In this document: piece after piece, positions 1-36,534 of the stretch | Layout of the letters: every line of letters begins with the position of its first letter | Position numbering within the stretch: position 1 is the first letter of the stretch | NCBI GenBank assembly: GCA_016204995.1 | Contig: JACQJR010000001.1 | Span: 435,132 to 471,665 of the forward strand | Source of the DNA: Candidatus Microgenomates bacterium | GTDB lineage: Bacteria; Patescibacteriota; Microgenomatia; UBA8517; JACQJR01 | Length of the DNA stretch: 36,534 bases | Reading direction: 5' to 3' | Notes under the pieces: model-generated | The model's database searches: none | The model's input: the letters and a program-made list of their open reading frames with translations, nothing else | What the model was told of the DNA's origin: nothing | Translations under genes and position numbers: made by a program

Positions 1-486
1 ACTTAAAACAAACACTGATAAAAATATTCTTCTTTGAGCTAAAATTATAGCCAGCAAGGCAAACATGATTACTAAACTATCAACCTGACCCCATAAAGTA
101 GAATTGGCAATTACTGCTGGATTGAATAGATAAAATATGGCGGCTAGCCAAGCCAACTTTTTTTTAAATTGACTAACTATTTGAAAAATGAGAAAACCGC
201 TAGTAACATCAGCTAGTATTGCCGGTAATTTATAGAGAGTAAGCTCTGGTAAAGTCGGAAAAGAGGCATGAATTTTGCCCAACAGCCAAAGAACATATAA
301 ATACCCCGGCAAATAATCTGACCAACCTTCGTAAAAATGATTAAATCCTCCTTGGACTAAACTCTGACTCCAGGCTATAAAGGTAGACATATCCAAGGGC
401 AAAGTACCAAAAGGAGAAAGGGCCAGACGGAGTAGGAATGCTCCAATTAAAATTAGTATTAGGGAGAAAGTTGATGGACGACCCAT
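1..486 (-). CDS. Integral-membrane GT-C type glycosyltransferase (PMT/ArnT/Gpi18-like mannosyltransferase family), N-terminal 162 codons; gene continues past the left edge
   Basis: Not in the supplied ORF track because it is truncated by the window edge. Minus-strand ATG at 486-484 has GAAGAGG 7 nt upstream. The frame stays open to position 1: MGRPSTFSLILILIGAFLLRLALSPFGTLPLDMSTFIAWSQSLVQGGFNHFYEGWSDYLPGYLYVLWLLGK...YKLPAILADVTSGFLIF...FNPAVIANSTLWGQVDS. The layout is an N-terminal TM helix followed by an acidic/aromatic first loop, as in GT-C enzymes. The start overlaps the LCP gene stop by 28 nt. Confidence 0.6.
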   Translation of the reverse strand, partial: MGRPSTFSLILILIGAFLLRLALSPFGTLPLDMSTFIAWSQSLVQGGFNHFYEGWSDYLPGYLYVLWLLGKIHASFPTLPELTLYKLPAILADVTSGFLIFQIVSQFKKKLAWLAAIFYLFNPAVIANSTLWGQVDSLVIMFALLAIILAQRRIFLSVFVLS

Positions 487-1565
487 TGCTGTACCTCTTC
501 CCAACTACCACTCTTGGGTACTAACACCCACTGGTTATCATATCTGACAGACACCGGCGGATGAATTAATAACTCTTCTATAGAAGAGGATTTGACGCTG
601 TCGCGATGATTAAAAATTAAGCGGGCCAAGACCGGCCAATCAGTCTCTCTTAAATCTGTCTCTAAATTAGACTCAATAACTTGCCAAACAGACATCAGTT
701 TACTAGGATTAAAAATTATATTTGGTGATAATATCCTATCTTTTAGAGCTGATAGCACCTTCTGCTGGCGAGCGCTTCTGGCAAAATCACTACCCTCCTC
801 ACCCTCGGCATTTCTGGAGCGGACAAATTTCAAGGCGGTTTCCCCATTCATCGTTTGTTCCCCCGACTCAAAATGGACATGTTCATAGCGGCATTTAAAG
901 TCGCGATCGCCATCACACAAATCATTCTCGCGTCCGGGAATGGGATACTTAAAATCATCAAATGAACGGTCTACTTTAATTTTTACTCCGCCTAATAAAT
1001 CAATCATCTTTTCAAAACTGGTAAAATCCACTATTACTGCATAGTGCACTGGTTTGTTAAGTATTTCTGATACCGCCGCTTTGGTCAATATTAATCCGCC
1101 ACCATCTTTCTTTTGATTACCATAATAATAAGTGCTGTTAATTTTAGCCCGCAGGGAAGGAATCCAGACATCGCGCGGCACGCTGATTAAATCCACTTCA
1201 CCTTTTTGGAGAGGCACAGAAGCCAAAATAATAGTATCTGTTAAATCAGGCGCCTCGTGATTTGCCCCACCTTTGCCTAATAACAAAATGTTAATCCGGC
1301 CGCTTTCATTATGCAGGTTTTCTGGATGGCCGGTTAAAAAGAGCACCCCCATTTTAGGAAGAAAAAAAATATTTGCGGATAGTCCGGATAGTGGGACACG
1401 CAAAACTAGCCACGCAGCTACCAAAACAATCGCTATCAACCCCAACATCATCCCTCTTGCCAGCCATAAATGACTAGCTAGTTTTCGCCTGGTCCGTAAA
1501 ATCAGCCGCCCCAAACGAGATTTAGGTAGCGCCTCCTCTTCTCTTTTTGGGGTATAATTATCCAC
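459..1565 (-). CDS. LytR-CpsA-Psr (LCP) family cell-envelope glycopolymer transferase
   Basis: From ORF 459..1763. An R/K-rich tail and TM helix (MMLGLIAIVLVAAWLVL) precede LCP-domain strings INILLLGKGG, DLTDTIILASV, ISVPRDVWIP and NSTYYYG. The first ~66 codons of the ORF run antisense through pcrA and its promoter, so they are probably not coding. I chose GTG at 1565; TTG 1514 or ATG 1451 (AAGAGGG directly upstream) are alternatives. Confidence 0.85.
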   Translation of the reverse strand: MDNYTPKREEEALPKSRLGRLILRTRRKLASHLWLARGMMLGLIAIVLVAAWLVLRVPLSGLSANIFFLPKMGVLFLTGHPENLHNESGRINILLLGKGGANHEAPDLTDTIILASVPLQKGEVDLISVPRDVWIPSLRAKINSTYYYGNQKKDGGGLILTKAAVSEILNKPVHYAVIVDFTSFEKMIDLLGGVKIKVDRSFDDFKYPIPGRENDLCDGDRDFKCRYEHVHFESGEQTMNGETALKFVRSRNAEGEEGSDFARSARQQKVLSALKDRILSPNIIFNPSKLMSVWQVIESNLETDLRETDWPVLARLIFNHRDSVKSSSIEELLIHPPVSVRYDNQWVLVPKSGSWEEVQQWVVHQLSP

Positions 1566-1575
1566 AACGCTTCGT

Positions 1576-3444
1576 ATGAATAGTGATATTTTAGCGAATT
1601 TGAACCCTCCGCAACAAGAGGCGGTTACATTTAGAGAGTCTCCCTTGTTAATTTTGGCCGGAGCTGGCAGTGGCAAAACTCGTGCTTTAACCCATAGGGC
1701 AGCTTGGTTAATTAAGGAAAAGGGGATTGATCCACAAAATATGTTATGTTTGACCTTTACCAATAAAGCCGCTGGCGAAATGAAAGAGCGAATTAATAAA
1801 CTGCTGACTTCTCACATCACTCCCAACTCATCACCCATTACTATTCCCTGGGCCGGCACCTTTCATTCTTTTTGCGCCAAAGTCTTACGGGCCAGCGGCC
1901 ACCATATTGACCTGCCTATTTCTTTTGCTATTTATGATGAAAACGATCAGCTGGAAACTGTTAAAGAAATAATGAAAAAATTAAGCGTCGCCACCATTAA
2001 GCCTCATTCAGCCTTAAATGCCATAGAAGGTGCCAAACAGGAATTAATAGATAGCAGCCAGTACCAAAAATTGGCTTACGGCCCCTGGCAGAAAAAAATA
2101 GCCATTATTTATCTGGAATATCAAAAACTGCTTACCCAAGCTAGTGCGTGTGATTTTGAAGATTTACTTTTTAATACCATTACTCTTTTTGAAAAGCACC
2201 CGGCTATTCTAAACGAGTATCAAAATCGGTATTCATGTATTTTGGTTGACGAATGGCAGGATACCAATACTGCCCAATATCATTTAATTAAATTACTGGC
2301 CCAAAAAAACCGTCATTTAACCGTCGTGGGCGATGCCGCTCAATCAATATACAGTTGGCGGGGAGCCAACTTCCGCAATGTGGAAAATTTATCGCGTGAT
2401 TTTCCCGAACTGACTGTCATTAATTTAGAACAGAATTACCGTTCTACTCAAACTATTTTAGACGCCGCTTTTCATGTCATTTCCCAAAACAGAAGCCATC
2501 CCATTCTTAAGTTGTGGACCGAAAAAGGCCAGGGTCAACCAGTTCTCTTATATCAATCCCGCGACGAGATGGATGAAGCCGCCTATGTGGTTAATAAAAT
2601 TAATTACCTGGCAAGAACACAAAGTAAAACATACAATGATTTTGCCGTACTTTACCGGACTAATTCCCAATCCCGGGTAATTGAAGAAGCTTTTTTGCAT
2701 GCCAGTATTCCTTATATCGTCGTCGGCGGCGTCCGATTTTATGAACGCAAAGAAGTGAAAGATGTTATTTCATACTTGAGACTGTTGATGAATGAAAAAG
2801 ATACTGTTTCTTTTAAGAGGGTGGAAAAACTTGGTAAAAATAGACTAAAGAAGTTTATGGACAACCTGGCAACTGGCAAAAGTGATGAAAAAAGTTCTAC
2901 ACTGGAACTAATGGATAAAATTTTAGAAGTAACCGGATATTTGGAATTATATGATCCCAACGACACCGAAGACACCGCCCGTTTAGAAAATATTAAAGAG
3001 CTGCGCTCGGTGGCAGCCGAATTTTCCGCCCCTGTGGAATTCTTAGAACAAATTGCTCTGGTAGAAAATACCAGACGGGCGGTAGTTGATCATCAAGCCG
3101 TTACTTTGATGACAGCCCATGCCGCCAAAGGTTTAGAATTTGAAGTAGTTATTATAGTGGGCATGGAAGAAGGACTTTTCCCTCACAGCCGCAGCCTGGA
3201 AAATGAGGAAGAATTAGAAGAGGAGCGTAGGCTGTGTTATGTCGGCATGACTCGGGCTAAATCACAACTTATTTTAACCTTCTCCACTCGCCGTCTCTTA
3301 TTTGGCCAACGCGCCAGCAATTTACCTTCCCGCTTTTTAGCTGATATTCCCCAAAATTTGACAGAAATTGCAACCGAAGGGATTGGCAGTTTAACCGCTC
3401 TTACGTCTCTATCATGGCTGGAACAACTCAAAAAATACGACTAA
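1576..3444 (+). CDS. pcrA: SF1A UvrD/PcrA/Rep-type ATP-dependent DNA helicase (compact, 622 aa)
   Basis: Walker A AGAGSGKT, LTFTNKAAGEM, VDEWQDTN, VVGDAAQSIYSWRGA, NYRST, TAHAAKGLEFEVV and RRLCYVGMTRAK. A TATAAT hexamer lies at 1553-1558, 17 nt upstream of the ATG. Confidence 0.9.
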   Translation: MNSDILANLNPPQQEAVTFRESPLLILAGAGSGKTRALTHRAAWLIKEKGIDPQNMLCLTFTNKAAGEMKERINKLLTSHITPNSSPITIPWAGTFHSFCAKVLRASGHHIDLPISFAIYDENDQLETVKEIMKKLSVATIKPHSALNAIEGAKQELIDSSQYQKLAYGPWQKKIAIIYLEYQKLLTQASACDFEDLLFNTITLFEKHPAILNEYQNRYSCILVDEWQDTNTAQYHLIKLLAQKNRHLTVVGDAAQSIYSWRGANFRNVENLSRDFPELTVINLEQNYRSTQTILDAAFHVISQNRSHPILKLWTEKGQGQPVLLYQSRDEMDEAAYVVNKINYLARTQSKTYNDFAVLYRTNSQSRVIEEAFLHASIPYIVVGGVRFYERKEVKDVISYLRLLMNEKDTVSFKRVEKLGKNRLKKFMDNLATGKSDEKSSTLELMDKILEVTGYLELYDPNDTEDTARLENIKELRSVAAEFSAPVEFLEQIALVENTRRAVVDHQAVTLMTAHAAKGLEFEVVIIVGMEEGLFPHSRSLENEEELEEERRLCYVGMTRAKSQLILTFSTRRLLFGQRASNLPSRFLADIPQNLTEIATEGIGSLTALTSLSWLEQLKKYD

Positions 3445-4400
3445 CTCATCCTCTGCAGTCGCCAGCATGGGGTGAATTTCGGACTAAAACCGGTGTCAAA
3501 GTGGTGCGAGGTGATAACTTTCAAATTACCATTCATAAACTTCCTTTTACCTCCTGGACGATTGGCTATTTTCCTAAAGGGCCTCTACCGACTACTGAAA
3601 TGATTAGCCAACTTAAAAAAGTCGGCCGCGATAATCACTGCATTTTTATCCAGCTGGAGCCTAATGTTGAGAAAATTTCCAATTTCCAATTTCCAATTTC
3701 CAATTTGGGATTACGGCCTTCTACTAAACCTTTATTTTATCAGCATAGTTTTGTTATTGATTTAACCAAAAGTGAAGAAGAATTATTAGCCGCCATGCAT
3801 CCTAAAACCCGTTATAACATCCGCCTGGCTCAAAAACATGGCGTTAAGGTAGAAGAAAAAAGCGATGATAAGTCTTTTGCTACCTACCTCAAACTTTACT
3901 TTGAAACGGCTCAAAGACAAAAATATTTTGGCCACAGCGAAAGATTTCATAGGCTGATGTGGGAAACATTACAACCAACCGGAATTGCTCATTTACTCAT
4001 TGCTTACTACACTCCACCTTCTTCACCCATAATACATAATACAGATCCCCTAGCCCTGACAGCTTGGATGCTTTTTCATTACGGCGATACTCTTTATTAC
4101 GTTTACGGCGGTTCCAGTTCCGAGTATAAAAACGTCATGGCCAGTAATTTAGTAGCCTGGGAAGCCATCAAACTGGGTAAAAAATTAGGAGCAAAAAAAT
4201 TTGACTTGTGGGGCTCTTTAGGTCCAGATGCCGATCCCAAAAATCCCTGGTACGGCTTTCATAAATTTAAACAAGGTTATGGCGGAAAACTGGTAGAATA
4301 TATCGGCAGCTACGATTTAGTTTTAAATCCTTTTCTCTATTCTCTCTTTCATTTAATTGACAAATCCCGCTGGCTGATATTAAAAATAAAAACCTTTTAG
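3414..4400 (+). CDS. FemAB-family peptidoglycan interpeptide-bridge aminoacyltransferase-like protein
   Basis: HPLQSPAWGEFR, TRYNIRLAQKHGV, YYVYGGSS, NLVAWEAIKLGKKLGAKKFDLWG and WYGFHKFKQGYGG resemble the FemAB / lipid II glycyltransferase family. Overlaps the pcrA 3' end by 31 nt. Contains the translated heptamer array at 3674-3708. Confidence 0.8.
   Translation: MAGTTQKIRLTHPLQSPAWGEFRTKTGVKVVRGDNFQITIHKLPFTSWTIGYFPKGPLPTTEMISQLKKVGRDNHCIFIQLEPNVEKISNFQFPISNLGLRPSTKPLFYQHSFVIDLTKSEEELLAAMHPKTRYNIRLAQKHGVKVEEKSDDKSFATYLKLYFETAQRQKYFGHSERFHRLMWETLQPTGIAHLLIAYYTPPSSPIIHNTDPLALTAWMLFHYGDTLYYVYGGSSSEYKNVMASNLVAWEAIKLGKKLGAKKFDLWGSLGPDADPKNPWYGFHKFKQGYGGKLVEYIGSYDLVLNPFLYSLFHLIDKSRWLILKIKTF
3674..3708. 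repeat. Tandem heptamer array (AATTTCC x4 plus degenerate AATTTGG) inside the FemAB-family CDS
   Basis: Read directly: aatttcc aatttcc aatttcc aatttcc aatttgg. Translated as ISNFQFPISNLG. The same 30-nt core occurs at 28634-28663. Confidence 0.95.
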
Positions 4401-4432
4401 CCTGCAATCTGAAGGGTTGACGCACGAATTAT

Positions 4433-4702
4433 TTAATATTTCCTGTATTTATCATGTTTACCAATGTCAATAAAAAGTGCTGTTTCGTCATTAATCCAGT
4501 AAAAGAAAATTCTACTGCTTTTGTCAATTCTAATAGTCCAGATTTTTGTTCCGCTTAACTTTTCTAAATTTAGAGAAGGATGATTAGGGTTATTAGTAAA
4601 TGTTTTAAGAGTTTTAATTAATGATTTACCTCTTATAGGATTATTTCTAATAAATTTATTACGCTCTCTTTCATACCGTGAAGTTTTCTTGATATTTATC
4701 AT
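4433..4702 (-). CDS. Type II toxin, RelE/ParE superfamily (mRNA-interferase-like)
   Basis: 89 aa. NNPNHPSLNLEKLSG..IWTIRIDKSSRIFFYW..DETALFIDIGKHD matches the RelE/StbE-type layout. There is a 4-nt ATGA overlap with the upstream antitoxin gene. Confidence 0.8.
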   Translation of the reverse strand: MINIKKTSRYERERNKFIRNNPIRGKSLIKTLKTFTNNPNHPSLNLEKLSGTKIWTIRIDKSSRIFFYWINDETALFIDIGKHDKYRKY

Positions 4703-4971
4703 TTCAAGCGGGCAAGTCTGTCGATTTCCTTAAACTCTGCTTTTAATTCTTCTGGCGTGGATATACTTTTAGTTTTTCCAGCCTTATATTCCTCAAGAGC
4801 CTCATTTATAACTGCTTCTATTTGAAGTTTTTCCAGGAGATCCAAGCCAATTATGGCACCTAAGGGTTTATTGTTAGACATCACAACAAGAGGCTTTTTG
4901 GACTTATTTGCTTGTTGCAGCACCTTTTTATATTCTCTTTGAATTTGTCTGGCAGAGATGGTATTAAACAT
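4699..4971 (-). CDS. Type II antitoxin, Phd/YefM family
   Basis: 90 aa. The N-terminal ISARQIQREYKKVL...KPLVVMSNNKPLGAIIG is Phd/YefM-like, with an acidic/helical C-terminal tail. Translationally coupled to the toxin. Confidence 0.8.
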   Translation of the reverse strand: MFNTISARQIQREYKKVLQQANKSKKPLVVMSNNKPLGAIIGLDLLEKLQIEAVINEALEEYKAGKTKSISTPEELKAEFKEIDRLARLK

Positions 4972-4979
4972 ATAAAATA

Positions 4980-5019
4980 TATATAACAGGGATTAAATTG
5001 TATGTCAAGATGACATACA
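4980..5019 (-). promoter_or_regulatory. Candidate sigma70-type promoter with a palindromic operator for the antitoxin-toxin operon
   Basis: The minus strand reads TGTATGTCATC-TTGACA-(17 nt)-TATATA-(8 nt)-ATG. The -35 hexamer lies inside a perfect 9-bp inverted repeat TGTATGTCA-AGA-TGACATACA (4999-5019). Confidence 0.5.
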
Positions 5020-5021
5020 TA

Positions 5022-7934
5022 CTAAACTGATTTACAAAACATTTTGTACTCGCAGTTTTGGCAGAGGAAGGAGCCAGAACAGGCAAAGTCGCTTTGGGAA
5101 ATTGCGGCCGCTGTCTCCAAAATATCTTGCTTGGCTTTATCTAAATCAGCTTGAGTTCTGGTGGTAGTAAATTTTTTACCTCCTTCAAGGAAGTAAAGCG
5201 AGAGAGAAATTTCTGCCGGAGTTTTACCAAAAGGCTGTTCTTTTACTTCAGTTGCGGCCAGAGCATAAACCGTTAATTGTAAATCAGCCGCCACTTCCTT
5301 ATCAGTCGGCAAATTAGCGCCGGTTTTATAATCAATAATTTCAATACCACGGCCGATTTTGTCAACCCGGTCAATTTTACCGCCTACTTTTAAATTATTA
5401 TCTAAACGAAAAGTAAAAGGATATTCCAGTAAAATCGGCAGATGATCTACTCTAAATTCATTTTTAAAATAATGATTCAGATAAACCAATCCTTTTTCTT
5501 TCATCAGCTCTTCGCGTTTTTTAGAATCGTATCCCTCTCTCATCCAATTATCTTGATAAATTTTAACCAGTCTTTTTAAAGTCCCTTTTTCGCCTACCTT
5601 TAACAAATTATAAAAATCAGCCAAGGTTTTATGCATGGTAATACCGAAACTTTGGGCAGCCGAAGTAGGAATGGGTAAGCGCAAAATATATTTTAATTTA
5701 AAATGCAGAGGACAAACCTTAAATTCCTGAATTTGGGAATAAGAAAGGTAATTTATGACTGTTGGGGTATTGGGCTGTTGGAACGTTGGGCCAATATAGG
5801 CTGGTGCGTAGTCAAAAATAGATAATTGCTCGCCTATTGCCTGTTGCCTAATGTCTAGTGCCTTCTCCCCTAATGCTTCTACCACAAACGGCGAGATTTT
5901 TCTTTCCCTTTTGCCCTCGCCGTAAAAGCCGGCCGCAGTTAAATATAGCCGGTCGCGGGCCCTAGTCATGCCAACATAAAATAACCTTCTTTCTTCTTCC
6001 AAGTGATAATCCCCAACTGGCAACTCTTCGCGAATTAACTCCTCCGGAATGGGAATTTGTTCTTTTCGCTCATAGGTGGGAAAACGGCCAGCCACTAGAT
6101 TTACTAAAAAAACCACCGGAAATTCCAAACCTTTCGCAGAATGGGTAGTCAAAATATTAACTGCTTCGTTCTTGTCCCAATCGCTCGTCGCAGCCAGCGG
6201 CGATTCACCTAGTTCTAGAGATAACTCAATCCACTCTACCGCTGCCTCTACCGTTGCATTCCTATGCTCTGCTTCATAAGTTTTTAACTTATCAAAAAAT
6301 CTGGCCATATTTTGAGTCTTTTTTTGATTTTCTACACTTTGCTCGCTACTGGCCATTCCTGCTAACATTCCTGAATCTTCCAAAAAATAAAATAAGACCT
6401 GACCGGCTGTCGCATTTCGCTTGGCTTTCAAATGCTTGTTAAACATTTGGCAAAAAATTTTAATTTTCTCGCGGGTTTGAGGATTAACAAATATCTTATC
6501 TATTTCTTCACAAGCTTCAAACAAACATAAATTGGTTCTTTTGGCATAATTAACTATCGCGGCAATATCGCGAGCCGAAATATTAAAGTAATCCATAGAT
6601 AACACCCGATAAAAAGATAAATTATCGTCAAAATTGACCAATATTTTTAAATAGGCAATTAAATCTTTAATTTCTTCTTGCCGGAAAAGCTGTCCCGGCC
6701 CTAAAAATTGATAAGGCATACCTAAACGAGATAATGCCCGGCTAAAAGGCTCTGTTTGATTATTAGCTCGCACCAAGATACTAAAATCAGACCAGGGTCT
6801 TTTTTCACTCTTTACCAGTTCCAAAATCTTTTTAGCGACCTCGTCGGCTTCATTTTCCACCCGATCAGCATAGATAAATTCTATCTCTGATTCTTTCACT
6901 GCTCTAACTTTAGTTAAAGCCTTACTAATACCAAGCCTGGATTCTAAAGTATCCGGATCATTGTGACGAATTAACTGGTGAGCGTGATCCAAAATAGTCT
7001 GACTGGAACGGTAATTTTTATTTAAGACCACCCGGTGGGCCTTTTTGTACTCCTTCATAAATTGTAAGATATTGGAGACAGCGGCGCCACGAAATTTATA
7101 GATGGATTGGGAATCATCACCCACCACAGTCAAATTTGGTTTTTTTGAGGGAGGAGCCAGTAATTTCAGCAGTGAATATTGGCTAATATTAGTATCCTGA
7201 AATTCATCTACTAAAATATATTTGAATTGCTGCTGATATTTTTGCAAAATTGCCGGACGCTTTCGCAACACTGCTAAAGTATTGATCATTAAATCACCGA
7301 AATCCATCATCCCTTCTTTAACTTTTAATTCTTGATATTTCTGATAAGCCTTGGCTAGTTCCAAATATTTTCCTTGTTCTTCTTCCCCTTTTCGGATTTC
7401 GGATTTAGTACTTCGGATTTCCCGAGCAAATTTTAAGTATTGCTCGGGTGTGGTATCTTCATCTTGCAGCCTGGAAAAATGTTGCAATAGTCCTCCGATA
7501 AATTTAGTGGGATTACCCAAAGGCCTAAAATAAGCCAGGTCTAAAGAAAAAAGATGGCTTTTTAGTAATTGGGTGGACTCGGCCTCAGTTAACAGATGGT
7601 AATTATTAGACAAACCAATCGCCAAACTCTCGGTTTTCAAAATCCGGTCGCAAAAGGCATGAAAGGTGGAAATCCACATTTGGGTATAACCATAAGGCAT
7701 GGCAATATCTACCCGTTCCTCCATTTCCTGGCTGGCTTTTTCGGTAAAGGTGAGAGCTAAAATTTCTGCAGGTTTGGCCAATTCTTTGAGGATCAAATAT
7801 TTAATCCGCTCGGTAATAACGGTCGTTTTGCCGGTGCCAGCGCCGGCAATAATAAGCAAGGGGCCTCCTTGATAAATAATAGCCTCTTGCTGCTCCGCAT
7901 TTAACTTCAAATTAGAAGGATGGCCTTGGGGCAT
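5022..7934 (-). CDS. UvrD-family helicase fused to a C-terminal PD-(D/E)XK nuclease with a Cas4/AddB-like 4-Cys (Fe-S) signature
   Basis: N-terminal helicase motifs AGAGTGKTT, LTFTEKAS, VDEFQDTN, VVGDDSQSIYKFRGA, NYRSS, THSAKGLEFPVVF and RRLFYVGMTRAR. C-terminal nuclease motifs: FKVCPLHF, GKIDRVD, IEIIDYKTG, QLTVYALA and CQNCEYKMFC (C-x2-C-x5-C). Confidence 0.85.
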   Translation of the reverse strand: MPQGHPSNLKLNAEQQEAIIYQGGPLLIIAGAGTGKTTVITERIKYLILKELAKPAEILALTFTEKASQEMEERVDIAMPYGYTQMWISTFHAFCDRILKTESLAIGLSNNYHLLTEAESTQLLKSHLFSLDLAYFRPLGNPTKFIGGLLQHFSRLQDEDTTPEQYLKFAREIRSTKSEIRKGEEEQGKYLELAKAYQKYQELKVKEGMMDFGDLMINTLAVLRKRPAILQKYQQQFKYILVDEFQDTNISQYSLLKLLAPPSKKPNLTVVGDDSQSIYKFRGAAVSNILQFMKEYKKAHRVVLNKNYRSSQTILDHAHQLIRHNDPDTLESRLGISKALTKVRAVKESEIEFIYADRVENEADEVAKKILELVKSEKRPWSDFSILVRANNQTEPFSRALSRLGMPYQFLGPGQLFRQEEIKDLIAYLKILVNFDDNLSFYRVLSMDYFNISARDIAAIVNYAKRTNLCLFEACEEIDKIFVNPQTREKIKIFCQMFNKHLKAKRNATAGQVLFYFLEDSGMLAGMASSEQSVENQKKTQNMARFFDKLKTYEAEHRNATVEAAVEWIELSLELGESPLAATSDWDKNEAVNILTTHSAKGLEFPVVFLVNLVAGRFPTYERKEQIPIPEELIREELPVGDYHLEEERRLFYVGMTRARDRLYLTAAGFYGEGKRERKISPFVVEALGEKALDIRQQAIGEQLSIFDYAPAYIGPTFQQPNTPTVINYLSYSQIQEFKVCPLHFKLKYILRLPIPTSAAQSFGITMHKTLADFYNLLKVGEKGTLKRLVKIYQDNWMREGYDSKKREELMKEKGLVYLNHYFKNEFRVDHLPILLEYPFTFRLDNNLKVGGKIDRVDKIGRGIEIIDYKTGANLPTDKEVAADLQLTVYALAATEVKEQPFGKTPAEISLSLYFLEGGKKFTTTRTQADLDKAKQDILETAAAISQSDFACSGSFLCQNCEYKMFCKSV

Positions 7935-7942
7935 AACACTGT

Positions 7943-8959
7943 TTAACTAGTTAGTTGCTTAGCTTCTTGACTGGCATCTTCTCCCAAATTGCCCGTTGAG
8001 GTAATTTTCTGTCCTAATTGCGAAAAGCTGGTGGTTACTTGAGACATCATATTATAAGCGTTATTAAGATGTTTGCCTAAAACCCCTAAATTATCATCTA
8101 CTTTGACATAATCTTTTTGGATCGCGCGGATGGCTTGTAAAATTTCCCGGGCTTTCTGTTCAATTTTTTGTCCCTCAAAACTCATTAAAATGGCCCGTAA
8201 ATAGGCATAAAAAGTGGTGGGAGAAACAGGCAACACCCGCATTTGATGAGAATAATCCAATAAATTCTGATCACCATTAATCACTTCGTAATAAACCGCC
8301 TCTGATGGAATATACATCAAAGCATAATCAATAGTCCCTTCATCAGTTAGAATGTATTTTTTGGCAATATCATCAATGTGTTTTTTAATATCGCGACTAA
8401 ATTCTTTTTGCAGATTCTTCTTTTCGCTTTCTGTAACAGCCGCTGCCATTTTGCGATAATTTTCCATGGGGAATTTGGAGTCTACCGGAATAATACCAGC
8501 CGCCGTTTTAATGGCCGCATCAACTATCGTGCCATTTTTAAAACCATATTGGATATGAAAGGACTGTTTGGGCAGCATTTGACCTAATAATTCTTTTAAA
8601 ACCTGCTCGCCGATATTACCTCGCAACTTGGGACTTCTTAAAAATTCCTGTAAATCTTTCATGGAACGGCCGATTTCACTCATCTCGCCGACGTTTTTCT
8701 GCAAGCTGGCAATAACCCTGGCCGCCGAATCAAGCCTTTCATTTAGAGATTGAGTGTTTTTGGCTAAACTATCTAATAAAACTTTTCTATCTTCTTTGGA
8801 GCCGCTTTGCAGCATTTTAATAATTTCCAATAATTCTTCCGAGGGCTTTTGATTTTGGGCCAGTTGGGAGAATTTACGGCTAAGAAGAATAAATAAAAAG
8901 CCTAGGCCGGCCAGCATTGCAATGACGACGAGCAGAGCGTCTTGAGTCATAAGTGCCAT
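7943..8959 (-). CDS. rmuC: DNA recombination protein RmuC
   Basis: An N-terminal TM helix and coiled coil are followed by RmuC-domain strings IPVDSKFPMENY, ALMYIPSEAVYYE and VLPVSPTTFYAYLRAI. Confidence 0.85.
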   Translation of the reverse strand: MALMTQDALLVVIAMLAGLGFLFILLSRKFSQLAQNQKPSEELLEIIKMLQSGSKEDRKVLLDSLAKNTQSLNERLDSAARVIASLQKNVGEMSEIGRSMKDLQEFLRSPKLRGNIGEQVLKELLGQMLPKQSFHIQYGFKNGTIVDAAIKTAAGIIPVDSKFPMENYRKMAAAVTESEKKNLQKEFSRDIKKHIDDIAKKYILTDEGTIDYALMYIPSEAVYYEVINGDQNLLDYSHQMRVLPVSPTTFYAYLRAILMSFEGQKIEQKAREILQAIRAIQKDYVKVDDNLGVLGKHLNNAYNMMSQVTTSFSQLGQKITSTGNLGEDASQEAKQLTS

Positions 8960-8992
8960 TGTAGCGGCGAAGTTGTAAAATGTAAATATAGC

Positions 8993-9238
8993 ATGAGAAA
9001 ACGTCGCCCGCTTAACTTAAAAACTGTTATCACCACCATCTTGCTATGGATAATAATTGCCGGCCTGGTATTTTTCGTCTCACCCACTGTTTTTCTAGCT
9101 ATTCCTTTATTTTTCTTAATCTTTTTTATGGTGGTCTTATTTACCGTTACCCTTTTTACTACCAAAATTATCGGATTAATCACCGCTATCATACTTACAA
9201 CCATCTTATTTTTGCGTTTTTTAGGATTAACTTTTTAA
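8993..9238 (+). CDS. Small hydrophobic membrane protein (hypothetical)
   Basis: ATG at 8993 inside ORF 8942..9238. MRKRRPLNLK is followed by three predicted TM stretches. The antisense ORF 8947..9204 looks less protein-like. Confidence 0.5.
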   Translation: MRKRRPLNLKTVITTILLWIIIAGLVFFVSPTVFLAIPLFFLIFFMVVLFTVTLFTTKIIGLITAIILTTILFLRFLGLTF

Positions 9239-9291
9239 TCAATTGAAACTACTATATTGACTAATTAAAAGACCTTTGCTAGTGTGTAAAT

Positions 9292-9645
9292 GTGAGAGTC
9301 TCCAAAAGAAAAGTTAACCGTATTTTGGAAAATGAACTGACTTCTATGCTTTATCAACTTTTGGCTGATTTAAAAACTAAGCAGGAAGTGGAAATTGTCT
9401 TAAAAGATTTTTTGGGAGAAACTGAAGTAAAAACCTTTGCCAAACGGATGGGGATTGCCTATTGGCTCTCCAAAGGCAGAAGCGTTGCTAACATCCGTGA
9501 TAATTTAGCCGTTTCCTCTGCCACTATTGAAACAGTCAAAAACCAGATGAAAAAATCGGCTGGTTTTGACTTGGCCCTGAAAAAAATTTCTGCTGATGAA
9601 TGGGCCACGGTCTGGTCCGAAAAAATCAAAAAATTCGTCAAGTAA
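9292..9645 (+). CDS. TrpR-like / YerC-YecD family helix-turn-helix protein
   Basis: 117 aa with a GTG start. FAKRMGIAYWLSKGRSVANIRDNLAVSSATIETVKN matches the YerC/YecD pattern (R..va..L..G.sy..I....g.S.ATIsRV). Confidence 0.65.
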   Translation: MRVSKRKVNRILENELTSMLYQLLADLKTKQEVEIVLKDFLGETEVKTFAKRMGIAYWLSKGRSVANIRDNLAVSSATIETVKNQMKKSAGFDLALKKISADEWATVWSEKIKKFVK

Positions 9646-9681
9646 AGCCTTTCTCTCCTCTTTCTAGTATAATTAGACATC

Positions 9682-11106
9682 ATGGATAAAAAGTTTTATA
9701 TTACCACGGCTATTCCTTATGTGAATGACGCCCCCCATATTGGCCATGCCTTGGAGTTTGTCCAAGCAGATACAGTGGCCCGTTATCATCGGCTTTTAGG
9801 AGAAGATGTTACTCTTCTATCCGGCGCTGATGAAAATGCTTTAAAAAATGTGCGGGCGGCAGAGCAAGCGGGAATTGAAACACAAACTTTTGTAGATAAA
9901 AATGCCAAGTTATTTCAAAACCTAGCTGAAAAATTAGGGGTTCAATTTGATATTTTCCAAAAAGGTAGTGACCAAGAACATCACTATCCCTCTAGTCAAA
10001 AACTATGGCAGTTATGCCAAGAAAATGGCGATATTTATAAAAAAAGCTACACAGGCCTTTATTGCGTGGGCTGTGAGGCATTTTATACCCCAGAGGAATT
10101 AAATGATAAAGGCGAGTGCTTTGAGCATCCTGGTAAAAAATTAGAAGAACTAAAAGAAGAAAATTATTTCTTTAAGTTATCTAAATACCAAGATCAATTA
10201 ATTAATCTAATTGAAAGTGATCAATACAAAATCATCCCAGAATTTCGTAAAAAGGAAATTTTATCCTTTCTTAAAAGCGGCCTGCAAGATATTAGTATTT
10301 CCCGCACCAACGAACGGGCTAAAAACTGGGGCGTGCCAGTTCCCAATGATCCAAATCAAAGAATTTATGTTTGGTTTGATGCTTTAAATATTTATCAAAG
10401 CGGCATTGGTTTTGGCTGGGATGAAGAAAAATATAAAAAGTGGTGGCCAGCGGATTTACATGTTATCGGCAAGGGTATTATTCGTTTCCATGCTGTCTAT
10501 TGGCCAGCTTTTTTATTATCGGCTAAACTTGCTTTGCCTAAAAAATTATTTGTCCATGAATATTTAACTGTTGATGGCCAAAAGATGTCCAAAACCATCG
10601 GCAACGTTTTTGATCCTCTGCCTTTGATAGAAAAATATGGAGCCGACAGCGTTCGCTATTATCTATTAGCTCGCGTTTCACCTTTTGCTGACGGTAATTT
10701 TTCCGCAGAGAAATTTAAGGAGGTTTATAACGCCGATTTAGCTAACGGATTAGGTAACTTAGTCTCTCGCGTGGCTAAGCTTTGCGAGCAACATAATATT
10801 AAAGCAAGCACACCATCAAATGTCTGGTGTACGGATTTGGAAAAATTTATGGGGGAATTTAAGTTTAATGAAGCCATCGGCGTAATTTGGCAACTAATTC
10901 ACGAGGCAGATAAAAAAATTAATGAAGATAAACCCTGGGAATTATCAACTGAACAAGTCAAACCCATCCTGGAGGATTTGGTAAATATAATTCAAGCTAT
11001 TGCCTATAACTTAAAACCATTCTTGCCAGAGACAGCAGAAAAGATAACCAAACAATTTTCCGGTCAAATTAAATCCGGCCCGCCCCTATTTCCTCGCCTC
11101 CAGTAA
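9682..11106 (+). CDS. metG: Methionyl-tRNA synthetase (short form, no C-terminal tRNA-binding appendix)
   Basis: IPYVNDAPHIGHAL (HIGH motif), CVGCEAF knuckle and QKMSKTIGN (KMSKS motif). Confidence 0.95.
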   Translation: MDKKFYITTAIPYVNDAPHIGHALEFVQADTVARYHRLLGEDVTLLSGADENALKNVRAAEQAGIETQTFVDKNAKLFQNLAEKLGVQFDIFQKGSDQEHHYPSSQKLWQLCQENGDIYKKSYTGLYCVGCEAFYTPEELNDKGECFEHPGKKLEELKEENYFFKLSKYQDQLINLIESDQYKIIPEFRKKEILSFLKSGLQDISISRTNERAKNWGVPVPNDPNQRIYVWFDALNIYQSGIGFGWDEEKYKKWWPADLHVIGKGIIRFHAVYWPAFLLSAKLALPKKLFVHEYLTVDGQKMSKTIGNVFDPLPLIEKYGADSVRYYLLARVSPFADGNFSAEKFKEVYNADLANGLGNLVSRVAKLCEQHNIKASTPSNVWCTDLEKFMGEFKFNEAIGVIWQLIHEADKKINEDKPWELSTEQVKPILEDLVNIIQAIAYNLKPFLPETAEKITKQFSGQIKSGPPLFPRLQ

Positions 11107-11116
11107 TCAAAACATG

Positions 11117-11175
11117 GTCCGACCTGCGCTTCGCCAAAGGCTTCGGCAAGACGAGTCGTCACCTATTTTGTCAAC
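11117..11175 (+). terminator. GC-rich imperfect palindromic element downstream of metG (possible terminator; related to the 17672-17901 island)
   Basis: GGTCCGACCTGCGCTTCGCCAAAGGCTTCGGCAAGACGAGTCGTCACC followed by TATTTTGTC. Contains a GACGAGTCGTC palindrome, a C(TTCG)G tetraloop motif, and GCGAAGC on the minus strand. The pairing is imperfect. Confidence 0.35.
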
Positions 11176-11237
11176 TTAAAACGTATTTAGTGGAATTATA
11201 GCACTTTTCCACATCTCATAGTAGGAAGTGGGCAAAT

Positions 11238-12782
11238 TTGCCTAAAAAGGGAAGCTGGGCTACAATTAAAGCTATGGTTAGACGACTTTTAGACAGACAT
11301 GAATCAATTTTTCAAAGAGCTTTAGAGATTTTGCCCGGTAGTTTAGCTTGGGGAATTATTCTATTTCCGGCTATTGGCGGCTTCTTCTTCCCCCAAACTG
11401 TGGCTTATGCTGTTTTGATCTTCCTGGCTTACTGGTTTTACCGCTCTTTTCAATCAGCCATTTTAGGTATCAGGGGCTATTTTCTCTTAAAACAATGGGA
11501 AAATACTGATTGGTTAGCAGAGTGGAAGAAATCTTCTTATGACCAAAAACTCAACTTTAACGAAATCTATCACGTAGTGATTATTCCTAATTACAATGAA
11601 AGCGCAGAAAAAATTGCCGGCACTTTAACCTCACTGGCTAGCCAAAAGCAAATTAACCTCAAGCGAATGATCATATTTTTAGCCATGGAAAAACGGGCCG
11701 AAGACGCCAAAGAGCGGGCTGATTATCTGATTAAGGAATTCAAAACTAAATTTGGCGGCCTTTATGCCACATATCATCCTGACAATATTCCTGGCGAAGT
11801 TCGCGGCAAAGCTTCCAACGAAACCTGGGCTGCCAAAGTAGCCGAAAAGACTCTCGCCAAACGCAAAATCAAAATGGATAAGGTAACTGTCACTAGCTGC
11901 GATGCTGATACTAATTTCCATGCCCTATATTTTGCCTCTCTTACTTACCATTTTGCGGTCAATCCCGAGCACTACGTCCGTTTTTGGCAATCACCAATTT
12001 TCTGGTATAACAATTTAGCCCAAGTACCTTTCCCCATTAGAATTGTGGGGGTGATCGGCCATGCTATTCATTTGGCCTCTCTGCAAGAACCAACCAAGCT
12101 AATTTTTAATTACTCCTGCTATTCTTTATCTTTTAAACTGGTCCGCCAAGTCGGCTATTGGCATACTGATATTATTCCGGAAGACTGGCATCTATTTTTA
12201 CAAACCTTTTTTGCCACCTCCGGCCAGGTGGAAGTCCAACCAATTTTCCTGCCGACTAATATTGATGCCGCCCAATCTAAAACCTGGCTGGGATCTTTAA
12301 AAAATAGATACGAACAATGTAAAAGACATGCATGGGGAGCCAGTGATATACCCTACGCCGTCAAAGAAGCGATTCGTCATCCGGAAATTCCGCTCTCGGC
12401 TCGGATTTTACGCATTTATAAATTAATTGAAACCCATTTAATCTGGTCCACCAACTGGTTTATTTTAACTCTCGGTGCCACCCTGCCGGTTATTTTAAAT
12501 CCGGCTTTTGCCAGAACGGCTTTAGGCTATAACTTACCAAAATTATCCCAATTTATCTTAACAGTCTGTCTGATCGCGCTGCTAGTTATGATTGTAATTG
12601 ATCTGGTGCTGCGGCCAAAGTATGCCAGACCAGCTTCCATTTTTGCCGTCATCCGGGAAGTTTTACAATGGGTCAGCTTGCCGATAGCTACTCTTTTTAT
12701 GTCAGTTCTGCCCGGCCTTGATGCTCATACCCGCTTACTATTGGGCCGCCGGCTGGAATATCGGGTGACAGAAAAAGTTTAA
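11238..12782 (+). CDS. Membrane-embedded family-2 glycosyltransferase (processive synthase-like)
   Basis: TTG start with AGGAAG 9 nt upstream. VIIPNYNES (GT-A start), SCDADT (DxD) and a EQCKRHAWG QxxRW-like motif, with flanking TM helices. Confidence 0.75.
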   Translation: MPKKGSWATIKAMVRRLLDRHESIFQRALEILPGSLAWGIILFPAIGGFFFPQTVAYAVLIFLAYWFYRSFQSAILGIRGYFLLKQWENTDWLAEWKKSSYDQKLNFNEIYHVVIIPNYNESAEKIAGTLTSLASQKQINLKRMIIFLAMEKRAEDAKERADYLIKEFKTKFGGLYATYHPDNIPGEVRGKASNETWAAKVAEKTLAKRKIKMDKVTVTSCDADTNFHALYFASLTYHFAVNPEHYVRFWQSPIFWYNNLAQVPFPIRIVGVIGHAIHLASLQEPTKLIFNYSCYSLSFKLVRQVGYWHTDIIPEDWHLFLQTFFATSGQVEVQPIFLPTNIDAAQSKTWLGSLKNRYEQCKRHAWGASDIPYAVKEAIRHPEIPLSARILRIYKLIETHLIWSTNWFILTLGATLPVILNPAFARTALGYNLPKLSQFILTVCLIALLVMIVIDLVLRPKYARPASIFAVIREVLQWVSLPIATLFMSVLPGLDAHTRLLLGRRLEYRVTEKV

Positions 12783-12806
12783 GATTTCTGCTAAACTGTA
12801 ATATAT

Positions 12807-14273
12807 ATGAGAAAGCTGGCCAGTCATCTCTCTTGGACTCCTTATATTCCCACTTGGCTTTGTGTGTTATTAACCATTATCTTTGTCTTGCGTATTCCCA
12901 CCTTTTTTGAGCCTTACTGGTACGGCGATGAAGCTATTTCTCTGGCGGTGGGGAATGCACTTACTAAAGGTCTTCTACTTTATCAAGGTATCTATGATAA
13001 TAAACCACCCCTGTTGTATCTGGTGGCGGCCATAGCCGGCAATTTATTCTGGTTTAAGGTAATTTTAGCTTTTTGGCATTTAGCCACCATCTATCTTTTC
13101 CATCGCTTGGCTAAGATATTATTTGAGAAAAATAATCAGCTGGTTAAAATTGCCACGGTTGTTTTTGCCATCTTAACCACCCTGCCTTTACTGGAAGGCC
13201 ATATTGCTAACGGCGAGATCTTTATGATTGGACCTATCATTGGTGCCTTCGCACTCCTGGCAACTGGCAAAGTCAAAACCACTACTATTTTCTGGGCCGG
13301 AGTCATGGCGGGAACGGGGATTTTATTTAAAGTCCCGGCCGCTTTGGATCTGGGAGCGATTATTATTCTTTTTATCAGCGATAAAAAACAATGGCTTAAT
13401 AAAACTTTCTTCTTATCTGTCGGTGTTTCAGCACCTATCCTCATGACAATATTTTTCTTTGCAGCTAAAAGCGCTTTGGGAGATTACATTACCTCTGCTT
13501 TCTTAAACACTTTAGGTTATTTGTCATCCTGGCGGGGTGAAGACGGAGACTTCTTGACACATAACCAACCACTGGTCATGCGAGGCTTAATAGTAATTAT
13601 TACCAGTTTTATTTTGTTCATGGTTTATCAAAAAAAGAAAATATCCCGACCGGCCTTTTTTGTCTCTCTCTGGTTTGTCTTTTCTCTTTTTGGAGCACTT
13701 CTGTCAGAACGTCCCTACCCTCATTATTTAATCCAAGTTGCTCCAAGCTTTGCCTTTTTAACCGCCTTAATGGTTACTGCTAAGACTCGTGAGCAATTTT
13801 TACCCTTTCCTTTATTTAGCCTTCTGGGTGCCGCCTTGATTTTCTATAAATTCAACTATTACGCAATCACGCCCTATTATCAGAACTTTGTGGGTTGGTT
13901 GGCTGGTAAATATGACCAAAATACTTATTTTGGAAACTTTGACGCTAAAACGCCTACTACCTATCAAGTCGCCCGTTTCCTAACTAACAATAGTTATCAG
14001 GAGGATCACTTATTTGTCTGGGGAGATCATCCGGAAATTTATGCTTTAACTAAAATGACCCCGGCCACTAAATATATAGTGGCTTACCATGTGCGGGAAC
14101 TAAACAAGTTTGACTATGTAGCCAAAATTTTGGCCGAAAATCCGCCTCGCTTTATTGTTACCACTTTACCTAGTCCTGATTTCCCCCAGCTTGACGCTTT
14201 GTTGTCTAATCATTATCTGGCTGTTTCCCAGTTAGACAACGCCACCATCTGGCTCTATCTGAAAAATAATTAA
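12807..14273 (+). CDS. GT-C glycosyltransferase, family 39/83-like (ArnT/PMT-type)
   Basis: Polytopic membrane protein. The first loop is YWYGDEAISLAVGNAL...YDNKPPLLYL, as in ArnT/PMT-like enzymes. Confidence 0.7.
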   Translation: MRKLASHLSWTPYIPTWLCVLLTIIFVLRIPTFFEPYWYGDEAISLAVGNALTKGLLLYQGIYDNKPPLLYLVAAIAGNLFWFKVILAFWHLATIYLFHRLAKILFEKNNQLVKIATVVFAILTTLPLLEGHIANGEIFMIGPIIGAFALLATGKVKTTTIFWAGVMAGTGILFKVPAALDLGAIIILFISDKKQWLNKTFFLSVGVSAPILMTIFFFAAKSALGDYITSAFLNTLGYLSSWRGEDGDFLTHNQPLVMRGLIVIITSFILFMVYQKKKISRPAFFVSLWFVFSLFGALLSERPYPHYLIQVAPSFAFLTALMVTAKTREQFLPFPLFSLLGAALIFYKFNYYAITPYYQNFVGWLAGKYDQNTYFGNFDAKTPTTYQVARFLTNNSYQEDHLFVWGDHPEIYALTKMTPATKYIVAYHVRELNKFDYVAKILAENPPRFIVTTLPSPDFPQLDALLSNHYLAVSQLDNATIWLYLKNN

Positions 14274-14281
14274 AATTATAT

Positions 14282-14704
14282 ATGAAACCCCCCAAATTTA
14301 ACTTTCAAAATCTTTCCGGAGAAATTAGCTCCCGCTATAACCGGGCCACGGCCGCCACTAATTTAAACCGGTTAGGCAATAAATTTGTGGTCAATTCGGT
14401 AGTGGCCAGCGCCGGCTTAATTATCGCTTTGCTGCTACTGATCGTTTTAACCAGCAGCCGTCTGCCACCGCAAGTACCCCTTTTTTACAGTTTGCCCTGG
14501 GGGGAAGAACAACTAGCTGCTAAAACTACAATGCTCGCGGTGCCATTGGTATCTATAGCTACTTTGGCTATCAGCATGATATTGTCACGCCTTTTGACTC
14601 GTGACATTTTCATTTTAAGGCTGCTGTGGCTGGGATGTTTATTTACCATCACACTAGGCTTAATCACCGTAGCTAGAATTATTTTATTGGTAGGTATTTT
14701 TTGA
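14282..14704 (+). CDS. Small membrane protein (hypothetical)
   Basis: 140 aa with 3-4 hydrophobic helices. Tightly packed between glycosyltransferase genes. Confidence 0.5.
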   Translation: MKPPKFNFQNLSGEISSRYNRATAATNLNRLGNKFVVNSVVASAGLIIALLLLIVLTSSRLPPQVPLFYSLPWGEEQLAAKTTMLAVPLVSIATLAISMILSRLLTRDIFILRLLWLGCLFTITLGLITVARIILLVGIF

Positions 14705-14705
14705 T

Positions 14706-15770
14706 ATGCTGATTACTCCCCTAGCAGTATCTTTTTTAGTGGCTCTGGCTGTCACCCCTCTGGTTATTAAGTACGCCCGTACTTTGGGCGTGATGGATGA
14801 TCCCCAAAAACGTCCTCATCCGGCCACCTTACACCGCCAGCCTGTGGCTCGTGGTGGCGGTATTCCCATTTTTTTGGCGGTTTTAGCTGGCATGGTAATT
14901 TTTTTACCGTGGGATTTAAAATTAGTCGGTATCGCATCCGGAGCTCTAGTCACTTTAATCGTCGGCCTAGCCGATGATCGCCGGGATATTCCTCCGATTG
15001 CCCGACTGTTTGCCAATTTCCTGGCGGCGCTCCTGGTGGTTTATGCCGGCATTACCATCCCTTTTGTGACTAACCCCTTAGGCGGCATTATTCATTTGGC
15101 TAATCCCGACTTGACTTTGCGGCTAGGAGAAACCGAAATAGTGGTCGGATGGCTGGCTATTATCGCCACCATTATTTGGATTATGGCCATTACCAACATT
15201 GTCTCCTGGTCCTCGGGAGTAGATGGACAACTGGCCGGTTTTGTACCGATTGCCGCCGCGACCATTGGGGCGCTTTCTCTGCGTTTTGGCAATGACTTTA
15301 CCCAATGGCCAGTCATTATTTTGTCACTGGCGGTTGCTGGTAGTTTTTTAGGATTTTTATTCTGGAGTGTTTATCCGCAAAAAATCATGCCTGGCTACAG
15401 CGGAGGCGCCTTGGCTGGCTATTTTCTAGCGGTGCTGGCTATTATTTCCGGCGCCAAGCTGGCCACAGCTATCATTGTGCTAGGCATTCCTATTATGGAT
15501 GCCATTTTTTCCATTTTGCGTCGCCTCGTCCATAAACGTTCTCCTTTTTGGGGCGACGCCGGCCATCTACATCATAGGCTCCTGGCTATTGGCTGGAGCA
15601 AGAAAAAAGTAGCGGCTTTTTATTGGCTGGTGGCGGCAGTATTGGGAATGTTAGCTATTCATTTGAATAGTCAGGCCAAACTCTATACAATCATTATGTT
15701 AGTGGTCGGCGTTGGAGGATTATTACTATGGCTAACCAAACTATCGCGCTTATTCGAGCCGCCAGAGTAA
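14706..15770 (+). CDS. Polyprenyl-phosphate sugar-1-phosphate transferase, MraY/WecA family (GT4)
   Basis: MDDPQKRPHPATLHRQPVARGGGIPIF, GLADDRRDIPP, NIVSWSSGVDGQLAG and GDAGHLHHRLL. Confidence 0.85.
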   Translation: MLITPLAVSFLVALAVTPLVIKYARTLGVMDDPQKRPHPATLHRQPVARGGGIPIFLAVLAGMVIFLPWDLKLVGIASGALVTLIVGLADDRRDIPPIARLFANFLAALLVVYAGITIPFVTNPLGGIIHLANPDLTLRLGETEIVVGWLAIIATIIWIMAITNIVSWSSGVDGQLAGFVPIAAATIGALSLRFGNDFTQWPVIILSLAVAGSFLGFLFWSVYPQKIMPGYSGGALAGYFLAVLAIISGAKLATAIIVLGIPIMDAIFSILRRLVHKRSPFWGDAGHLHHRLLAIGWSKKKVAAFYWLVAAVLGMLAIHLNSQAKLYTIIMLVVGVGGLLLWLTKLSRLFEPPE

Positions 15771-16660
15771 CACACTGGGTAAAAAATCTGGCCTTGTTTG
15801 CGGCTCTGGTTTTCTCCGGCCGCCTTTTTATCCAAGAAGAATTTCTAATTACCCTGTGGGCAGTTTTTATTTTCAGTCTAACCTCAAGCTCTATTTATTT
15901 TTTCAATGATGTGGTTGATTTGGAAGCAGACAAGCTTCATCCGGTCAAGCACAAAAGACCAATCGCTCAAGGATTAATCTCCTCTCCTAATGCCTTATTT
16001 ATTTCGTGTCTTTTGGCCATCACCTCTTTGTTTTTAGCCTCTTTTATTTCCTTCTTTTTCTTTTTGGCCATTGGGGCCTATCTAACTCTGCAGGTAATCT
16101 ATACCTTGTTTCTCAAGAAAATAGCCGTGGTGGATATTTTAGCTATTGCCGCCGGATTTTTTCTGCGCATCTGGGCGGGAGCTTTCGTCATTAATATTCA
16201 CATGTCGGTTTGGTTTTTGCTGTGCGTCATCTCGGTTTCCCTTTTTCTGGCTGCCGGCAAAAGAAGAGCCGAACTCACTATTCTTGCTCAATTCAACAAA
16301 GCCAAAAAAATGATTTATCCTAAAGCGCCGCTGGATTCATATCTGACCATGTTTGGCACAGCCGCCTGGATGTCCTGGGCTTTATTTACCTTTTTTGCAC
16401 CCTCGCCAACCATCATAGAAGAACCACTACCCACTCTGCGCACCGAACTTTTACCTGTGACTATTGCCAGTATTGAAAAATGGCTGATGATTACCATCCC
16501 GGTGGTAATTTTTGGCATTATGCGCTATCTCTATATTACCTATACCACTGATCTGGCTGGCAGCCCGGAACGGACTTTAGTACGAGATAAACCTCTGTTA
16601 GTATCCACTCTGCTATGGGGATTTTTAGTGGTAGTAATTTTATATTTTCTGCCTAGTTAA
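15728..16660 (+). CDS. UbiA-family prenyl-phosphate phosphoribosyltransferase (decaprenyl-phosphate phosphoribosyltransferase-like)
   Basis: IRAARVTHWVKNLALF and YFFNDVVDLEADKLHPVKHKRPIAQG (NDxxDxxxD motif), with about 8 TM helices. Overlaps the upstream gene by 43 nt. Confidence 0.8.
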   Translation: MANQTIALIRAARVTHWVKNLALFAALVFSGRLFIQEEFLITLWAVFIFSLTSSSIYFFNDVVDLEADKLHPVKHKRPIAQGLISSPNALFISCLLAITSLFLASFISFFFFLAIGAYLTLQVIYTLFLKKIAVVDILAIAAGFFLRIWAGAFVINIHMSVWFLLCVISVSLFLAAGKRRAELTILAQFNKAKKMIYPKAPLDSYLTMFGTAAWMSWALFTFFAPSPTIIEEPLPTLRTELLPVTIASIEKWLMITIPVVIFGIMRYLYITYTTDLAGSPERTLVRDKPLLVSTLLWGFLVVVILYFLPS

Positions 16661-17492
16661 CTAATTTCTTAGCATATTGAGCAGAAATCCAGCCACTGCT
16701 ACTGTTACTTGCTTCATACTCAATCTTAAACCAACTACCATCTTTGCTTTCATCCAATAAGGTATATTTTTGACCGGGAGTAACCCGGGCGCTCTCCGAA
16801 GCAGCAGTTGATGGTTCGTTTCTGACTCGCAAAAAACCAGTGGGAGTAGTTAAAATTTCTACCTGGGTTTGGGGCTCTTTTTTAGCCTCGGCCGATGTAG
16901 TTGATTCATTCAGTGGCAGCATGTCTACCAGCTTAGCCAGTTTGATTACAGAAGTTAGTTTATAACCGGCTAGTGTGCGGACATTAAGCTCGCGAGGGTT
17001 AAAGCCGGCAGAAGAAACAACTAGGCTATGCTGACCGACTTCAGTATCAATTTTAAGGGGAGTAAAACCGCGGGAAGTGCCATCCAAAGAAATCTCCGCC
17101 GAGTCAGGGGAGGACACTAAAGTGATGGCTGAATTTTTACCGCCGGTTTTCTCAAAAAATAATACTTCGCCGGAAGAGACGTCATCGCTTTCCCCAAAAT
17201 TACGCCTGACTACCGTCTCCATACCACCCACTAAAGCAACTTTAGTTTCATAAGGCACCAGGGCTGAATTTTGAGCAAAAGGAATCAGTTTAATGGTCAC
17301 CTCATCTACCTCGCGCTCAACAGTAAAAGGGGTGGTGCCGACTTGCTCTCCATTTAGAAAAACTGTGGCTTGGGGTGTGGTCTCAATTACCAGTTTGGCT
17401 TGAGTCTCCTTGGTACCTCTAATAAAAACAAAACCAGCCAGGCTTAAAATCAACACCAGGATAACACCAATGATCCAGAATTTACGCGGCAT
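16653..17492 (-). CDS. Membrane-anchored PEGA-domain / bacterial SH3-domain protein
   Basis: N-terminal TM helix, two PEGA-like segments (VFLNGEQVGTTPFTV; ISLDGTSRGFTPLKI) and a C-terminal SH3b-like segment FLRVRNEPS...GQKYTLL...WFKIEY...GWISAQY. Its 3' end overlaps the convergent gene end by 8 nt. Confidence 0.7.
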   Translation of the reverse strand: MPRKFWIIGVILVLILSLAGFVFIRGTKETQAKLVIETTPQATVFLNGEQVGTTPFTVEREVDEVTIKLIPFAQNSALVPYETKVALVGGMETVVRRNFGESDDVSSGEVLFFEKTGGKNSAITLVSSPDSAEISLDGTSRGFTPLKIDTEVGQHSLVVSSAGFNPRELNVRTLAGYKLTSVIKLAKLVDMLPLNESTTSAEAKKEPQTQVEILTTPTGFLRVRNEPSTAASESARVTPGQKYTLLDESKDGSWFKIEYEASNSSSGWISAQYAKKLVN

Positions 17493-17600
17493 GAGATACT
17501 TGTAGAAGAATAGCAGAGAAAGTTATTCTTGACAAGACAATTTTTCCTGAGGGGTTTTGTGTTTTGAGGCAATTTCAGGTAAAATATATTAAGAGAGCAA

Positions 17601-17671
17601 GGCCTCGTGGGAGAGTGGTTATCCAGCGGTCTGCAAAACCGCTTACACCGGTTCAATTCCGGTCGAGGCCT
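17601..17671 (+). tRNA. tRNA-Cys (anticodon GCA)
   Basis: Folded manually. Acceptor stem GGCCTCG/CGAGGCC (7 bp). Anticodon stem GCGGT/ACCGC with loop CTGCAAA. T arm ACCGG-TTCAATT-CCGGT. 4-nt variable loop, 3-bp D stem with GG in the loop, and discriminator U. No CCA is encoded. Confidence 0.9.
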
Positions 17672-17901
17672 CACAGGACAAAAGTGGGTTCAATCGCGCC
17701 CCTCGTGACTGGCGAAATACTTTGAGCCACCAAGCGAGGTAAGCGATATCGGTTTTCATAAACTGATATTCCCGCCTGCGCCTCTGGGAAAAGATGTCTG
17801 TCTAGCGGAGCTAGATCCTGCTCCGCAGGACAAAACAGCTATGCGCGGGTTTCTGGCGAAGCCAGATCTCGCTACGCGAGACGATTCCCGCTCGCGCCCC
17901 A
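17672..17901 (+). other. GC-rich structured non-coding island (candidate ncRNA, tRNA-like remnant or REP-like element)
   Basis: Two 30-nt double-hairpin units (17801-17830 and 17852-17881) differ only by compensatory pair changes and loop changes. A closing helix GCGCGGG/CTCGCGC is followed by C-CCA. CAGGACAAAA occurs as a direct repeat at 17674 and 17826. There is no credible ORF. Confidence 0.45.
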
Positions 17902-17946
17902 TAAAATTATCCCGCTAAAACTTTTTCGGTAAATATTAGGAAAAAC

Positions 17947-17975
17947 TTGACATGTTCTATAATTTATATTATAAT
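17947..17975 (+). promoter_or_regulatory. Consensus sigma70-type promoter (TTGACA-17 nt-TATAAT) upstream of the 18022 CDS
   Basis: TTGACA at 17947-17952 and TATAAT at 17970-17975, with an exact 17-nt spacer. Confidence 0.6.
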
Positions 17976-18021
17976 CCTTTATTAGAACCTTTAAAGGGGT
18001 TCTTTTTTTGAGCAAAATTAT

Positions 18022-18669
18022 ATGAACATCAGAATTTTCGTAGCGTCAATCTTGTTAACCCTAGTCGGGGCAGTCACTCTGTCTCAATTAGGATTTGTGC
18101 CTAGCGTGGGGGCTTTAGCTCCTCGCGGCGGCGGCTTGACTGAACCTATCACCCCTCCGATTACTACCTTTACTACTAGTGTTCGTGGCAATATCCAATA
18201 CCGTTTCTTAAACTATAAACCCGAACAAATTAAGGTCGCGCCAGGTGTGGAAGTATTTGTGACTAACTTCCCTTTGTTTGATGCCAAAAAGGCACCTCAA
18301 AGAGGCGGAGCCAATGGCTGGGCTAAAACTGATAAAAACGGCGATTATATCTTGACCTGGGAAGCTGAAGAAAATAAAACCTATTACATCTGGTTCTGGG
18401 ATAATAAAGGTACTACCTTTACGCCTAAACAATATGGCATCACCTTTGCCCCTCAAAGAGGAGGCAATACTCCAGTTTTTAATGCCGAAGGCAAAATCAA
18501 TTATTATTTAATTCTTTCTGAAATGAATAAAGCTTTTGGCGCCAACTCCTGGGAAGACCGCTATAATCCTCGCTATGATGCTGACAACAACTACATGATT
18601 GATATCTACGATACAGTGAGATTAAAAAACTTGCTGTTATTCAATTTGCCTGCTGGCGCCAGACGCTAA
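18022..18669 (+). CDS. Secreted protein with a carboxypeptidase-regulatory-like segment and a C-terminal dockerin/EF-hand-like repeat (hypothetical)
   Basis: Signal-peptide-like N-terminus. TDKNGDYIL is a prealbumin-fold-type motif. DADNNYMIDIYDTVRLKNLLL fits D-x-D-x-N-x-x-I-D-x-x-D. The motif AP(Q)RGG occurs three times. Confidence 0.55.
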   Translation: MNIRIFVASILLTLVGAVTLSQLGFVPSVGALAPRGGGLTEPITPPITTFTTSVRGNIQYRFLNYKPEQIKVAPGVEVFVTNFPLFDAKKAPQRGGANGWAKTDKNGDYILTWEAEENKTYYIWFWDNKGTTFTPKQYGITFAPQRGGNTPVFNAEGKINYYLILSEMNKAFGANSWEDRYNPRYDADNNYMIDIYDTVRLKNLLLFNLPAGARR

Positions 18670-18688
18670 ATTCTCCTACACTTAAAAG

Positions 18689-19768
18689 GTGGTAAGATTT
18701 ATTGCCCTCTTTCTGCTCTTTATTCTACCTCTAATTTTCGTTCCTTTTATTCCCTTTGGCTTTGAAACCCCCAAGGTAGTTATAGCTGAATTATTAATTG
18801 AAACTGGAATAGTAATAACTGTATTAAAAAAAGATTTCTCATTGAGGCACTTTCACCCGACACAACTCAAGCTAATTTTAGCCTTGATTATCCTGGCGGT
18901 ATTTCAGAGTATGTTAGGCCCTACCGACTTCTTAGGCAATGTTTTTCGTCATCAAGGAGTATTTTTGCTGTGGCATTTATTGCTATGGTCTTTAATGGCA
19001 ACTCAATTTGATCTGAAAATACCTAAAAACCTACCCCTAATTACTCTAGTTCTATTATTAACTTCAAGCGCGTTTCTATTAGGCGGCAACCAGGCTGGCC
19101 GGGCCTTTGGCACCCTAGGCGAGCCTAATGCCTTGGCTACCACCACTGTTTTTATCCTACCTTTTCTCCTTTTTAACTTAAAATGGTTTTACCCAATTTT
19201 AGGAGCAATTTTAGCCTTTGGCATCATCTTTCTCTCCGGCTCCAGATCAGGCTTGGAAGCCCTACTAACAGAGTTATTATTTTTAATTTTAATTAAAATA
19301 AGGCTGGCCACCACTAAGGCTTTTGCTGTTTGTCTTATTTTATTGGCTATCAGTCTGACTACTCCTTTAATTGAGGGTGGCAGTTGGTTTGAAAACCGGG
19401 CTGAAGTCTGGCAAACCGCTCTTCAATCTGGACTGGAGTCTCCCCTTTTTGGCCACGGTTTTGGCAATATGGAGCAGGCCTTCCACGAGACTGCTGTCAG
19501 ATTAAATAATAATATCCAGTATCAAGTGGTGGATTCTGCTCATAATTTCCTCTTGGACTGGTGGGTTCAAGGAGGAACTTTAGGATTGGTCATCTTTTTA
19601 TCCACCTTGAGTCTTTCCCTAAAAAACCTCCTGGTTAGGCATGATTTAGCTTTACTGGCCGCCAGCTTAGGCCTCCTAGTTAGCCTCTCTTTTAACCCTG
19701 TTTCTGTGGTCAATTTGGCAGCCTTCTGGTGGCTAATTGGCCAGGGTTTTAAAACCAGCCAAACTTGA
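18689..19768 (+). CDS. O-antigen ligase/polymerase-like (Wzy_C domain) membrane protein
   Basis: Polytopic protein. SGSRSGLEALL, HGFGN and AHNFLLDWWVQGGTLGLVIFL match the Wzy_C/WaaL-type pattern. GTG start. Confidence 0.7.
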   Translation: MVRFIALFLLFILPLIFVPFIPFGFETPKVVIAELLIETGIVITVLKKDFSLRHFHPTQLKLILALIILAVFQSMLGPTDFLGNVFRHQGVFLLWHLLLWSLMATQFDLKIPKNLPLITLVLLLTSSAFLLGGNQAGRAFGTLGEPNALATTTVFILPFLLFNLKWFYPILGAILAFGIIFLSGSRSGLEALLTELLFLILIKIRLATTKAFAVCLILLAISLTTPLIEGGSWFENRAEVWQTALQSGLESPLFGHGFGNMEQAFHETAVRLNNNIQYQVVDSAHNFLLDWWVQGGTLGLVIFLSTLSLSLKNLLVRHDLALLAASLGLLVSLSFNPVSVVNLAAFWWLIGQGFKTSQT

Positions 19769-19793
19769 CTTTGCTGACCTATTAAGATATACT
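19765..19793 (+). promoter_or_regulatory. Near-consensus sigma70-type promoter (TTGACT-17 nt-TATACT) upstream of the M23 peptidase gene
   Basis: TTGACT at 19765-19770 overlaps the upstream stop codon. TATACT at 19788-19793, with a 17-nt spacer. Confidence 0.5.
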
Positions 19794-19802
19794 TCTATCA
19801 TG

Positions 19803-19828
19803 TCCTCGTATACGTACGAGGATTTTTT
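19803..19828 (+). terminator. Rho-independent terminator-like hairpin with T-tract
   Basis: TCCTCGTA-TACG-TACGAGGA (8-bp perfect stem, 4-nt loop) followed by TTTTTT. It starts 35 nt after the stop of the O-antigen-ligase-like gene. Confidence 0.65.
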
Positions 19829-19851
19829 ATGCCCATTTCTGGACACATATC

Positions 19852-20559
19852 ATGTTAAAACTCAACCTAAATTTACCCTTATATCGCGTCAGGGTCCAAG
19901 TGGCCCCCAAGCGACATCGCGGCAACGATCAATTCCTAGCTCTAGTTAATGAGCTTCTGACTGTCCGTTTTGGCAGCCGGATTAGTCGTGCCATCCGCTT
20001 TGTCCTGGAACACATCCATCTAAAACGTATTTTAGGCGTCAATTTGGTAGGTATGGCCCTAGCGGCCAACACTATCAATACCACAGGTGTGATCAGCGTA
20101 AACGACACTCCGACTGAAATGACCACCCTGCCGGCCACTGATAGTTCAGTAAAAACTATCGTCGTTAGACGCTACCCTATTAACGGCCGACCTGTTATTA
20201 CCCAAGGCTATCATTTATTCCATAATGGCGTGGACATTGACGGAGTAACTGGCGATCCTATCTATCCACTGATGAATGGTAAAGTTGCCTTTGTGGGTAA
20301 AGATTTCTTCTTAGGCAATAAGGTAGTGGTGGATCACGAAGATGACTATGAATCTGTTTATGGCCATTTAAATAAAACTGCTGTTAAAACCGGCCAGGAA
20401 GTGACCACTGCCACCAAACTGGGTGAAATGGGTAATACCGGCAGATCTTTCGGCGACCATTTACACTTAGAGGTTTATAAAAACGGCCGTAACACCAATC
20501 CTTTTACTGTACTGCCGGCCGGCAATCCTACCTTTAATCTGGTAAAAAGAGCCCACTAA
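19852..20559 (+). CDS. M23 family (LytM-type) metallopeptidase
   Basis: HNGVDIDG, GNKVVVDHEDDYESVYGHL and MGNTGRSFGDHLHLEVYKNG (HxxxD and HxH signatures). Confidence 0.85.
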   Translation: MLKLNLNLPLYRVRVQVAPKRHRGNDQFLALVNELLTVRFGSRISRAIRFVLEHIHLKRILGVNLVGMALAANTINTTGVISVNDTPTEMTTLPATDSSVKTIVVRRYPINGRPVITQGYHLFHNGVDIDGVTGDPIYPLMNGKVAFVGKDFFLGNKVVVDHEDDYESVYGHLNKTAVKTGQEVTTATKLGEMGNTGRSFGDHLHLEVYKNGRNTNPFTVLPAGNPTFNLVKRAH

Positions 20560-20575
20560 ATTATATACTTAGACC

Positions 20576-23033
<2,458 letters not shown>

Positions 23034-23036
23034 AGC

Positions 23037-23363
23037 TTACGCCGTTTTAACGGCGAGTATATCATCAAATTTCACTAACATATATTCGCGGCCCTCAACC
23101 TTAAGATCATTGCCGCCCCATTTTTTGTAATAAACAGTCTCGCCTACTTTGCAGGGTGCTGATTTTTTACCATGTTCGGTGATTTCATCATCACCAATGG
23201 CTAACACTTTTCCTAATTGGGGTTTTTCGCTGGCAGATTCAGGCAGAACAATACCGGAGGCCGTTTGCCGCATGGCTTCTTCCGGCTCCAGCAGAATATT
23301 ACCAGCTGTGGGTAAGATATTAATTTTAGGAGCAGGAGTTGCTGTAGATTTAACTTTCGGCAT
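23037..23363 (-). CDS. groES: Co-chaperonin GroES (Cpn10) with a ~14-aa N-terminal extension
   Basis: ILPTAGNILLEPEE...GIVLPESASEKPQLGKVLAIGDD...GETVYYKKWGG...EYMLVKFDDILA. Confidence 0.95.
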   Translation of the reverse strand: MPKVKSTATPAPKINILPTAGNILLEPEEAMRQTASGIVLPESASEKPQLGKVLAIGDDEITEHGKKSAPCKVGETVYYKKWGGNDLKVEGREYMLVKFDDILAVKTA

Positions 23364-23368
23364 ATTTA

Positions 23369-23423
23369 TTATCAGTTATTGACTACGAGTGCTATTTTAG
23401 AAGAATACTGTCATCTTTGTCAA
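23369..23423 (-). promoter_or_regulatory. Candidate groESL promoter (TTGACA-18 nt-TAAAAT) with a degenerate CIRCE-like inverted repeat just downstream
   Basis: The minus strand reads TTGACA(23423-23418)-18 nt-TAAAAT(23399-23394), then ATAGCACTC-GTAGTCAAT-AACTGATAA. Against the CIRCE consensus TTAGCACTC-N9-GAGTGCTAA this is 8/9 and 6/9. Confidence 0.45.
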
Positions 23424-23453
23424 GAGGTAATCCTAACTGCTAAAAAATTATTG

Positions 23454-24020
23454 TTATTGAGTGAATTTAAAGGTGGAGAGGATTTGATTAAAAAGTGATT
23501 TATCGCCTACCATCATATTGAAGGTATAAGTTTTACCTTTGTGCACTACTGCAGCAACTAATATTCTATCCGCTCCAGGTACCTCTTTTACCTTCTGCAC
23601 AAGAACTAATTCTCCTTGCTCATTGCCGATACTAACTGACTCTCTACTAATTGCCTGAAATGCTTCTTCGTCCATATTAACCAGAGGTGACCTAACTATG
23701 TTATCCACATGAATTGAAAAGATGCCAGTTATATCTGTGGCACAAGAAATGGGTAGATGAGTTCCAAAACCTACAACTGATTGACAAACAAGAGTATCCC
23801 ATTCGGAAGGATATCTTACTGACCAATCACTATTTGTGTATGTCTTCCAATTTGCAGTTTCATTTGGGGATGATGAGGAAAAGGGGGTGGGTGATGATTG
23901 AGTAACTTGTGTTGGAGAAGTGGGTTTGGGTTGTTGTTTATACAGCAAATATCCACCCAAAGCTACAGTTATTAAGATTACTATGACTATTGGAGCTAGG
24001 CCTTTTTGATTATTCATCAA
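23454..24020 (-). CDS. Membrane-anchored extracytoplasmic protein (hypothetical)
   Basis: N-terminal TM helix (LAPIVIVILITVALGGYLLY), an S/T/P-rich linker and a globular domain (NWKTYTNSDWSVRYPSEW). Confidence 0.5.
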   Translation of the reverse strand: MMNNQKGLAPIVIVILITVALGGYLLYKQQPKPTSPTQVTQSSPTPFSSSSPNETANWKTYTNSDWSVRYPSEWDTLVCQSVVGFGTHLPISCATDITGIFSIHVDNIVRSPLVNMDEEAFQAISRESVSIGNEQGELVLVQKVKEVPGADRILVAAVVHKGKTYTFNMMVGDKSLFNQILSTFKFTQ

Positions 24021-24037
24021 TTTCAGTATATCACTTT

Positions 24038-24952
24038 TCAGAAAGTCAAGTATTCTTTATTAGTTGTGGATTCATTTTTTAAAGCATATTTTTTAACTCT
24101 CTTTTCAAATTCTTTTAATACCATTTGTCCCCAGTCAATCGGATGGAAGAAAGCCTGGCCGGATTCCACTAACTCGCGAGTCTGGTGTTTTTTCATATGC
24201 CATTTTTGGAAACGAAAAGCCAAGGGTTCTAAAAAACGCAGTAAGACACCTAGGCTCTTTGGCTCTTGGGCTGTTAGGCTATCAGCATTTAGCCCATGAG
24301 CCCAATTACCTAATGTCCTAATAACCCACCAATTTTTCACCCATTCATTAGCTGTTAAGAACTTTTCAAAAGTGGAATTTTTATCCACCAATGGTACTAC
24401 CTGCAACACCTCATGGGCTGTATATAAATTGTGGATATCTGGTGGAACTAGCAAATTATCTGCATCTAGCCAGAGATTTAAACAAAGCTGATTAGCTCCA
24501 TCTTTGGAGCCAGCAGTTCTTAAAGGTAAAAAGGCCAGTTTTAATAGTAAACTAGCCAGCAAGCGAGTTGTCCACAAAGTACCTTTTTTGGTGATAATTA
24601 TTAAATCTATATCTGCCGACGAATCGGCATTATTCATCGCCAGACTACCGCTAATACCCACAAAACAAATTGTGGATAACCTGGAGAGAACTTGAGCGGC
24701 TTGGCGAGCAATGACCAGTTTAGAAAAAGATAGTTTATTTCTGTGGGTGCGGGCTAAAATAATCCCTGCCCTGCCTTTAAGGTGATACCACTGCCCAGTT
24801 TTTTCTACCAACACCTTTTCTGCTCCTACTGATACCTTCCACTTATTTAACTCATCATGAGTCAGTGGATATTCAAAGATATCGTGATAACAAAGAGATA
24901 AAAATTGTCCCTGGCTTACCCACACAGGTTTGGTAGTTTTAACGTGTACCAT
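24038..24952 (-). CDS. Pol-beta-superfamily nucleotidyltransferase-domain protein (hypothetical)
   Basis: FVGISGSLAMNNADSSADIDLIIIT fits the G-S-x(n)-D-x-D minimal nucleotidyltransferase signature. Confidence 0.55.
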   Translation of the reverse strand: MVHVKTTKPVWVSQGQFLSLCYHDIFEYPLTHDELNKWKVSVGAEKVLVEKTGQWYHLKGRAGIILARTHRNKLSFSKLVIARQAAQVLSRLSTICFVGISGSLAMNNADSSADIDLIIITKKGTLWTTRLLASLLLKLAFLPLRTAGSKDGANQLCLNLWLDADNLLVPPDIHNLYTAHEVLQVVPLVDKNSTFEKFLTANEWVKNWWVIRTLGNWAHGLNADSLTAQEPKSLGVLLRFLEPLAFRFQKWHMKKHQTRELVESGQAFFHPIDWGQMVLKEFEKRVKKYALKNESTTNKEYLTF

Positions 24953-26405
24953 ATGAGGATAAAACTTGACTCACGCCTTGGGCCACTGTTTGCATCGCCT
25001 CTTTGACGTCACCACCCTGCAATACTTTATTAATCGCATCTTCAAAATATTTTGAAATACGAGAATTAATCCCCGTTGGACCATCATTAGTGCGGCTGGC
25101 CAAATACCAGGATTTGGCAAAAGGCGCTTCTTTAATAAAGGCCCCCACTGTCGGATCAGAGGATAACAAATCAGCCATATCTGGCCGCGGGTAAGGCTCG
25201 CCAAATAGTCGCATTTTGGCTTGCAAGCTATACAGCTTTTCCAAAAACTCTTTATCGCTTAAAAACTTCAAGAACTTATAAGACTCACTGACATTTTTAC
25301 TTCTGGCCCAGACTCCTTCCACCCAATAACTGGCCCAAGTCAGATCTTTTTGATCTGGTGTGGCTTTGGCCACCTGTGGCACCGGCACTATTTGAAAATG
25401 CAAATTGGGATTTTGGGCTTTGATATTAAAGGCTTCCCAGGAAGGACCAAAATACATCGCCACTTTCCCTGAAGCAAAAGTTACGGTAGAAGGCGGTAAA
25501 GTCTCGTCCCATACTTTATCAGTAGTTGCAAAAATTGTATAGAAAGTTAAAGAATCTTCAGCATTTTTACTAATAGGACTGGCCATATCCGCCCCGTTTT
25601 GCAGCATCATTAACGACAAAATATCCTGCCAGTGATCTACATTGGCGGCATTGCCCAAAGCTACGCCGGCCCGAGTAATATTCTGTTGCTCATCTCTGAT
25701 GGTTAAAGCCAGCGCCTCTGACCGCAGCTCATCCCAGGTGATAGGCGGAGTTAGACCAGCCTGTTGAAAAATATCAGTATTAATGTATAACCCCAAACCA
25801 TCAATCATTAAAGGAATTCCTAAAATCTGATTGTTGCGAGTTAGGTCGGCTACTGCCACTGGATAAAATCGGTTTTGGAAATCAGATAAAGACATCACTC
25901 CGGGAGGAACCACTGCTAGTTCGCTTGCCATCATCGGCACCCAGCTATTATGAAAACGGAAAATATCCGGTCCTTCACCGCGGGCCAAAGCTGAAGTTAA
26001 TCTCTCCCGATAATCCTGTTGAGATTGTTTAATATAGCTAATTTTGATGTTAGGGTGGGCTTTTTGGTATTCCTCAATTAAAGGAGTAACCAGACTATCA
26101 TCCTCCCATAATCCCCACCAGGTTAGGTTAACTGGTGGTACTGGTTTAGCCGAAGGAAAGAATTTGGTAAAAGCCACAAATCCTCCCCCTAAAACAGCCA
26201 ATACTGCTATGACTATTAAAATCATTTTTAAGGGCAGTCTGGATAAAAATGACTTTTTCTCTCCATCTAAAGGATGGCTAAAATCTGGTGGTTGAGTTGA
26301 AGTTGGCCCTGCAGGTGATACGGGTGGGACTGCCGGCGTTGGTGAAGCCGGTGGGATCGGAGGGAAAGAGCTGTCTTGAACTGGAAATTGGTCAGGGAAA
26401 GCCAT
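24939..26405 (-). CDS. Extracellular solute-binding protein (ABC-transporter family 1, sugar-type) with a Pro-rich N-terminus and membrane anchor
   Basis: LTWWGLWEDDSLVTPLIEEYQKAHPNIKISY, and further on IPLMIDGLGLYIN and WDELR. No permease or ATPase gene is adjacent. Confidence 0.75.
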   Translation of the reverse strand: MAFPDQFPVQDSSFPPIPPASPTPAVPPVSPAGPTSTQPPDFSHPLDGEKKSFLSRLPLKMILIVIAVLAVLGGGFVAFTKFFPSAKPVPPVNLTWWGLWEDDSLVTPLIEEYQKAHPNIKISYIKQSQQDYRERLTSALARGEGPDIFRFHNSWVPMMASELAVVPPGVMSLSDFQNRFYPVAVADLTRNNQILGIPLMIDGLGLYINTDIFQQAGLTPPITWDELRSEALALTIRDEQQNITRAGVALGNAANVDHWQDILSLMMLQNGADMASPISKNAEDSLTFYTIFATTDKVWDETLPPSTVTFASGKVAMYFGPSWEAFNIKAQNPNLHFQIVPVPQVAKATPDQKDLTWASYWVEGVWARSKNVSESYKFLKFLSDKEFLEKLYSLQAKMRLFGEPYPRPDMADLLSSDPTVGAFIKEAPFAKSWYLASRTNDGPTGINSRISKYFEDAINKVLQGGDVKEAMQTVAQGVSQVLSSYGTR

Positions 26406-26443
26406 AGTCTTCTCTTCATGATATCATATGGAAAGGAAACTCA

Positions 26444-26477
26444 CCTGCCCGCAATGCTAGCGTAAGCGTGGCAGGCG
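26444..26477. repeat. 34-bp GC-rich palindromic insert flanked by a 9-bp direct repeat (MITE/REP-like candidate)
   Basis: GGAAACTCA (26435-26443) | CCTGCCCGCAATGCTAGCGTAAGCGTGGCAGGCG | GGAAACTCA (26478-26486). The termini CCTGCC/GGCAGG pair perfectly. Confidence 0.6.
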
Positions 26478-26487
26478 GGAAACTCAA

Positions 26488-28239
26488 ATGTCAAAACCTA
26501 AAAAGATCAAGAAAATATTTAACTTTCTCAACAGGCAAAACCCACTGGCGGTTCTGGCGGTATTATTTCTATTGGAAGCCGTTTTTGTCGCGACTAGCTA
26601 CCATCTAATTTTTTGGAATAGAATTTATCCCAATATTATGGTAGCAAATATTAATCTTACTGGGAAAACAGAATTAGAAGCCCAAAAATTATTAGCTAGT
26701 ATCTCCCCTTCCCCAACCATCACTTTAATAACACCAGACAAACAATTTGTCCTTAAAAGTCGCGATATTGATCTGCAATACGACACCAACCAGACTGTCA
26801 GACAGGCTTTTTTAATCGGCAGAAGCGAGTCAGCCGTGTCTAATTTCACCGTTAAATGGCAAGCATTGCAGCAACCAGTCCAGCTTCCCTTTGCTTATTC
26901 CTATAATCAAGAAAGGCTGACGCAATTTTTCCAAAAAGTGAGTAACGAAATTGATATCCCCGTCATTCAAACTAGTATAGAAATTCAAAAAGGCCAGGTG
27001 ATTGTTAAATCTGGCCAGGCCGGATTGGAAGTTGACAAAGAGATTTTGGCGCAAAATGTCAAAAATGCCCTTGGCGCCGGTCAGCATAAAATCGCCATTC
27101 CTGTCAAAACCAACGCCGTTTTTTCCGCTTCTCAAATTGAAGAACTGCGTACCCGCACCCAAAATTTGGTGGGAGCAAGTCTGGCTTTCACCCAGGAAGA
27201 AAACAATGTTATTTTGTCTGACAGTGATCTGGTGAAATTTTTAGCGCCTGATCAGACTTTTAACCAGAACAAAATTAAGGAGCAGGTAGAAAAAATCGCT
27301 GCTCAATTTTACAGGCCAGTCCAAGAACCCACCTTTCGTTTTGAAAATGGTAAAGTGACAGAATTTAAGCCTGCCAAAGACGGCATAGAAGTTGACAAGG
27401 AAAAACTAATCAAGGATATTGCGACAACTATTGACACATTGACCCCGGGCCAAAAAGTTCCAATGGATATTCCGGTTACTAAAACCAAATCCAAATTAAC
27501 TACCAACCAAGTCAATAATATCGGACTTAACGAATTGATCGGCCGGGGCTGGTCTCAATTCAAAGGCTCTGCTCCGGCCCGGGTGCATAATATCGCGCTA
27601 GCTGCTTCCAAGCTTAATGGTATCTTAATCAAACCGGGAGAAGTTTTTTCTTTTAATCAGGCCCTCGGCGATGTGTCGGTTTTTACCGGCTTCCAACAAG
27701 CTTATATTATCAAAAACGGCCGGACCATCTTGGGAGACGGCGGCGGCGTTTGCCAAGTTTCTTCTACTCTTTTCCGGGCGGCTTTGGCGGCCGGCTTACC
27801 CATTATAGAACGACGGGCTCATTCTTTCCGGGTCAGCTATTATGAACAAAACTCTACGCCCGGTTTTGACGCCACAGTCTTTGATCCTTCTCCTGATTTT
27901 AAAATTAAAAACGATACCCCGGCTTATATCCTTTTGCAAGCCACAGTTGATACTAAAAATGCCAGTCTCGTCTTTGAAATATATGGCACCAGCGATGGCC
28001 GGGTCGCCACTACCAGCAAACCCAGAGTGTGGGATATTAAACCGCCACCTCCTGATTTATACCAGGATGACCCCACCTTACCCACCGGCACTGTTAAACA
28101 AGTAGAGCACCGAGTTAACGGTGCAAAGGTGGCTTTTGACTATAAAGTAATACGAGGAGGTGGGGTTTTACAAGACAAAACTTTTTATTCCACCTACCAA
28201 CCCTGGCAAGCAGTGTATTTGCGGGGCACCGCGCAGTAA
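26488..28239 (+). CDS. VanW-family protein (YoaR-like; N-terminal anchor, peptidoglycan-binding-type region and VanW domain)
   Basis: GGGVCQVSSTLFRAALAAGLPIIERRAHSFRVSYY is the VanW core. There is an N-terminal TM helix. The start ATG lies inside a CAAATGTCAAA repeat unit. Confidence 0.85.
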   Translation: MSKPKKIKKIFNFLNRQNPLAVLAVLFLLEAVFVATSYHLIFWNRIYPNIMVANINLTGKTELEAQKLLASISPSPTITLITPDKQFVLKSRDIDLQYDTNQTVRQAFLIGRSESAVSNFTVKWQALQQPVQLPFAYSYNQERLTQFFQKVSNEIDIPVIQTSIEIQKGQVIVKSGQAGLEVDKEILAQNVKNALGAGQHKIAIPVKTNAVFSASQIEELRTRTQNLVGASLAFTQEENNVILSDSDLVKFLAPDQTFNQNKIKEQVEKIAAQFYRPVQEPTFRFENGKVTEFKPAKDGIEVDKEKLIKDIATTIDTLTPGQKVPMDIPVTKTKSKLTTNQVNNIGLNELIGRGWSQFKGSAPARVHNIALAASKLNGILIKPGEVFSFNQALGDVSVFTGFQQAYIIKNGRTILGDGGGVCQVSSTLFRAALAAGLPIIERRAHSFRVSYYEQNSTPGFDATVFDPSPDFKIKNDTPAYILLQATVDTKNASLVFEIYGTSDGRVATTSKPRVWDIKPPPPDLYQDDPTLPTGTVKQVEHRVNGAKVAFDYKVIRGGGVLQDKTFYSTYQPWQAVYLRGTAQ

Positions 28240-28242
28240 ATT

Positions 28243-29325
28243 ATGACTATCCTAGCTATTGAAACCAGTTGTGACGAGACCGCGGCTTCGGTGGTGGAAG
28301 ACGGCCGGAAAGTGTTATCTCATGTTTTGGCCAGTTCGGCCGATATGCATGCTAAAACCGGTGGCATTATTCCGGAAATGGCGGCTCGCGAACAACTAAA
28401 ATCAATTTTACCAGTTATTGAAGAGGCTTTAAAAAAGGCTTTTCCTTCTCAAGCTTCTAATCTCCAATATCTAAGCTCTAACCTTGATGTCCTCGCTGTC
28501 ACTGCCGGCCCAGGACTTATCGGCTCATTATTAGTCGGAGTTGAGACTGCTAAAACCCTCGCCTGGTTATGGAATAAACCCTTAATACCAGTCAATCATC
28601 TTGTAGGCCATATATACGCGAATTTCATTCGCGAATTTCCAATTTCCAATTTCCAATTTCCAAATGAAGAACCAAAATTCCCAGCGCTGGCTCTAGTTGT
28701 CTCTGGCGGACATACTGATTTAGTTTTGATGGAAAACCACCAAAAAATTACCTGGATCGGCGGGACTCGCGATGATGCGGCTGGTGAAGCTTTTGATAAG
28801 ACGGCCAGACTTTTGGGACTTCCCTATCCGGGTGGGCCAGCCATTGCGGCTGAAGCCGCCAAATTTGAAGCACAAAATCCGAAATCTGAAAAACTACAAA
28901 TGTTTCCTAGACCTTTGATTAATGAGAACTATTTTGATTGGAGTTTTTCCGGATTGAAAACTGCCGTAGCCCGGGAAGTTAGCAAAAATAAAAAGTTAAC
29001 TGGTGAAGATTTGCAAAAATTTTCTGCCGAAATTCAACAAGCCATTGTTGACTCACTGGTGATCAAAACTATGAGGGCTGTCAAAAAGTTTAAACCCAAA
29101 TCATTGCTGTTGGGTGGAGGTGTGGCAGCAAATTCTCGCTTGCGCGAAGAATTTAATTCTAAAATCCAAGATCTAACATCTAAGATCTCTTTACATGTTC
29201 CTCCTCCTAAATTCTGCACCGATAACGCCAGTATGATTGGCGCTGCCGCCTTTTATAATTACCAACCAGTTAACTGGAGAAAAATTCAAACCCTTCCCGA
29301 ATTAACAATTACTGGAGAGATATAA
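28243..29325 (+). CDS. tsaD: tRNA N6-adenosine threonylcarbamoyltransferase TsaD (Kae1/YgjD family)
   Basis: ILAIETSCDETAASVV, HLVGHIYANF, LVVSGGHTDL, DDAAGEAFDKTARLLGLPYPGGP and GGGVAANSRLR. Confidence 0.95.
   Translation: MTILAIETSCDETAASVVEDGRKVLSHVLASSADMHAKTGGIIPEMAAREQLKSILPVIEEALKKAFPSQASNLQYLSSNLDVLAVTAGPGLIGSLLVGVETAKTLAWLWNKPLIPVNHLVGHIYANFIREFPISNFQFPNEEPKFPALALVVSGGHTDLVLMENHQKITWIGGTRDDAAGEAFDKTARLLGLPYPGGPAIAAEAAKFEAQNPKSEKLQMFPRPLINENYFDWSFSGLKTAVAREVSKNKKLTGEDLQKFSAEIQQAIVDSLVIKTMRAVKKFKPKSLLLGGGVAANSRLREEFNSKIQDLTSKISLHVPPPKFCTDNASMIGAAAFYNYQPVNWRKIQTLPELTITGEI
28634..28663. repeat. Tandem heptamer array (AATTTCC x4) inside tsaD
   Basis: aatttcc aatttcc aatttcc aatttcc aa. 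Translated as EFPISNFQFP. The 30-nt core is identical to that at 3674-3703. Confidence 0.95.
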
Positions 29326-29333
29326 AAATTAAT

Positions 29334-29984
29334 ATGGAAATCATCAAAATTGACGCCAATAACCCAGATCCCAAGATAATTAAACAAGCCGTAGATGCTC
29401 TTATATTGAGTGGAGCCATTATTTACCCCACTGACACGGCTTATGGACTAGGAGTTAATGCTTTAGACGAAAAGGTAATTCGCAAACTTTATCAAATTAA
29501 AGGACGAGATTTTGCCAAACCAACACACGTTGTAGTCCGCGACTGGGAGATGATAAATCAACTATGTCATACCAACAAAGCAGCAAAAATTTTATACGAT
29601 AAATTTTTGCCTGGCCCATTAACTATAATCTTGCCGAAAAAAATGTGTGTGTCAGACTTGTTAACTGGTTACTTACCCACTTTAGGTATCAGAATTCCCG
29701 ACTCCCCTATCACCAAATTGCTTAGTAAATTATCACCTTTCCCCTACACCACTCCTTCGGCCAATCCATCTGGCGGTTTAACACCCCATACTATTAATCA
29801 ATCTCTTGACCAGTTTTCCGACTTACAAAAAAGTTTAATTGATTTAGTTTTAGATGCCGGTCAGTTAGCAAAAGTTGATCCATCAACCATTGTTGATTGT
29901 TCAGTAGAAATTCCGAAAATTATACGACCGGGACCGATTAGTAAAGAAAGAATTGAAAAAGCTCTTGGAGTAGAAGTACAATAA
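29334..29984 (+). CDS. tsaC: L-threonylcarbamoyladenylate synthase (YrdC/TsaC-type, single domain)
   Basis: YPTDTAYGLGVNA, KGRDFAKPTHVVV, LPGPLTIIL, LGIRIPDSPI and TPSANPSG. Confidence 0.9.
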   Translation: MEIIKIDANNPDPKIIKQAVDALILSGAIIYPTDTAYGLGVNALDEKVIRKLYQIKGRDFAKPTHVVVRDWEMINQLCHTNKAAKILYDKFLPGPLTIILPKKMCVSDLLTGYLPTLGIRIPDSPITKLLSKLSPFPYTTPSANPSGGLTPHTINQSLDQFSDLQKSLIDLVLDAGQLAKVDPSTIVDCSVEIPKIIRPGPISKERIEKALGVEVQ

Positions 29985-29989
29985 TACTC

Positions 29990-32041
29990 ATGGAGAAAAC
30001 TTACCAATCAAGCCTGCACGAAGAAAAAATCTATTCGCTGTGGGAAACGGGAAACTACTTTAGGCCTATAGAAAAATCTACCGAACCTAAAAAAACATTT
30101 GTAATGATGATGCCCCCACCGAATGTTACTGGAGCACTCCATATCGGACACGCTCTTACTGCCGCAACTGAAGACATTTTAGTCCGTTTCCATCGCATGC
30201 TTGGAGAGACAACTTTATGGTTACCGGGTGTGGACCATGCCGGTATTGCCACCCAAAATGTGGTAGAGCGCGCCCTAGCCAAAGATGGTAAAAATAGAAT
30301 TGATTTAGGTCGGGAAAAATTCGTAGAAGAAGTTTGGCAATGGGTAGAAAAATATGGCCACACCATTGATGATCAACATAAAAAATTAGGAGTTAGCGCC
30401 GACTGGTCACGCCGCCGTTTTACCATGGACGAGGACTATCAACAAGCAGTTCAAATCGCTTTTAATACTTTAAAAGAAAAGGGTCTGATTTATCAGGGAG
30501 AATATATTGTTAACTGGTGTCCTCGTTGTGCCAGCGCCATTTCTGATTTAGAAAATATTTACGAGGAACAAAACGGCAAATTATATTTTTTAGATTACGG
30601 CCTTATTACTATTGCTACTACCCGGCCGGAGACAATTTTTGCCGATAGTGCTATTGCCGTTAATCCCAAAGACAGTCGCTATCAAAAGCTGGTTGGCAAG
30701 TTCGCCGCGATCCCTTTAATAAACAAAGAAATTCCCATTATCTCCGACATGGCAGTTGACCAAAATTTTGGTACTGGCGCTTTAAAAGTCACCCCAGCCC
30801 ATGACCAAACTGATTTTGAAATTGGCCGTCGTCATAATTTACCGCGCCCATCTGTAATTGATAAAAACGGTAAAATGGCAAGTTCTAATTTAGTACCCCA
30901 AAAATATTGGGGCATGGAGGTGCAAGTTGCCCGAGACGGGGTGGCCAAAGACTTGCAAAATTCTGGCCTGTTGAAAAAAGAAGAAAGCCATCAAAATAAT
31001 GTCGGCCATTGCCAACGTTGCGACACTATTACCCAACCATTACTTTCTCTCCAATGGTTTGTTAAAACCACGGCCATGGCCCGAGCTGCCATAGAGGCAG
31101 TTAAAAAAGGCGAGATTAAAATTATCCCCAAAAGGTTTGAAAAAGTTTACTTCCAGTGGCTTGAAAATATTCATGACTGGTGCATTTCCCGCCAAATCTG
31201 GTGGGGCCACTCTATTCCAGACAGCAATGACGTCTTAGACACTTGGTTCTCTTCTTCCCTCTGGCCCTTTGCCACTTTAGGCTGGCCGAAACAGACAGCA
31301 AATTTGCAGAGATTTTTTCCTACCACAGTTTTAGAAACCGGTTATGATATTCTCTTTTTCTGGGTGGCCAAGATGATTATGATGAGTACTTCCTTGACCG
31401 GTAAACCACCTTTTGAAACGGTTTATCTGCATGGATTGGTCCGTGATATTCAGGGACGGAAGATGAGTAAAACTCTCGGTAACGTGATTGATCCCCTGGA
31501 ATATATTGGCAAATATGGCACGGATAGCTTACGGATGGCCTTAGTGGTGGGCACAACGGCCGGCAATGACAGTAAAATTTCCGAGGAAAAAGTTGTCGGT
31601 TACCGCAATTTCACCAACAAGGTTTGGAACATAGCCAGATTCATTTTGTCATATGAATCTGGAACTCAAATGTCAAATGTCAAAACTCAAAACGAAGATG
31701 ATAAGTGGATTAGGGATGAATTAGTCAAAACTATTAAATCTGTTACTCGCCATCTTCACAACTTCCGCCTCTCCCCGGCCGGCGAAGAAATTTATGATTT
31801 CATCTGGAAAAAGTTGGCTGATATTTATTTAGAAAAAACTAAAAGCCGGCGCCAAGAAGCTCAACCTACTTTACTTTATGTTCTAGATCGCAGCCTACGT
31901 CTTCTTCATCCTTTTATGCCATTTGTTACCGAAGTTATCTGGCAAACTGCCCGCGAGACCAAACGACTGTCTGCGCAGGCAGGCTTGACGCCCGGCACTT
32001 TCCAAGAGGAAGCCCTGATTACTGCCCAATGGCCAAGATAG
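29990..32041 (+). CDS. valS: Valyl-tRNA synthetase, compact form (683 aa)
   Basis: PPPNVTGALHIGHAL (HIGH motif), TTRPETIFADSAIAVNP and KVTPAHDQTDFEIG (CP1 editing domain), DVLDTWFSS and RKMSKTLGNVIDP (KMSKS motif). Confidence 0.93.
   Translation: MEKTYQSSLHEEKIYSLWETGNYFRPIEKSTEPKKTFVMMMPPPNVTGALHIGHALTAATEDILVRFHRMLGETTLWLPGVDHAGIATQNVVERALAKDGKNRIDLGREKFVEEVWQWVEKYGHTIDDQHKKLGVSADWSRRRFTMDEDYQQAVQIAFNTLKEKGLIYQGEYIVNWCPRCASAISDLENIYEEQNGKLYFLDYGLITIATTRPETIFADSAIAVNPKDSRYQKLVGKFAAIPLINKEIPIISDMAVDQNFGTGALKVTPAHDQTDFEIGRRHNLPRPSVIDKNGKMASSNLVPQKYWGMEVQVARDGVAKDLQNSGLLKKEESHQNNVGHCQRCDTITQPLLSLQWFVKTTAMARAAIEAVKKGEIKIIPKRFEKVYFQWLENIHDWCISRQIWWGHSIPDSNDVLDTWFSSSLWPFATLGWPKQTANLQRFFPTTVLETGYDILFFWVAKMIMMSTSLTGKPPFETVYLHGLVRDIQGRKMSKTLGNVIDPLEYIGKYGTDSLRMALVVGTTAGNDSKISEEKVVGYRNFTNKVWNIARFILSYESGTQMSNVKTQNEDDKWIRDELVKTIKSVTRHLHNFRLSPAGEEIYDFIWKKLADIYLEKTKSRRQEAQPTLLYVLDRSLRLLHPFMPFVTEVIWQTARETKRLSAQAGLTPGTFQEEALITAQWPR
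31661..31695. repeat. Heptamer array (GGAACTC AAATGTC AAATGTC AAAACTC AAAACGA) inside valS
   Basis: Read directly. Translated as GTQMSNVKTQNE. It shares the string ACTCAAATGTCAAA with 26482-26495 and, on the opposite strand, the repeat at 33625-33692. Confidence 0.9.
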
Positions 32042-32376
32042 AAAAAGTTCAGAGTTCGGAGTTAGGAGTTCAGAGAATAAATCTGTTGTGGTGGACCGTG
32101 AGTTTTATAGTGGTGCTTATCTCGCTGGCCAACCTTTCTATCTGGGCCAGAAATGAGTTAGCTAAAAAGGCCAGAATTCCCATAGAAGTAGAAATTAGTA
32201 AGTGGGAACAAGTTGTCCAAAAAACCCCCACTTACCGCGACAGTTATTTAAAACTGGCTATTCTTTATTGGCAATTACAGGAAGATCAGAAATCTCAAGT
32301 GGCTCTAGCTATTGCTGAAAATCTGGACCCTAATTACGAAGAAACTGGAGAAATTAAGAGGCTTTTAGGCTACTAG
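32029..32376 (+). CDS. Small membrane-anchored TPR-like protein (hypothetical)
   Basis: TM helix (LLWWTVSFIVVLISLANLSIW) followed by a TPR-like segment YRDSYLKLAILYWQLQEDQKSQVALAIAENLDPNY. The first ~16 codons are repeat-derived, so the start is uncertain. Confidence 0.5.
   Translation: MAKIEKVQSSELGVQRINLLWWTVSFIVVLISLANLSIWARNELAKKARIPIEVEISKWEQVVQKTPTYRDSYLKLAILYWQLQEDQKSQVALAIAENLDPNYEETGEIKRLLGY
32047..32074. repeat. Heptamer array GTTCAGA GTTCGGA GTTAGGA GTTCAGA
   Basis: Read directly. Begins 6 nt after the valS stop codon. Translated as VQSSELGVQR in the next ORF. Confidence 0.9.
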
Positions 32377-33068
32377 GCTTTTTTCTTCTCTTCCTCTATG
32401 GTTGGTTTTTCTTCCGTTGCCGGAGTTTCTCCACCTTCGGCCGGTACTTCGCCCTCTACTGCTTCACCTTCAGCCGGGGCTGGCGGAGCCACTTCTTCCT
32501 CTTTGGCTGGCGGTTCAATCTTGGCCACAATTTGTTCTCCCTCTGTTACTACCGTTACTTTATCCTTCGCGACCATCAAATCGCTTACATAAATCGCCTC
32601 ATCTACGTTTTCCAGTTTACTAACATCTACCAATAATTTTTCTGGCAAATCGGTCGGCAAAGCCTCCACTTCCACTTCATTAGTTTGCTGCACGAGAATT
32701 CCTATGCCGGATTTTTCAGCGGGGGCTTCGCCAGTTAACTCCACAGGAACCGTGGCGGTAATTTTTTCTGTTAAATCAACCTGGCGGAAATCAGCATGAA
32801 TGGGCAAATCAGTAACTGGGTGCAGTTGAACATTAACTATTAAAACTGGTTTGGTTTCTTCATCAACTTGTAAATCTATCAAACCCGTCTCCCCTGCTTT
32901 TTCATAAACTGCCTGGAATTCTTTTAAGGGTAATTCTAAAGCTTGAGAAGTTATTTTTTTGCCATAAACATTAGCCGGCATAATACCGTCACGACGAAGA
33001 GCGCGCACTTTTCTACCTTCTAGGGTTCGTTTTTTGGCTGCTAATTTTACTCTGTCTGTACTTGCCAT
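32373..33068 (-). CDS. rplY: 50S ribosomal protein L25 / general stress protein Ctc form
   Basis: KLAAKKRTLEGRKVRALRRDGIMPANVYGK and a two-domain length, with an acidic/Pro-rich C-terminal tail. Confidence 0.9.
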   Translation of the reverse strand: MASTDRVKLAAKKRTLEGRKVRALRRDGIMPANVYGKKITSQALELPLKEFQAVYEKAGETGLIDLQVDEETKPVLIVNVQLHPVTDLPIHADFRQVDLTEKITATVPVELTGEAPAEKSGIGILVQQTNEVEVEALPTDLPEKLLVDVSKLENVDEAIYVSDLMVAKDKVTVVTEGEQIVAKIEPPAKEEEVAPPAPAEGEAVEGEVPAEGGETPATEEKPTIEEEKKKA

Positions 33069-35830
33069 ATTGCTGAAAACTGCACATCACTGCGCAATAG
33101 GGTATTGTACCCCACAGCATTACTCTCCGTCAAGGAAGAAGGGGGAAACAAGGTAACTCTGAAATTGTCGGGATAGCGAATCTTCAAGGTGACGGGATCC
33201 TCCACCACCCCATATTGTTTTTGCCATAAGAAGACTAAACTACCCCGATCAGTCATTTGGAGAGAGTTTTGCCAAGATATCAACAGTTGCCTAGTTTCCC
33301 CTGCCGGCACGAGAATTAACATTCCGGCCACATTCTTGCCATGCTCCTGGCTGAAATCAGGCGCTAAATTGACACTCTGACCGTTGGCGGGATTGACTAA
33401 ACTGGCCGATATGACAGCAGACGAAAGTGGACTATACAGCCGCAGATAGTTTTTGTAACCCAAATCAATTTTGCCTTTAGGGTTTTGGTTAACGTAGGAG
33501 ATGGTCAAATTATGCAGCAACTTATCCGAATTTAGCGACAATTCCAGTTGAGCGCTACGGGATAAACCAAAATTCGCTTTATTCACTCCCACATTCGCTT
33601 CTGCGATAAAAAGATAGTCCTCCTGACATTTGACATTTGACATTTGACCTGCCTGCCTTGCCTGCGCAAGCGGGGCAGGCAGGCATTTGACATCCCTTAG
33701 TCCCCCATCCCAACCTAATTCAGCAAGAATCGCTTGTTGCTTACGGTTATTAAGATAAATAGATAGATGGCGGCCAGCCAGATTATCCATGATTACCTTC
33801 CCTATGGAAACTATCTTCGTTTGGCTCGTCTTTAATCTGTCTATTAAAATGCGGGTTGTCGCAGTTAAAAAATCACGCTTGCGGGTGGATCCCGGAAAAA
33901 ATTCTTCCTGGGCAAAAAATTGGGTTTTTTCATAAAAATTACTTTCATTAATTTTAGTATTGAAATCAGCTATATCTAATGACCCAACAATTCCTATTAG
34001 TTTTTTAACTGTTTCTAGATCCAAAGCCACTACCCCATCCACCTGTTGGTTTAATTCCTTATCCAAAAACCAGGCGGCCCGTTGGCCAGTCGTGGGAAAA
34101 TCAGGATCCCAATTAGAATCACGCAAATACCAGTTGGCTTCTCCCAGGTGAGTTTTTAAGGCGGGCGGCGGCTCCACATGTCCTGAAAGATGACCATCGG
34201 CTTCGTAAACATCTTGAATATCAATATTAATTAACTTACCATGATCTATGGTCAATAAACCAATTGATCCAATAAAACCGCCCGTAGGCCGCAACTCCAT
34301 ATTATTTTGCAAAAGCAATAAATATTGCCTTTTACCTTTAAAGCCTAACAAATCAGGCGTTTCTTTGACCAGGGTGGTTAGTTTGGTGATAGTGGTAAAA
34401 TCCACCGGGAAGTTCTGTCGCAAAAAGTCATTCTTCTCGGCGGCCGAGAGACTTAAATCGCGGCTTAATGAATCTACTTCTAGTACAAAACTATTAACAA
34501 TCTGCTCTTCTGTTCCACTATCGCCGCCGATCACACCAGTAAAAATTTTCTGTCCCAGACCGGCAATCTTAGCTCCCCTGACTGCTATATCTGCCACCTC
34601 CTCTAAAGAACGAACCTGATTTCTCGCCGGCAGAAGGCTTTCCCCCATTCCCGGAATTATCATTAAATTACCCAAACTACTATCTGCCACTACCAAGGAT
34701 TGCTTGCTAAAATTCGCCCAGCGGCTAGCCTCATTAAAATTCCCGGCGGCAAAAGACTTCTTGGCCATCGCGAGCATCACTCCCCCACCGGTAAAAGATA
34801 AAAATGGTAAGCCGATAAACCAGAAGAATATTAATATCAACCCCAGCCAGATAGCCCATTTCCAGCCTTTAGGGATTGGCTTGTGGCTTGCCTTGCCGGC
34901 AGACAAGTCTTTAGTCTTTGGTCGTTGGCTTTTAGTTTCTCTAATTTTGGGAGTTATTTTGGAAACATTTTCGCGAAAGTATTGCAAGGTTTGACTAATG
35001 CCTAAAACCAGAGGGGTATGAACCGGCAATAATTCACCACCCCAAGACTCATCCGCGTCTGAAAAAGAATGGCTACCAATCCCCTGCTGGCTCACACTTC
35101 TAACCGTGTCGTAAAAAACAGAAATGCTTATTTCGCGCACAGCAAAGGAGAAGGTTTTACCACGACTGTTAGGCGAAAACATGGCCAGTATTATGCCACT
35201 TACTGCATCATCTAAAAATAAAGGCAAAACCTTTTGGTGTCCTGCTGCATAAGCAAGAGGTGAAGATAAAAGTGTCTGGTGAATAATGTTTCCCAGGGGA
35301 TCATCCAAAAACAAAGGCATGGTTGGACCGTATAAGTTTCCTAATTCCACCAACCGGACATCTACCTGTCTATTCTTGCCATATTCTAAAACAAAAGTTT
35401 TATAGAATTGGTTAACTTCGCGAAGCTTCTCCGATTTATTTTGCTCACTACTGGCAAATAAAAATTTAGCGTGGGCCTGGTCAGCAATTTCCAAAAGGCG
35501 CTCAATTACTTTATGTTGTTCTTGCAGCAGCAAAAAATATAAATCTGCTGTTTCCGGTCCCACTCTTTCCAAATAAAAAATATAATTCGGTAGGGGTAGG
35601 TTAGTCGGAAAGTTTTGGGCGAGATCCTGCTCTAGAATATTTAGATTTTTATCTTGCAGGGGTAATAAATTTTCTTTAATCCCCACTTGCCAATTATCAA
35701 TGGCAATAATTTTTGCTCCTTTTTTTAATAAATTTCGGCAAAGATCTGCCCCCAAAAAAGAGGCAGCATTAACTACCCAAATTACTGGATGATGATGCTC
35801 GCTAATTAAACTGCCCAAACCTTTGGCCAT
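33047..35830 (-). CDS. Fusion protein: degenerate NAD-epimerase/dehydratase-like Rossmann domain, TM helix and extracytoplasmic DUF4012 domain
   Basis: The N-terminal VIWVVNAASFLGADLCRNLLKKGAKIIAIDN corresponds to the VTGGAGFIGSHL region, and LGNLYGP is also present. TM helix WAIWLGLILIFFWFIGLPFLSF. LLLLQNNMELRPTGGFIGSIGLL...DVYEADG is DUF4012-like. Confidence 0.75.
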   Translation of the reverse strand: MAKGLGSLISEHHHPVIWVVNAASFLGADLCRNLLKKGAKIIAIDNWQVGIKENLLPLQDKNLNILEQDLAQNFPTNLPLPNYIFYLERVGPETADLYFLLLQEQHKVIERLLEIADQAHAKFLFASSEQNKSEKLREVNQFYKTFVLEYGKNRQVDVRLVELGNLYGPTMPLFLDDPLGNIIHQTLLSSPLAYAAGHQKVLPLFLDDAVSGIILAMFSPNSRGKTFSFAVREISISVFYDTVRSVSQQGIGSHSFSDADESWGGELLPVHTPLVLGISQTLQYFRENVSKITPKIRETKSQRPKTKDLSAGKASHKPIPKGWKWAIWLGLILIFFWFIGLPFLSFTGGGVMLAMAKKSFAAGNFNEASRWANFSKQSLVVADSSLGNLMIIPGMGESLLPARNQVRSLEEVADIAVRGAKIAGLGQKIFTGVIGGDSGTEEQIVNSFVLEVDSLSRDLSLSAAEKNDFLRQNFPVDFTTITKLTTLVKETPDLLGFKGKRQYLLLLQNNMELRPTGGFIGSIGLLTIDHGKLINIDIQDVYEADGHLSGHVEPPPALKTHLGEANWYLRDSNWDPDFPTTGQRAAWFLDKELNQQVDGVVALDLETVKKLIGIVGSLDIADFNTKINESNFYEKTQFFAQEEFFPGSTRKRDFLTATTRILIDRLKTSQTKIVSIGKVIMDNLAGRHLSIYLNNRKQQAILAELGWDGGLRDVKCLPAPLAQARQAGQMSNVKCQEDYLFIAEANVGVNKANFGLSRSAQLELSLNSDKLLHNLTISYVNQNPKGKIDLGYKNYLRLYSPLSSAVISASLVNPANGQSVNLAPDFSQEHGKNVAGMLILVPAGETRQLLISWQNSLQMTDRGSLVFLWQKQYGVVEDPVTLKIRYPDNFRVTLFPPSSLTESNAVGYNTLLRSDVQFSAIWQVQTE
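33625..33692. repeat. GACATTT x3 heptamers plus a 36-bp GC-rich palindrome flanked by CATTTGA(C) direct repeats, read through in frame
   Basis: gacattt gacattt gacattt ga | CCTGCCTGCC ttgcctgcgcaagcgg GGCAGGCAGG | catttgaca. The outer stem is a 10-bp perfect match. The minus-strand translation is DVKC-LPAPLAQARQAG-QMSNVKCQ. Confidence 0.9.
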
Positions 35831-35930
35831 ATCTATAGAGTAGAATTAGTTGCGGTTTTTTTCAATCATCCAAAAATATTAAAAAATATTTTCCGGGAAA
35901 TGAAAGTAAAAAACGGATGCGAAAAAATAT

Positions 35931-36350
35931 TCAGTCTGTGAAAGAGGTTTGGAAATCCAAAGCTTTGTTAACCAACGCATCTGCCAATTTATTTTTACTT
36001 CTCGGGATTGCCTGGAAAAAAATTTTGCCGGAAATATTTTTTTGTTTTTGGCGAATTTCCATAATAATAGCCAGTAAATTTTTATTTTTAATTTTGTAGC
36101 GGCCGGTTAATTGATTAACGACGAGTTCTGAATCCAGAAAAAAATTAATTTTAAGTGGTTGATTTTGGAGGCCAGCTAAAAAAGTAAATGCCATTAATAC
36201 TGCGGTATACTCTGCTTGATTATTAGTGCCGTGACCTAAAAATTTTCCCTCTGATTTAATTATCTTGCCGGTTTCATCTAGAACTACAAAGGCGGATGCA
36301 GCCGGCCCCGGATTTCCCCGACTACCGCCATCACAAAAAATAGTTAACAT
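35931..36350 (-). CDS. rnhA: Ribonuclease HI
   Basis: IFCDGGSRGNPGPAASAFVV, GTNNQAEYTAVLMA and a C-terminal SKNKLADALVNKAL. 139 aa. Confidence 0.85.
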   Translation of the reverse strand: MLTIFCDGGSRGNPGPAASAFVVLDETGKIIKSEGKFLGHGTNNQAEYTAVLMAFTFLAGLQNQPLKINFFLDSELVVNQLTGRYKIKNKNLLAIIMEIRQKQKNISGKIFFQAIPRSKNKLADALVNKALDFQTSFTD

Positions 36351-36443
36351 AAAGACATTTTATCAGAATTTTTTAAAAGTTAAACCAACTAAAATGGTTA
36401 GTAAAAGCTGATTTTGTTGAAGAGTTAACCAATAATGATCCAC

Positions 36444-36507
36444 CAATCCTAACAATAGAATTGTTAGGATTGCAATTTCTAATTTCAAATTTCTAATTTC
36501 TAATAAA
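36444..36507. repeat. Perfect 13-bp inverted repeat followed by an AATTTCT-type heptamer array
   Basis: CAATCCTAACAAT-AGA-ATTGTTAGGATTG (36444-36472), then caatttc taatttc aaatttc taatttc taataaa (36473-36507). Confidence 0.9.
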
Positions 36508-36534
36508 TGATTTAATACTTTAAATATTAAAAAT

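Follow-up and report, generated by a model that had tools for sequence, protein, structure and literature searches.

A GC-rich island beside a Microgenomates tRNA-Cys gene as a probable tRNA relic split by two 30-bp double hairpins

Introduction

What is the GC-rich, non-coding island that directly follows the tRNA-Cys gene of a Candidatus Microgenomates bacterium? The island occupies positions 17672 to 17901 of a 36,534-nt stretch of contig JACQJR010000001.1 (called the window below). A sequence-only reading had described two covarying double-hairpin units and a CCA-terminated, acceptor-like helix, and had offered three explanations: a structured or tRNA-like RNA co-transcribed with tRNA-Cys; decayed tRNA genes or integration scars; and REP-like DNA hairpins. 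Our analysis favors a version of the second. With a probability of about 0.75 we regard the island as a non-functional relic, composed of 3'-part copies of a tRNA-Cys gene (one well preserved and at least two decayed) and two hairpin units, and derived from a cassette that encodes a small GIY-YIG nuclease and a tRNA.

Elements of the island

The tRNA-Cys gene itself (anticodon GCA; 17601-17672, plus strand) is intact and functional as predicted by ARAGORN, scores 62.8 bits against the Rfam tRNA model, and has the relic modules downstream. Its upstream motif GGGGTTTTGTGTTTTGAGG is common to the orthologous loci L001, L003, and L263. Within the island, unit 1 (TCTAGCGGAGCTAGATCCTGCTCCGCAGGA) lies at 17801-17830 and unit 2 (TCTGGCGAAGCCAGATCTCGCTACGCGAGA) at 17852-17881. 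They differ at eight positions (4, 8, 12, 18, 19, 23, 27, and 28), and direct reading bears out the earlier claim that these amount to three compensated pairs (4:12, 18:28, and 19:27) plus two loop changes. The 10-nt direct repeat CAGGACAAAA starts at 17674 and again at 17826, and the repeat strings ATTCCCGCCTGCGCC and ATTCCCGCTCGCGCC start at 17768 and 17884, respectively, all as had been reported; the AT-rich hairpin, given earlier as 10-11 bp, was found at 17746-17769 with 10 bp.

The two units, the repeats, and the hairpins exceed chance: the unit pattern had no match in 100 shuffled windows. Of the 15 perfect hairpins with a 6-bp stem and a 3-nt loop in the whole 36.5 kb, four have the stem TCYNGC; all four come from units 1 and 2, and these stems are the GC-richest of the 15. 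There is no ORF of note in the island, in agreement with the sequence-only reading. The Rfam scan proposed in that reading, run at the gathering threshold and also at E <= 10, returned the resident tRNA-Cys and no other family; by eye, we likewise saw no convincing match to features of tmRNA, RNase P RNA, SRP RNA, 6S RNA, or Y RNA. The island is no assembly artefact, since its sequence is identical in independent short-read assemblies of three sequencing runs.

A tRNA-Cys gene in pieces

The best-preserved copy (17793-17901) starts with the anticodon stem, reaches the 3' end, and holds both 30-bp elements. Excising exactly these two units yields a contiguous match to tRNA-Cys positions 26-69: against an HMM built from ten tRNA-Cys genes of CPR bacteria (Patescibacteria) the spliced island scores 39 bits (E = 1e-13), whereas the unspliced island gives only a 21-nt middle piece at 12 bits. 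From the 5' side, the copy begins in a plus-strand segment of spacer and tRNA-Cys stub (17784-17800; nhmmer, spliced island), in which GATGT (17793-97) is the 5' strand of the anticodon stem and CTG (17798-800) corresponds to positions 32-34; the same stub layout recurs in L228, L217, L140, L251, and L037. Unit 1 is a 30-bp double hairpin, without assigned strand, between anticodon positions G34 and C35. It is followed at 17831-17851 (plus strand; nhmmer and alignment A2) by tRNA-Cys positions 35-55, namely CAAA, the anticodon-stem 3' strand ACAGC, the variable loop TATGC, the T-stem 5' strand GCGGG, and TT of the T loop. Unit 2, of the same family and again without assigned strand, interrupts the T loop between positions 55 and 56 (GGGTT/unit/CGATT). 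The remainder (17882-17901, plus strand; nhmmer and alignment A2) comprises positions 56-73: CGATT, the T-stem 3' strand CCCGC, the acceptor 3' strand TCGCGCC, and the discriminator C, after which comes CA. The T stem is formed by GCGGG and CCCGC (17845-49 and 17887-91), TCGCGCC occupies 17892-98, and a CA trails most CPR tRNA-Cys genes, as it does here at the 17901 end. As for the acceptor-like helix noted earlier, the pairing of GCGCGGG with CTCGCGC, its single G-T pair, and the CCCA directly 3' of it are all real; what was misread as a CCA-terminated acceptor stem is a T stem, an acceptor 3' strand, and the trailing CA.

Relatives locate the units independently of the HMM. In alignment A2, unit 2 coincides with an exact 30-nt gap in L228_R1, L217_R, L140_R, and the intact tRNAs, while the same T-loop site is occupied in L251 and L167; more T-loop cases occur elsewhere. 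The module of L228/L245 is 96% identical to window positions 17796-17850, carries unit 1 with two differences, and has an uninterrupted T arm. The relic is not a copy of its neighbor: its acceptor strand reads TCGCGCC against CGAGGCC in the resident tRNA-Cys, and the T arm and anticodon stem differ too. A 3' half with TCGCGCC is also present in L217/L253, and matching 5' halves with GGCGCGA are found elsewhere, for example in L235.

The modules closer to the intact gene are more decayed; both match tRNA-Cys weakly (nhmmer, E = 0.3-0.5). Module A (17674-17702, plus strand), which shares the 10-nt repeat with 17826-17835, consists in order of CAGGA (the last 5 nt of a unit), CAAAA (anticodon-loop positions 35-39), GTGGG TTCAAT (T stem 5' strand and T loop), and CGCGCCCC (acceptor 3' strand); the nhmmer match covers 17684-17694 and tRNA-Cys positions 48-58. 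From its sequence, it looks like a copy of the best-preserved module that lacks unit 2 and has suffered two deletions. A spacer follows at 17703-17767 (plus strand), which folds into two hairpins: one of the form CCTCG..TGGC..GCCA..CGAGG, and the AT-rich 10-bp hairpin, whose 3' arm extends 2 nt into the next relic. Among the loci fetched, this spacer is similar only to those of the same organism, and its six-frame translation contains no GIY-YIG remnant. Relic B (17768-17783, plus strand), a direct repeat of 17884-17898 that aligns weakly to tRNA-Cys positions 57-72, retains the 3' part of the T loop (ATT), the T-stem 3' strand CCCGC, the acceptor strand CTGCGCC, and the discriminator T.

We call the island a relic because the 5' half of the tRNA is absent. 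No complete cloverleaf is available to it, there being neither a 5' acceptor strand nor a D arm. ARAGORN, run in relaxed and intron modes after removal of unit 1, unit 2, or both, predicted no second tRNA, only the resident tRNA-Cys. The anticodon loop and the T loop are each split by 30 nt (at 34/35 and 55/56), and relatives do not keep the two strands of the anticodon stem complementary across the unit. No terminator was found between the tRNA-Cys gene and the island, so the two are probably co-transcribed. The earlier suggestion of decayed tRNA genes or integration scars was right in essence, as the tRNA-Cys 3'-half remnants found by nhmmer and in alignment A2 make plain; the scar is of another kind in that the homologous modules do border a mobile cassette, and its gene encodes a GIY-YIG nuclease rather than an integrase.

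The double-hairpin family

The 30-bp units of the island belong to a widespread family of CPR elements, characterized by hairpin complementarity and an overall two-fold symmetry. In each unit two 15-nt hairpins with the pattern TCNNGC-NNN-GCNNGA abut, with GATC at the center, and the length is fixed at 30 bp (2 x 15). Pattern scans found more than 200 units overall, almost all in CPR genomes. The genome scan gave at least 120 loci with 81 perfect units, nearly all in CPR assemblies, where chance would yield about 9 matches and fewer than 1-2 perfect ones; a metagenome scan for CTG, unit, and CAAAA gave at least 140 hits in at least 120 loci (far less than one expected), which adds at least 140 units at the tRNA-Cys position of unit 1. 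Seven matches on viral contigs were set aside as imperfect and due to chance in high-GC DNA. TIGR-Tas arrays, a CPR-associated repeat system, were also considered and rejected: the units are singletons without spacers.

Sequence varies within this fixed frame and pairing does not. Of the stem cells, 99.5% are paired, and stem position 4 takes four different pair types; 125 cells have changed on both sides (35 in shuffles), and the pattern-free stem positions are Watson-Crick in 297 of 308 pairs (96%). In 86-87% of units the two hairpins also complement each other at loop positions 1 and 3, from which the two-fold symmetry follows. There is no clear strand bias, because G-T mismatches number 6 and A-C mismatches 3, and units occur in both orientations. 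Units 1 and 2 would differ in a compensatory way because the family as a whole is bound to a perfect palindrome in each half. The covariation noticed earlier is real, and we infer that it reflects this constraint on the element family, not a conserved RNA gene at the locus. Our literature search found no description of palindromic or hairpin elements in CPR bacteria.

Units as precise insertions

The units are precise insertions without target duplication, adjoining T(G/T)/C(A/G)A-like sites. The flanks are under a symmetrical constraint, with the consensus tTG/unit/CAa, and the tRNA-Cys anticodon loop (CTG/CAAA) conforms to it. Empty and filled homologous sites were seen in the T loop, in UvrB, and in OTCase. 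In UvrB, one unit makes an exact 10-residue insert relative to PDB 9gy7, and another accounts for a 9-10 residue insert in OTCase. Such in-frame 10-codon insertions in housekeeping genes are part of a wider pattern, 39 of the 81 perfect units lying in long open frames.

Of the 19 extra units in 627 kb of metagenome loci, no fewer than 13 fall in recognizable tRNA-Cys pieces and at most six elsewhere. An intact tRNA-Cys lies less than 600 nt away in 117 of the 140 anticodon-site cases, and excising the unit restored a complete tRNA in none of the 140 metagenome and none of the 81 genome cases. Unit 2 would stem from a separate insertion event of this element at a later time. In the 36.5 kb of the window the element occurs only twice, each time within the island.

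The GIY-YIG/tRNA cassette and the probable history of the locus

A recurrent cassette almost always has units at its junctions. Its anatomy, resolved in L163, L141, L249, and L228, is: tRNA 5' piece, unit, short stub, stand-alone GIY-YIG nuclease gene (81-85 aa), intact tRNA, spacer, unit, and tRNA 3' half. The whole insert, nuclease gene and tRNA, measures only about 400 bp, and the two junctions of one cassette carry identical units or units that differ by 1 nt (L141, L249, and L163). A GIY-YIG ORF is present at 85 of the 120 metagenome loci listed and near the unit at 8 of the 120 genome-scan loci listed; many units lie far from the gene. We also sampled GIY-YIG homologues independently of the hairpins. 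In four of these five distinct loci, a tRNA 5' fragment with a double hairpin inside it precedes the gene, the hairpin lying 10-70 nt upstream of the GIY-YIG start codon, and these four involve different tRNAs and positions, tRNA-Leu and tRNA-Glu included. The protein matches Pfam PF01541, is of the UPF0213 type, and has 1zg2 as its nearest solved structure; at 81-85 aa it is the catalytic domain only, without a DNA-binding domain. The broken copies and the intact tRNA-Cys of the cassette do not differ in their anticodon arm, which makes classical sequence-specific homing to the anticodon loop doubtful, and the predicted catalytic-only architecture of the nuclease also argues against simple homing of this sort. 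The literature we searched held no relevant description of GIY-YIG/tRNA cassettes.

With no GIY-YIG gene among its six-frame ORFs, island included, the window can count as no more than a relic and does not belong to the cassette family proper. Its left cassette junction is also absent, so the link between island and cassette rests on the homology of the modules with L228, L217, L251, and L037. No integrase or transposase, Y1/RAYT included, was found in the window; Pfam scans of its ORFs showed only housekeeping genes.

The orthologous locus (PEGA, tRNA-Cys, M23 peptidase) exists in three states: empty in L001 and L003, with the cassette in L263, and with the relic only in the window. In the comparison of relatives that the sequence-only reading had proposed, L001 and L003, the closest in synteny, lack the island, and L263 has a cassette. 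We would reconstruct at least one invasion of the tRNA-Cys locus of this lineage by the cassette. It would have brought in a replacement tRNA-Cys, with the former 3' half displaced downstream. Later, both nuclease gene and left junction would have been lost, for which recombination between the repeated 5' parts of the tRNA is the simplest route, leaving the right-hand modules only, one of which may then have duplicated and decayed. The most decayed module is the one closest to the intact tRNA, contrary to a simple history in which the newest is nearest.

Alternative explanations

The units could be independent selfish palindromes that have no mechanistic tie to the GIY-YIG gene and accumulate in dispensable tRNA-Cys fragments, where they find a target (TG/CA in the anticodon loop; TT/CG or TG/CA in the T loop) and do no harm. 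Unit 2, clearly a separate secondary insertion, agrees with this, as do units in ORFs and intergenic DNA without a GIY-YIG gene nearby and the fit of the flank consensus to the anticodon loop. We nevertheless consider it unlikely: the two junctions of one cassette share a unit to within 1 nt; a unit closely precedes the GIY-YIG gene in four of the five loci chosen independently of hairpins, in differing tRNAs and positions; and the extra units in the 627 kb of metagenome loci fall mostly in tRNA-Cys pieces. Less probable still is a functional structured or tRNA-like RNA, co-transcribed with tRNA-Cys, whose units would be selected stem-loops (a decoy, a processing signal, or a 3' stabilizer). 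Compared with shuffles, the island does fold better on the plus strand (z = -5.1) than on the minus strand (z = -2.8), no terminator separates it from the tRNA, and the layout of a unit at 34/35 plus a T-loop unit recurs in distant lineages (L037, L251, and L167). Such an RNA would, however, have neither 5' acceptor strand nor D arm, gives no tRNA prediction even after splicing, and has no Rfam match; the island is missing from L001 and L003; relatives do not maintain the anticodon-stem pairing across the unit; and the units are symmetric, free of clear strand bias, found in both orientations, and tolerated within protein-coding genes. The structured or tRNA-like RNA proposed earlier is not supported.

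The remaining alternatives we regard as very improbable. An intact tRNA gene trailed by an array of displaced 3' fragments is a classical signature of integrase-mediated integration at anticodon-loop or T-loop sublocations, as reportedly described by Williams (2002). The pieces might on this account be attL/attR remnants of islands or prophages once integrated in tRNA-Cys, and relative to L001 and L003 the window does have a 215-aa ORF and Wzy_C extra between tRNA-Cys and M23. Against this stand the lack of an integrase in the window, the divergence of the fragments from the resident 3' end (TCGCGCC versus CGAGGCC), their position upstream of the two extra genes instead of around them, and the GIY-YIG nuclease within the roughly 400-bp insert of homologous loci. 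We give just as little credit to REP/BIME elements mobilized by a Y1 (RAYT or IS200-IS605-type) transposase encoded elsewhere in the genome. Short GC-rich hairpin DNA, a short preferred motif, and the lack of target duplication would all suit IS200/IS605, but these constrain one side of the target whereas the units are constrained symmetrically on both; neither the window nor the inspected cassettes have a Y1 transposase; units occur inside ORFs; and the 36.5 kb hold just the two copies, both in the island. What holds of the earlier REP-like proposal is a large family of two-fold symmetric palindromic DNA with precise insertions. The least probable reading takes the units as intervening sequences, a new type of bacterial tRNA intron. 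Archaeal tRNA introns occur in the anticodon loop and the T loop, exactly where the units sit. The unit is not an intron, because its removal never restores a whole tRNA (0 of 140 metagenome and 0 of 81 genome cases), and we reject this candidate; an intact tRNA-Cys within 600 nt in 117 of 140 cases, in-frame family members in protein-coding genes, the lack of a group I signal in Rfam, and a length of 30 nt, far too short for a group I core, all speak against it as well.

A possible mobile system and its implications

The relic with its cassette ancestry accounts for a class of odd GC-rich islands beside tRNA genes in CPR genomes, and may also explain breaks of short-read assemblies at tRNA-Cys; for the source samples (SRR121133xx/SRR121134xx series) the short-read contigs end at 17613-17630. 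Annotators should be aware that tRNA-like fragments and 10-residue inserts rich in Ser, Gly, Ala, or Arg in conserved proteins may share one small mobile palindrome as their source. More broadly, the observations point to a three-part mobile system in the most reduced bacterial genomes, made up of a nuclease of about 83 residues, a replacement tRNA, and 30-bp junction hairpins. How the parts cooperate we can suggest only tentatively. It is conceivable, though to us less likely than not, that the hairpins are a new kind of ultra-small, non-autonomous mobile DNA, made or moved by the minimal stand-alone GIY-YIG nuclease, and that the cassette is a selfish element that repeatedly invades tRNA-Cys, tRNA-Leu, and tRNA-Glu genes. 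The nuclease would then recognize DNA by its shape, either a loop or an extruded double hairpin, and not by its sequence; the arrays of displaced tRNA halves left by the cassette, such as those in L142, L159, L210, and L228, would be datable; and units spreading in trans would enter essential genes, where they would form harmless linkers of 10 residues. Should the nuclease act on the hairpins, this would be among the smallest structure-guided DNA mobility systems known, and tandem displaced tRNA halves would be a readable record of past invasions.

Comparison with known systems

Comparable elements are known from mitochondria. Double-hairpin elements (DHEs) in Allomyces mitochondria were reportedly described by Paquin, Laforest, and Lang in 2000. 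These DHEs and the GC clusters of yeast are, like the CPR units, short, GC-rich in an AT-rich genome, and built of two adjacent stem-loops; their structure is conserved and their sequence variable, filled and empty sites are known, and they occur in intergenic DNA, in structural RNA genes, and beside mobile endonuclease ORFs. The CPR units are set apart by a bacterial host, a fixed length of 30 bp, the invariant TC..GC/GC..GA frames, a central GATC, and frequent in-frame insertions in protein genes, and homology in sequence is not to be expected. No target duplication was seen with the CPR units, whereas yeast GC clusters duplicate a short target; these clusters are treated in PMC4478555.

Among bacteria, the Rickettsia palindromic elements (RPEs) are likewise selfish palindromes of a reduced genome that enter protein and RNA genes in frame without destroying them. 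Ogata et al. in 2000 reportedly showed this in-frame insertion for protein-coding and RNA genes. With about 100-150 bp folded into a single long hairpin, RPEs differ from the double hairpins of 30 bp, and they are not known to be linked to a nuclease gene or to tRNA gene duplication. RPEs are mentioned in PMC10969869. REP/BIME sequences with their RAYT are also short, GC-rich, often paired bacterial palindromes thought to be mobilized in trans, yet for the CPR units no Y1/RAYT was found, the hairpins abut and have two-fold symmetry, and, unlike REPs, they also occur in ORFs. Integrase att sites share with the island an intact tRNA followed by partial 3' copies that begin in the anticodon loop or T loop; they differ from it in the integrase, which is lacking here, in the divergence of the fragments from the resident gene, in the distance between junctions (about 400 bp), and in the 30-bp double hairpin that every junction carries.

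Phage T4 offers a parallel for the cassette. Its segB, as covered in PMC2330249, is a free-standing GIY-YIG homing endonuclease gene among tRNA genes; flanking tRNA sequence is passed on with it, and some relatives have it while others do not. The CPR cassette also places a GIY-YIG gene among tRNAs and is present (L263) or absent (L001/L003). Unlike segB, it encodes a predicted nuclease of the UPF0213 type that consists of an 81-85 aa catalytic domain without a DNA-binding domain, and it carries a whole replacement tRNA and leaves broken resident copies bounded by the 30-bp units.

The island and its two units

The GC-rich island at 17672-17901, directly 3' of the intact tRNA-Cys (GCA) at 17601-17672, carries two 30-bp units, each consisting of two abutting 15-nt hairpins of the form TCNNGC-NNN-GCNNGA (unit 1, 17801-17830; unit 2, 17852-17881). 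All strings listed by the sequence-only reading are present where it placed them, and of the eight differences between the two 30-mers, six do make up three stem pairs, each fully compensated, and two fall in loops. The unit pattern has no match in 100 shuffles of the window, and of its 15 perfect hairpins with a 6-bp stem and 3-nt loop (in 36.5 kb) only the island's four have the stem type TCYNGC. Folding of the island gave z = -5.1 against shuffles for the plus strand and z = -2.8 for the minus strand; an Rfam scan of the island returned no family except the adjoining tRNA-Cys. The identical island occurs in independent assemblies from other sequencing runs. In all independent short-read assemblies of the organism, from four to five sequencing runs (contigs L255-L260), the contigs break within the intact tRNA-Cys (17613-17630), the left ones stopping at 17630 and the right ones beginning at 17613/17614, which suggests k-mers in common with other tRNA-Cys copies or population heterogeneity at the locus.

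Removing both units leaves GATGT CTG|CAAA ACAGC TATGC GCGGG TT|CGATT CCCGC TCGCGCC C CA, which, judged by its sequence, is the anticodon arm, variable loop, T arm and acceptor 3' strand of a tRNA-Cys. Against an HMM of ten CPR tRNA-Cys genes, the spliced island scores 39 bits (E = 1e-13) and aligns with positions 26-69, and the unspliced island aligns only in its 21-nt middle piece (12 bits); unit 1 therefore lies exactly between anticodon positions G34 and C35, and unit 2 between T-loop positions 55 and 56. The island has no 5' acceptor strand and no D arm, and ARAGORN reports no tRNA there even after splicing. What had been taken for an acceptor-like helix with an encoded CCA is instead the T stem, the acceptor 3' strand and the discriminator C, followed by the CA found after most CPR tRNA-Cys genes. 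Two decayed tRNA-Cys remnants, at 17674-17702 (CAGGA CAAAA GTGGGTTCAAT CGCGCCCC) and 17768-17783 (ATTCCCGC CTGCGCC T), account for the 10-nt direct repeat as well as the three strings that resemble tRNA 3' ends, all of which are present as described. The stretch between the two remnants (17703-17767) has no assignment and resembles none of the fetched loci apart from those of the same organism.

Aligned with the homologous modules of three fetched loci (L228, L217, L140) and with intact tRNAs, unit 2 falls opposite a gap of exactly 30 nt, and the same T-loop site is filled in two other loci (L251 and L167). The module of L228/L245 is 96% identical to window 17796-17850; its unit differs from unit 1 at two bases and its T arm is uninterrupted.

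The unit family

We scanned one genome per species (596 Gb) with the pattern TCYNGCNNNGCNRGATCYNGCNNNGCNRGA and found at least 120 loci, against an estimated nine or so chance positions. Both stems are perfect in 81 of the 133 matches listed, which come almost entirely from CPR assemblies; the imperfect ones among the matches listed are coding repeats in high-GC genomes. The flanks show a symmetric preference, tTG|unit|CAa. A metagenome scan with CTG + TCNNGCNNNGCNNGATCNNGCNNNGCNNGA + CAAAA gave at least 120 loci and at least 140 matches, where far fewer than one was expected. In the 77 distinct units among those listed, 297 of the 308 stem cells left free by the pattern are Watson-Crick, and the mismatches include six G-T and three A-C. 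An alignment of 79 units is 99.5% paired in the double-hairpin structure, with 125 double-sided changes versus 35 in shuffles, and pairing collapses in every slid register.

Loop positions 1 and 3 of the first hairpin are complementary to positions 3 and 1 of the second in 86-87% of units, and units of both loop orders (purine-rich or pyrimidine-rich first) occupy one and the same tRNA site. As a DNA element the unit thus has two-fold symmetry and can be used in either orientation, which argues against selection on one RNA strand. Identical stems in both hairpins, which turn the entire 30-mer into a palindrome, perfect or nearly so, occur in 2 of 72 units at the tRNA-Cys anticodon site versus 31 of 66 in the general genome set; this contrast may reflect distinct sub-families or a lineage effect. 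Perfect units also occur, with AT-rich flanks, in bins labelled 'uncultured Gammaproteobacteria' (L024, L025, L063, L071, L072, L084 and others), one of which, L024, holds a complete GIY-YIG/tRNA-Cys cassette; such contigs are either mis-binned CPR DNA or a sign that the element reaches past CPR.

Further units interrupt other tRNA-Cys loops and stems (GTGG|CGAAG, TAGC|CAAG, GTT|CGATT, GTG|CAATT), and of the 19 extra units in 627 kb of fetched metagenome loci, at least 13 sit in recognisable tRNA-Cys pieces. Protein-coding genes are also entered: 39 of the 81 perfect units listed in the genome set lie inside long open frames, among them those for UvrB, ornithine carbamoyltransferase (OTCase), ValRS, RpoC, IleRS and UvrC (loci L047, L016, L022, L028, L069 and L031), where they are in frame and encode 10-residue inserts rich in Ser, Gly, Ala and Arg. 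In UvrB the insert reads SGKAGSGSAG and is exactly 10 residues long when set against a solved UvrB, the flanks being conserved; in OTCase it is 9-10 residues long by comparison with a solved structure. No target duplication was seen at the insertion sites compared (T loop, UvrB, OTCase and others).

A nuclease-plus-tRNA cassette

At the tRNA-Cys anticodon site the unit never interrupts a gene that is complete apart from it: its excision restores a tRNA in none of the 140 cases listed. An intact tRNA-Cys lies nearby, downstream in 64 and upstream in 53 of these. Complete cassettes were worked out at four loci (L163, L141, L249, L228). Their left part runs from tRNA-Cys 1-34 through a unit, and CAAAAC with a short stub, to an ORF of 81-85 aa; their right part consists of the intact tRNA-Cys, a spacer with a copy of roughly positions 15-34, a second unit, and CAAAAC with the tRNA-Cys 3' half. 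The two junction units of one complete cassette are identical or differ at 1 nt. Right-hand modules (unit and 3' half) also form tandem arrays (L142, L159, L210, L228). In L163, L249 and L024 the ORF stop codon directly adjoins the 5' end of the intact tRNA-Cys or overlaps it, a layout in which tRNA 5' processing would cut the GIY-YIG mRNA at or before the stop codon; at L079 the start codon lies within the stub that remains of the tRNA variable loop.

The ORF encodes a GIY-YIG catalytic domain on its own (PF01541, E = 1e-17 to 1e-18), the nearest solved structure being the UPF0213 protein 1zg2, and is present at 85 of the 120 metagenome loci listed versus only 8 of the 120 genome-scan loci listed. 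It is doubtful that the cassette homes into the anticodon arm by classical sequence recognition, since its nuclease lacks a DNA-binding domain and its intact tRNA has the same arm. As a control, GIY-YIG homologues were sampled without regard to hairpins: four of five distinct loci have, 10-70 nt ahead of the start codon, a double hairpin lying in a 5' fragment of the same tRNA whose intact copy follows (tRNA-Cys in L263 and L264, tRNA-Leu in L261, tRNA-Glu in L265). The same gene, upstream double hairpin and broken tRNA 5' copy are seen at L261/L262 (tRNA-Leu), L265/L266 (tRNA-Glu) and L264 (tRNA-Cys). Other stem types occur (TCCCCC/GGGGGA in L264, TCACCC/GGGTGA in L265), and the element family is therefore broader than our search patterns.

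The units behave like three known kinds of small structured palindrome that spread and that genes tolerate: the Allomyces mitochondrial double-hairpin elements, the yeast mitochondrial GC clusters and the Rickettsia palindromic elements. The cassette is similar to the GIY-YIG endonuclease genes that stand free within tRNA clusters, e.g. T4 segB. The CPR system differs in its bacterial host, fixed 2 x 15 nt size, central GATC, lack of target duplication, minimal nuclease and carried replacement tRNA. Our literature search found no description of these units or of GIY-YIG/tRNA cassettes in CPR bacteria, and in a 2024 survey of insertions in CPR rRNA, GIY-YIG ORFs are mentioned for rRNA genes alone; the island exposes a widespread candidate mobile system that is, as far as we could find, undescribed.

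Origin of the island

The window genome belongs to CPR/Patescibacteria of the Microgenomates type, as are named the best relatives (58-59% identity) of the neighbouring PEGA-domain protein. The neighbouring genes are housekeeping: glycosyltransferase 4, UbiA, PEGA/SH3, O-antigen-ligase-like, M23 peptidase, tRNA synthetases, UvrD-like helicases and GroEL. No integrase, transposase or GIY-YIG gene is found among the window genes. In the closest syntenic relatives (L001, L003) the tRNA-Cys lies beside the PEGA gene and the island is absent; L263 shares with the window both its gene order (PEGA gene, tRNA-Cys, M23 peptidase gene) and the upstream motif, and carries a cassette. Three states of the orthologous locus thus exist: L001 and L003 are empty, L263 is occupied and the window holds a relic. 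The M23 peptidase gene directly follows the tRNA-Cys in all three relatives; the window has two further genes between them (18022-19768), a 215-aa ORF of unknown function and the O-antigen-ligase-like Wzy_C.

These comparisons show the island to be a set of cassette-type right-hand modules with a secondary unit insertion. A cassette with nuclease gene and replacement tRNA-Cys would have entered the resident tRNA-Cys and displaced downstream its old 3' half, whose acceptor strand (TCGCGCC) would pair with a GGCGCGA 5' half as in L235. The nuclease gene and left junction would later have been deleted, most simply via recombination between the directly repeated tRNA 5' parts, putting the intact tRNA-Cys back at the ancestral promoter. 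The explanations offered by the sequence-only reading are partly right: a decayed tRNA or integration scar is borne out in essence, while a structured RNA is not supported: the units are two-fold symmetric, and pairing of the anticodon stem across the unit is not kept in the relatives' modules, which fits chimeric junctions better than a selected RNA. The island is probably a relic without function.

No terminator was found between the tRNA-Cys and the island, and a predicted perfect promoter (TTGACA-17-TATAAT, 17947-17975) lies 3' of it, followed within 9 nt by a terminator-like hairpin (17984-18003; 17984-18009 with its T7); from this arrangement the island is probably transcribed as a tRNA trailer. 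The 215-aa ORF, without Pfam match, starts downstream of the hairpin (ATG at 18022), and the stretch 17947-18021 ahead of it could be a leader or attenuator. Just upstream of the PEGA gene, L003 carries an extra GC-rich palindromic stretch, cctgcctcgctcgcctcgcgtcgaagcgggccggcaggcagg (3935-3980), where L001 has a short hairpin; it may represent a further small palindromic insertion, of another type.

Follow-up and report, generated by a model that had tools for sequence, protein, structure and literature searches.

Two GC-rich palindromes in a Microgenomates contig are probably copies of a dispersed 36–39-nt hairpin element that inserts without target-site duplication

Little is understood of mobile DNAs less than about 50 nt long. 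Rickettsia palindromic elements (RPEs), reportedly described by Ogata et al. in 2000, are about 100–150 bp long, are restricted to Rickettsia and also occur in intergenic DNA; to our knowledge no transposase is known for them. Mitochondrial examples of short hairpins include the GC clusters of yeast, the double-hairpin elements of fungi and the hairpins of placozoans and sponges; for these mitochondrial elements gene conversion is suspected, and in-frame insertions into protein genes occur. IS200/IS605-derived elements are larger, have distinct left and right hairpins and take as their target the 3′ side of a fixed tetra- or pentanucleotide, and for REP elements host-serving roles as mRNA stabilisers, attenuators, or supercoiling or nucleoid sites have been proposed. 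Finally, the small dispersed repeats (SDRs) of Nostoc punctiforme, said to have been described by Elhai et al. in 2008 (Genome Res 18:1484), are reportedly dispersed repeats of very small size that form hairpins, show compensatory changes and betray their mobility by presence and absence, SDR4–6 being, reportedly, often embedded in tandem heptamer repeats; we know of no mobilising enzyme or mechanism established for them.

PMC5861425 gives SDRs as 21–27 nt long and as reported only in Nostocaceae; that article and PMC3116915 both cite the SDR work of Elhai et al. 2008, and RPEs are discussed in PMC1166351 and PMC2229807. REPs and REPINs are mobilised by RAYT (TnpA_REP) transposases; REPs are imperfect palindromes of 20–40 nt that are GC-rich relative to the genome, insert without target duplication, lie extragenically, commonly as inverted doublets, and flank the RAYT gene (PMC3116915, PMC3733652), and one of their ends bears a conserved tag, GTAG or CGTC (PMC3733652). 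GC-rich hairpin elements of AT-rich mitochondrial genomes are treated in PMC7813641.

Here we analysed a stretch of 36,534 nt from a Candidatus Microgenomates contig (the window), in which an earlier note had pointed to two similar GC-rich palindromes and suggested a tiny mobile element. The exact 9-bp repeat that it had described around the first palindrome was confirmed (GGAAACTCA at 26435–26443 and 26478–26486, spacing 43), enclosing 34 nt of GC-rich palindrome (26444–26477, CCTGCCCGCAATGCTAGCGTAAGCGTGGCAGGCG). The family consensus, however, puts the last GG of the 9-bp repeat inside the element, so that copy 1 extends to 26479 and ends in GCAGGCGGG; this GG is the element's own 3′ end, which happens to match the upstream GG, so that what truly flanks copy 1 as a repeat is the heptamer AAACTCA (Table 1). 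Copy 1 matched the family HMM over its full length (E = 3.9e-8) and shared 34/36 positions with metagenome copies belonging to the AGCGCAAGCG subtype, among them the one at locus L159. The second palindrome proved to be a diverged member lying in frame in a coding region, identical to copy 1 at 28/36 positions (78%) and matching the HMM weakly on the plus strand (E = 0.023). These were the only two copies in the window, where the pattern CCTGCC-N(14–34)-GGCAGG matched three times (two overlapping matches in copy 2) versus 0.02 expected. We consider it probable that the two palindromes belong to a single family of dispersed, insertion-type hairpin elements that leave no target-site duplication (TSD).

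Table 1. Coordinates of the element copies, their heptamer flanks and the neighbouring features in the window.
Feature	Position	Strand	Remarks
Divergent solute-binding protein gene (SBP_bac_1)	24939..26405	-	Synteny kept in L104, L231, L233
Conserved palindromic box TCATGATATCATAT	26416..26429	.	Between divergent SBP and vanW genes
Left flanking heptamer AAACTCA	26437..26443	+	With preceding GG, forms the 9-bp repeat 26435–26443
Element copy 1, 36-nt GC-rich imperfect hairpin CCTGCCCGCAATGCTAGCGTAAGCGTGGCAGGCGGG	26444..26479	+	vanW 5′ leader / divergent intergenic region
Right flanking heptamer AAACTCA	26480..26486	+	Followed by AATGTCA containing vanW ATG 26488
VanW / PG_binding_4 protein gene	26488..28239	+	Pfam PF04294 and PF12229; downstream of copy 1
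Uninterrupted array of same heptamer type in valS, GGAACTCAAATGTCAAATGTCAAAAC	31661..31686	+	Without element
Epimerase-like / DUF4012 protein gene, 927 aa	33047..35830	-	Host of copy 2; Pfam PF13196 and PF01370
Array of heptamers flanking copy 2 on one side (CAAATGT units on the coding strand)	33624..33647	-	Encodes QMSNVKC
Element copy 2, diverged 36-nt member CCTGCCTGCCTTGCCTGCGCAAGCGGGGCAGGCAGG	33648..33683	+	In frame in minus-strand DUF4012 gene; encodes LPAPLAQARQAG
Same heptamer array, other side of copy 2 (coding strand ..GATGTCAAATG)	33684..33693	-

A metagenome scan with a search pattern that fixed 21/36 positions matched at least 120 loci. The family is large, with a sequence highly conserved over many metagenomes, and is dispersed in genomes of Patescibacteria (CPR)-like type. 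Among the matches listed, the 36-nt consensus CCTGCCCGCA(T/A)TGCT(A/T)CGCAAAGCG(T/A)TGCAGGCGGG was near-invariant and was accompanied by variants of 37–39 nt (36 nt in 75, 39 nt in 28, 37 nt in 13 and 38 nt in 5 of 121 matches), and a single identical 36-mer made up 22 of the 70 AT-rich 36-nt copies. Much of this apparent conservation is imposed by the pattern with its 21 fixed positions; among the matches listed, the positions that it left free were nearly invariant too, and the element ends, CCTG and CGGG, were invariant in the alignment. The arms CCTGCCCGCA and TGCAGGCGGG are inverted repeats, and across the alignment of the matches listed consensus pairing held in 91% of cells, compared to 33–49% in slid controls. 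Furthermore, pair 16–26 covaried (AU 19, UA 8 and GC 1 among the matches listed) and the 39-mers carried compensatory GATGC/GCATC, GAGGC/GCCTC and GACGC/GCGTC changes. Folded as DNA, the family consensus reached −12.0 kcal/mol (z = −3.3), with the conserved 5′ CCTG left unpaired ahead of the hairpin in the best fold of the family; this is a stronger hairpin than copy 1, which the fold energies of its 34-nt ssRNA (−16.2 kcal/mol, z = −2.2) and 36-mer ssDNA (−8.9 kcal/mol, z = −1.3) indicate to be only a moderate one. The listed loci mostly held one copy, with adjacent or nested copies in a few (L113, L123 and L193). One host protein came from Candidatus Levybacteria, homologues of window proteins were named as Microgenomates and related groups (for VanW, Microgenomates, Blackburnbacteria and Woesebacteria), and a few true members lay on contigs of 61–63% GC, including three IMG/VR contigs (63% GC), so that the family is not strictly confined to the CPR. 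A cyanobacterial origin of the window, considered because its heptamer repeats recall those of Nostoc (STRR and SDR), was rejected on its VanW homologues, which come from Microgenomates and other Patescibacteria. The consensus 36-mer had no match in cultured plasmids and phages. In a search of the genome collection with CCTGCCN{12,16}GCGNAAGCGNGGCAGG, all 98 hits were single ones scattered over GC-rich genomes of no relation, and Patescibacteria gave none; this pattern was too specific to the two window copies, having GGCAGG for the family's TGCAGG. In the literature searched, we found no prior description of the sequence, of its encoded peptides or of palindromic or heptamer repeats in CPR.

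Compared to the described systems, the family resembles RPEs in its in-frame insertion into tolerant ORFs and its additional intergenic copies, but it has no sequence similarity to them, is far more conserved across distant hosts at only 36–39 nt and occurs on Patescibacteria-like contigs plus a few GC-rich ones. With SDRs it shares its nature as a small, dispersed, hairpin-forming repeat, the compensatory changes, the presence/absence evidence and host genomes rich in heptamer arrays, and heptamer embedding applies to a minority of its copies (7/117 listed versus 0.2 expected); its length, its occurrence in CPR and its frequent in-frame location in genes set it apart from SDRs as these are described. 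Like REPs, it is an imperfect palindrome within the 20–40-nt range, is GC-rich relative to its genome and inserts without duplicating its target, and its unpaired 5′ CCTG resembles the GTAG tag, whereas its tag is CCTG, about 35% of the copies listed are intragenic, most are singlets and no RAYT was seen near copies. The mitochondrial hairpin elements and GC clusters are likewise GC-rich palindromes of small size which spread, also in frame, through compact genomes rich in AT, but their hosts are organelles rather than free bacteria, their sequences are unrelated and they are much less conserved across hosts. Finally, the absence of a TSD and of long terminal inverted repeats and a proposed dependence on single-stranded DNA hairpins recall IS200/IS605-derived elements, yet no fixed target was present at the copies listed.

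Empty sites in relatives, which the earlier note had suggested looking for, were found for both window copies. The DUF4012 orthologues are P0122, P0124, P0125 and P0272. A short C-X3-7-C loop is present in 48 of 50 DUF4012 homologues, and the window protein (P0121) and P0122 have 12–13 extra residues, copy 2 constituting a 12-aa insertion relative to the loop of the 48. The window gene and its 44%-identical orthologue (P0122) carry in-frame copies of 36 and 39 nt at the same codon, while P0125, 89% identical to P0122, lacks the insert, as do the other orthologues; the copy at L103 matched the family HMM with E = 3e-11. In the DNA alignment these insertions appear as clean blocks of 36 and 39 nt, the 36-nt block being absent from L106, and taking out 33648–33683 leaves an unbroken array and the peptide VKCQMSNVKC, where L106 has VKCQISNVKC. 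This one codon has been hit in two lineages by different subtypes (36 and 39 nt), apparently in opposite orientation. For vanW (583 aa), the start at ATG 26488 assigned previously was borne out by alignment with the start methionine of five homologues, and copy 1 was missing from the spacer upstream of vanW in three orthologous loci (L104, L231 and L233). No empty site was found at strain level, all contigs encoding an identical VanW or DUF4012 protein carrying the element. A further locus, L172, was considered as an orthologue of the vanW leader and rejected as an unrelated locus with similar heptamer context. The alternative outcome that the earlier note had envisaged, of just two copies and no empty sites, is thus contradicted by at least 120 loci and by the empty sites in relatives.

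Insertion adds exactly the element, without a TSD. Among 117 copies listed, flanking repeats measured 0 nt in 58, 1 nt in 40, 2 nt in 7, 3 nt in 5, 7 nt in 6 and 14 nt in 1, so that 98 of the 117 have 0–1 nt; at the DUF4012 site, four heptamers are present in filled and empty alleles alike. The proposal that the 9-bp (or 8-bp) repeats are TSDs fails on these two counts, and with flanking duplications absent or inconsistent at other copies the TSD and MITE part of the mobile-element idea falls, while its mobility part stands on a dispersed insertion family with filled and empty sites. Coding insertions, furthermore, are exactly 36 and 39 nt, and a TSD would break the reading frame. At vanW, both heptamers flanking copy 1 look added relative to related loci, which a simple model without TSD does not predict and which counts against that model.

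Heptamer arrays, which had been proposed as the element's targets, are over-represented among landing sites without being the general case: targeting was overstated, as exact 7- or 14-nt flanks occurred at 7 of the 117 copies listed (~6%; the control expects 0.2 at 7 nt), all of them in heptamer arrays. Both window copies are among those so embedded, and the use of arrays as landing sites accounts for the apparent direct repeats at both. Copy 2 is surrounded by a TGACATT array, with CAAATGTC seen 7 times versus 1.3 expected. Around the copies listed there was no conserved target motif, position −1 being A in 51% and other positions near background. The heptamer tract in valS was tried as an insertion and rejected, since it aligns to Thermus thermophilus ValRS with one extra residue only.

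This heptamer context is what homologous recombination or gene conversion between heptamer arrays, or uptake from foreign DNA, would explain, with the repeats acting as short homology arms and no dedicated enzyme involved. Heptamer arrays are plentiful in these genomes, both window copies, L103 and L172 lie in arrays of related units (AAACTCA, AATGTCA, GTCAAMT), the DUF4012 array was hit twice, and the exact 7- or 14-nt flanks represent an enrichment of about 35-fold among the matches listed. We nevertheless regard this explanation as unlikely, in that about 90% of the copies listed have neither repeat context nor shared flanks, copy 1 and copy 2 entered the heptamer in different registers, and the two window copies are merely 78% identical.

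Quite unlikely is a host-serving cis element, that is, a protein-binding site or an RNA hairpin (stabiliser, attenuator, supercoiling or nucleoid site), with copy 1 regulating vanW or the SBP gene. Such a role would fit the very strong sequence conservation, which includes a conserved mismatch and wobble, the compensatory changes, and the location of copy 1, which has a conserved promoter-like box on one side and the vanW ATG on the other. That box, TCATGATATCATAT, is kept in L104, L231 and L233, where it lies 8–9 nt before the ATG versus 58 nt in the window; judging by its letters it could represent an extended −10 that works in both directions (TGnTATCAT on each strand), and a simple promoter scan did not call it as a promoter. 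Downstream of this conserved box, insertion would have lengthened the vanW leader by a 36-nt hairpin, and copy 1 may alter vanW expression; as read from the sequence, an in-frame TAG inside copy 1 precludes its translation. Speaking against a host-serving role, orthologous genes function without the element, one third of the copies listed lie in frame in unrelated housekeeping proteins in both orientations, positions relative to genes show no regularity, and no curated Rfam covariance model matched the element. A cis function and mobility are mutually compatible.

The flank data make it very unlikely that the element is a classical MITE, moved by a DDE transposase through an 8–9-bp staggered cut with GGAAACTCA and CATTTGAC as its TSDs. 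Inverted-repeat arms, exact 9-bp and 8-bp repeats at the window copies and a 9-bp repeat at L103 (spacing 43–46 nt) are what this model would lead one to expect, but the prevalence of 0–1-nt flanks and the equal heptamer numbers already given are not; the terminal GG of the supposed TSD belongs to the conserved element end, an insertion of 43 or 46 nt shifts the frame that 36 or 39 nt keeps, no IS element with such ends was seen, and MITEs are roughly 50–500 bp in size.

Copies inside genes bear on a further explanation, an intron-like element removed from RNA that would render insertions in genes harmless. Read-through ORFs of at least 120 aa contained 41 of 115 copies listed (~35%), with Pfam-confirmed hosts including UvrB, RadA, S1, Fpg, RNR and a methionine-synthase-like protein (B12- and pterin-binding domains). 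Among the matches listed, 39 of these 41 copies were 36 or 39 nt long, compared to 59 of 75 elsewhere, and frame use was biased, coding copies avoiding stop-containing and Cys/Arg-rich frames. Given that about a third of the copies lie in long ORFs, nearly all at 36 or 39 nt, the coding copies are most likely translated, as a predicted 12–13-residue loop of PARIATQSVAGG, LPALLRKALQAG or PACNALRSNAGR. Insertion into essential genes and two copies in tRNA-like sequences would suit an intron-like element, which the length multiples of 3 and the avoided frames, implying translation, render highly improbable; the tRNA-like hosts, moreover, are 5′ fragments adjoining intact tRNA genes, none of which is interrupted. 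Insertion into functional tRNA genes was itself rejected, ARAGORN calling no junction-spanning tRNA after removal of the element.

Hardly credible, lastly, are palindromes arisen by chance or from codon usage (LPA...QAG), or an artefact of assembly or adapters: copy 2 is indeed a weak HMM match (E = 0.02) whose symmetry coincides in part with the codons CTGCCTGCC and GGCAGGCAG, but the window should hold 0.02 matches by chance, the DUF4012 codon concerned is occupied in an orthologue by a strong member of the family, and copies internal to contigs from JGI, ENA, NCBI and Logan show natural variation and compensatory changes, an artefact being excluded for the window by identical sequence in three independent Logan assemblies.

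For the dispersed hairpin element itself, we propose that it would be non-coding, selfish DNA whose mobility depends on an enzyme acting in trans, with its gene at another place in the genome. In keeping with the reported absence of a transposase from the window, none of the 30 ORFs scanned there had a transposase domain. A linked mobilising gene was rejected upon all-against-all clustering of 1481 ORFs from the 115 loci listed, which yielded housekeeping families only and no gene family recurring beside copies, and the ORFs between the paired copies in L138 and L129 were not transposase-like. Among possible routes, the likeliest, which we put forward tentatively, would be one in which an HUH enzyme of RAYT / IS200-IS605 type acts on a hairpin intermediate of single-stranded DNA, as suggested by the lack of a TSD, the asymmetric conserved hairpin with its unpaired 5′ CCTG and the use of both orientations. 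Counting against it, the copies listed show neither a conserved 4–5-nt target of IS200/IS605 type nor a GTAG or CGTC tag of REP type.

The hairpin family would represent, beside SDRs, a second, independent and much more widespread case of tiny mobile DNA, one in which orthologous sites are cleanly either filled or empty, a single codon has been hit repeatedly and heptamers are associated much as with SDRs; the enzyme that mobilises it could be identified by phylogenetic profiling over CPR genomes in their thousands. Its insertions add 12–13 residues to core proteins (UvrB, RadA, S1, Fpg, RNR and the DUF4012 protein), as a consequence of which alignments, gene calls and phylogenies of Patescibacteria can be misled, and they create false "conserved motifs", such as the LPA...QAG of two orthologues that acquired it independently. 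It is conceivable, if rather doubtful, that the 36-nt hairpin and the heptamer tandem arrays are two products of one DNA-handling system common to Patescibacteria and heterocystous cyanobacteria, which would be able to move the hairpin with no dedicated transposase linked to it and to spread it nearly unaltered to distant lineages. Were this so, the element would rank among the smallest mobile DNAs known and would time and again supply essential proteins of minimal genomes with new loops of 12 residues.

The GC-rich palindrome which an earlier note had placed before vanW was recovered as described, with the direct repeat GGAAACTCA located on both sides of the 34-nt sequence CCTGCCCGCAATGCTAGCGTAAGCGTGGCAGGCG, and CCTGCC-N(14–34)-GGCAGG matched the window three times (two matches overlapping within copy 2) against 0.02 expected from shuffles. 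The second palindrome, CCTGCCTGCCTTGCCTGCGCAAGCGGGGCAGGCAGG (copy 2), breaks a perfect TGACATT array, and CAAATGTC occurs 7 times in the window compared to 1.3 expected. Copy 1 folds into a moderate hairpin (RNA −16.2 kcal/mol, z = −2.2; DNA −8.9 kcal/mol, z = −1.3) and copy 2 into a stronger one (RNA −28 kcal/mol, z = −3.8). The ATG assigned to vanW begins a 583-aa VanW/PG_binding_4 ORF and aligns with the start Met of five homologues; the best VanW homologues are 45–57% identical and are named Candidatus Microgenomates, Blackburnbacteria, Woesebacteria or Patescibacteria by source. A heterocystous cyanobacterium, which the many heptamer repeats of the window had suggested as host, is accordingly rejected. 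In three syntenic relatives (loci L104, L231 and L233; VanW 53–57% identical), all three orthologous vanW leaders lack the palindrome, providing the empty sites expected of an insertion. A palindromic box, T(C/G)ATGATATCATAT, conserved in four genomes between vanW and the divergent solute-binding protein gene, lies 8–9 nt upstream of the ATG in these relatives and 58 nt upstream in the window, a distance filled by 8 nt and then the 36-nt element between two AAACTCA heptamers. Either strand of the box reads TGnTATCAT; judging from this motif, the box may be a bidirectional extended −10 promoter, in which case copy 1 would be transcribed within the vanW leader, or an operator, though a simple scan for promoters did not detect it.

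Copy 2 lies in frame in a 927-aa epimerase-like/DUF4012 gene on the minus strand, with the conceptual translation VKC-LPAPLAQARQAG-QMSNVKC. Across an alignment of 50 homologues, a short C-X3–7-C loop is the norm at the insertion point, and 12–13 extra residues are present only in the window protein and in P0122 (44% identical to it); P0125 is 89% identical to P0122, yet has no insert, and the insert is also missing from P0123 and P0124. Empty alleles at two comparison loci and clean 36- and 39-nt blocks in the window and in locus L103 bore out the predicted insertion here as well. Filled and empty alleles alike hold four heptamers, and thus no duplication accompanied insertion. The L103 insert (CCTGCCCGCAGTAGCTACGCAACAAGCGTTGCAGGCGGG) is far closer in sequence to copy 1 than to the “orthologous” copy 2, and the family match falls on the non-coding strand of the host gene for copy 2 and on the coding strand for L103. 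Because these inserts differ in length, subtype and apparently orientation, and the site is empty in a sister lineage of one of them, their sequences point to two independent insertions in the same codon; the “conserved” LPA...QAG motif of the two proteins is therefore an artefact that the palindrome arms produce at the DNA level. The element repeatedly inserts in a heptamer-encoded loop.

Positions of elements, heptamer tracts and associated features, with alleles of the DUF4012 site
Feature	Locus	Position	Detail
Direct repeat GGAAACTCA	window	26435-26443; 26478-26486	
Copy 1	window	26444-26479	36 nt
vanW start ATG	window	26488	
Box T(C/G)ATGATATCATAT	window	26416-26429	
Box T(C/G)ATGATATCATAT	L104	3376-3389	
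Box T(C/G)ATGATATCATAT	L231	about 9978-9991	
Box T(C/G)ATGATATCATAT	L233		
Copy 2	window	33648-33683	
DUF4012 site	window		filled, 36 nt: GTC AAA TG[36 nt]T CAA ATG TCA AAT GTC AAA TGT
DUF4012 site	L106		empty: GTC AAA TGT CAA ATT TCA AAT GTC AAA TGC
DUF4012 site	L103		filled, 39 nt: GTC AAC TG[39 nt]T CAA CTG CCA ACT GCC AAC TGC
DUF4012 site	L105		empty: GTC AAC TGT CAA CTG TCA GTT GTC AGT TGT
Extra Cys-loop segment	L107	about 7910-7995	P0272, GCA_964525065.1
Heptamer tracts	window	3674-3706; 28634-28663; 31666-31684; 33624-33648; 36488-36504; 7390-7406; 4028-4043	
Copy in tRNA fragment	L146	5550-5640	more element fragments close by
Copy in tRNA fragment	L189	3385-3440	more element fragments close by
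Group I intron	L211	2164-2389	RF00028
ValRS	window	29990-32041	683 aa
ORF	window	32029-32376	115 aa
GC-rich stretch	window	17680-17900	downstream of tRNA-Cys
Half-site CCCGCCTGC	window	17771-17779	within GC-rich stretch

Genome-collection contigs scanned with a pattern fitted to copies 1 and 2 gave only scattered matches in GC-rich genomes. A pattern built after the L103 copy, CCTGCCNGCN{10,15}AAGCGNNGCAGGCNGG, returned at least 121 matches at no fewer than 120 loci of metagenome contigs, the host contigs having 30–50% GC for nearly all matches listed. Among these listed matches, elements measure 36 nt (75), 39 nt (28), 37 nt (13) or 38 nt (5), positions unconstrained by the pattern are still almost invariant, and the identical 36-mer CCTGCCCGCATTGCTACGCAAAGCGTTGCAGGCGGG recurs in 22 of 70 AT-rich 36-nt copies; copy 1 is identical to the AGCGCAAGCG subtype at 34/36 positions. 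In the window, a family HMM detected nothing beyond the two copies already described; across ~700 kb of loci it added ~14 copies, some of them variants with the same arms around another core. One element-host protein comes from Candidatus Levybacteria. Since a few genuine members occur in 61–63% GC contigs (L120, L163 and three IMG/VR contigs of 63% GC classified as viral, L228, L229 and L230), the family reaches beyond AT-rich Patescibacteria-like genomes. The family might travel on phages; neither cultured plasmids and phages nor Rfam yielded a match. One element-bearing contig carries a group I intron (91.5 bits) in its tRNA cluster.

Measured from family-consensus boundaries in 117 copies among the matches listed, the flanking repeat is 0 nt long in 58, 1 nt in 40, 2 nt in 7, 3 nt in 5, 7 nt in 6 (0.2 expected from control) and 14 nt in 1. 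With 0–1 nt in 98 of these 117, the proposal that the 9-bp repeat is a target-site duplication fails; the boundaries and flank lengths indicate that it consists of an array heptamer, AAACTCA, and the GG with which the element itself ends, an upstream GG matching by coincidence. No conserved target motif was found in the listed copies, A standing at position −1 in 51%. Period-7 tracts number 103 in ~700 kb of element-bearing metagenome loci, compared to 3–22 for periods 5, 6 and 8–11, and the window has 7 perfect heptamer tandem tracts, six of them inside ORFs, compared to 0–3 for other periods within 4–12. The unit AATTTCC is common to two unrelated window genes, a FemAB-like gene and tsaD. 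Heptamer arrays, previously proposed as the target, thus stand as a favoured context, given the excess of 7-nt flanks, yet host only a minority of copies. For the array-embedded copies, spread by recombination between the arrays is a viable alternative, if a rather improbable one.

The best consensus DNA fold (−12.0 kcal/mol, z = −3.3) leaves the 5′ CCTG unpaired, with CCCGC/GCGGG, TGC/GCA and ACGC/GCGT as paired segments and AAA as the loop. Over 33 distinct 36-mers, 91% of pairing cells hold compared to 33–49% with slid partners, the search pattern having fixed many columns whose conservation is therefore uninformative on structure; pair 16–26 covaries (AU 19, UA 8, GC 1). The 39-mers could form an alternative inner hairpin, also with compensatory changes (GATGC/GCATC, GAGGC/GCCTC, GACGC/GCGTC), and the two inner hairpins are mutually exclusive.

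Coding copies, defined by a read-through ORF of ≥120 aa with ≥30 aa on either side, account for 41 of 115 in AT-rich loci among the matches listed, and 39 of these 41 are 36 or 39 nt long, compared to 59 of 75 elsewhere. Frame use in these listed copies is biased towards orientation +, phase 0 (20 copies, peptide PARIATQSVAGG), orientation +, phase 2 (8, LPALLRKALQAG) and orientation −, phase 0 (6, PACNALRSNAGR), with Cys/Arg-rich and stop-containing frames rare. Multiple-of-three lengths and biased frames argue that the insert is translated, not excised from RNA. Among the hosts confirmed by Pfam are UvrB, RadA, ribosomal protein S1, Fpg, ribonucleotide reductase and a protein that resembles methionine synthase and has domains binding B12 and pterin. 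One RadA (P0294, locus L194) combines a diverged copy (PPASPCEALRAG) with a heptamer-like KLKTQNS repeat and another low-complexity insert; its 90%-cluster mate, 95% identical where aligned, retains the copy but not a separate stretch of 6 residues. No interrupted intact tRNA was found among the element loci examined; two copies lie inside 5′ tRNA fragments, at the D-loop position, with an intact tRNA of matching type directly downstream, an arrangement which suggests element-associated rearrangement at these tRNA loci.

The family is thus a dispersed, conserved, insertion-type hairpin element without target-site duplication, tolerated in frame. As the earlier note stated, the window has no transposase (0 of 30 scanned ORFs with such a domain), and ORFs around copies of 115 loci among the matches listed revealed no mobilising enzyme; the element would be moved in trans by an unlinked enzyme. 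By analogy, the closest functional model would be single-strand hairpin handling of the REP/RAYT or IS200/IS605 type, an assignment we regard as tentative. Window housekeeping genes comprise UvrD-like helicases, RmuC, MetRS, GroEL, TsaD, Sua5, ValRS, L25 and RNase H. ValRS stops where T. thermophilus ValRS enters its C-terminal domain, and an ORF without Pfam match overlaps its end by 13 nt. The GC-rich stretch contains short palindromes (GCGGAGC..GCTCCGC, TCTGGCGAAGCCAGA, TCTCGCTACGCGAGA, CGCGAGA..CGCTCGCG) and an element half-site, had no Rfam match, and may represent either decayed elements or an RNA not yet annotated.

Several known systems resemble the family, which nevertheless departs from defining features of each: Rickettsia RPEs are also in-frame palindromes, Nostoc SDRs (compared by description only) are also tiny hairpins in heptamer arrays, and REPs and mitochondrial GC-rich hairpins are alike in mode of working. 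The family also departs from defining features of MITEs. An incomplete search of the searchable literature by sequence, peptide and topic found no earlier description, and novelty is accordingly held with lower confidence than our other conclusions.

Extra segments of other kinds occupy the Cys loop that holds copy 2 in further DUF4012 orthologues; they are smaller in P0126, P0145 and P0130 of the 50-homologue alignment and also occur at L107, examples being the 24-nt TCCCCATTCGGCAAGCTCAGGGCAAGC and, as a peptide, CLPAVAGNQGEAEKGEC. Such segments may be decayed older insertions, in which case the DUF4012 loop would be an insertion hot spot.

Follow-up and report, generated by a model that had tools for sequence, protein, structure and literature searches.

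The question raised by this locus is whether a short GC-rich palindrome that is read in frame inside a DUF4012 gene of a Candidatus Microgenomates bacterium came there as an inserted member of a repeat family. A Microgenomates-like CPR bacterium can also be inferred from the gene content and the relatives of the locus. In the window (the whole stretch of DNA that was analysed, 36,534 nucleotides), the initial annotation had described a GC-rich palindrome of 36 bp with a perfect 10-bp outer stem that keeps the reading frame, and all of this was confirmed at 33648-33683, which we refer to as copy A (Table 1). The core, CCTGCCTGCC-TTGCCTGCGCAAGCGG-GGCAGGCAGG, has a G+C content of 27/36 (75%), in comparison to about 41% for the window, and its hairpin folds on the plus strand with -32.8 kcal/mol (z = -4.2). 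On the same strand, it is directly preceded by (GACATTT)x3+GA at 33625-33647 (TRF: period 7, 3.6 copies, 100% matches) and directly followed by CATTTGACA at 33684-33692, and CATTTGAC is found on both sides (33641-33648 and 33684-33691). The minus-strand translation of copy A is the peptide LPAPLAQARQAG in the context DVKC-LPAPLAQARQAG-QMSNVKC-QED, corresponding to residues 716-727 of the host protein, between C715 and C734. The host protein has a membrane helix, predicted by eye from its sequence. AlphaFold2 modeled the protein with a mean pLDDT of 85.8, with a pLDDT of 58 for the block 721-730. The insert thereby coincides with the part of the C-terminal domain that was modeled with the least confidence, in agreement with a position in a surface loop. 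As copy A is 12 codons long and contains no stop codon, the ribosome would read through it, and the protein would gain 12 residues in a poorly ordered loop.

Table 1. Features of the window and GC palindromes found in the cysteine-flanked loop of DUF4012 proteins.
Feature	Coordinates	Strand or orientation	Length	Description
Host gene	33047..35830	-	927 aa	Intact ORF; Pfam DUF4012 and epimerase-like N-terminal domain
Copy A	33648..33683	+	36 nt	GC-rich palindromic element; symmetric 'T/T-type' ends CCTGCCTGCC...GGCAGGCAGG
Three TCAAATG units	33625..33647	-		3' of copy A on the coding strand; encode QMSNVKC
One TCAAATG unit	33684..33692	-		5' of copy A on the coding strand; part of the same four-unit array
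Copy B	26444..26479	+	36 nt	CCTGCCCGCAATGCTAGCGTAAGCGTGGCAGGCGGG; commonest 'hybrid' ends CCTGCCCGC...GCAGGCGGG
Heptamer-like units around copy B	26435..26495	+		AAACTCA, core, AAACTCA AATGTCA AAA
Heptamer array in ValRS gene	31663..31693	+		AACTCAA/ATGTCAA units; encode QMSNVKTQ; no palindrome
Possible degenerate copy	31946..31983	+		ACTGCCCGC...GCGCAGGCAGG; 3' end of ValRS gene; one arm mismatch
Loop insertion, window		antisense (probable)	36 nt	
Loop insertion, L001		sense	39 nt	
Loop insertion, L136/L137 clade			21 nt	CCTGCCTGCC-G-GGCAGGCAGG; other position within the array
Loop insertion, L138 clade			30 nt	CCCGCC...GGCGGG
Loop insertion, L151			~15 nt	

The second, intergenic copy that had been assigned to 26444-26477 is real, too, though its extent is better given as 26444-26479, which again amounts to 36 nt (copy B). 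It ends 8 nt upstream of the ATG of the gene 26488-28239, was detected by the family HMM with 37.4 bits (E=2.7e-9), and matches copy A at 28/36 positions (manual count). The sequence TCAAATGTCAAA, which follows copy B and includes the ATG of the gene 26488-28239, occurs five times at three loci of the window, with 0.5 occurrences expected. The heptamer array in the ValRS gene is the state of an array without core, and the family HMM did not detect the possible degenerate copy at the 3' end of that gene. With copy A, the HMM gave a weak match on the plus strand only (11 bits, E=0.47). As the plus strand is also identical to an L006-type family member at 28/36 positions (manual count), copy A is, as far as can be inferred from sequence, probably oriented antisense to the DUF4012 host gene.

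In an alignment of about 150 DUF4012 homologues, LPAPLAQARQAG turned out to be a lineage-specific insertion, situated in a loop that is bounded by two conserved cysteines. The site is usually occupied by C-x2-3-C or by a 7-residue heptamer-derived loop, and only P0001 and P0002, perhaps also P0121, have 12-13 extra residues at this position. P0002, a 44%-identical orthologue, contains the similar peptide LPAVATQQALQAG, which is encoded by another member of the hairpin family, and P0006, the 90%-identical sister of P0002, is without the peptide. A homologous segment encoded by non-palindromic DNA, which would have refuted the insertion, was not encountered in P0002, as its segment is encoded by the same DNA family. 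Presence or absence thus varies between close orthologues: L001 and L125, whose proteins are 90% identical, differ here by exactly one 39-nt element; the identity of their flanks is about 88%, as estimated from the alignment, and each of the two has four heptamer units. Likewise, removal of the core turns the window locus into a (TCAAATG)4 array such as those found in L126, L129, and L143, which are empty sites with 4 to 4.9 uninterrupted TCAAATG units, and the site is also empty in L128, the closest relative found (59% identity).

The spacing of 43 nt between the flanking repeats of both window copies had suggested a 7-bp target-site duplication. We rejected this, because the empty sites have an equal number of heptamer units and because a flanking 7-nt repeat accompanies only about 16% of the family copies among the matches listed, namely where a copy sits in an array. 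No target-site duplication was found in the three filled/empty comparisons. The CATTTGA repeats that had been pointed out on both sides of copy A therefore exist, but as units of a pre-existing array and not as a duplicated target. In the lineage of the window, copy A was inserted into the DUF4012 gene between the first and the second unit of this TCAAATG array, which encodes the cysteine-flanked loop, and this left the target DNA unduplicated.

That copy A is merely a normal stretch of conserved coding sequence whose palindromic character arose by chance, or an artefact of assembly or sequencing, can hardly be maintained. The similar peptide of P0002 at the same place could be taken as a sign of conservation, but the 90%-identical sister lacks it, as do nearly all homologues. 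Moreover, the same DUF4012 gene sequence was independently assembled in a Logan run, and copies of the family are present in NCBI, JGI, ENA, and Logan data and diverge by point mutation along orthologue lineages. Chance is excluded by the two CCTGCC-N10-30-GGCAGG loci in the window, as only 0.03 were expected. Judged by these sequence comparisons, copy A is a real insertion, namely a recently inserted member of a repeat family.

We also rejected a single ancient insertion common to P0001 and P0002, as these proteins belong to different sub-clades according to tree and identities, each with empty-site sisters. Their copies differ in length, subtype, and orientation. The loop has been hit repeatedly and independently, with at least five GC palindromes of 15-39 nt in different lineages, all with lengths that are multiples of 3 (Table 1). 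After insertion, the elements decay: in the L137-L135 series, the divergence of the insert was 38% versus 13% in the coding flanks in one comparison and 14% versus 2.3% in another, and this faster divergence indicates that there is no host function at the DUF4012 locus.

Many further copies of the family to which both copy A and copy B belong were found outside the window. A strict pattern with 23 specified bases, for which we estimate about one match by chance, gave at least 119 loci, mostly in many CPR lineages. The family has the inverted ends CCYGCCYGC...GCRGGCRGG, an interior that forms a small variable hairpin, unrelated flanks, and a length of 18-45 nt, usually 36 nt. Among the matches listed, the 36-mer CCTGCCCGCATTGCTACGCAAAGCGTTGCAGGCGGG occurred 23 times, always with unrelated flanks, and its carriers are labeled as Gottesman-, Levy-, Nealson-, Moranii-, and Saccharibacteria, among others. 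Some family matches carry non-CPR labels, which are unverified, and several family copies adjoin tRNA genes. The initial annotation had known of no equivalent described for this kind of genome; the phenomenon is in fact not specific to this genome but spread over many CPR lineages. We found no paper describing the family, also when searching for exact DNA and peptide strings, and it is apparently undescribed; as subscription journals were for the most part not covered, a prior description is not excluded. A relaxed search of 454 kb of DUF4012 loci yielded nine matches, read as about five independent loci, and the copy number in an unbiased sample therefore looks low. Spread by phages was rejected, as only 3 matches were found in 2.9 million viral contigs. 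A known RNA family was rejected as well, since Rfam gave nothing at gathering score in the window and nine loci and only a 13-bit chance match at a permissive setting. The flank logo of the family copies showed no clear target motif and no conserved tetranucleotide; position -1 was almost never T (3/91 copies among the matches listed).

It was in principle possible that the palindromes are generated locally by error-prone replication or repair (template switching, quasi-palindrome correction, slippage) instead of being copied from elsewhere. They would then result from the same process as the heptanucleotide arrays, with a sequence bias leading to similar GC-rich arms. The many sizes found in the loop (15, 21, 30, 36, and 39 nt) and the position of the palindromes inside dynamic heptamer arrays are compatible with this; L001 and L125, for instance, differ in how their units 3 and 4 have been homogenised. 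A preference for period 7 is compatible with it, too: 716 kb of CPR loci contained 29 perfect tandem arrays with this period and a length of at least 21 nt, in contrast to 0-3 for each of the other periods from 4 to 12. However, template switching copies neighboring sequence, yet the arms, and frequently the whole 36-mer, are identical at more than 100 unrelated loci in AT-rich surroundings, and about 80% of the copies among the matches listed do not adjoin a heptanucleotide array. We therefore regard local generation as improbable.

About half of the copies among the matches listed lie within long ORFs, for example in the linker between the NTD and CTD of RpoA or, in the case of S9 and S11, in the N-terminal tail, and these genic copies are selected for frame. 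Their length was divisible by 3 in 31/31 cases, as compared to 35/49 for intergenic-like copies (Fisher p=0.0006; among the matches listed), none of the 31 listed genic copies contains a stop codon, and copies of 37 and 38 nt were listed only outside genes. The listed genic copies are oriented sense in 27 and antisense in 4 cases, and two of the three sense frames dominate. A stop is present in one antisense frame, and the remaining frames are rich in Cys and Arg. Selection would remove those genic copies that break the frame, carry a stop, or disturb the fold.

These data also bear on a removal of the element after transcription, as a mini-intron or otherwise processed insert, which would make the in-frame reading irrelevant. 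One interrupted gene is suggestive in this respect, as a tRNA-Arg(CCG) gene is regained when the core is taken out of L086, with a junction a few bases 3' of the anticodon, close to the classical position of tRNA introns. The respective contig is a single low-coverage case, though, and may represent a disrupted tRNA; 36 nt are also far too small for a self-splicing intron. Above all, the frame-keeping and stop-free genic copies, together with the restriction of 37- and 38-nt copies to regions outside genes, are the signature of translation and not of excision, and we rejected RNA excision as very improbable.

With moderate confidence, we favor the view that copy A belongs to a family of short GC-rich hairpins in CPR genomes that is selfish or neutral, is moved in trans, and is translated when in frame. 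An unidentified machinery would produce the family copies in trans, and it would most plausibly act by recognising the hairpin in its folded, single-stranded form. Mobility in the transposon sense and the enzyme involved are inferred only, and for the mechanism, our best guess is that of a selfish hairpin mobilised in trans. No transposase or other candidate enzyme was found in the window, where Pfam annotation of most large ORFs revealed only housekeeping genes.

Besides the missing enzyme, the lack of a target-site duplication and of a clear target motif, and the seemingly low copy number, two aspects weigh against this view, namely the identity of the consensus 36-mer across very distant lineages and compensatory changes in two overlapping internal helices, both of which would be expected of a functionally constrained sequence no less than of a purely selfish repeat. 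The apical helix X was unsupported in 36-mers, with 55% of cells paired, no better than in shuffles, whereas in 39-mers all five pairs showed double changes and 0/500 shuffles reached the observed score. Helix Y, which overlaps helix X, was supported in both 36-mers and 39-mers (16:26 pair: AU 16, UA 5, GC 1), and a T.T mismatch is conserved. One simple hairpin as the conserved structure is unsupported, as helices X and Y overlap and no choice between the alternative folds could be made.

The hairpin could thus also be a functional cis element, a binding or processing site of a CPR-conserved factor on RNA or DNA that is kept because it is used, for example in mRNA stability or processing, recombination, segregation, or as a DNA-uptake signal, with genic copies as tolerated by-products or regulators. 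The identical 36-mer in CPR lineages that are distant at the phylum level, the compensatory changes in helices X (39-mers) and Y, the conserved T.T mismatch, the strong preference of genic copies for the sense orientation (27 to 4 among the matches listed), and the neighborhood of several copies to tRNA genes are all in line with such a function. However, the positions are not conserved between relatives, being empty in 90%- and 59%-identical orthologues, the copy of the L137-L135 clade has decayed more rapidly than the sequence on either side of it, copies occur at arbitrary places (protein linkers, N-terminal tails, intergenic DNA), and there is no match to an Rfam family. The bias for sense orientation and frame can be explained by the encoded peptides, given the antisense stop and the Cys/Arg-rich frames. 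A functional cis element therefore appears unlikely to us.

Returning to a translated hairpin that is moved in trans, the closest parallel is that of the Rickettsia palindromic elements (RPEs), to which the initial annotation had compared copy A, and this comparison holds with respect to insertion, the many further copies, and genic lengths divisible by 3. In both cases, palindromic repeats lie in coding genes, in frame and translated, in tolerant surface segments, and presence or absence varies between orthologues. RPEs are about 100-150 bp long, occur in Rickettsia only, and are not enriched in GC compared to their genome, whereas the CPR family has 18-45 nt, typically 36 nt, with a GC content of 75% against a genomic background of about 40%, is nearly invariant in sequence across many lineages, and often resides inside heptanucleotide arrays. 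Membership in the RPEs is excluded by the size of 36 nt alone, the hosts being CPR/Patescibacteria MAGs, and we know of no sequence similarity between the two.

REPs and REPINs share with the family an imperfect palindrome of 20-40 nt, conserved mismatches, the absence of target-site duplications, and the presumed recognition as folded single strands. REPs are by definition extragenic, have a species-specific sequence with a 5' GTAG-type tetranucleotide at the hairpin foot, and occur in hundreds of copies alongside a RAYT gene. In contrast, copies of the CPR family lie inside genes, the sequence is common to phylum-level lineages, the copy number seems low, and a GTAG/GTGG foot is lacking, with CTAC/GTAG confined to the apical loop in some variants. 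No RAYT (Y1 HUH transposase) was found in the window by Pfam annotation of most large ORFs. With IS200/IS605-derived PATEs, the family has insertion without duplication in common, but the fixed tetra- or pentanucleotide target was not found. MITEs (Correia/NEMIS) have terminal inverted repeats, too, are inserted in or near genes, and are non-autonomous; they are 50-500 bp long, cause target-site duplications, and derive from identifiable IS, whereas the CPR elements have 18-45 nt, no target duplication, and no known parent IS. The GC clusters of yeast mitochondria and the PstI palindromes of Neurospora mitochondria are likewise short GC-rich palindromes, with a length of about 18-50 nt, that are dispersed over an AT-rich genome. 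They are believed to move, although it is not known how, and GC clusters occasionally lie in frame inside a coding gene (var1), with short target duplications. They differ in being organellar and eukaryotic and in having other sequences, and we know of no link to heptamer arrays. Several other candidates were rejected: a CRISPR repeat, as there is one copy per locus or an irregular placement and no regularly spaced array; an intrinsic terminator, as no T run follows either window copy and T is not enriched 3' of family copies; and attC or a parS-like operator, as the arrangement of copies, their flanks, or the genic positions do not fit.

Taken further, and only as a tentative proposal in which all parts stand or fall together, Patescibacteria, and perhaps other phyla via a 33-nt subfamily, may harbor an unrecognised class of ultra-short GC-rich hairpin elements whose insertion leaves the target unduplicated and relies on a mechanism, new or unassigned, that recognises single-stranded hairpins. 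The same machinery might make or target the heptanucleotide tandem arrays peculiar to these genomes, and both processes might keep adding segments of 7-13 residues to loops, linkers, and tails of proteins, essential ones such as RpoA, S9, S11, ValRS, and TsaD included.

In-frame selfish palindromes have so far been a curiosity of Rickettsia and fungal mitochondria. A much smaller, GC-rich, and almost sequence-invariant counterpart across CPR bacteria suggests that the phenomenon is general in reduced, AT-rich genomes. The hairpin element must be recognised by something that is conserved in CPR bacteria, a group that is poorly understood, and this offers a lead to the mechanism. Together with the heptamer arrays, the insertions account for odd inserts of low complexity in CPR proteins, and both can mislead alignments, phylogenies, and structure predictions. 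Both can also be used as markers of recent strain divergence, and they constitute a route by which new loop and linker sequence enters essential proteins.

The GC-rich palindrome in the DUF4012 gene (copy A) is exactly as the initial annotation had described it, including its core length, its perfect arms, and its in-frame position, and the second copy (copy B), for which an end at 26477 had been given, is also present (see table). The core of copy A has a G+C content of 75% compared to ~41% in the window. Its host ORF (33047-35830, minus strand) is intact and encodes a 927-aa protein that combines an epimerase-like N-terminus with a DUF4012 domain, in which the coding strand around copy A is translated as DVKC-LPAPLAQARQAG-QMSNVKC-QED. 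An identical gene was found in an independent assembly from a public sequencing run (L002). For the arm pattern, 0.03 occurrences are expected in the window but two loci were observed, and the plus-strand hairpin of copy A has a predicted fold of -32.8 kcal/mol (z = -4.2). Copy A has T/T ends and copy B T/C hybrid ends; as the plus strand is the better family match, copy A is, judged from the sequence, probably antisense to the DUF4012 gene. The TCAAATGTCAAA tract beside copy B (26484-26495) includes the ATG start of gene 26488-28239 (MSKPKK...), which places the array and copy B in the translation-initiation region of that gene.

Features of the element family and of the heptanucleotide arrays (L, loci from other genomes or sequencing runs; all other positions refer to the window)
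Feature	Position or locus	Sequence	Remark
Copy A, one side	33625-33647	GACATTT x3 + GA	
Copy A, core	33648-33683	CCTGCCTGCC-TTGCCTGCGCAAGCGG-GGCAGGCAGG	36 nt, perfect 10-bp arms
Copy A, other side	33684-33692	CATTTGACA	
Copy B	26444-26479		36 nt, intergenic; followed by TCAAATGTCAAA; start codon of gene 26488-28239 8 nt downstream
Heptamer arrays	3674-3706, 5832-5863, 7390-7421, 22975-23039, 28634-28663, 29158-29188, 31663-31693, 32046-32075, 33624-33648, 36474-36504		~4.3-4.7 units
Recurring heptamer	3674, 28634	AATTTCC	
Recurring heptamer	L107 4064	CAATTTC	
Recurring heptamer	L127 3008, 3753	GAAATTG	reverse complement
Recurring heptamer	36474; L108	AATTTCT	
Recurring heptamer	31663; L108 6390	AACTCAA	
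Filled site	L001	GTCAACTG (CCTGCCCGCAGTAGCTACGCAACAAGCGTTGCAGGCGGG) TCAACTG CCAACTG CCAACTG	39 nt
Empty site	L125	GTCAACTG TCAACTG TCAGTTG TCAGTTG	
Empty site	L126	(TCAAATG)(TCAAATT)(TCAAATG)(TCAAATG)	
Empty site	L129, L143	AAATGTC x4.9	perfect
33-nt subfamily	L003, L020, L063, L064, L113, L116	CCTGCCTGCGCCAAGCGAAGCGCGGCAGGCAGG	high-GC MAGs
Copy in S9	L007	residues 16-27	ahead of domain
Copy in RpoA	L007	residues 243-254	between N-terminal and C-terminal domains
Copy in S11	L007	residues 8-19	

When the DUF4012 part was searched exhaustively with HMMER, thousands of homologues were obtained, and in an alignment of the best 150 the copy A site is a loop flanked by two conserved cysteines. Most of these 150 have C-x2-3-C at the site (e.g., CSGNC), and a subset has a 7-residue duplication (NVKCQMSNVKC, VNCQLSVVSC), which is the coding product of three heptanucleotide units. 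Among them, an additional stretch of 12-13 residues with the form LPA...QAG is restricted to the window protein P0001, its homologue P0002, and perhaps P0121, which identifies the segment as an insertion. P0002 carries LPAVATQQALQAG, and P0006, which is 90% identical to P0002, lacks that segment, as do the nearest relatives of P0001 (P0004 with 50.6% and P0005 with 48.8% identity). With respect to the surface-loop position considered in the initial annotation, an AlphaFold2 model of the host protein (mean pLDDT 85.8) has its C-terminal domain minimum at residues 721-730 (pLDDT 58) and predicts the insert as a short helix at 718-726, preceded by helix 696-705 and followed by strand 734-746. As predicted, the site fits a tolerant surface loop; solvent exposure was not computed.

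At the nucleotide level, the filled site of L001, with its copy in sense orientation, differs from the empty site of L125 by a clean 39-nt indel, with four heptamer units each and flanks that are ~88% identical (estimated from the alignment), and hence a clean gain between close orthologues is observed. Removal of the 36-nt core from the window site gives the L126 array, and in L128, the closest relative found (59% identity), the site is empty. According to these comparisons, the direct repeats that had been noted on both sides of copy A are array units and not a target-site duplication, as empty sites have the same unit number. Array units 3-4 are identical within a genome but different between the 90%-identical genes (CCAACTG x2 in L001, TCAGTTG x2 in L125), which indicates that units are still being homogenised or turned over at constant array length.

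With 80 more DUF4012 loci taken from metagenomes, recurrent independent hits were observed in the same loop. The L136/L137 clade has, at AAA^TGTC of the fourth unit, a mini-palindrome of 21 nt, CCTGCCTGCC-G-GGCAGGCAGG (peptide LPAGQAG), the L138 clade a CCCGCC...GGCGGG element of roughly 30 nt, and L151/L153 have CCCGCCAGCTGGCGG of roughly 15 nt; L127 and L184 contain other inserts. All insert lengths in this loop are multiples of three, and every insertion lies inside a heptamer array. In the L137-L135 series, inserts diverged by 38% vs 13% in the coding flanks and by 14% vs 2.3%, and as the insert thus outpaces its flanks, the hairpin is not under purifying selection there and decays after insertion. 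In L127 (GCA_964525065.1, gene 5776-8559), a 24-nt insert (CCCCATTCGGCAAGCTCAGGGCAA..., peptide PHSASSGQ) at the same TCAAATG-array position may be a decayed copy.

Perfect arrays of 18 nt or more occur four times in the window with period 7, and none were found with periods 5, 6, and 8-12 or in shuffles. Likewise, 716 kb of low-GC Patescibacteria (CPR) loci contain 29 perfect arrays of 21 nt or more with period 7, vs 0-3 with any other period in the range 4-12. Arrays usually have ~3-5 units and occur inside a FemAB-like gene, a gene read as tsaD (AATTTCC x4.3), ValRS (TCAAATG), and DUF4012, the tsaD and ValRS genes being essential. Several unrelated loci, also between genomes, share identical heptamers, so the arrays are not merely duplicated arbitrary local sequence. 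Family copies are moderately enriched beside arrays, which could be either favoured targets or products of the same machinery. Another hairpin-array pair lies at 36444-36504, upstream of an RNase H gene near the window end, where the array AATTTCT x4.4 comes immediately after a perfect AT-rich 13-bp hairpin (CAATCCTAACAAT-AGA-ATTGTTAGGATTG). At 22975-23039, in the short space separating genes that match Pfam Cpn60 (GroEL-type) and Cpn10 (GroES-type), the inverted arrays AAATCCT x4.4 and GTTTAGA x4.7 make up an imperfect palindrome of 25 nt. A telomere-like TTAGGGC x8.6 array was seen at L073 1350-1409 in a MAG labelled Gammaproteobacteria.

Membership of a family was observed in a GTDB scan with one genome per species, in which the pattern CCTGCCYGC-N6-20-AAGCGNNGCAGGCRGG matched at least 119 loci, where ~1 match is expected by chance (estimate, uniform composition); this answers the proposal of the initial annotation that further copies be sought. 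The majority of the matches listed are MAGs with Patescibacteria labels (Saccharibacteria, Microgenomates, Gottesman-, Levy-, Nomura-, Portnoy-, Staskawicz-, Komeili-, Moranii-, Nealson-, Berkel-, Woese-, Collierbacteria, and others), and further labels, which are unverified, include Gammaproteobacteria and Bdellovibrionales. Among the matches listed, the 36-mer CCTGCCCGCATTGCTACGCAAAGCGTTGCAGGCGGG was counted 23 times, its flanks being unrelated. The nearly invariant 33-nt subfamily, also among these matches, is found mostly in phyla of high GC content (Verrucomicrobiota, Methylomirabilota, Latescibacterota, Desulfobacterales) and often forms the tip of an inverted repeat that extends into the flanks; the family may extend beyond CPR. 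A looser search identified the ends as the constant part, in three types (T/C hybrid as the commonest, T/T, and C/C), and found "arms only" versions of 18-21 nt. Viral contigs gave only 3 matches. In 454 kb of DUF4012 loci, picked irrespective of the element, 9 relaxed matches were found vs ~0.1 in shuffles; they are read as ~5 independent sites, so genomes may contain only modest numbers of the element. At some loci labelled Saccharibacteria, 8 kb of sequence contain 4-5 copies. L044 (986-2580) contains at least 6 copies, some in tandem (HNVAGGPARNATHNVAGG...), in an ABC ATPase gene read from its sequence as UvrA-like (Pfam: ABC_tran only), and N runs that break up this region suggest that assemblers struggle with these repeats.

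Genic copies are translated, as judged from length and frame counts. At low-GC loci, all 31 copies inside ORFs are 33, 36, or 39 nt long, so that the multiples of three envisaged in the initial annotation were borne out, whereas only 35 of 49 intergenic-like copies are divisible by 3 and 37- and 38-nt lengths occur (Fisher p = 0.0006); selection for frame is therefore observed. The family consensus is stop-free in 5 of 6 frames, and the genic copies at low-GC loci (27 sense, 4 antisense) use dominantly PARIATQSVAGG-like (n=17) and LPALLRKALQAG-like (n=9) frames. At L086 (1861-1896), deletion of the 36-nt element restores a junction-spanning tRNA-Arg(CCG), with only a few bases separating the insert from the anticodon on its 3' side; on this short, low-coverage contig, either the tRNA is disrupted, or the insert is tolerated or processed.

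The interior of the element is a small, variable hairpin. Helix X (11-15/19-23) has 88% pairing in the 39-mers, with double changes at every pair and a score matched by 0 of 500 shuffles; in the 36-mers, helix X alone has no support. The overlapping helix Y (GCTACGC/GCGTTGC), which is mutually exclusive with X, contains a conserved T.T mismatch as well as one pair at which AU, UA, and GC are exchanged. Such covariation, together with sequence identity across lineages, suggests the main rival explanation, a functional site for a conserved host factor, which is weakened by the lack of positional conservation and by the decay of copies. Rfam searches matched no family. In the flanks of family copies, T stands at position -1 in only 3 of 91, no other conserved motif was found, and 7-nt flanks match in 16% of copies vs 3% of controls.

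The best-supported reading is an ultra-short hairpin element that is selfish or neutral. Its mode of movement is inferred: it would be copied in trans by unidentified machinery, which probably recognises the hairpin on single-stranded DNA. Insertion proceeds without target duplication, and genic copies survive only if they keep the frame and land in a tolerant loop, linker, or tail. The RPE-like interpretation of the initial annotation is supported apart from its reading of the flanking repeats: Rickettsia palindromic elements are nearest in behaviour, but differ in size, host, and sequence class and are not the same family. REP elements share the size and the lack of target duplication, but the element meets neither their extragenic nor their GTAG criterion, and no RAYT gene was seen. 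Mitochondrial GC clusters are likewise GC-rich palindromes within an AT-rich genome, and the target-duplication criterion of MITEs is not met. A literature search (full text and a recent review of Patescibacteria biology), whose coverage is incomplete, gave no description of the family. The palindrome in the DUF4012 gene thus leads to a widespread, apparently undescribed family of elements.
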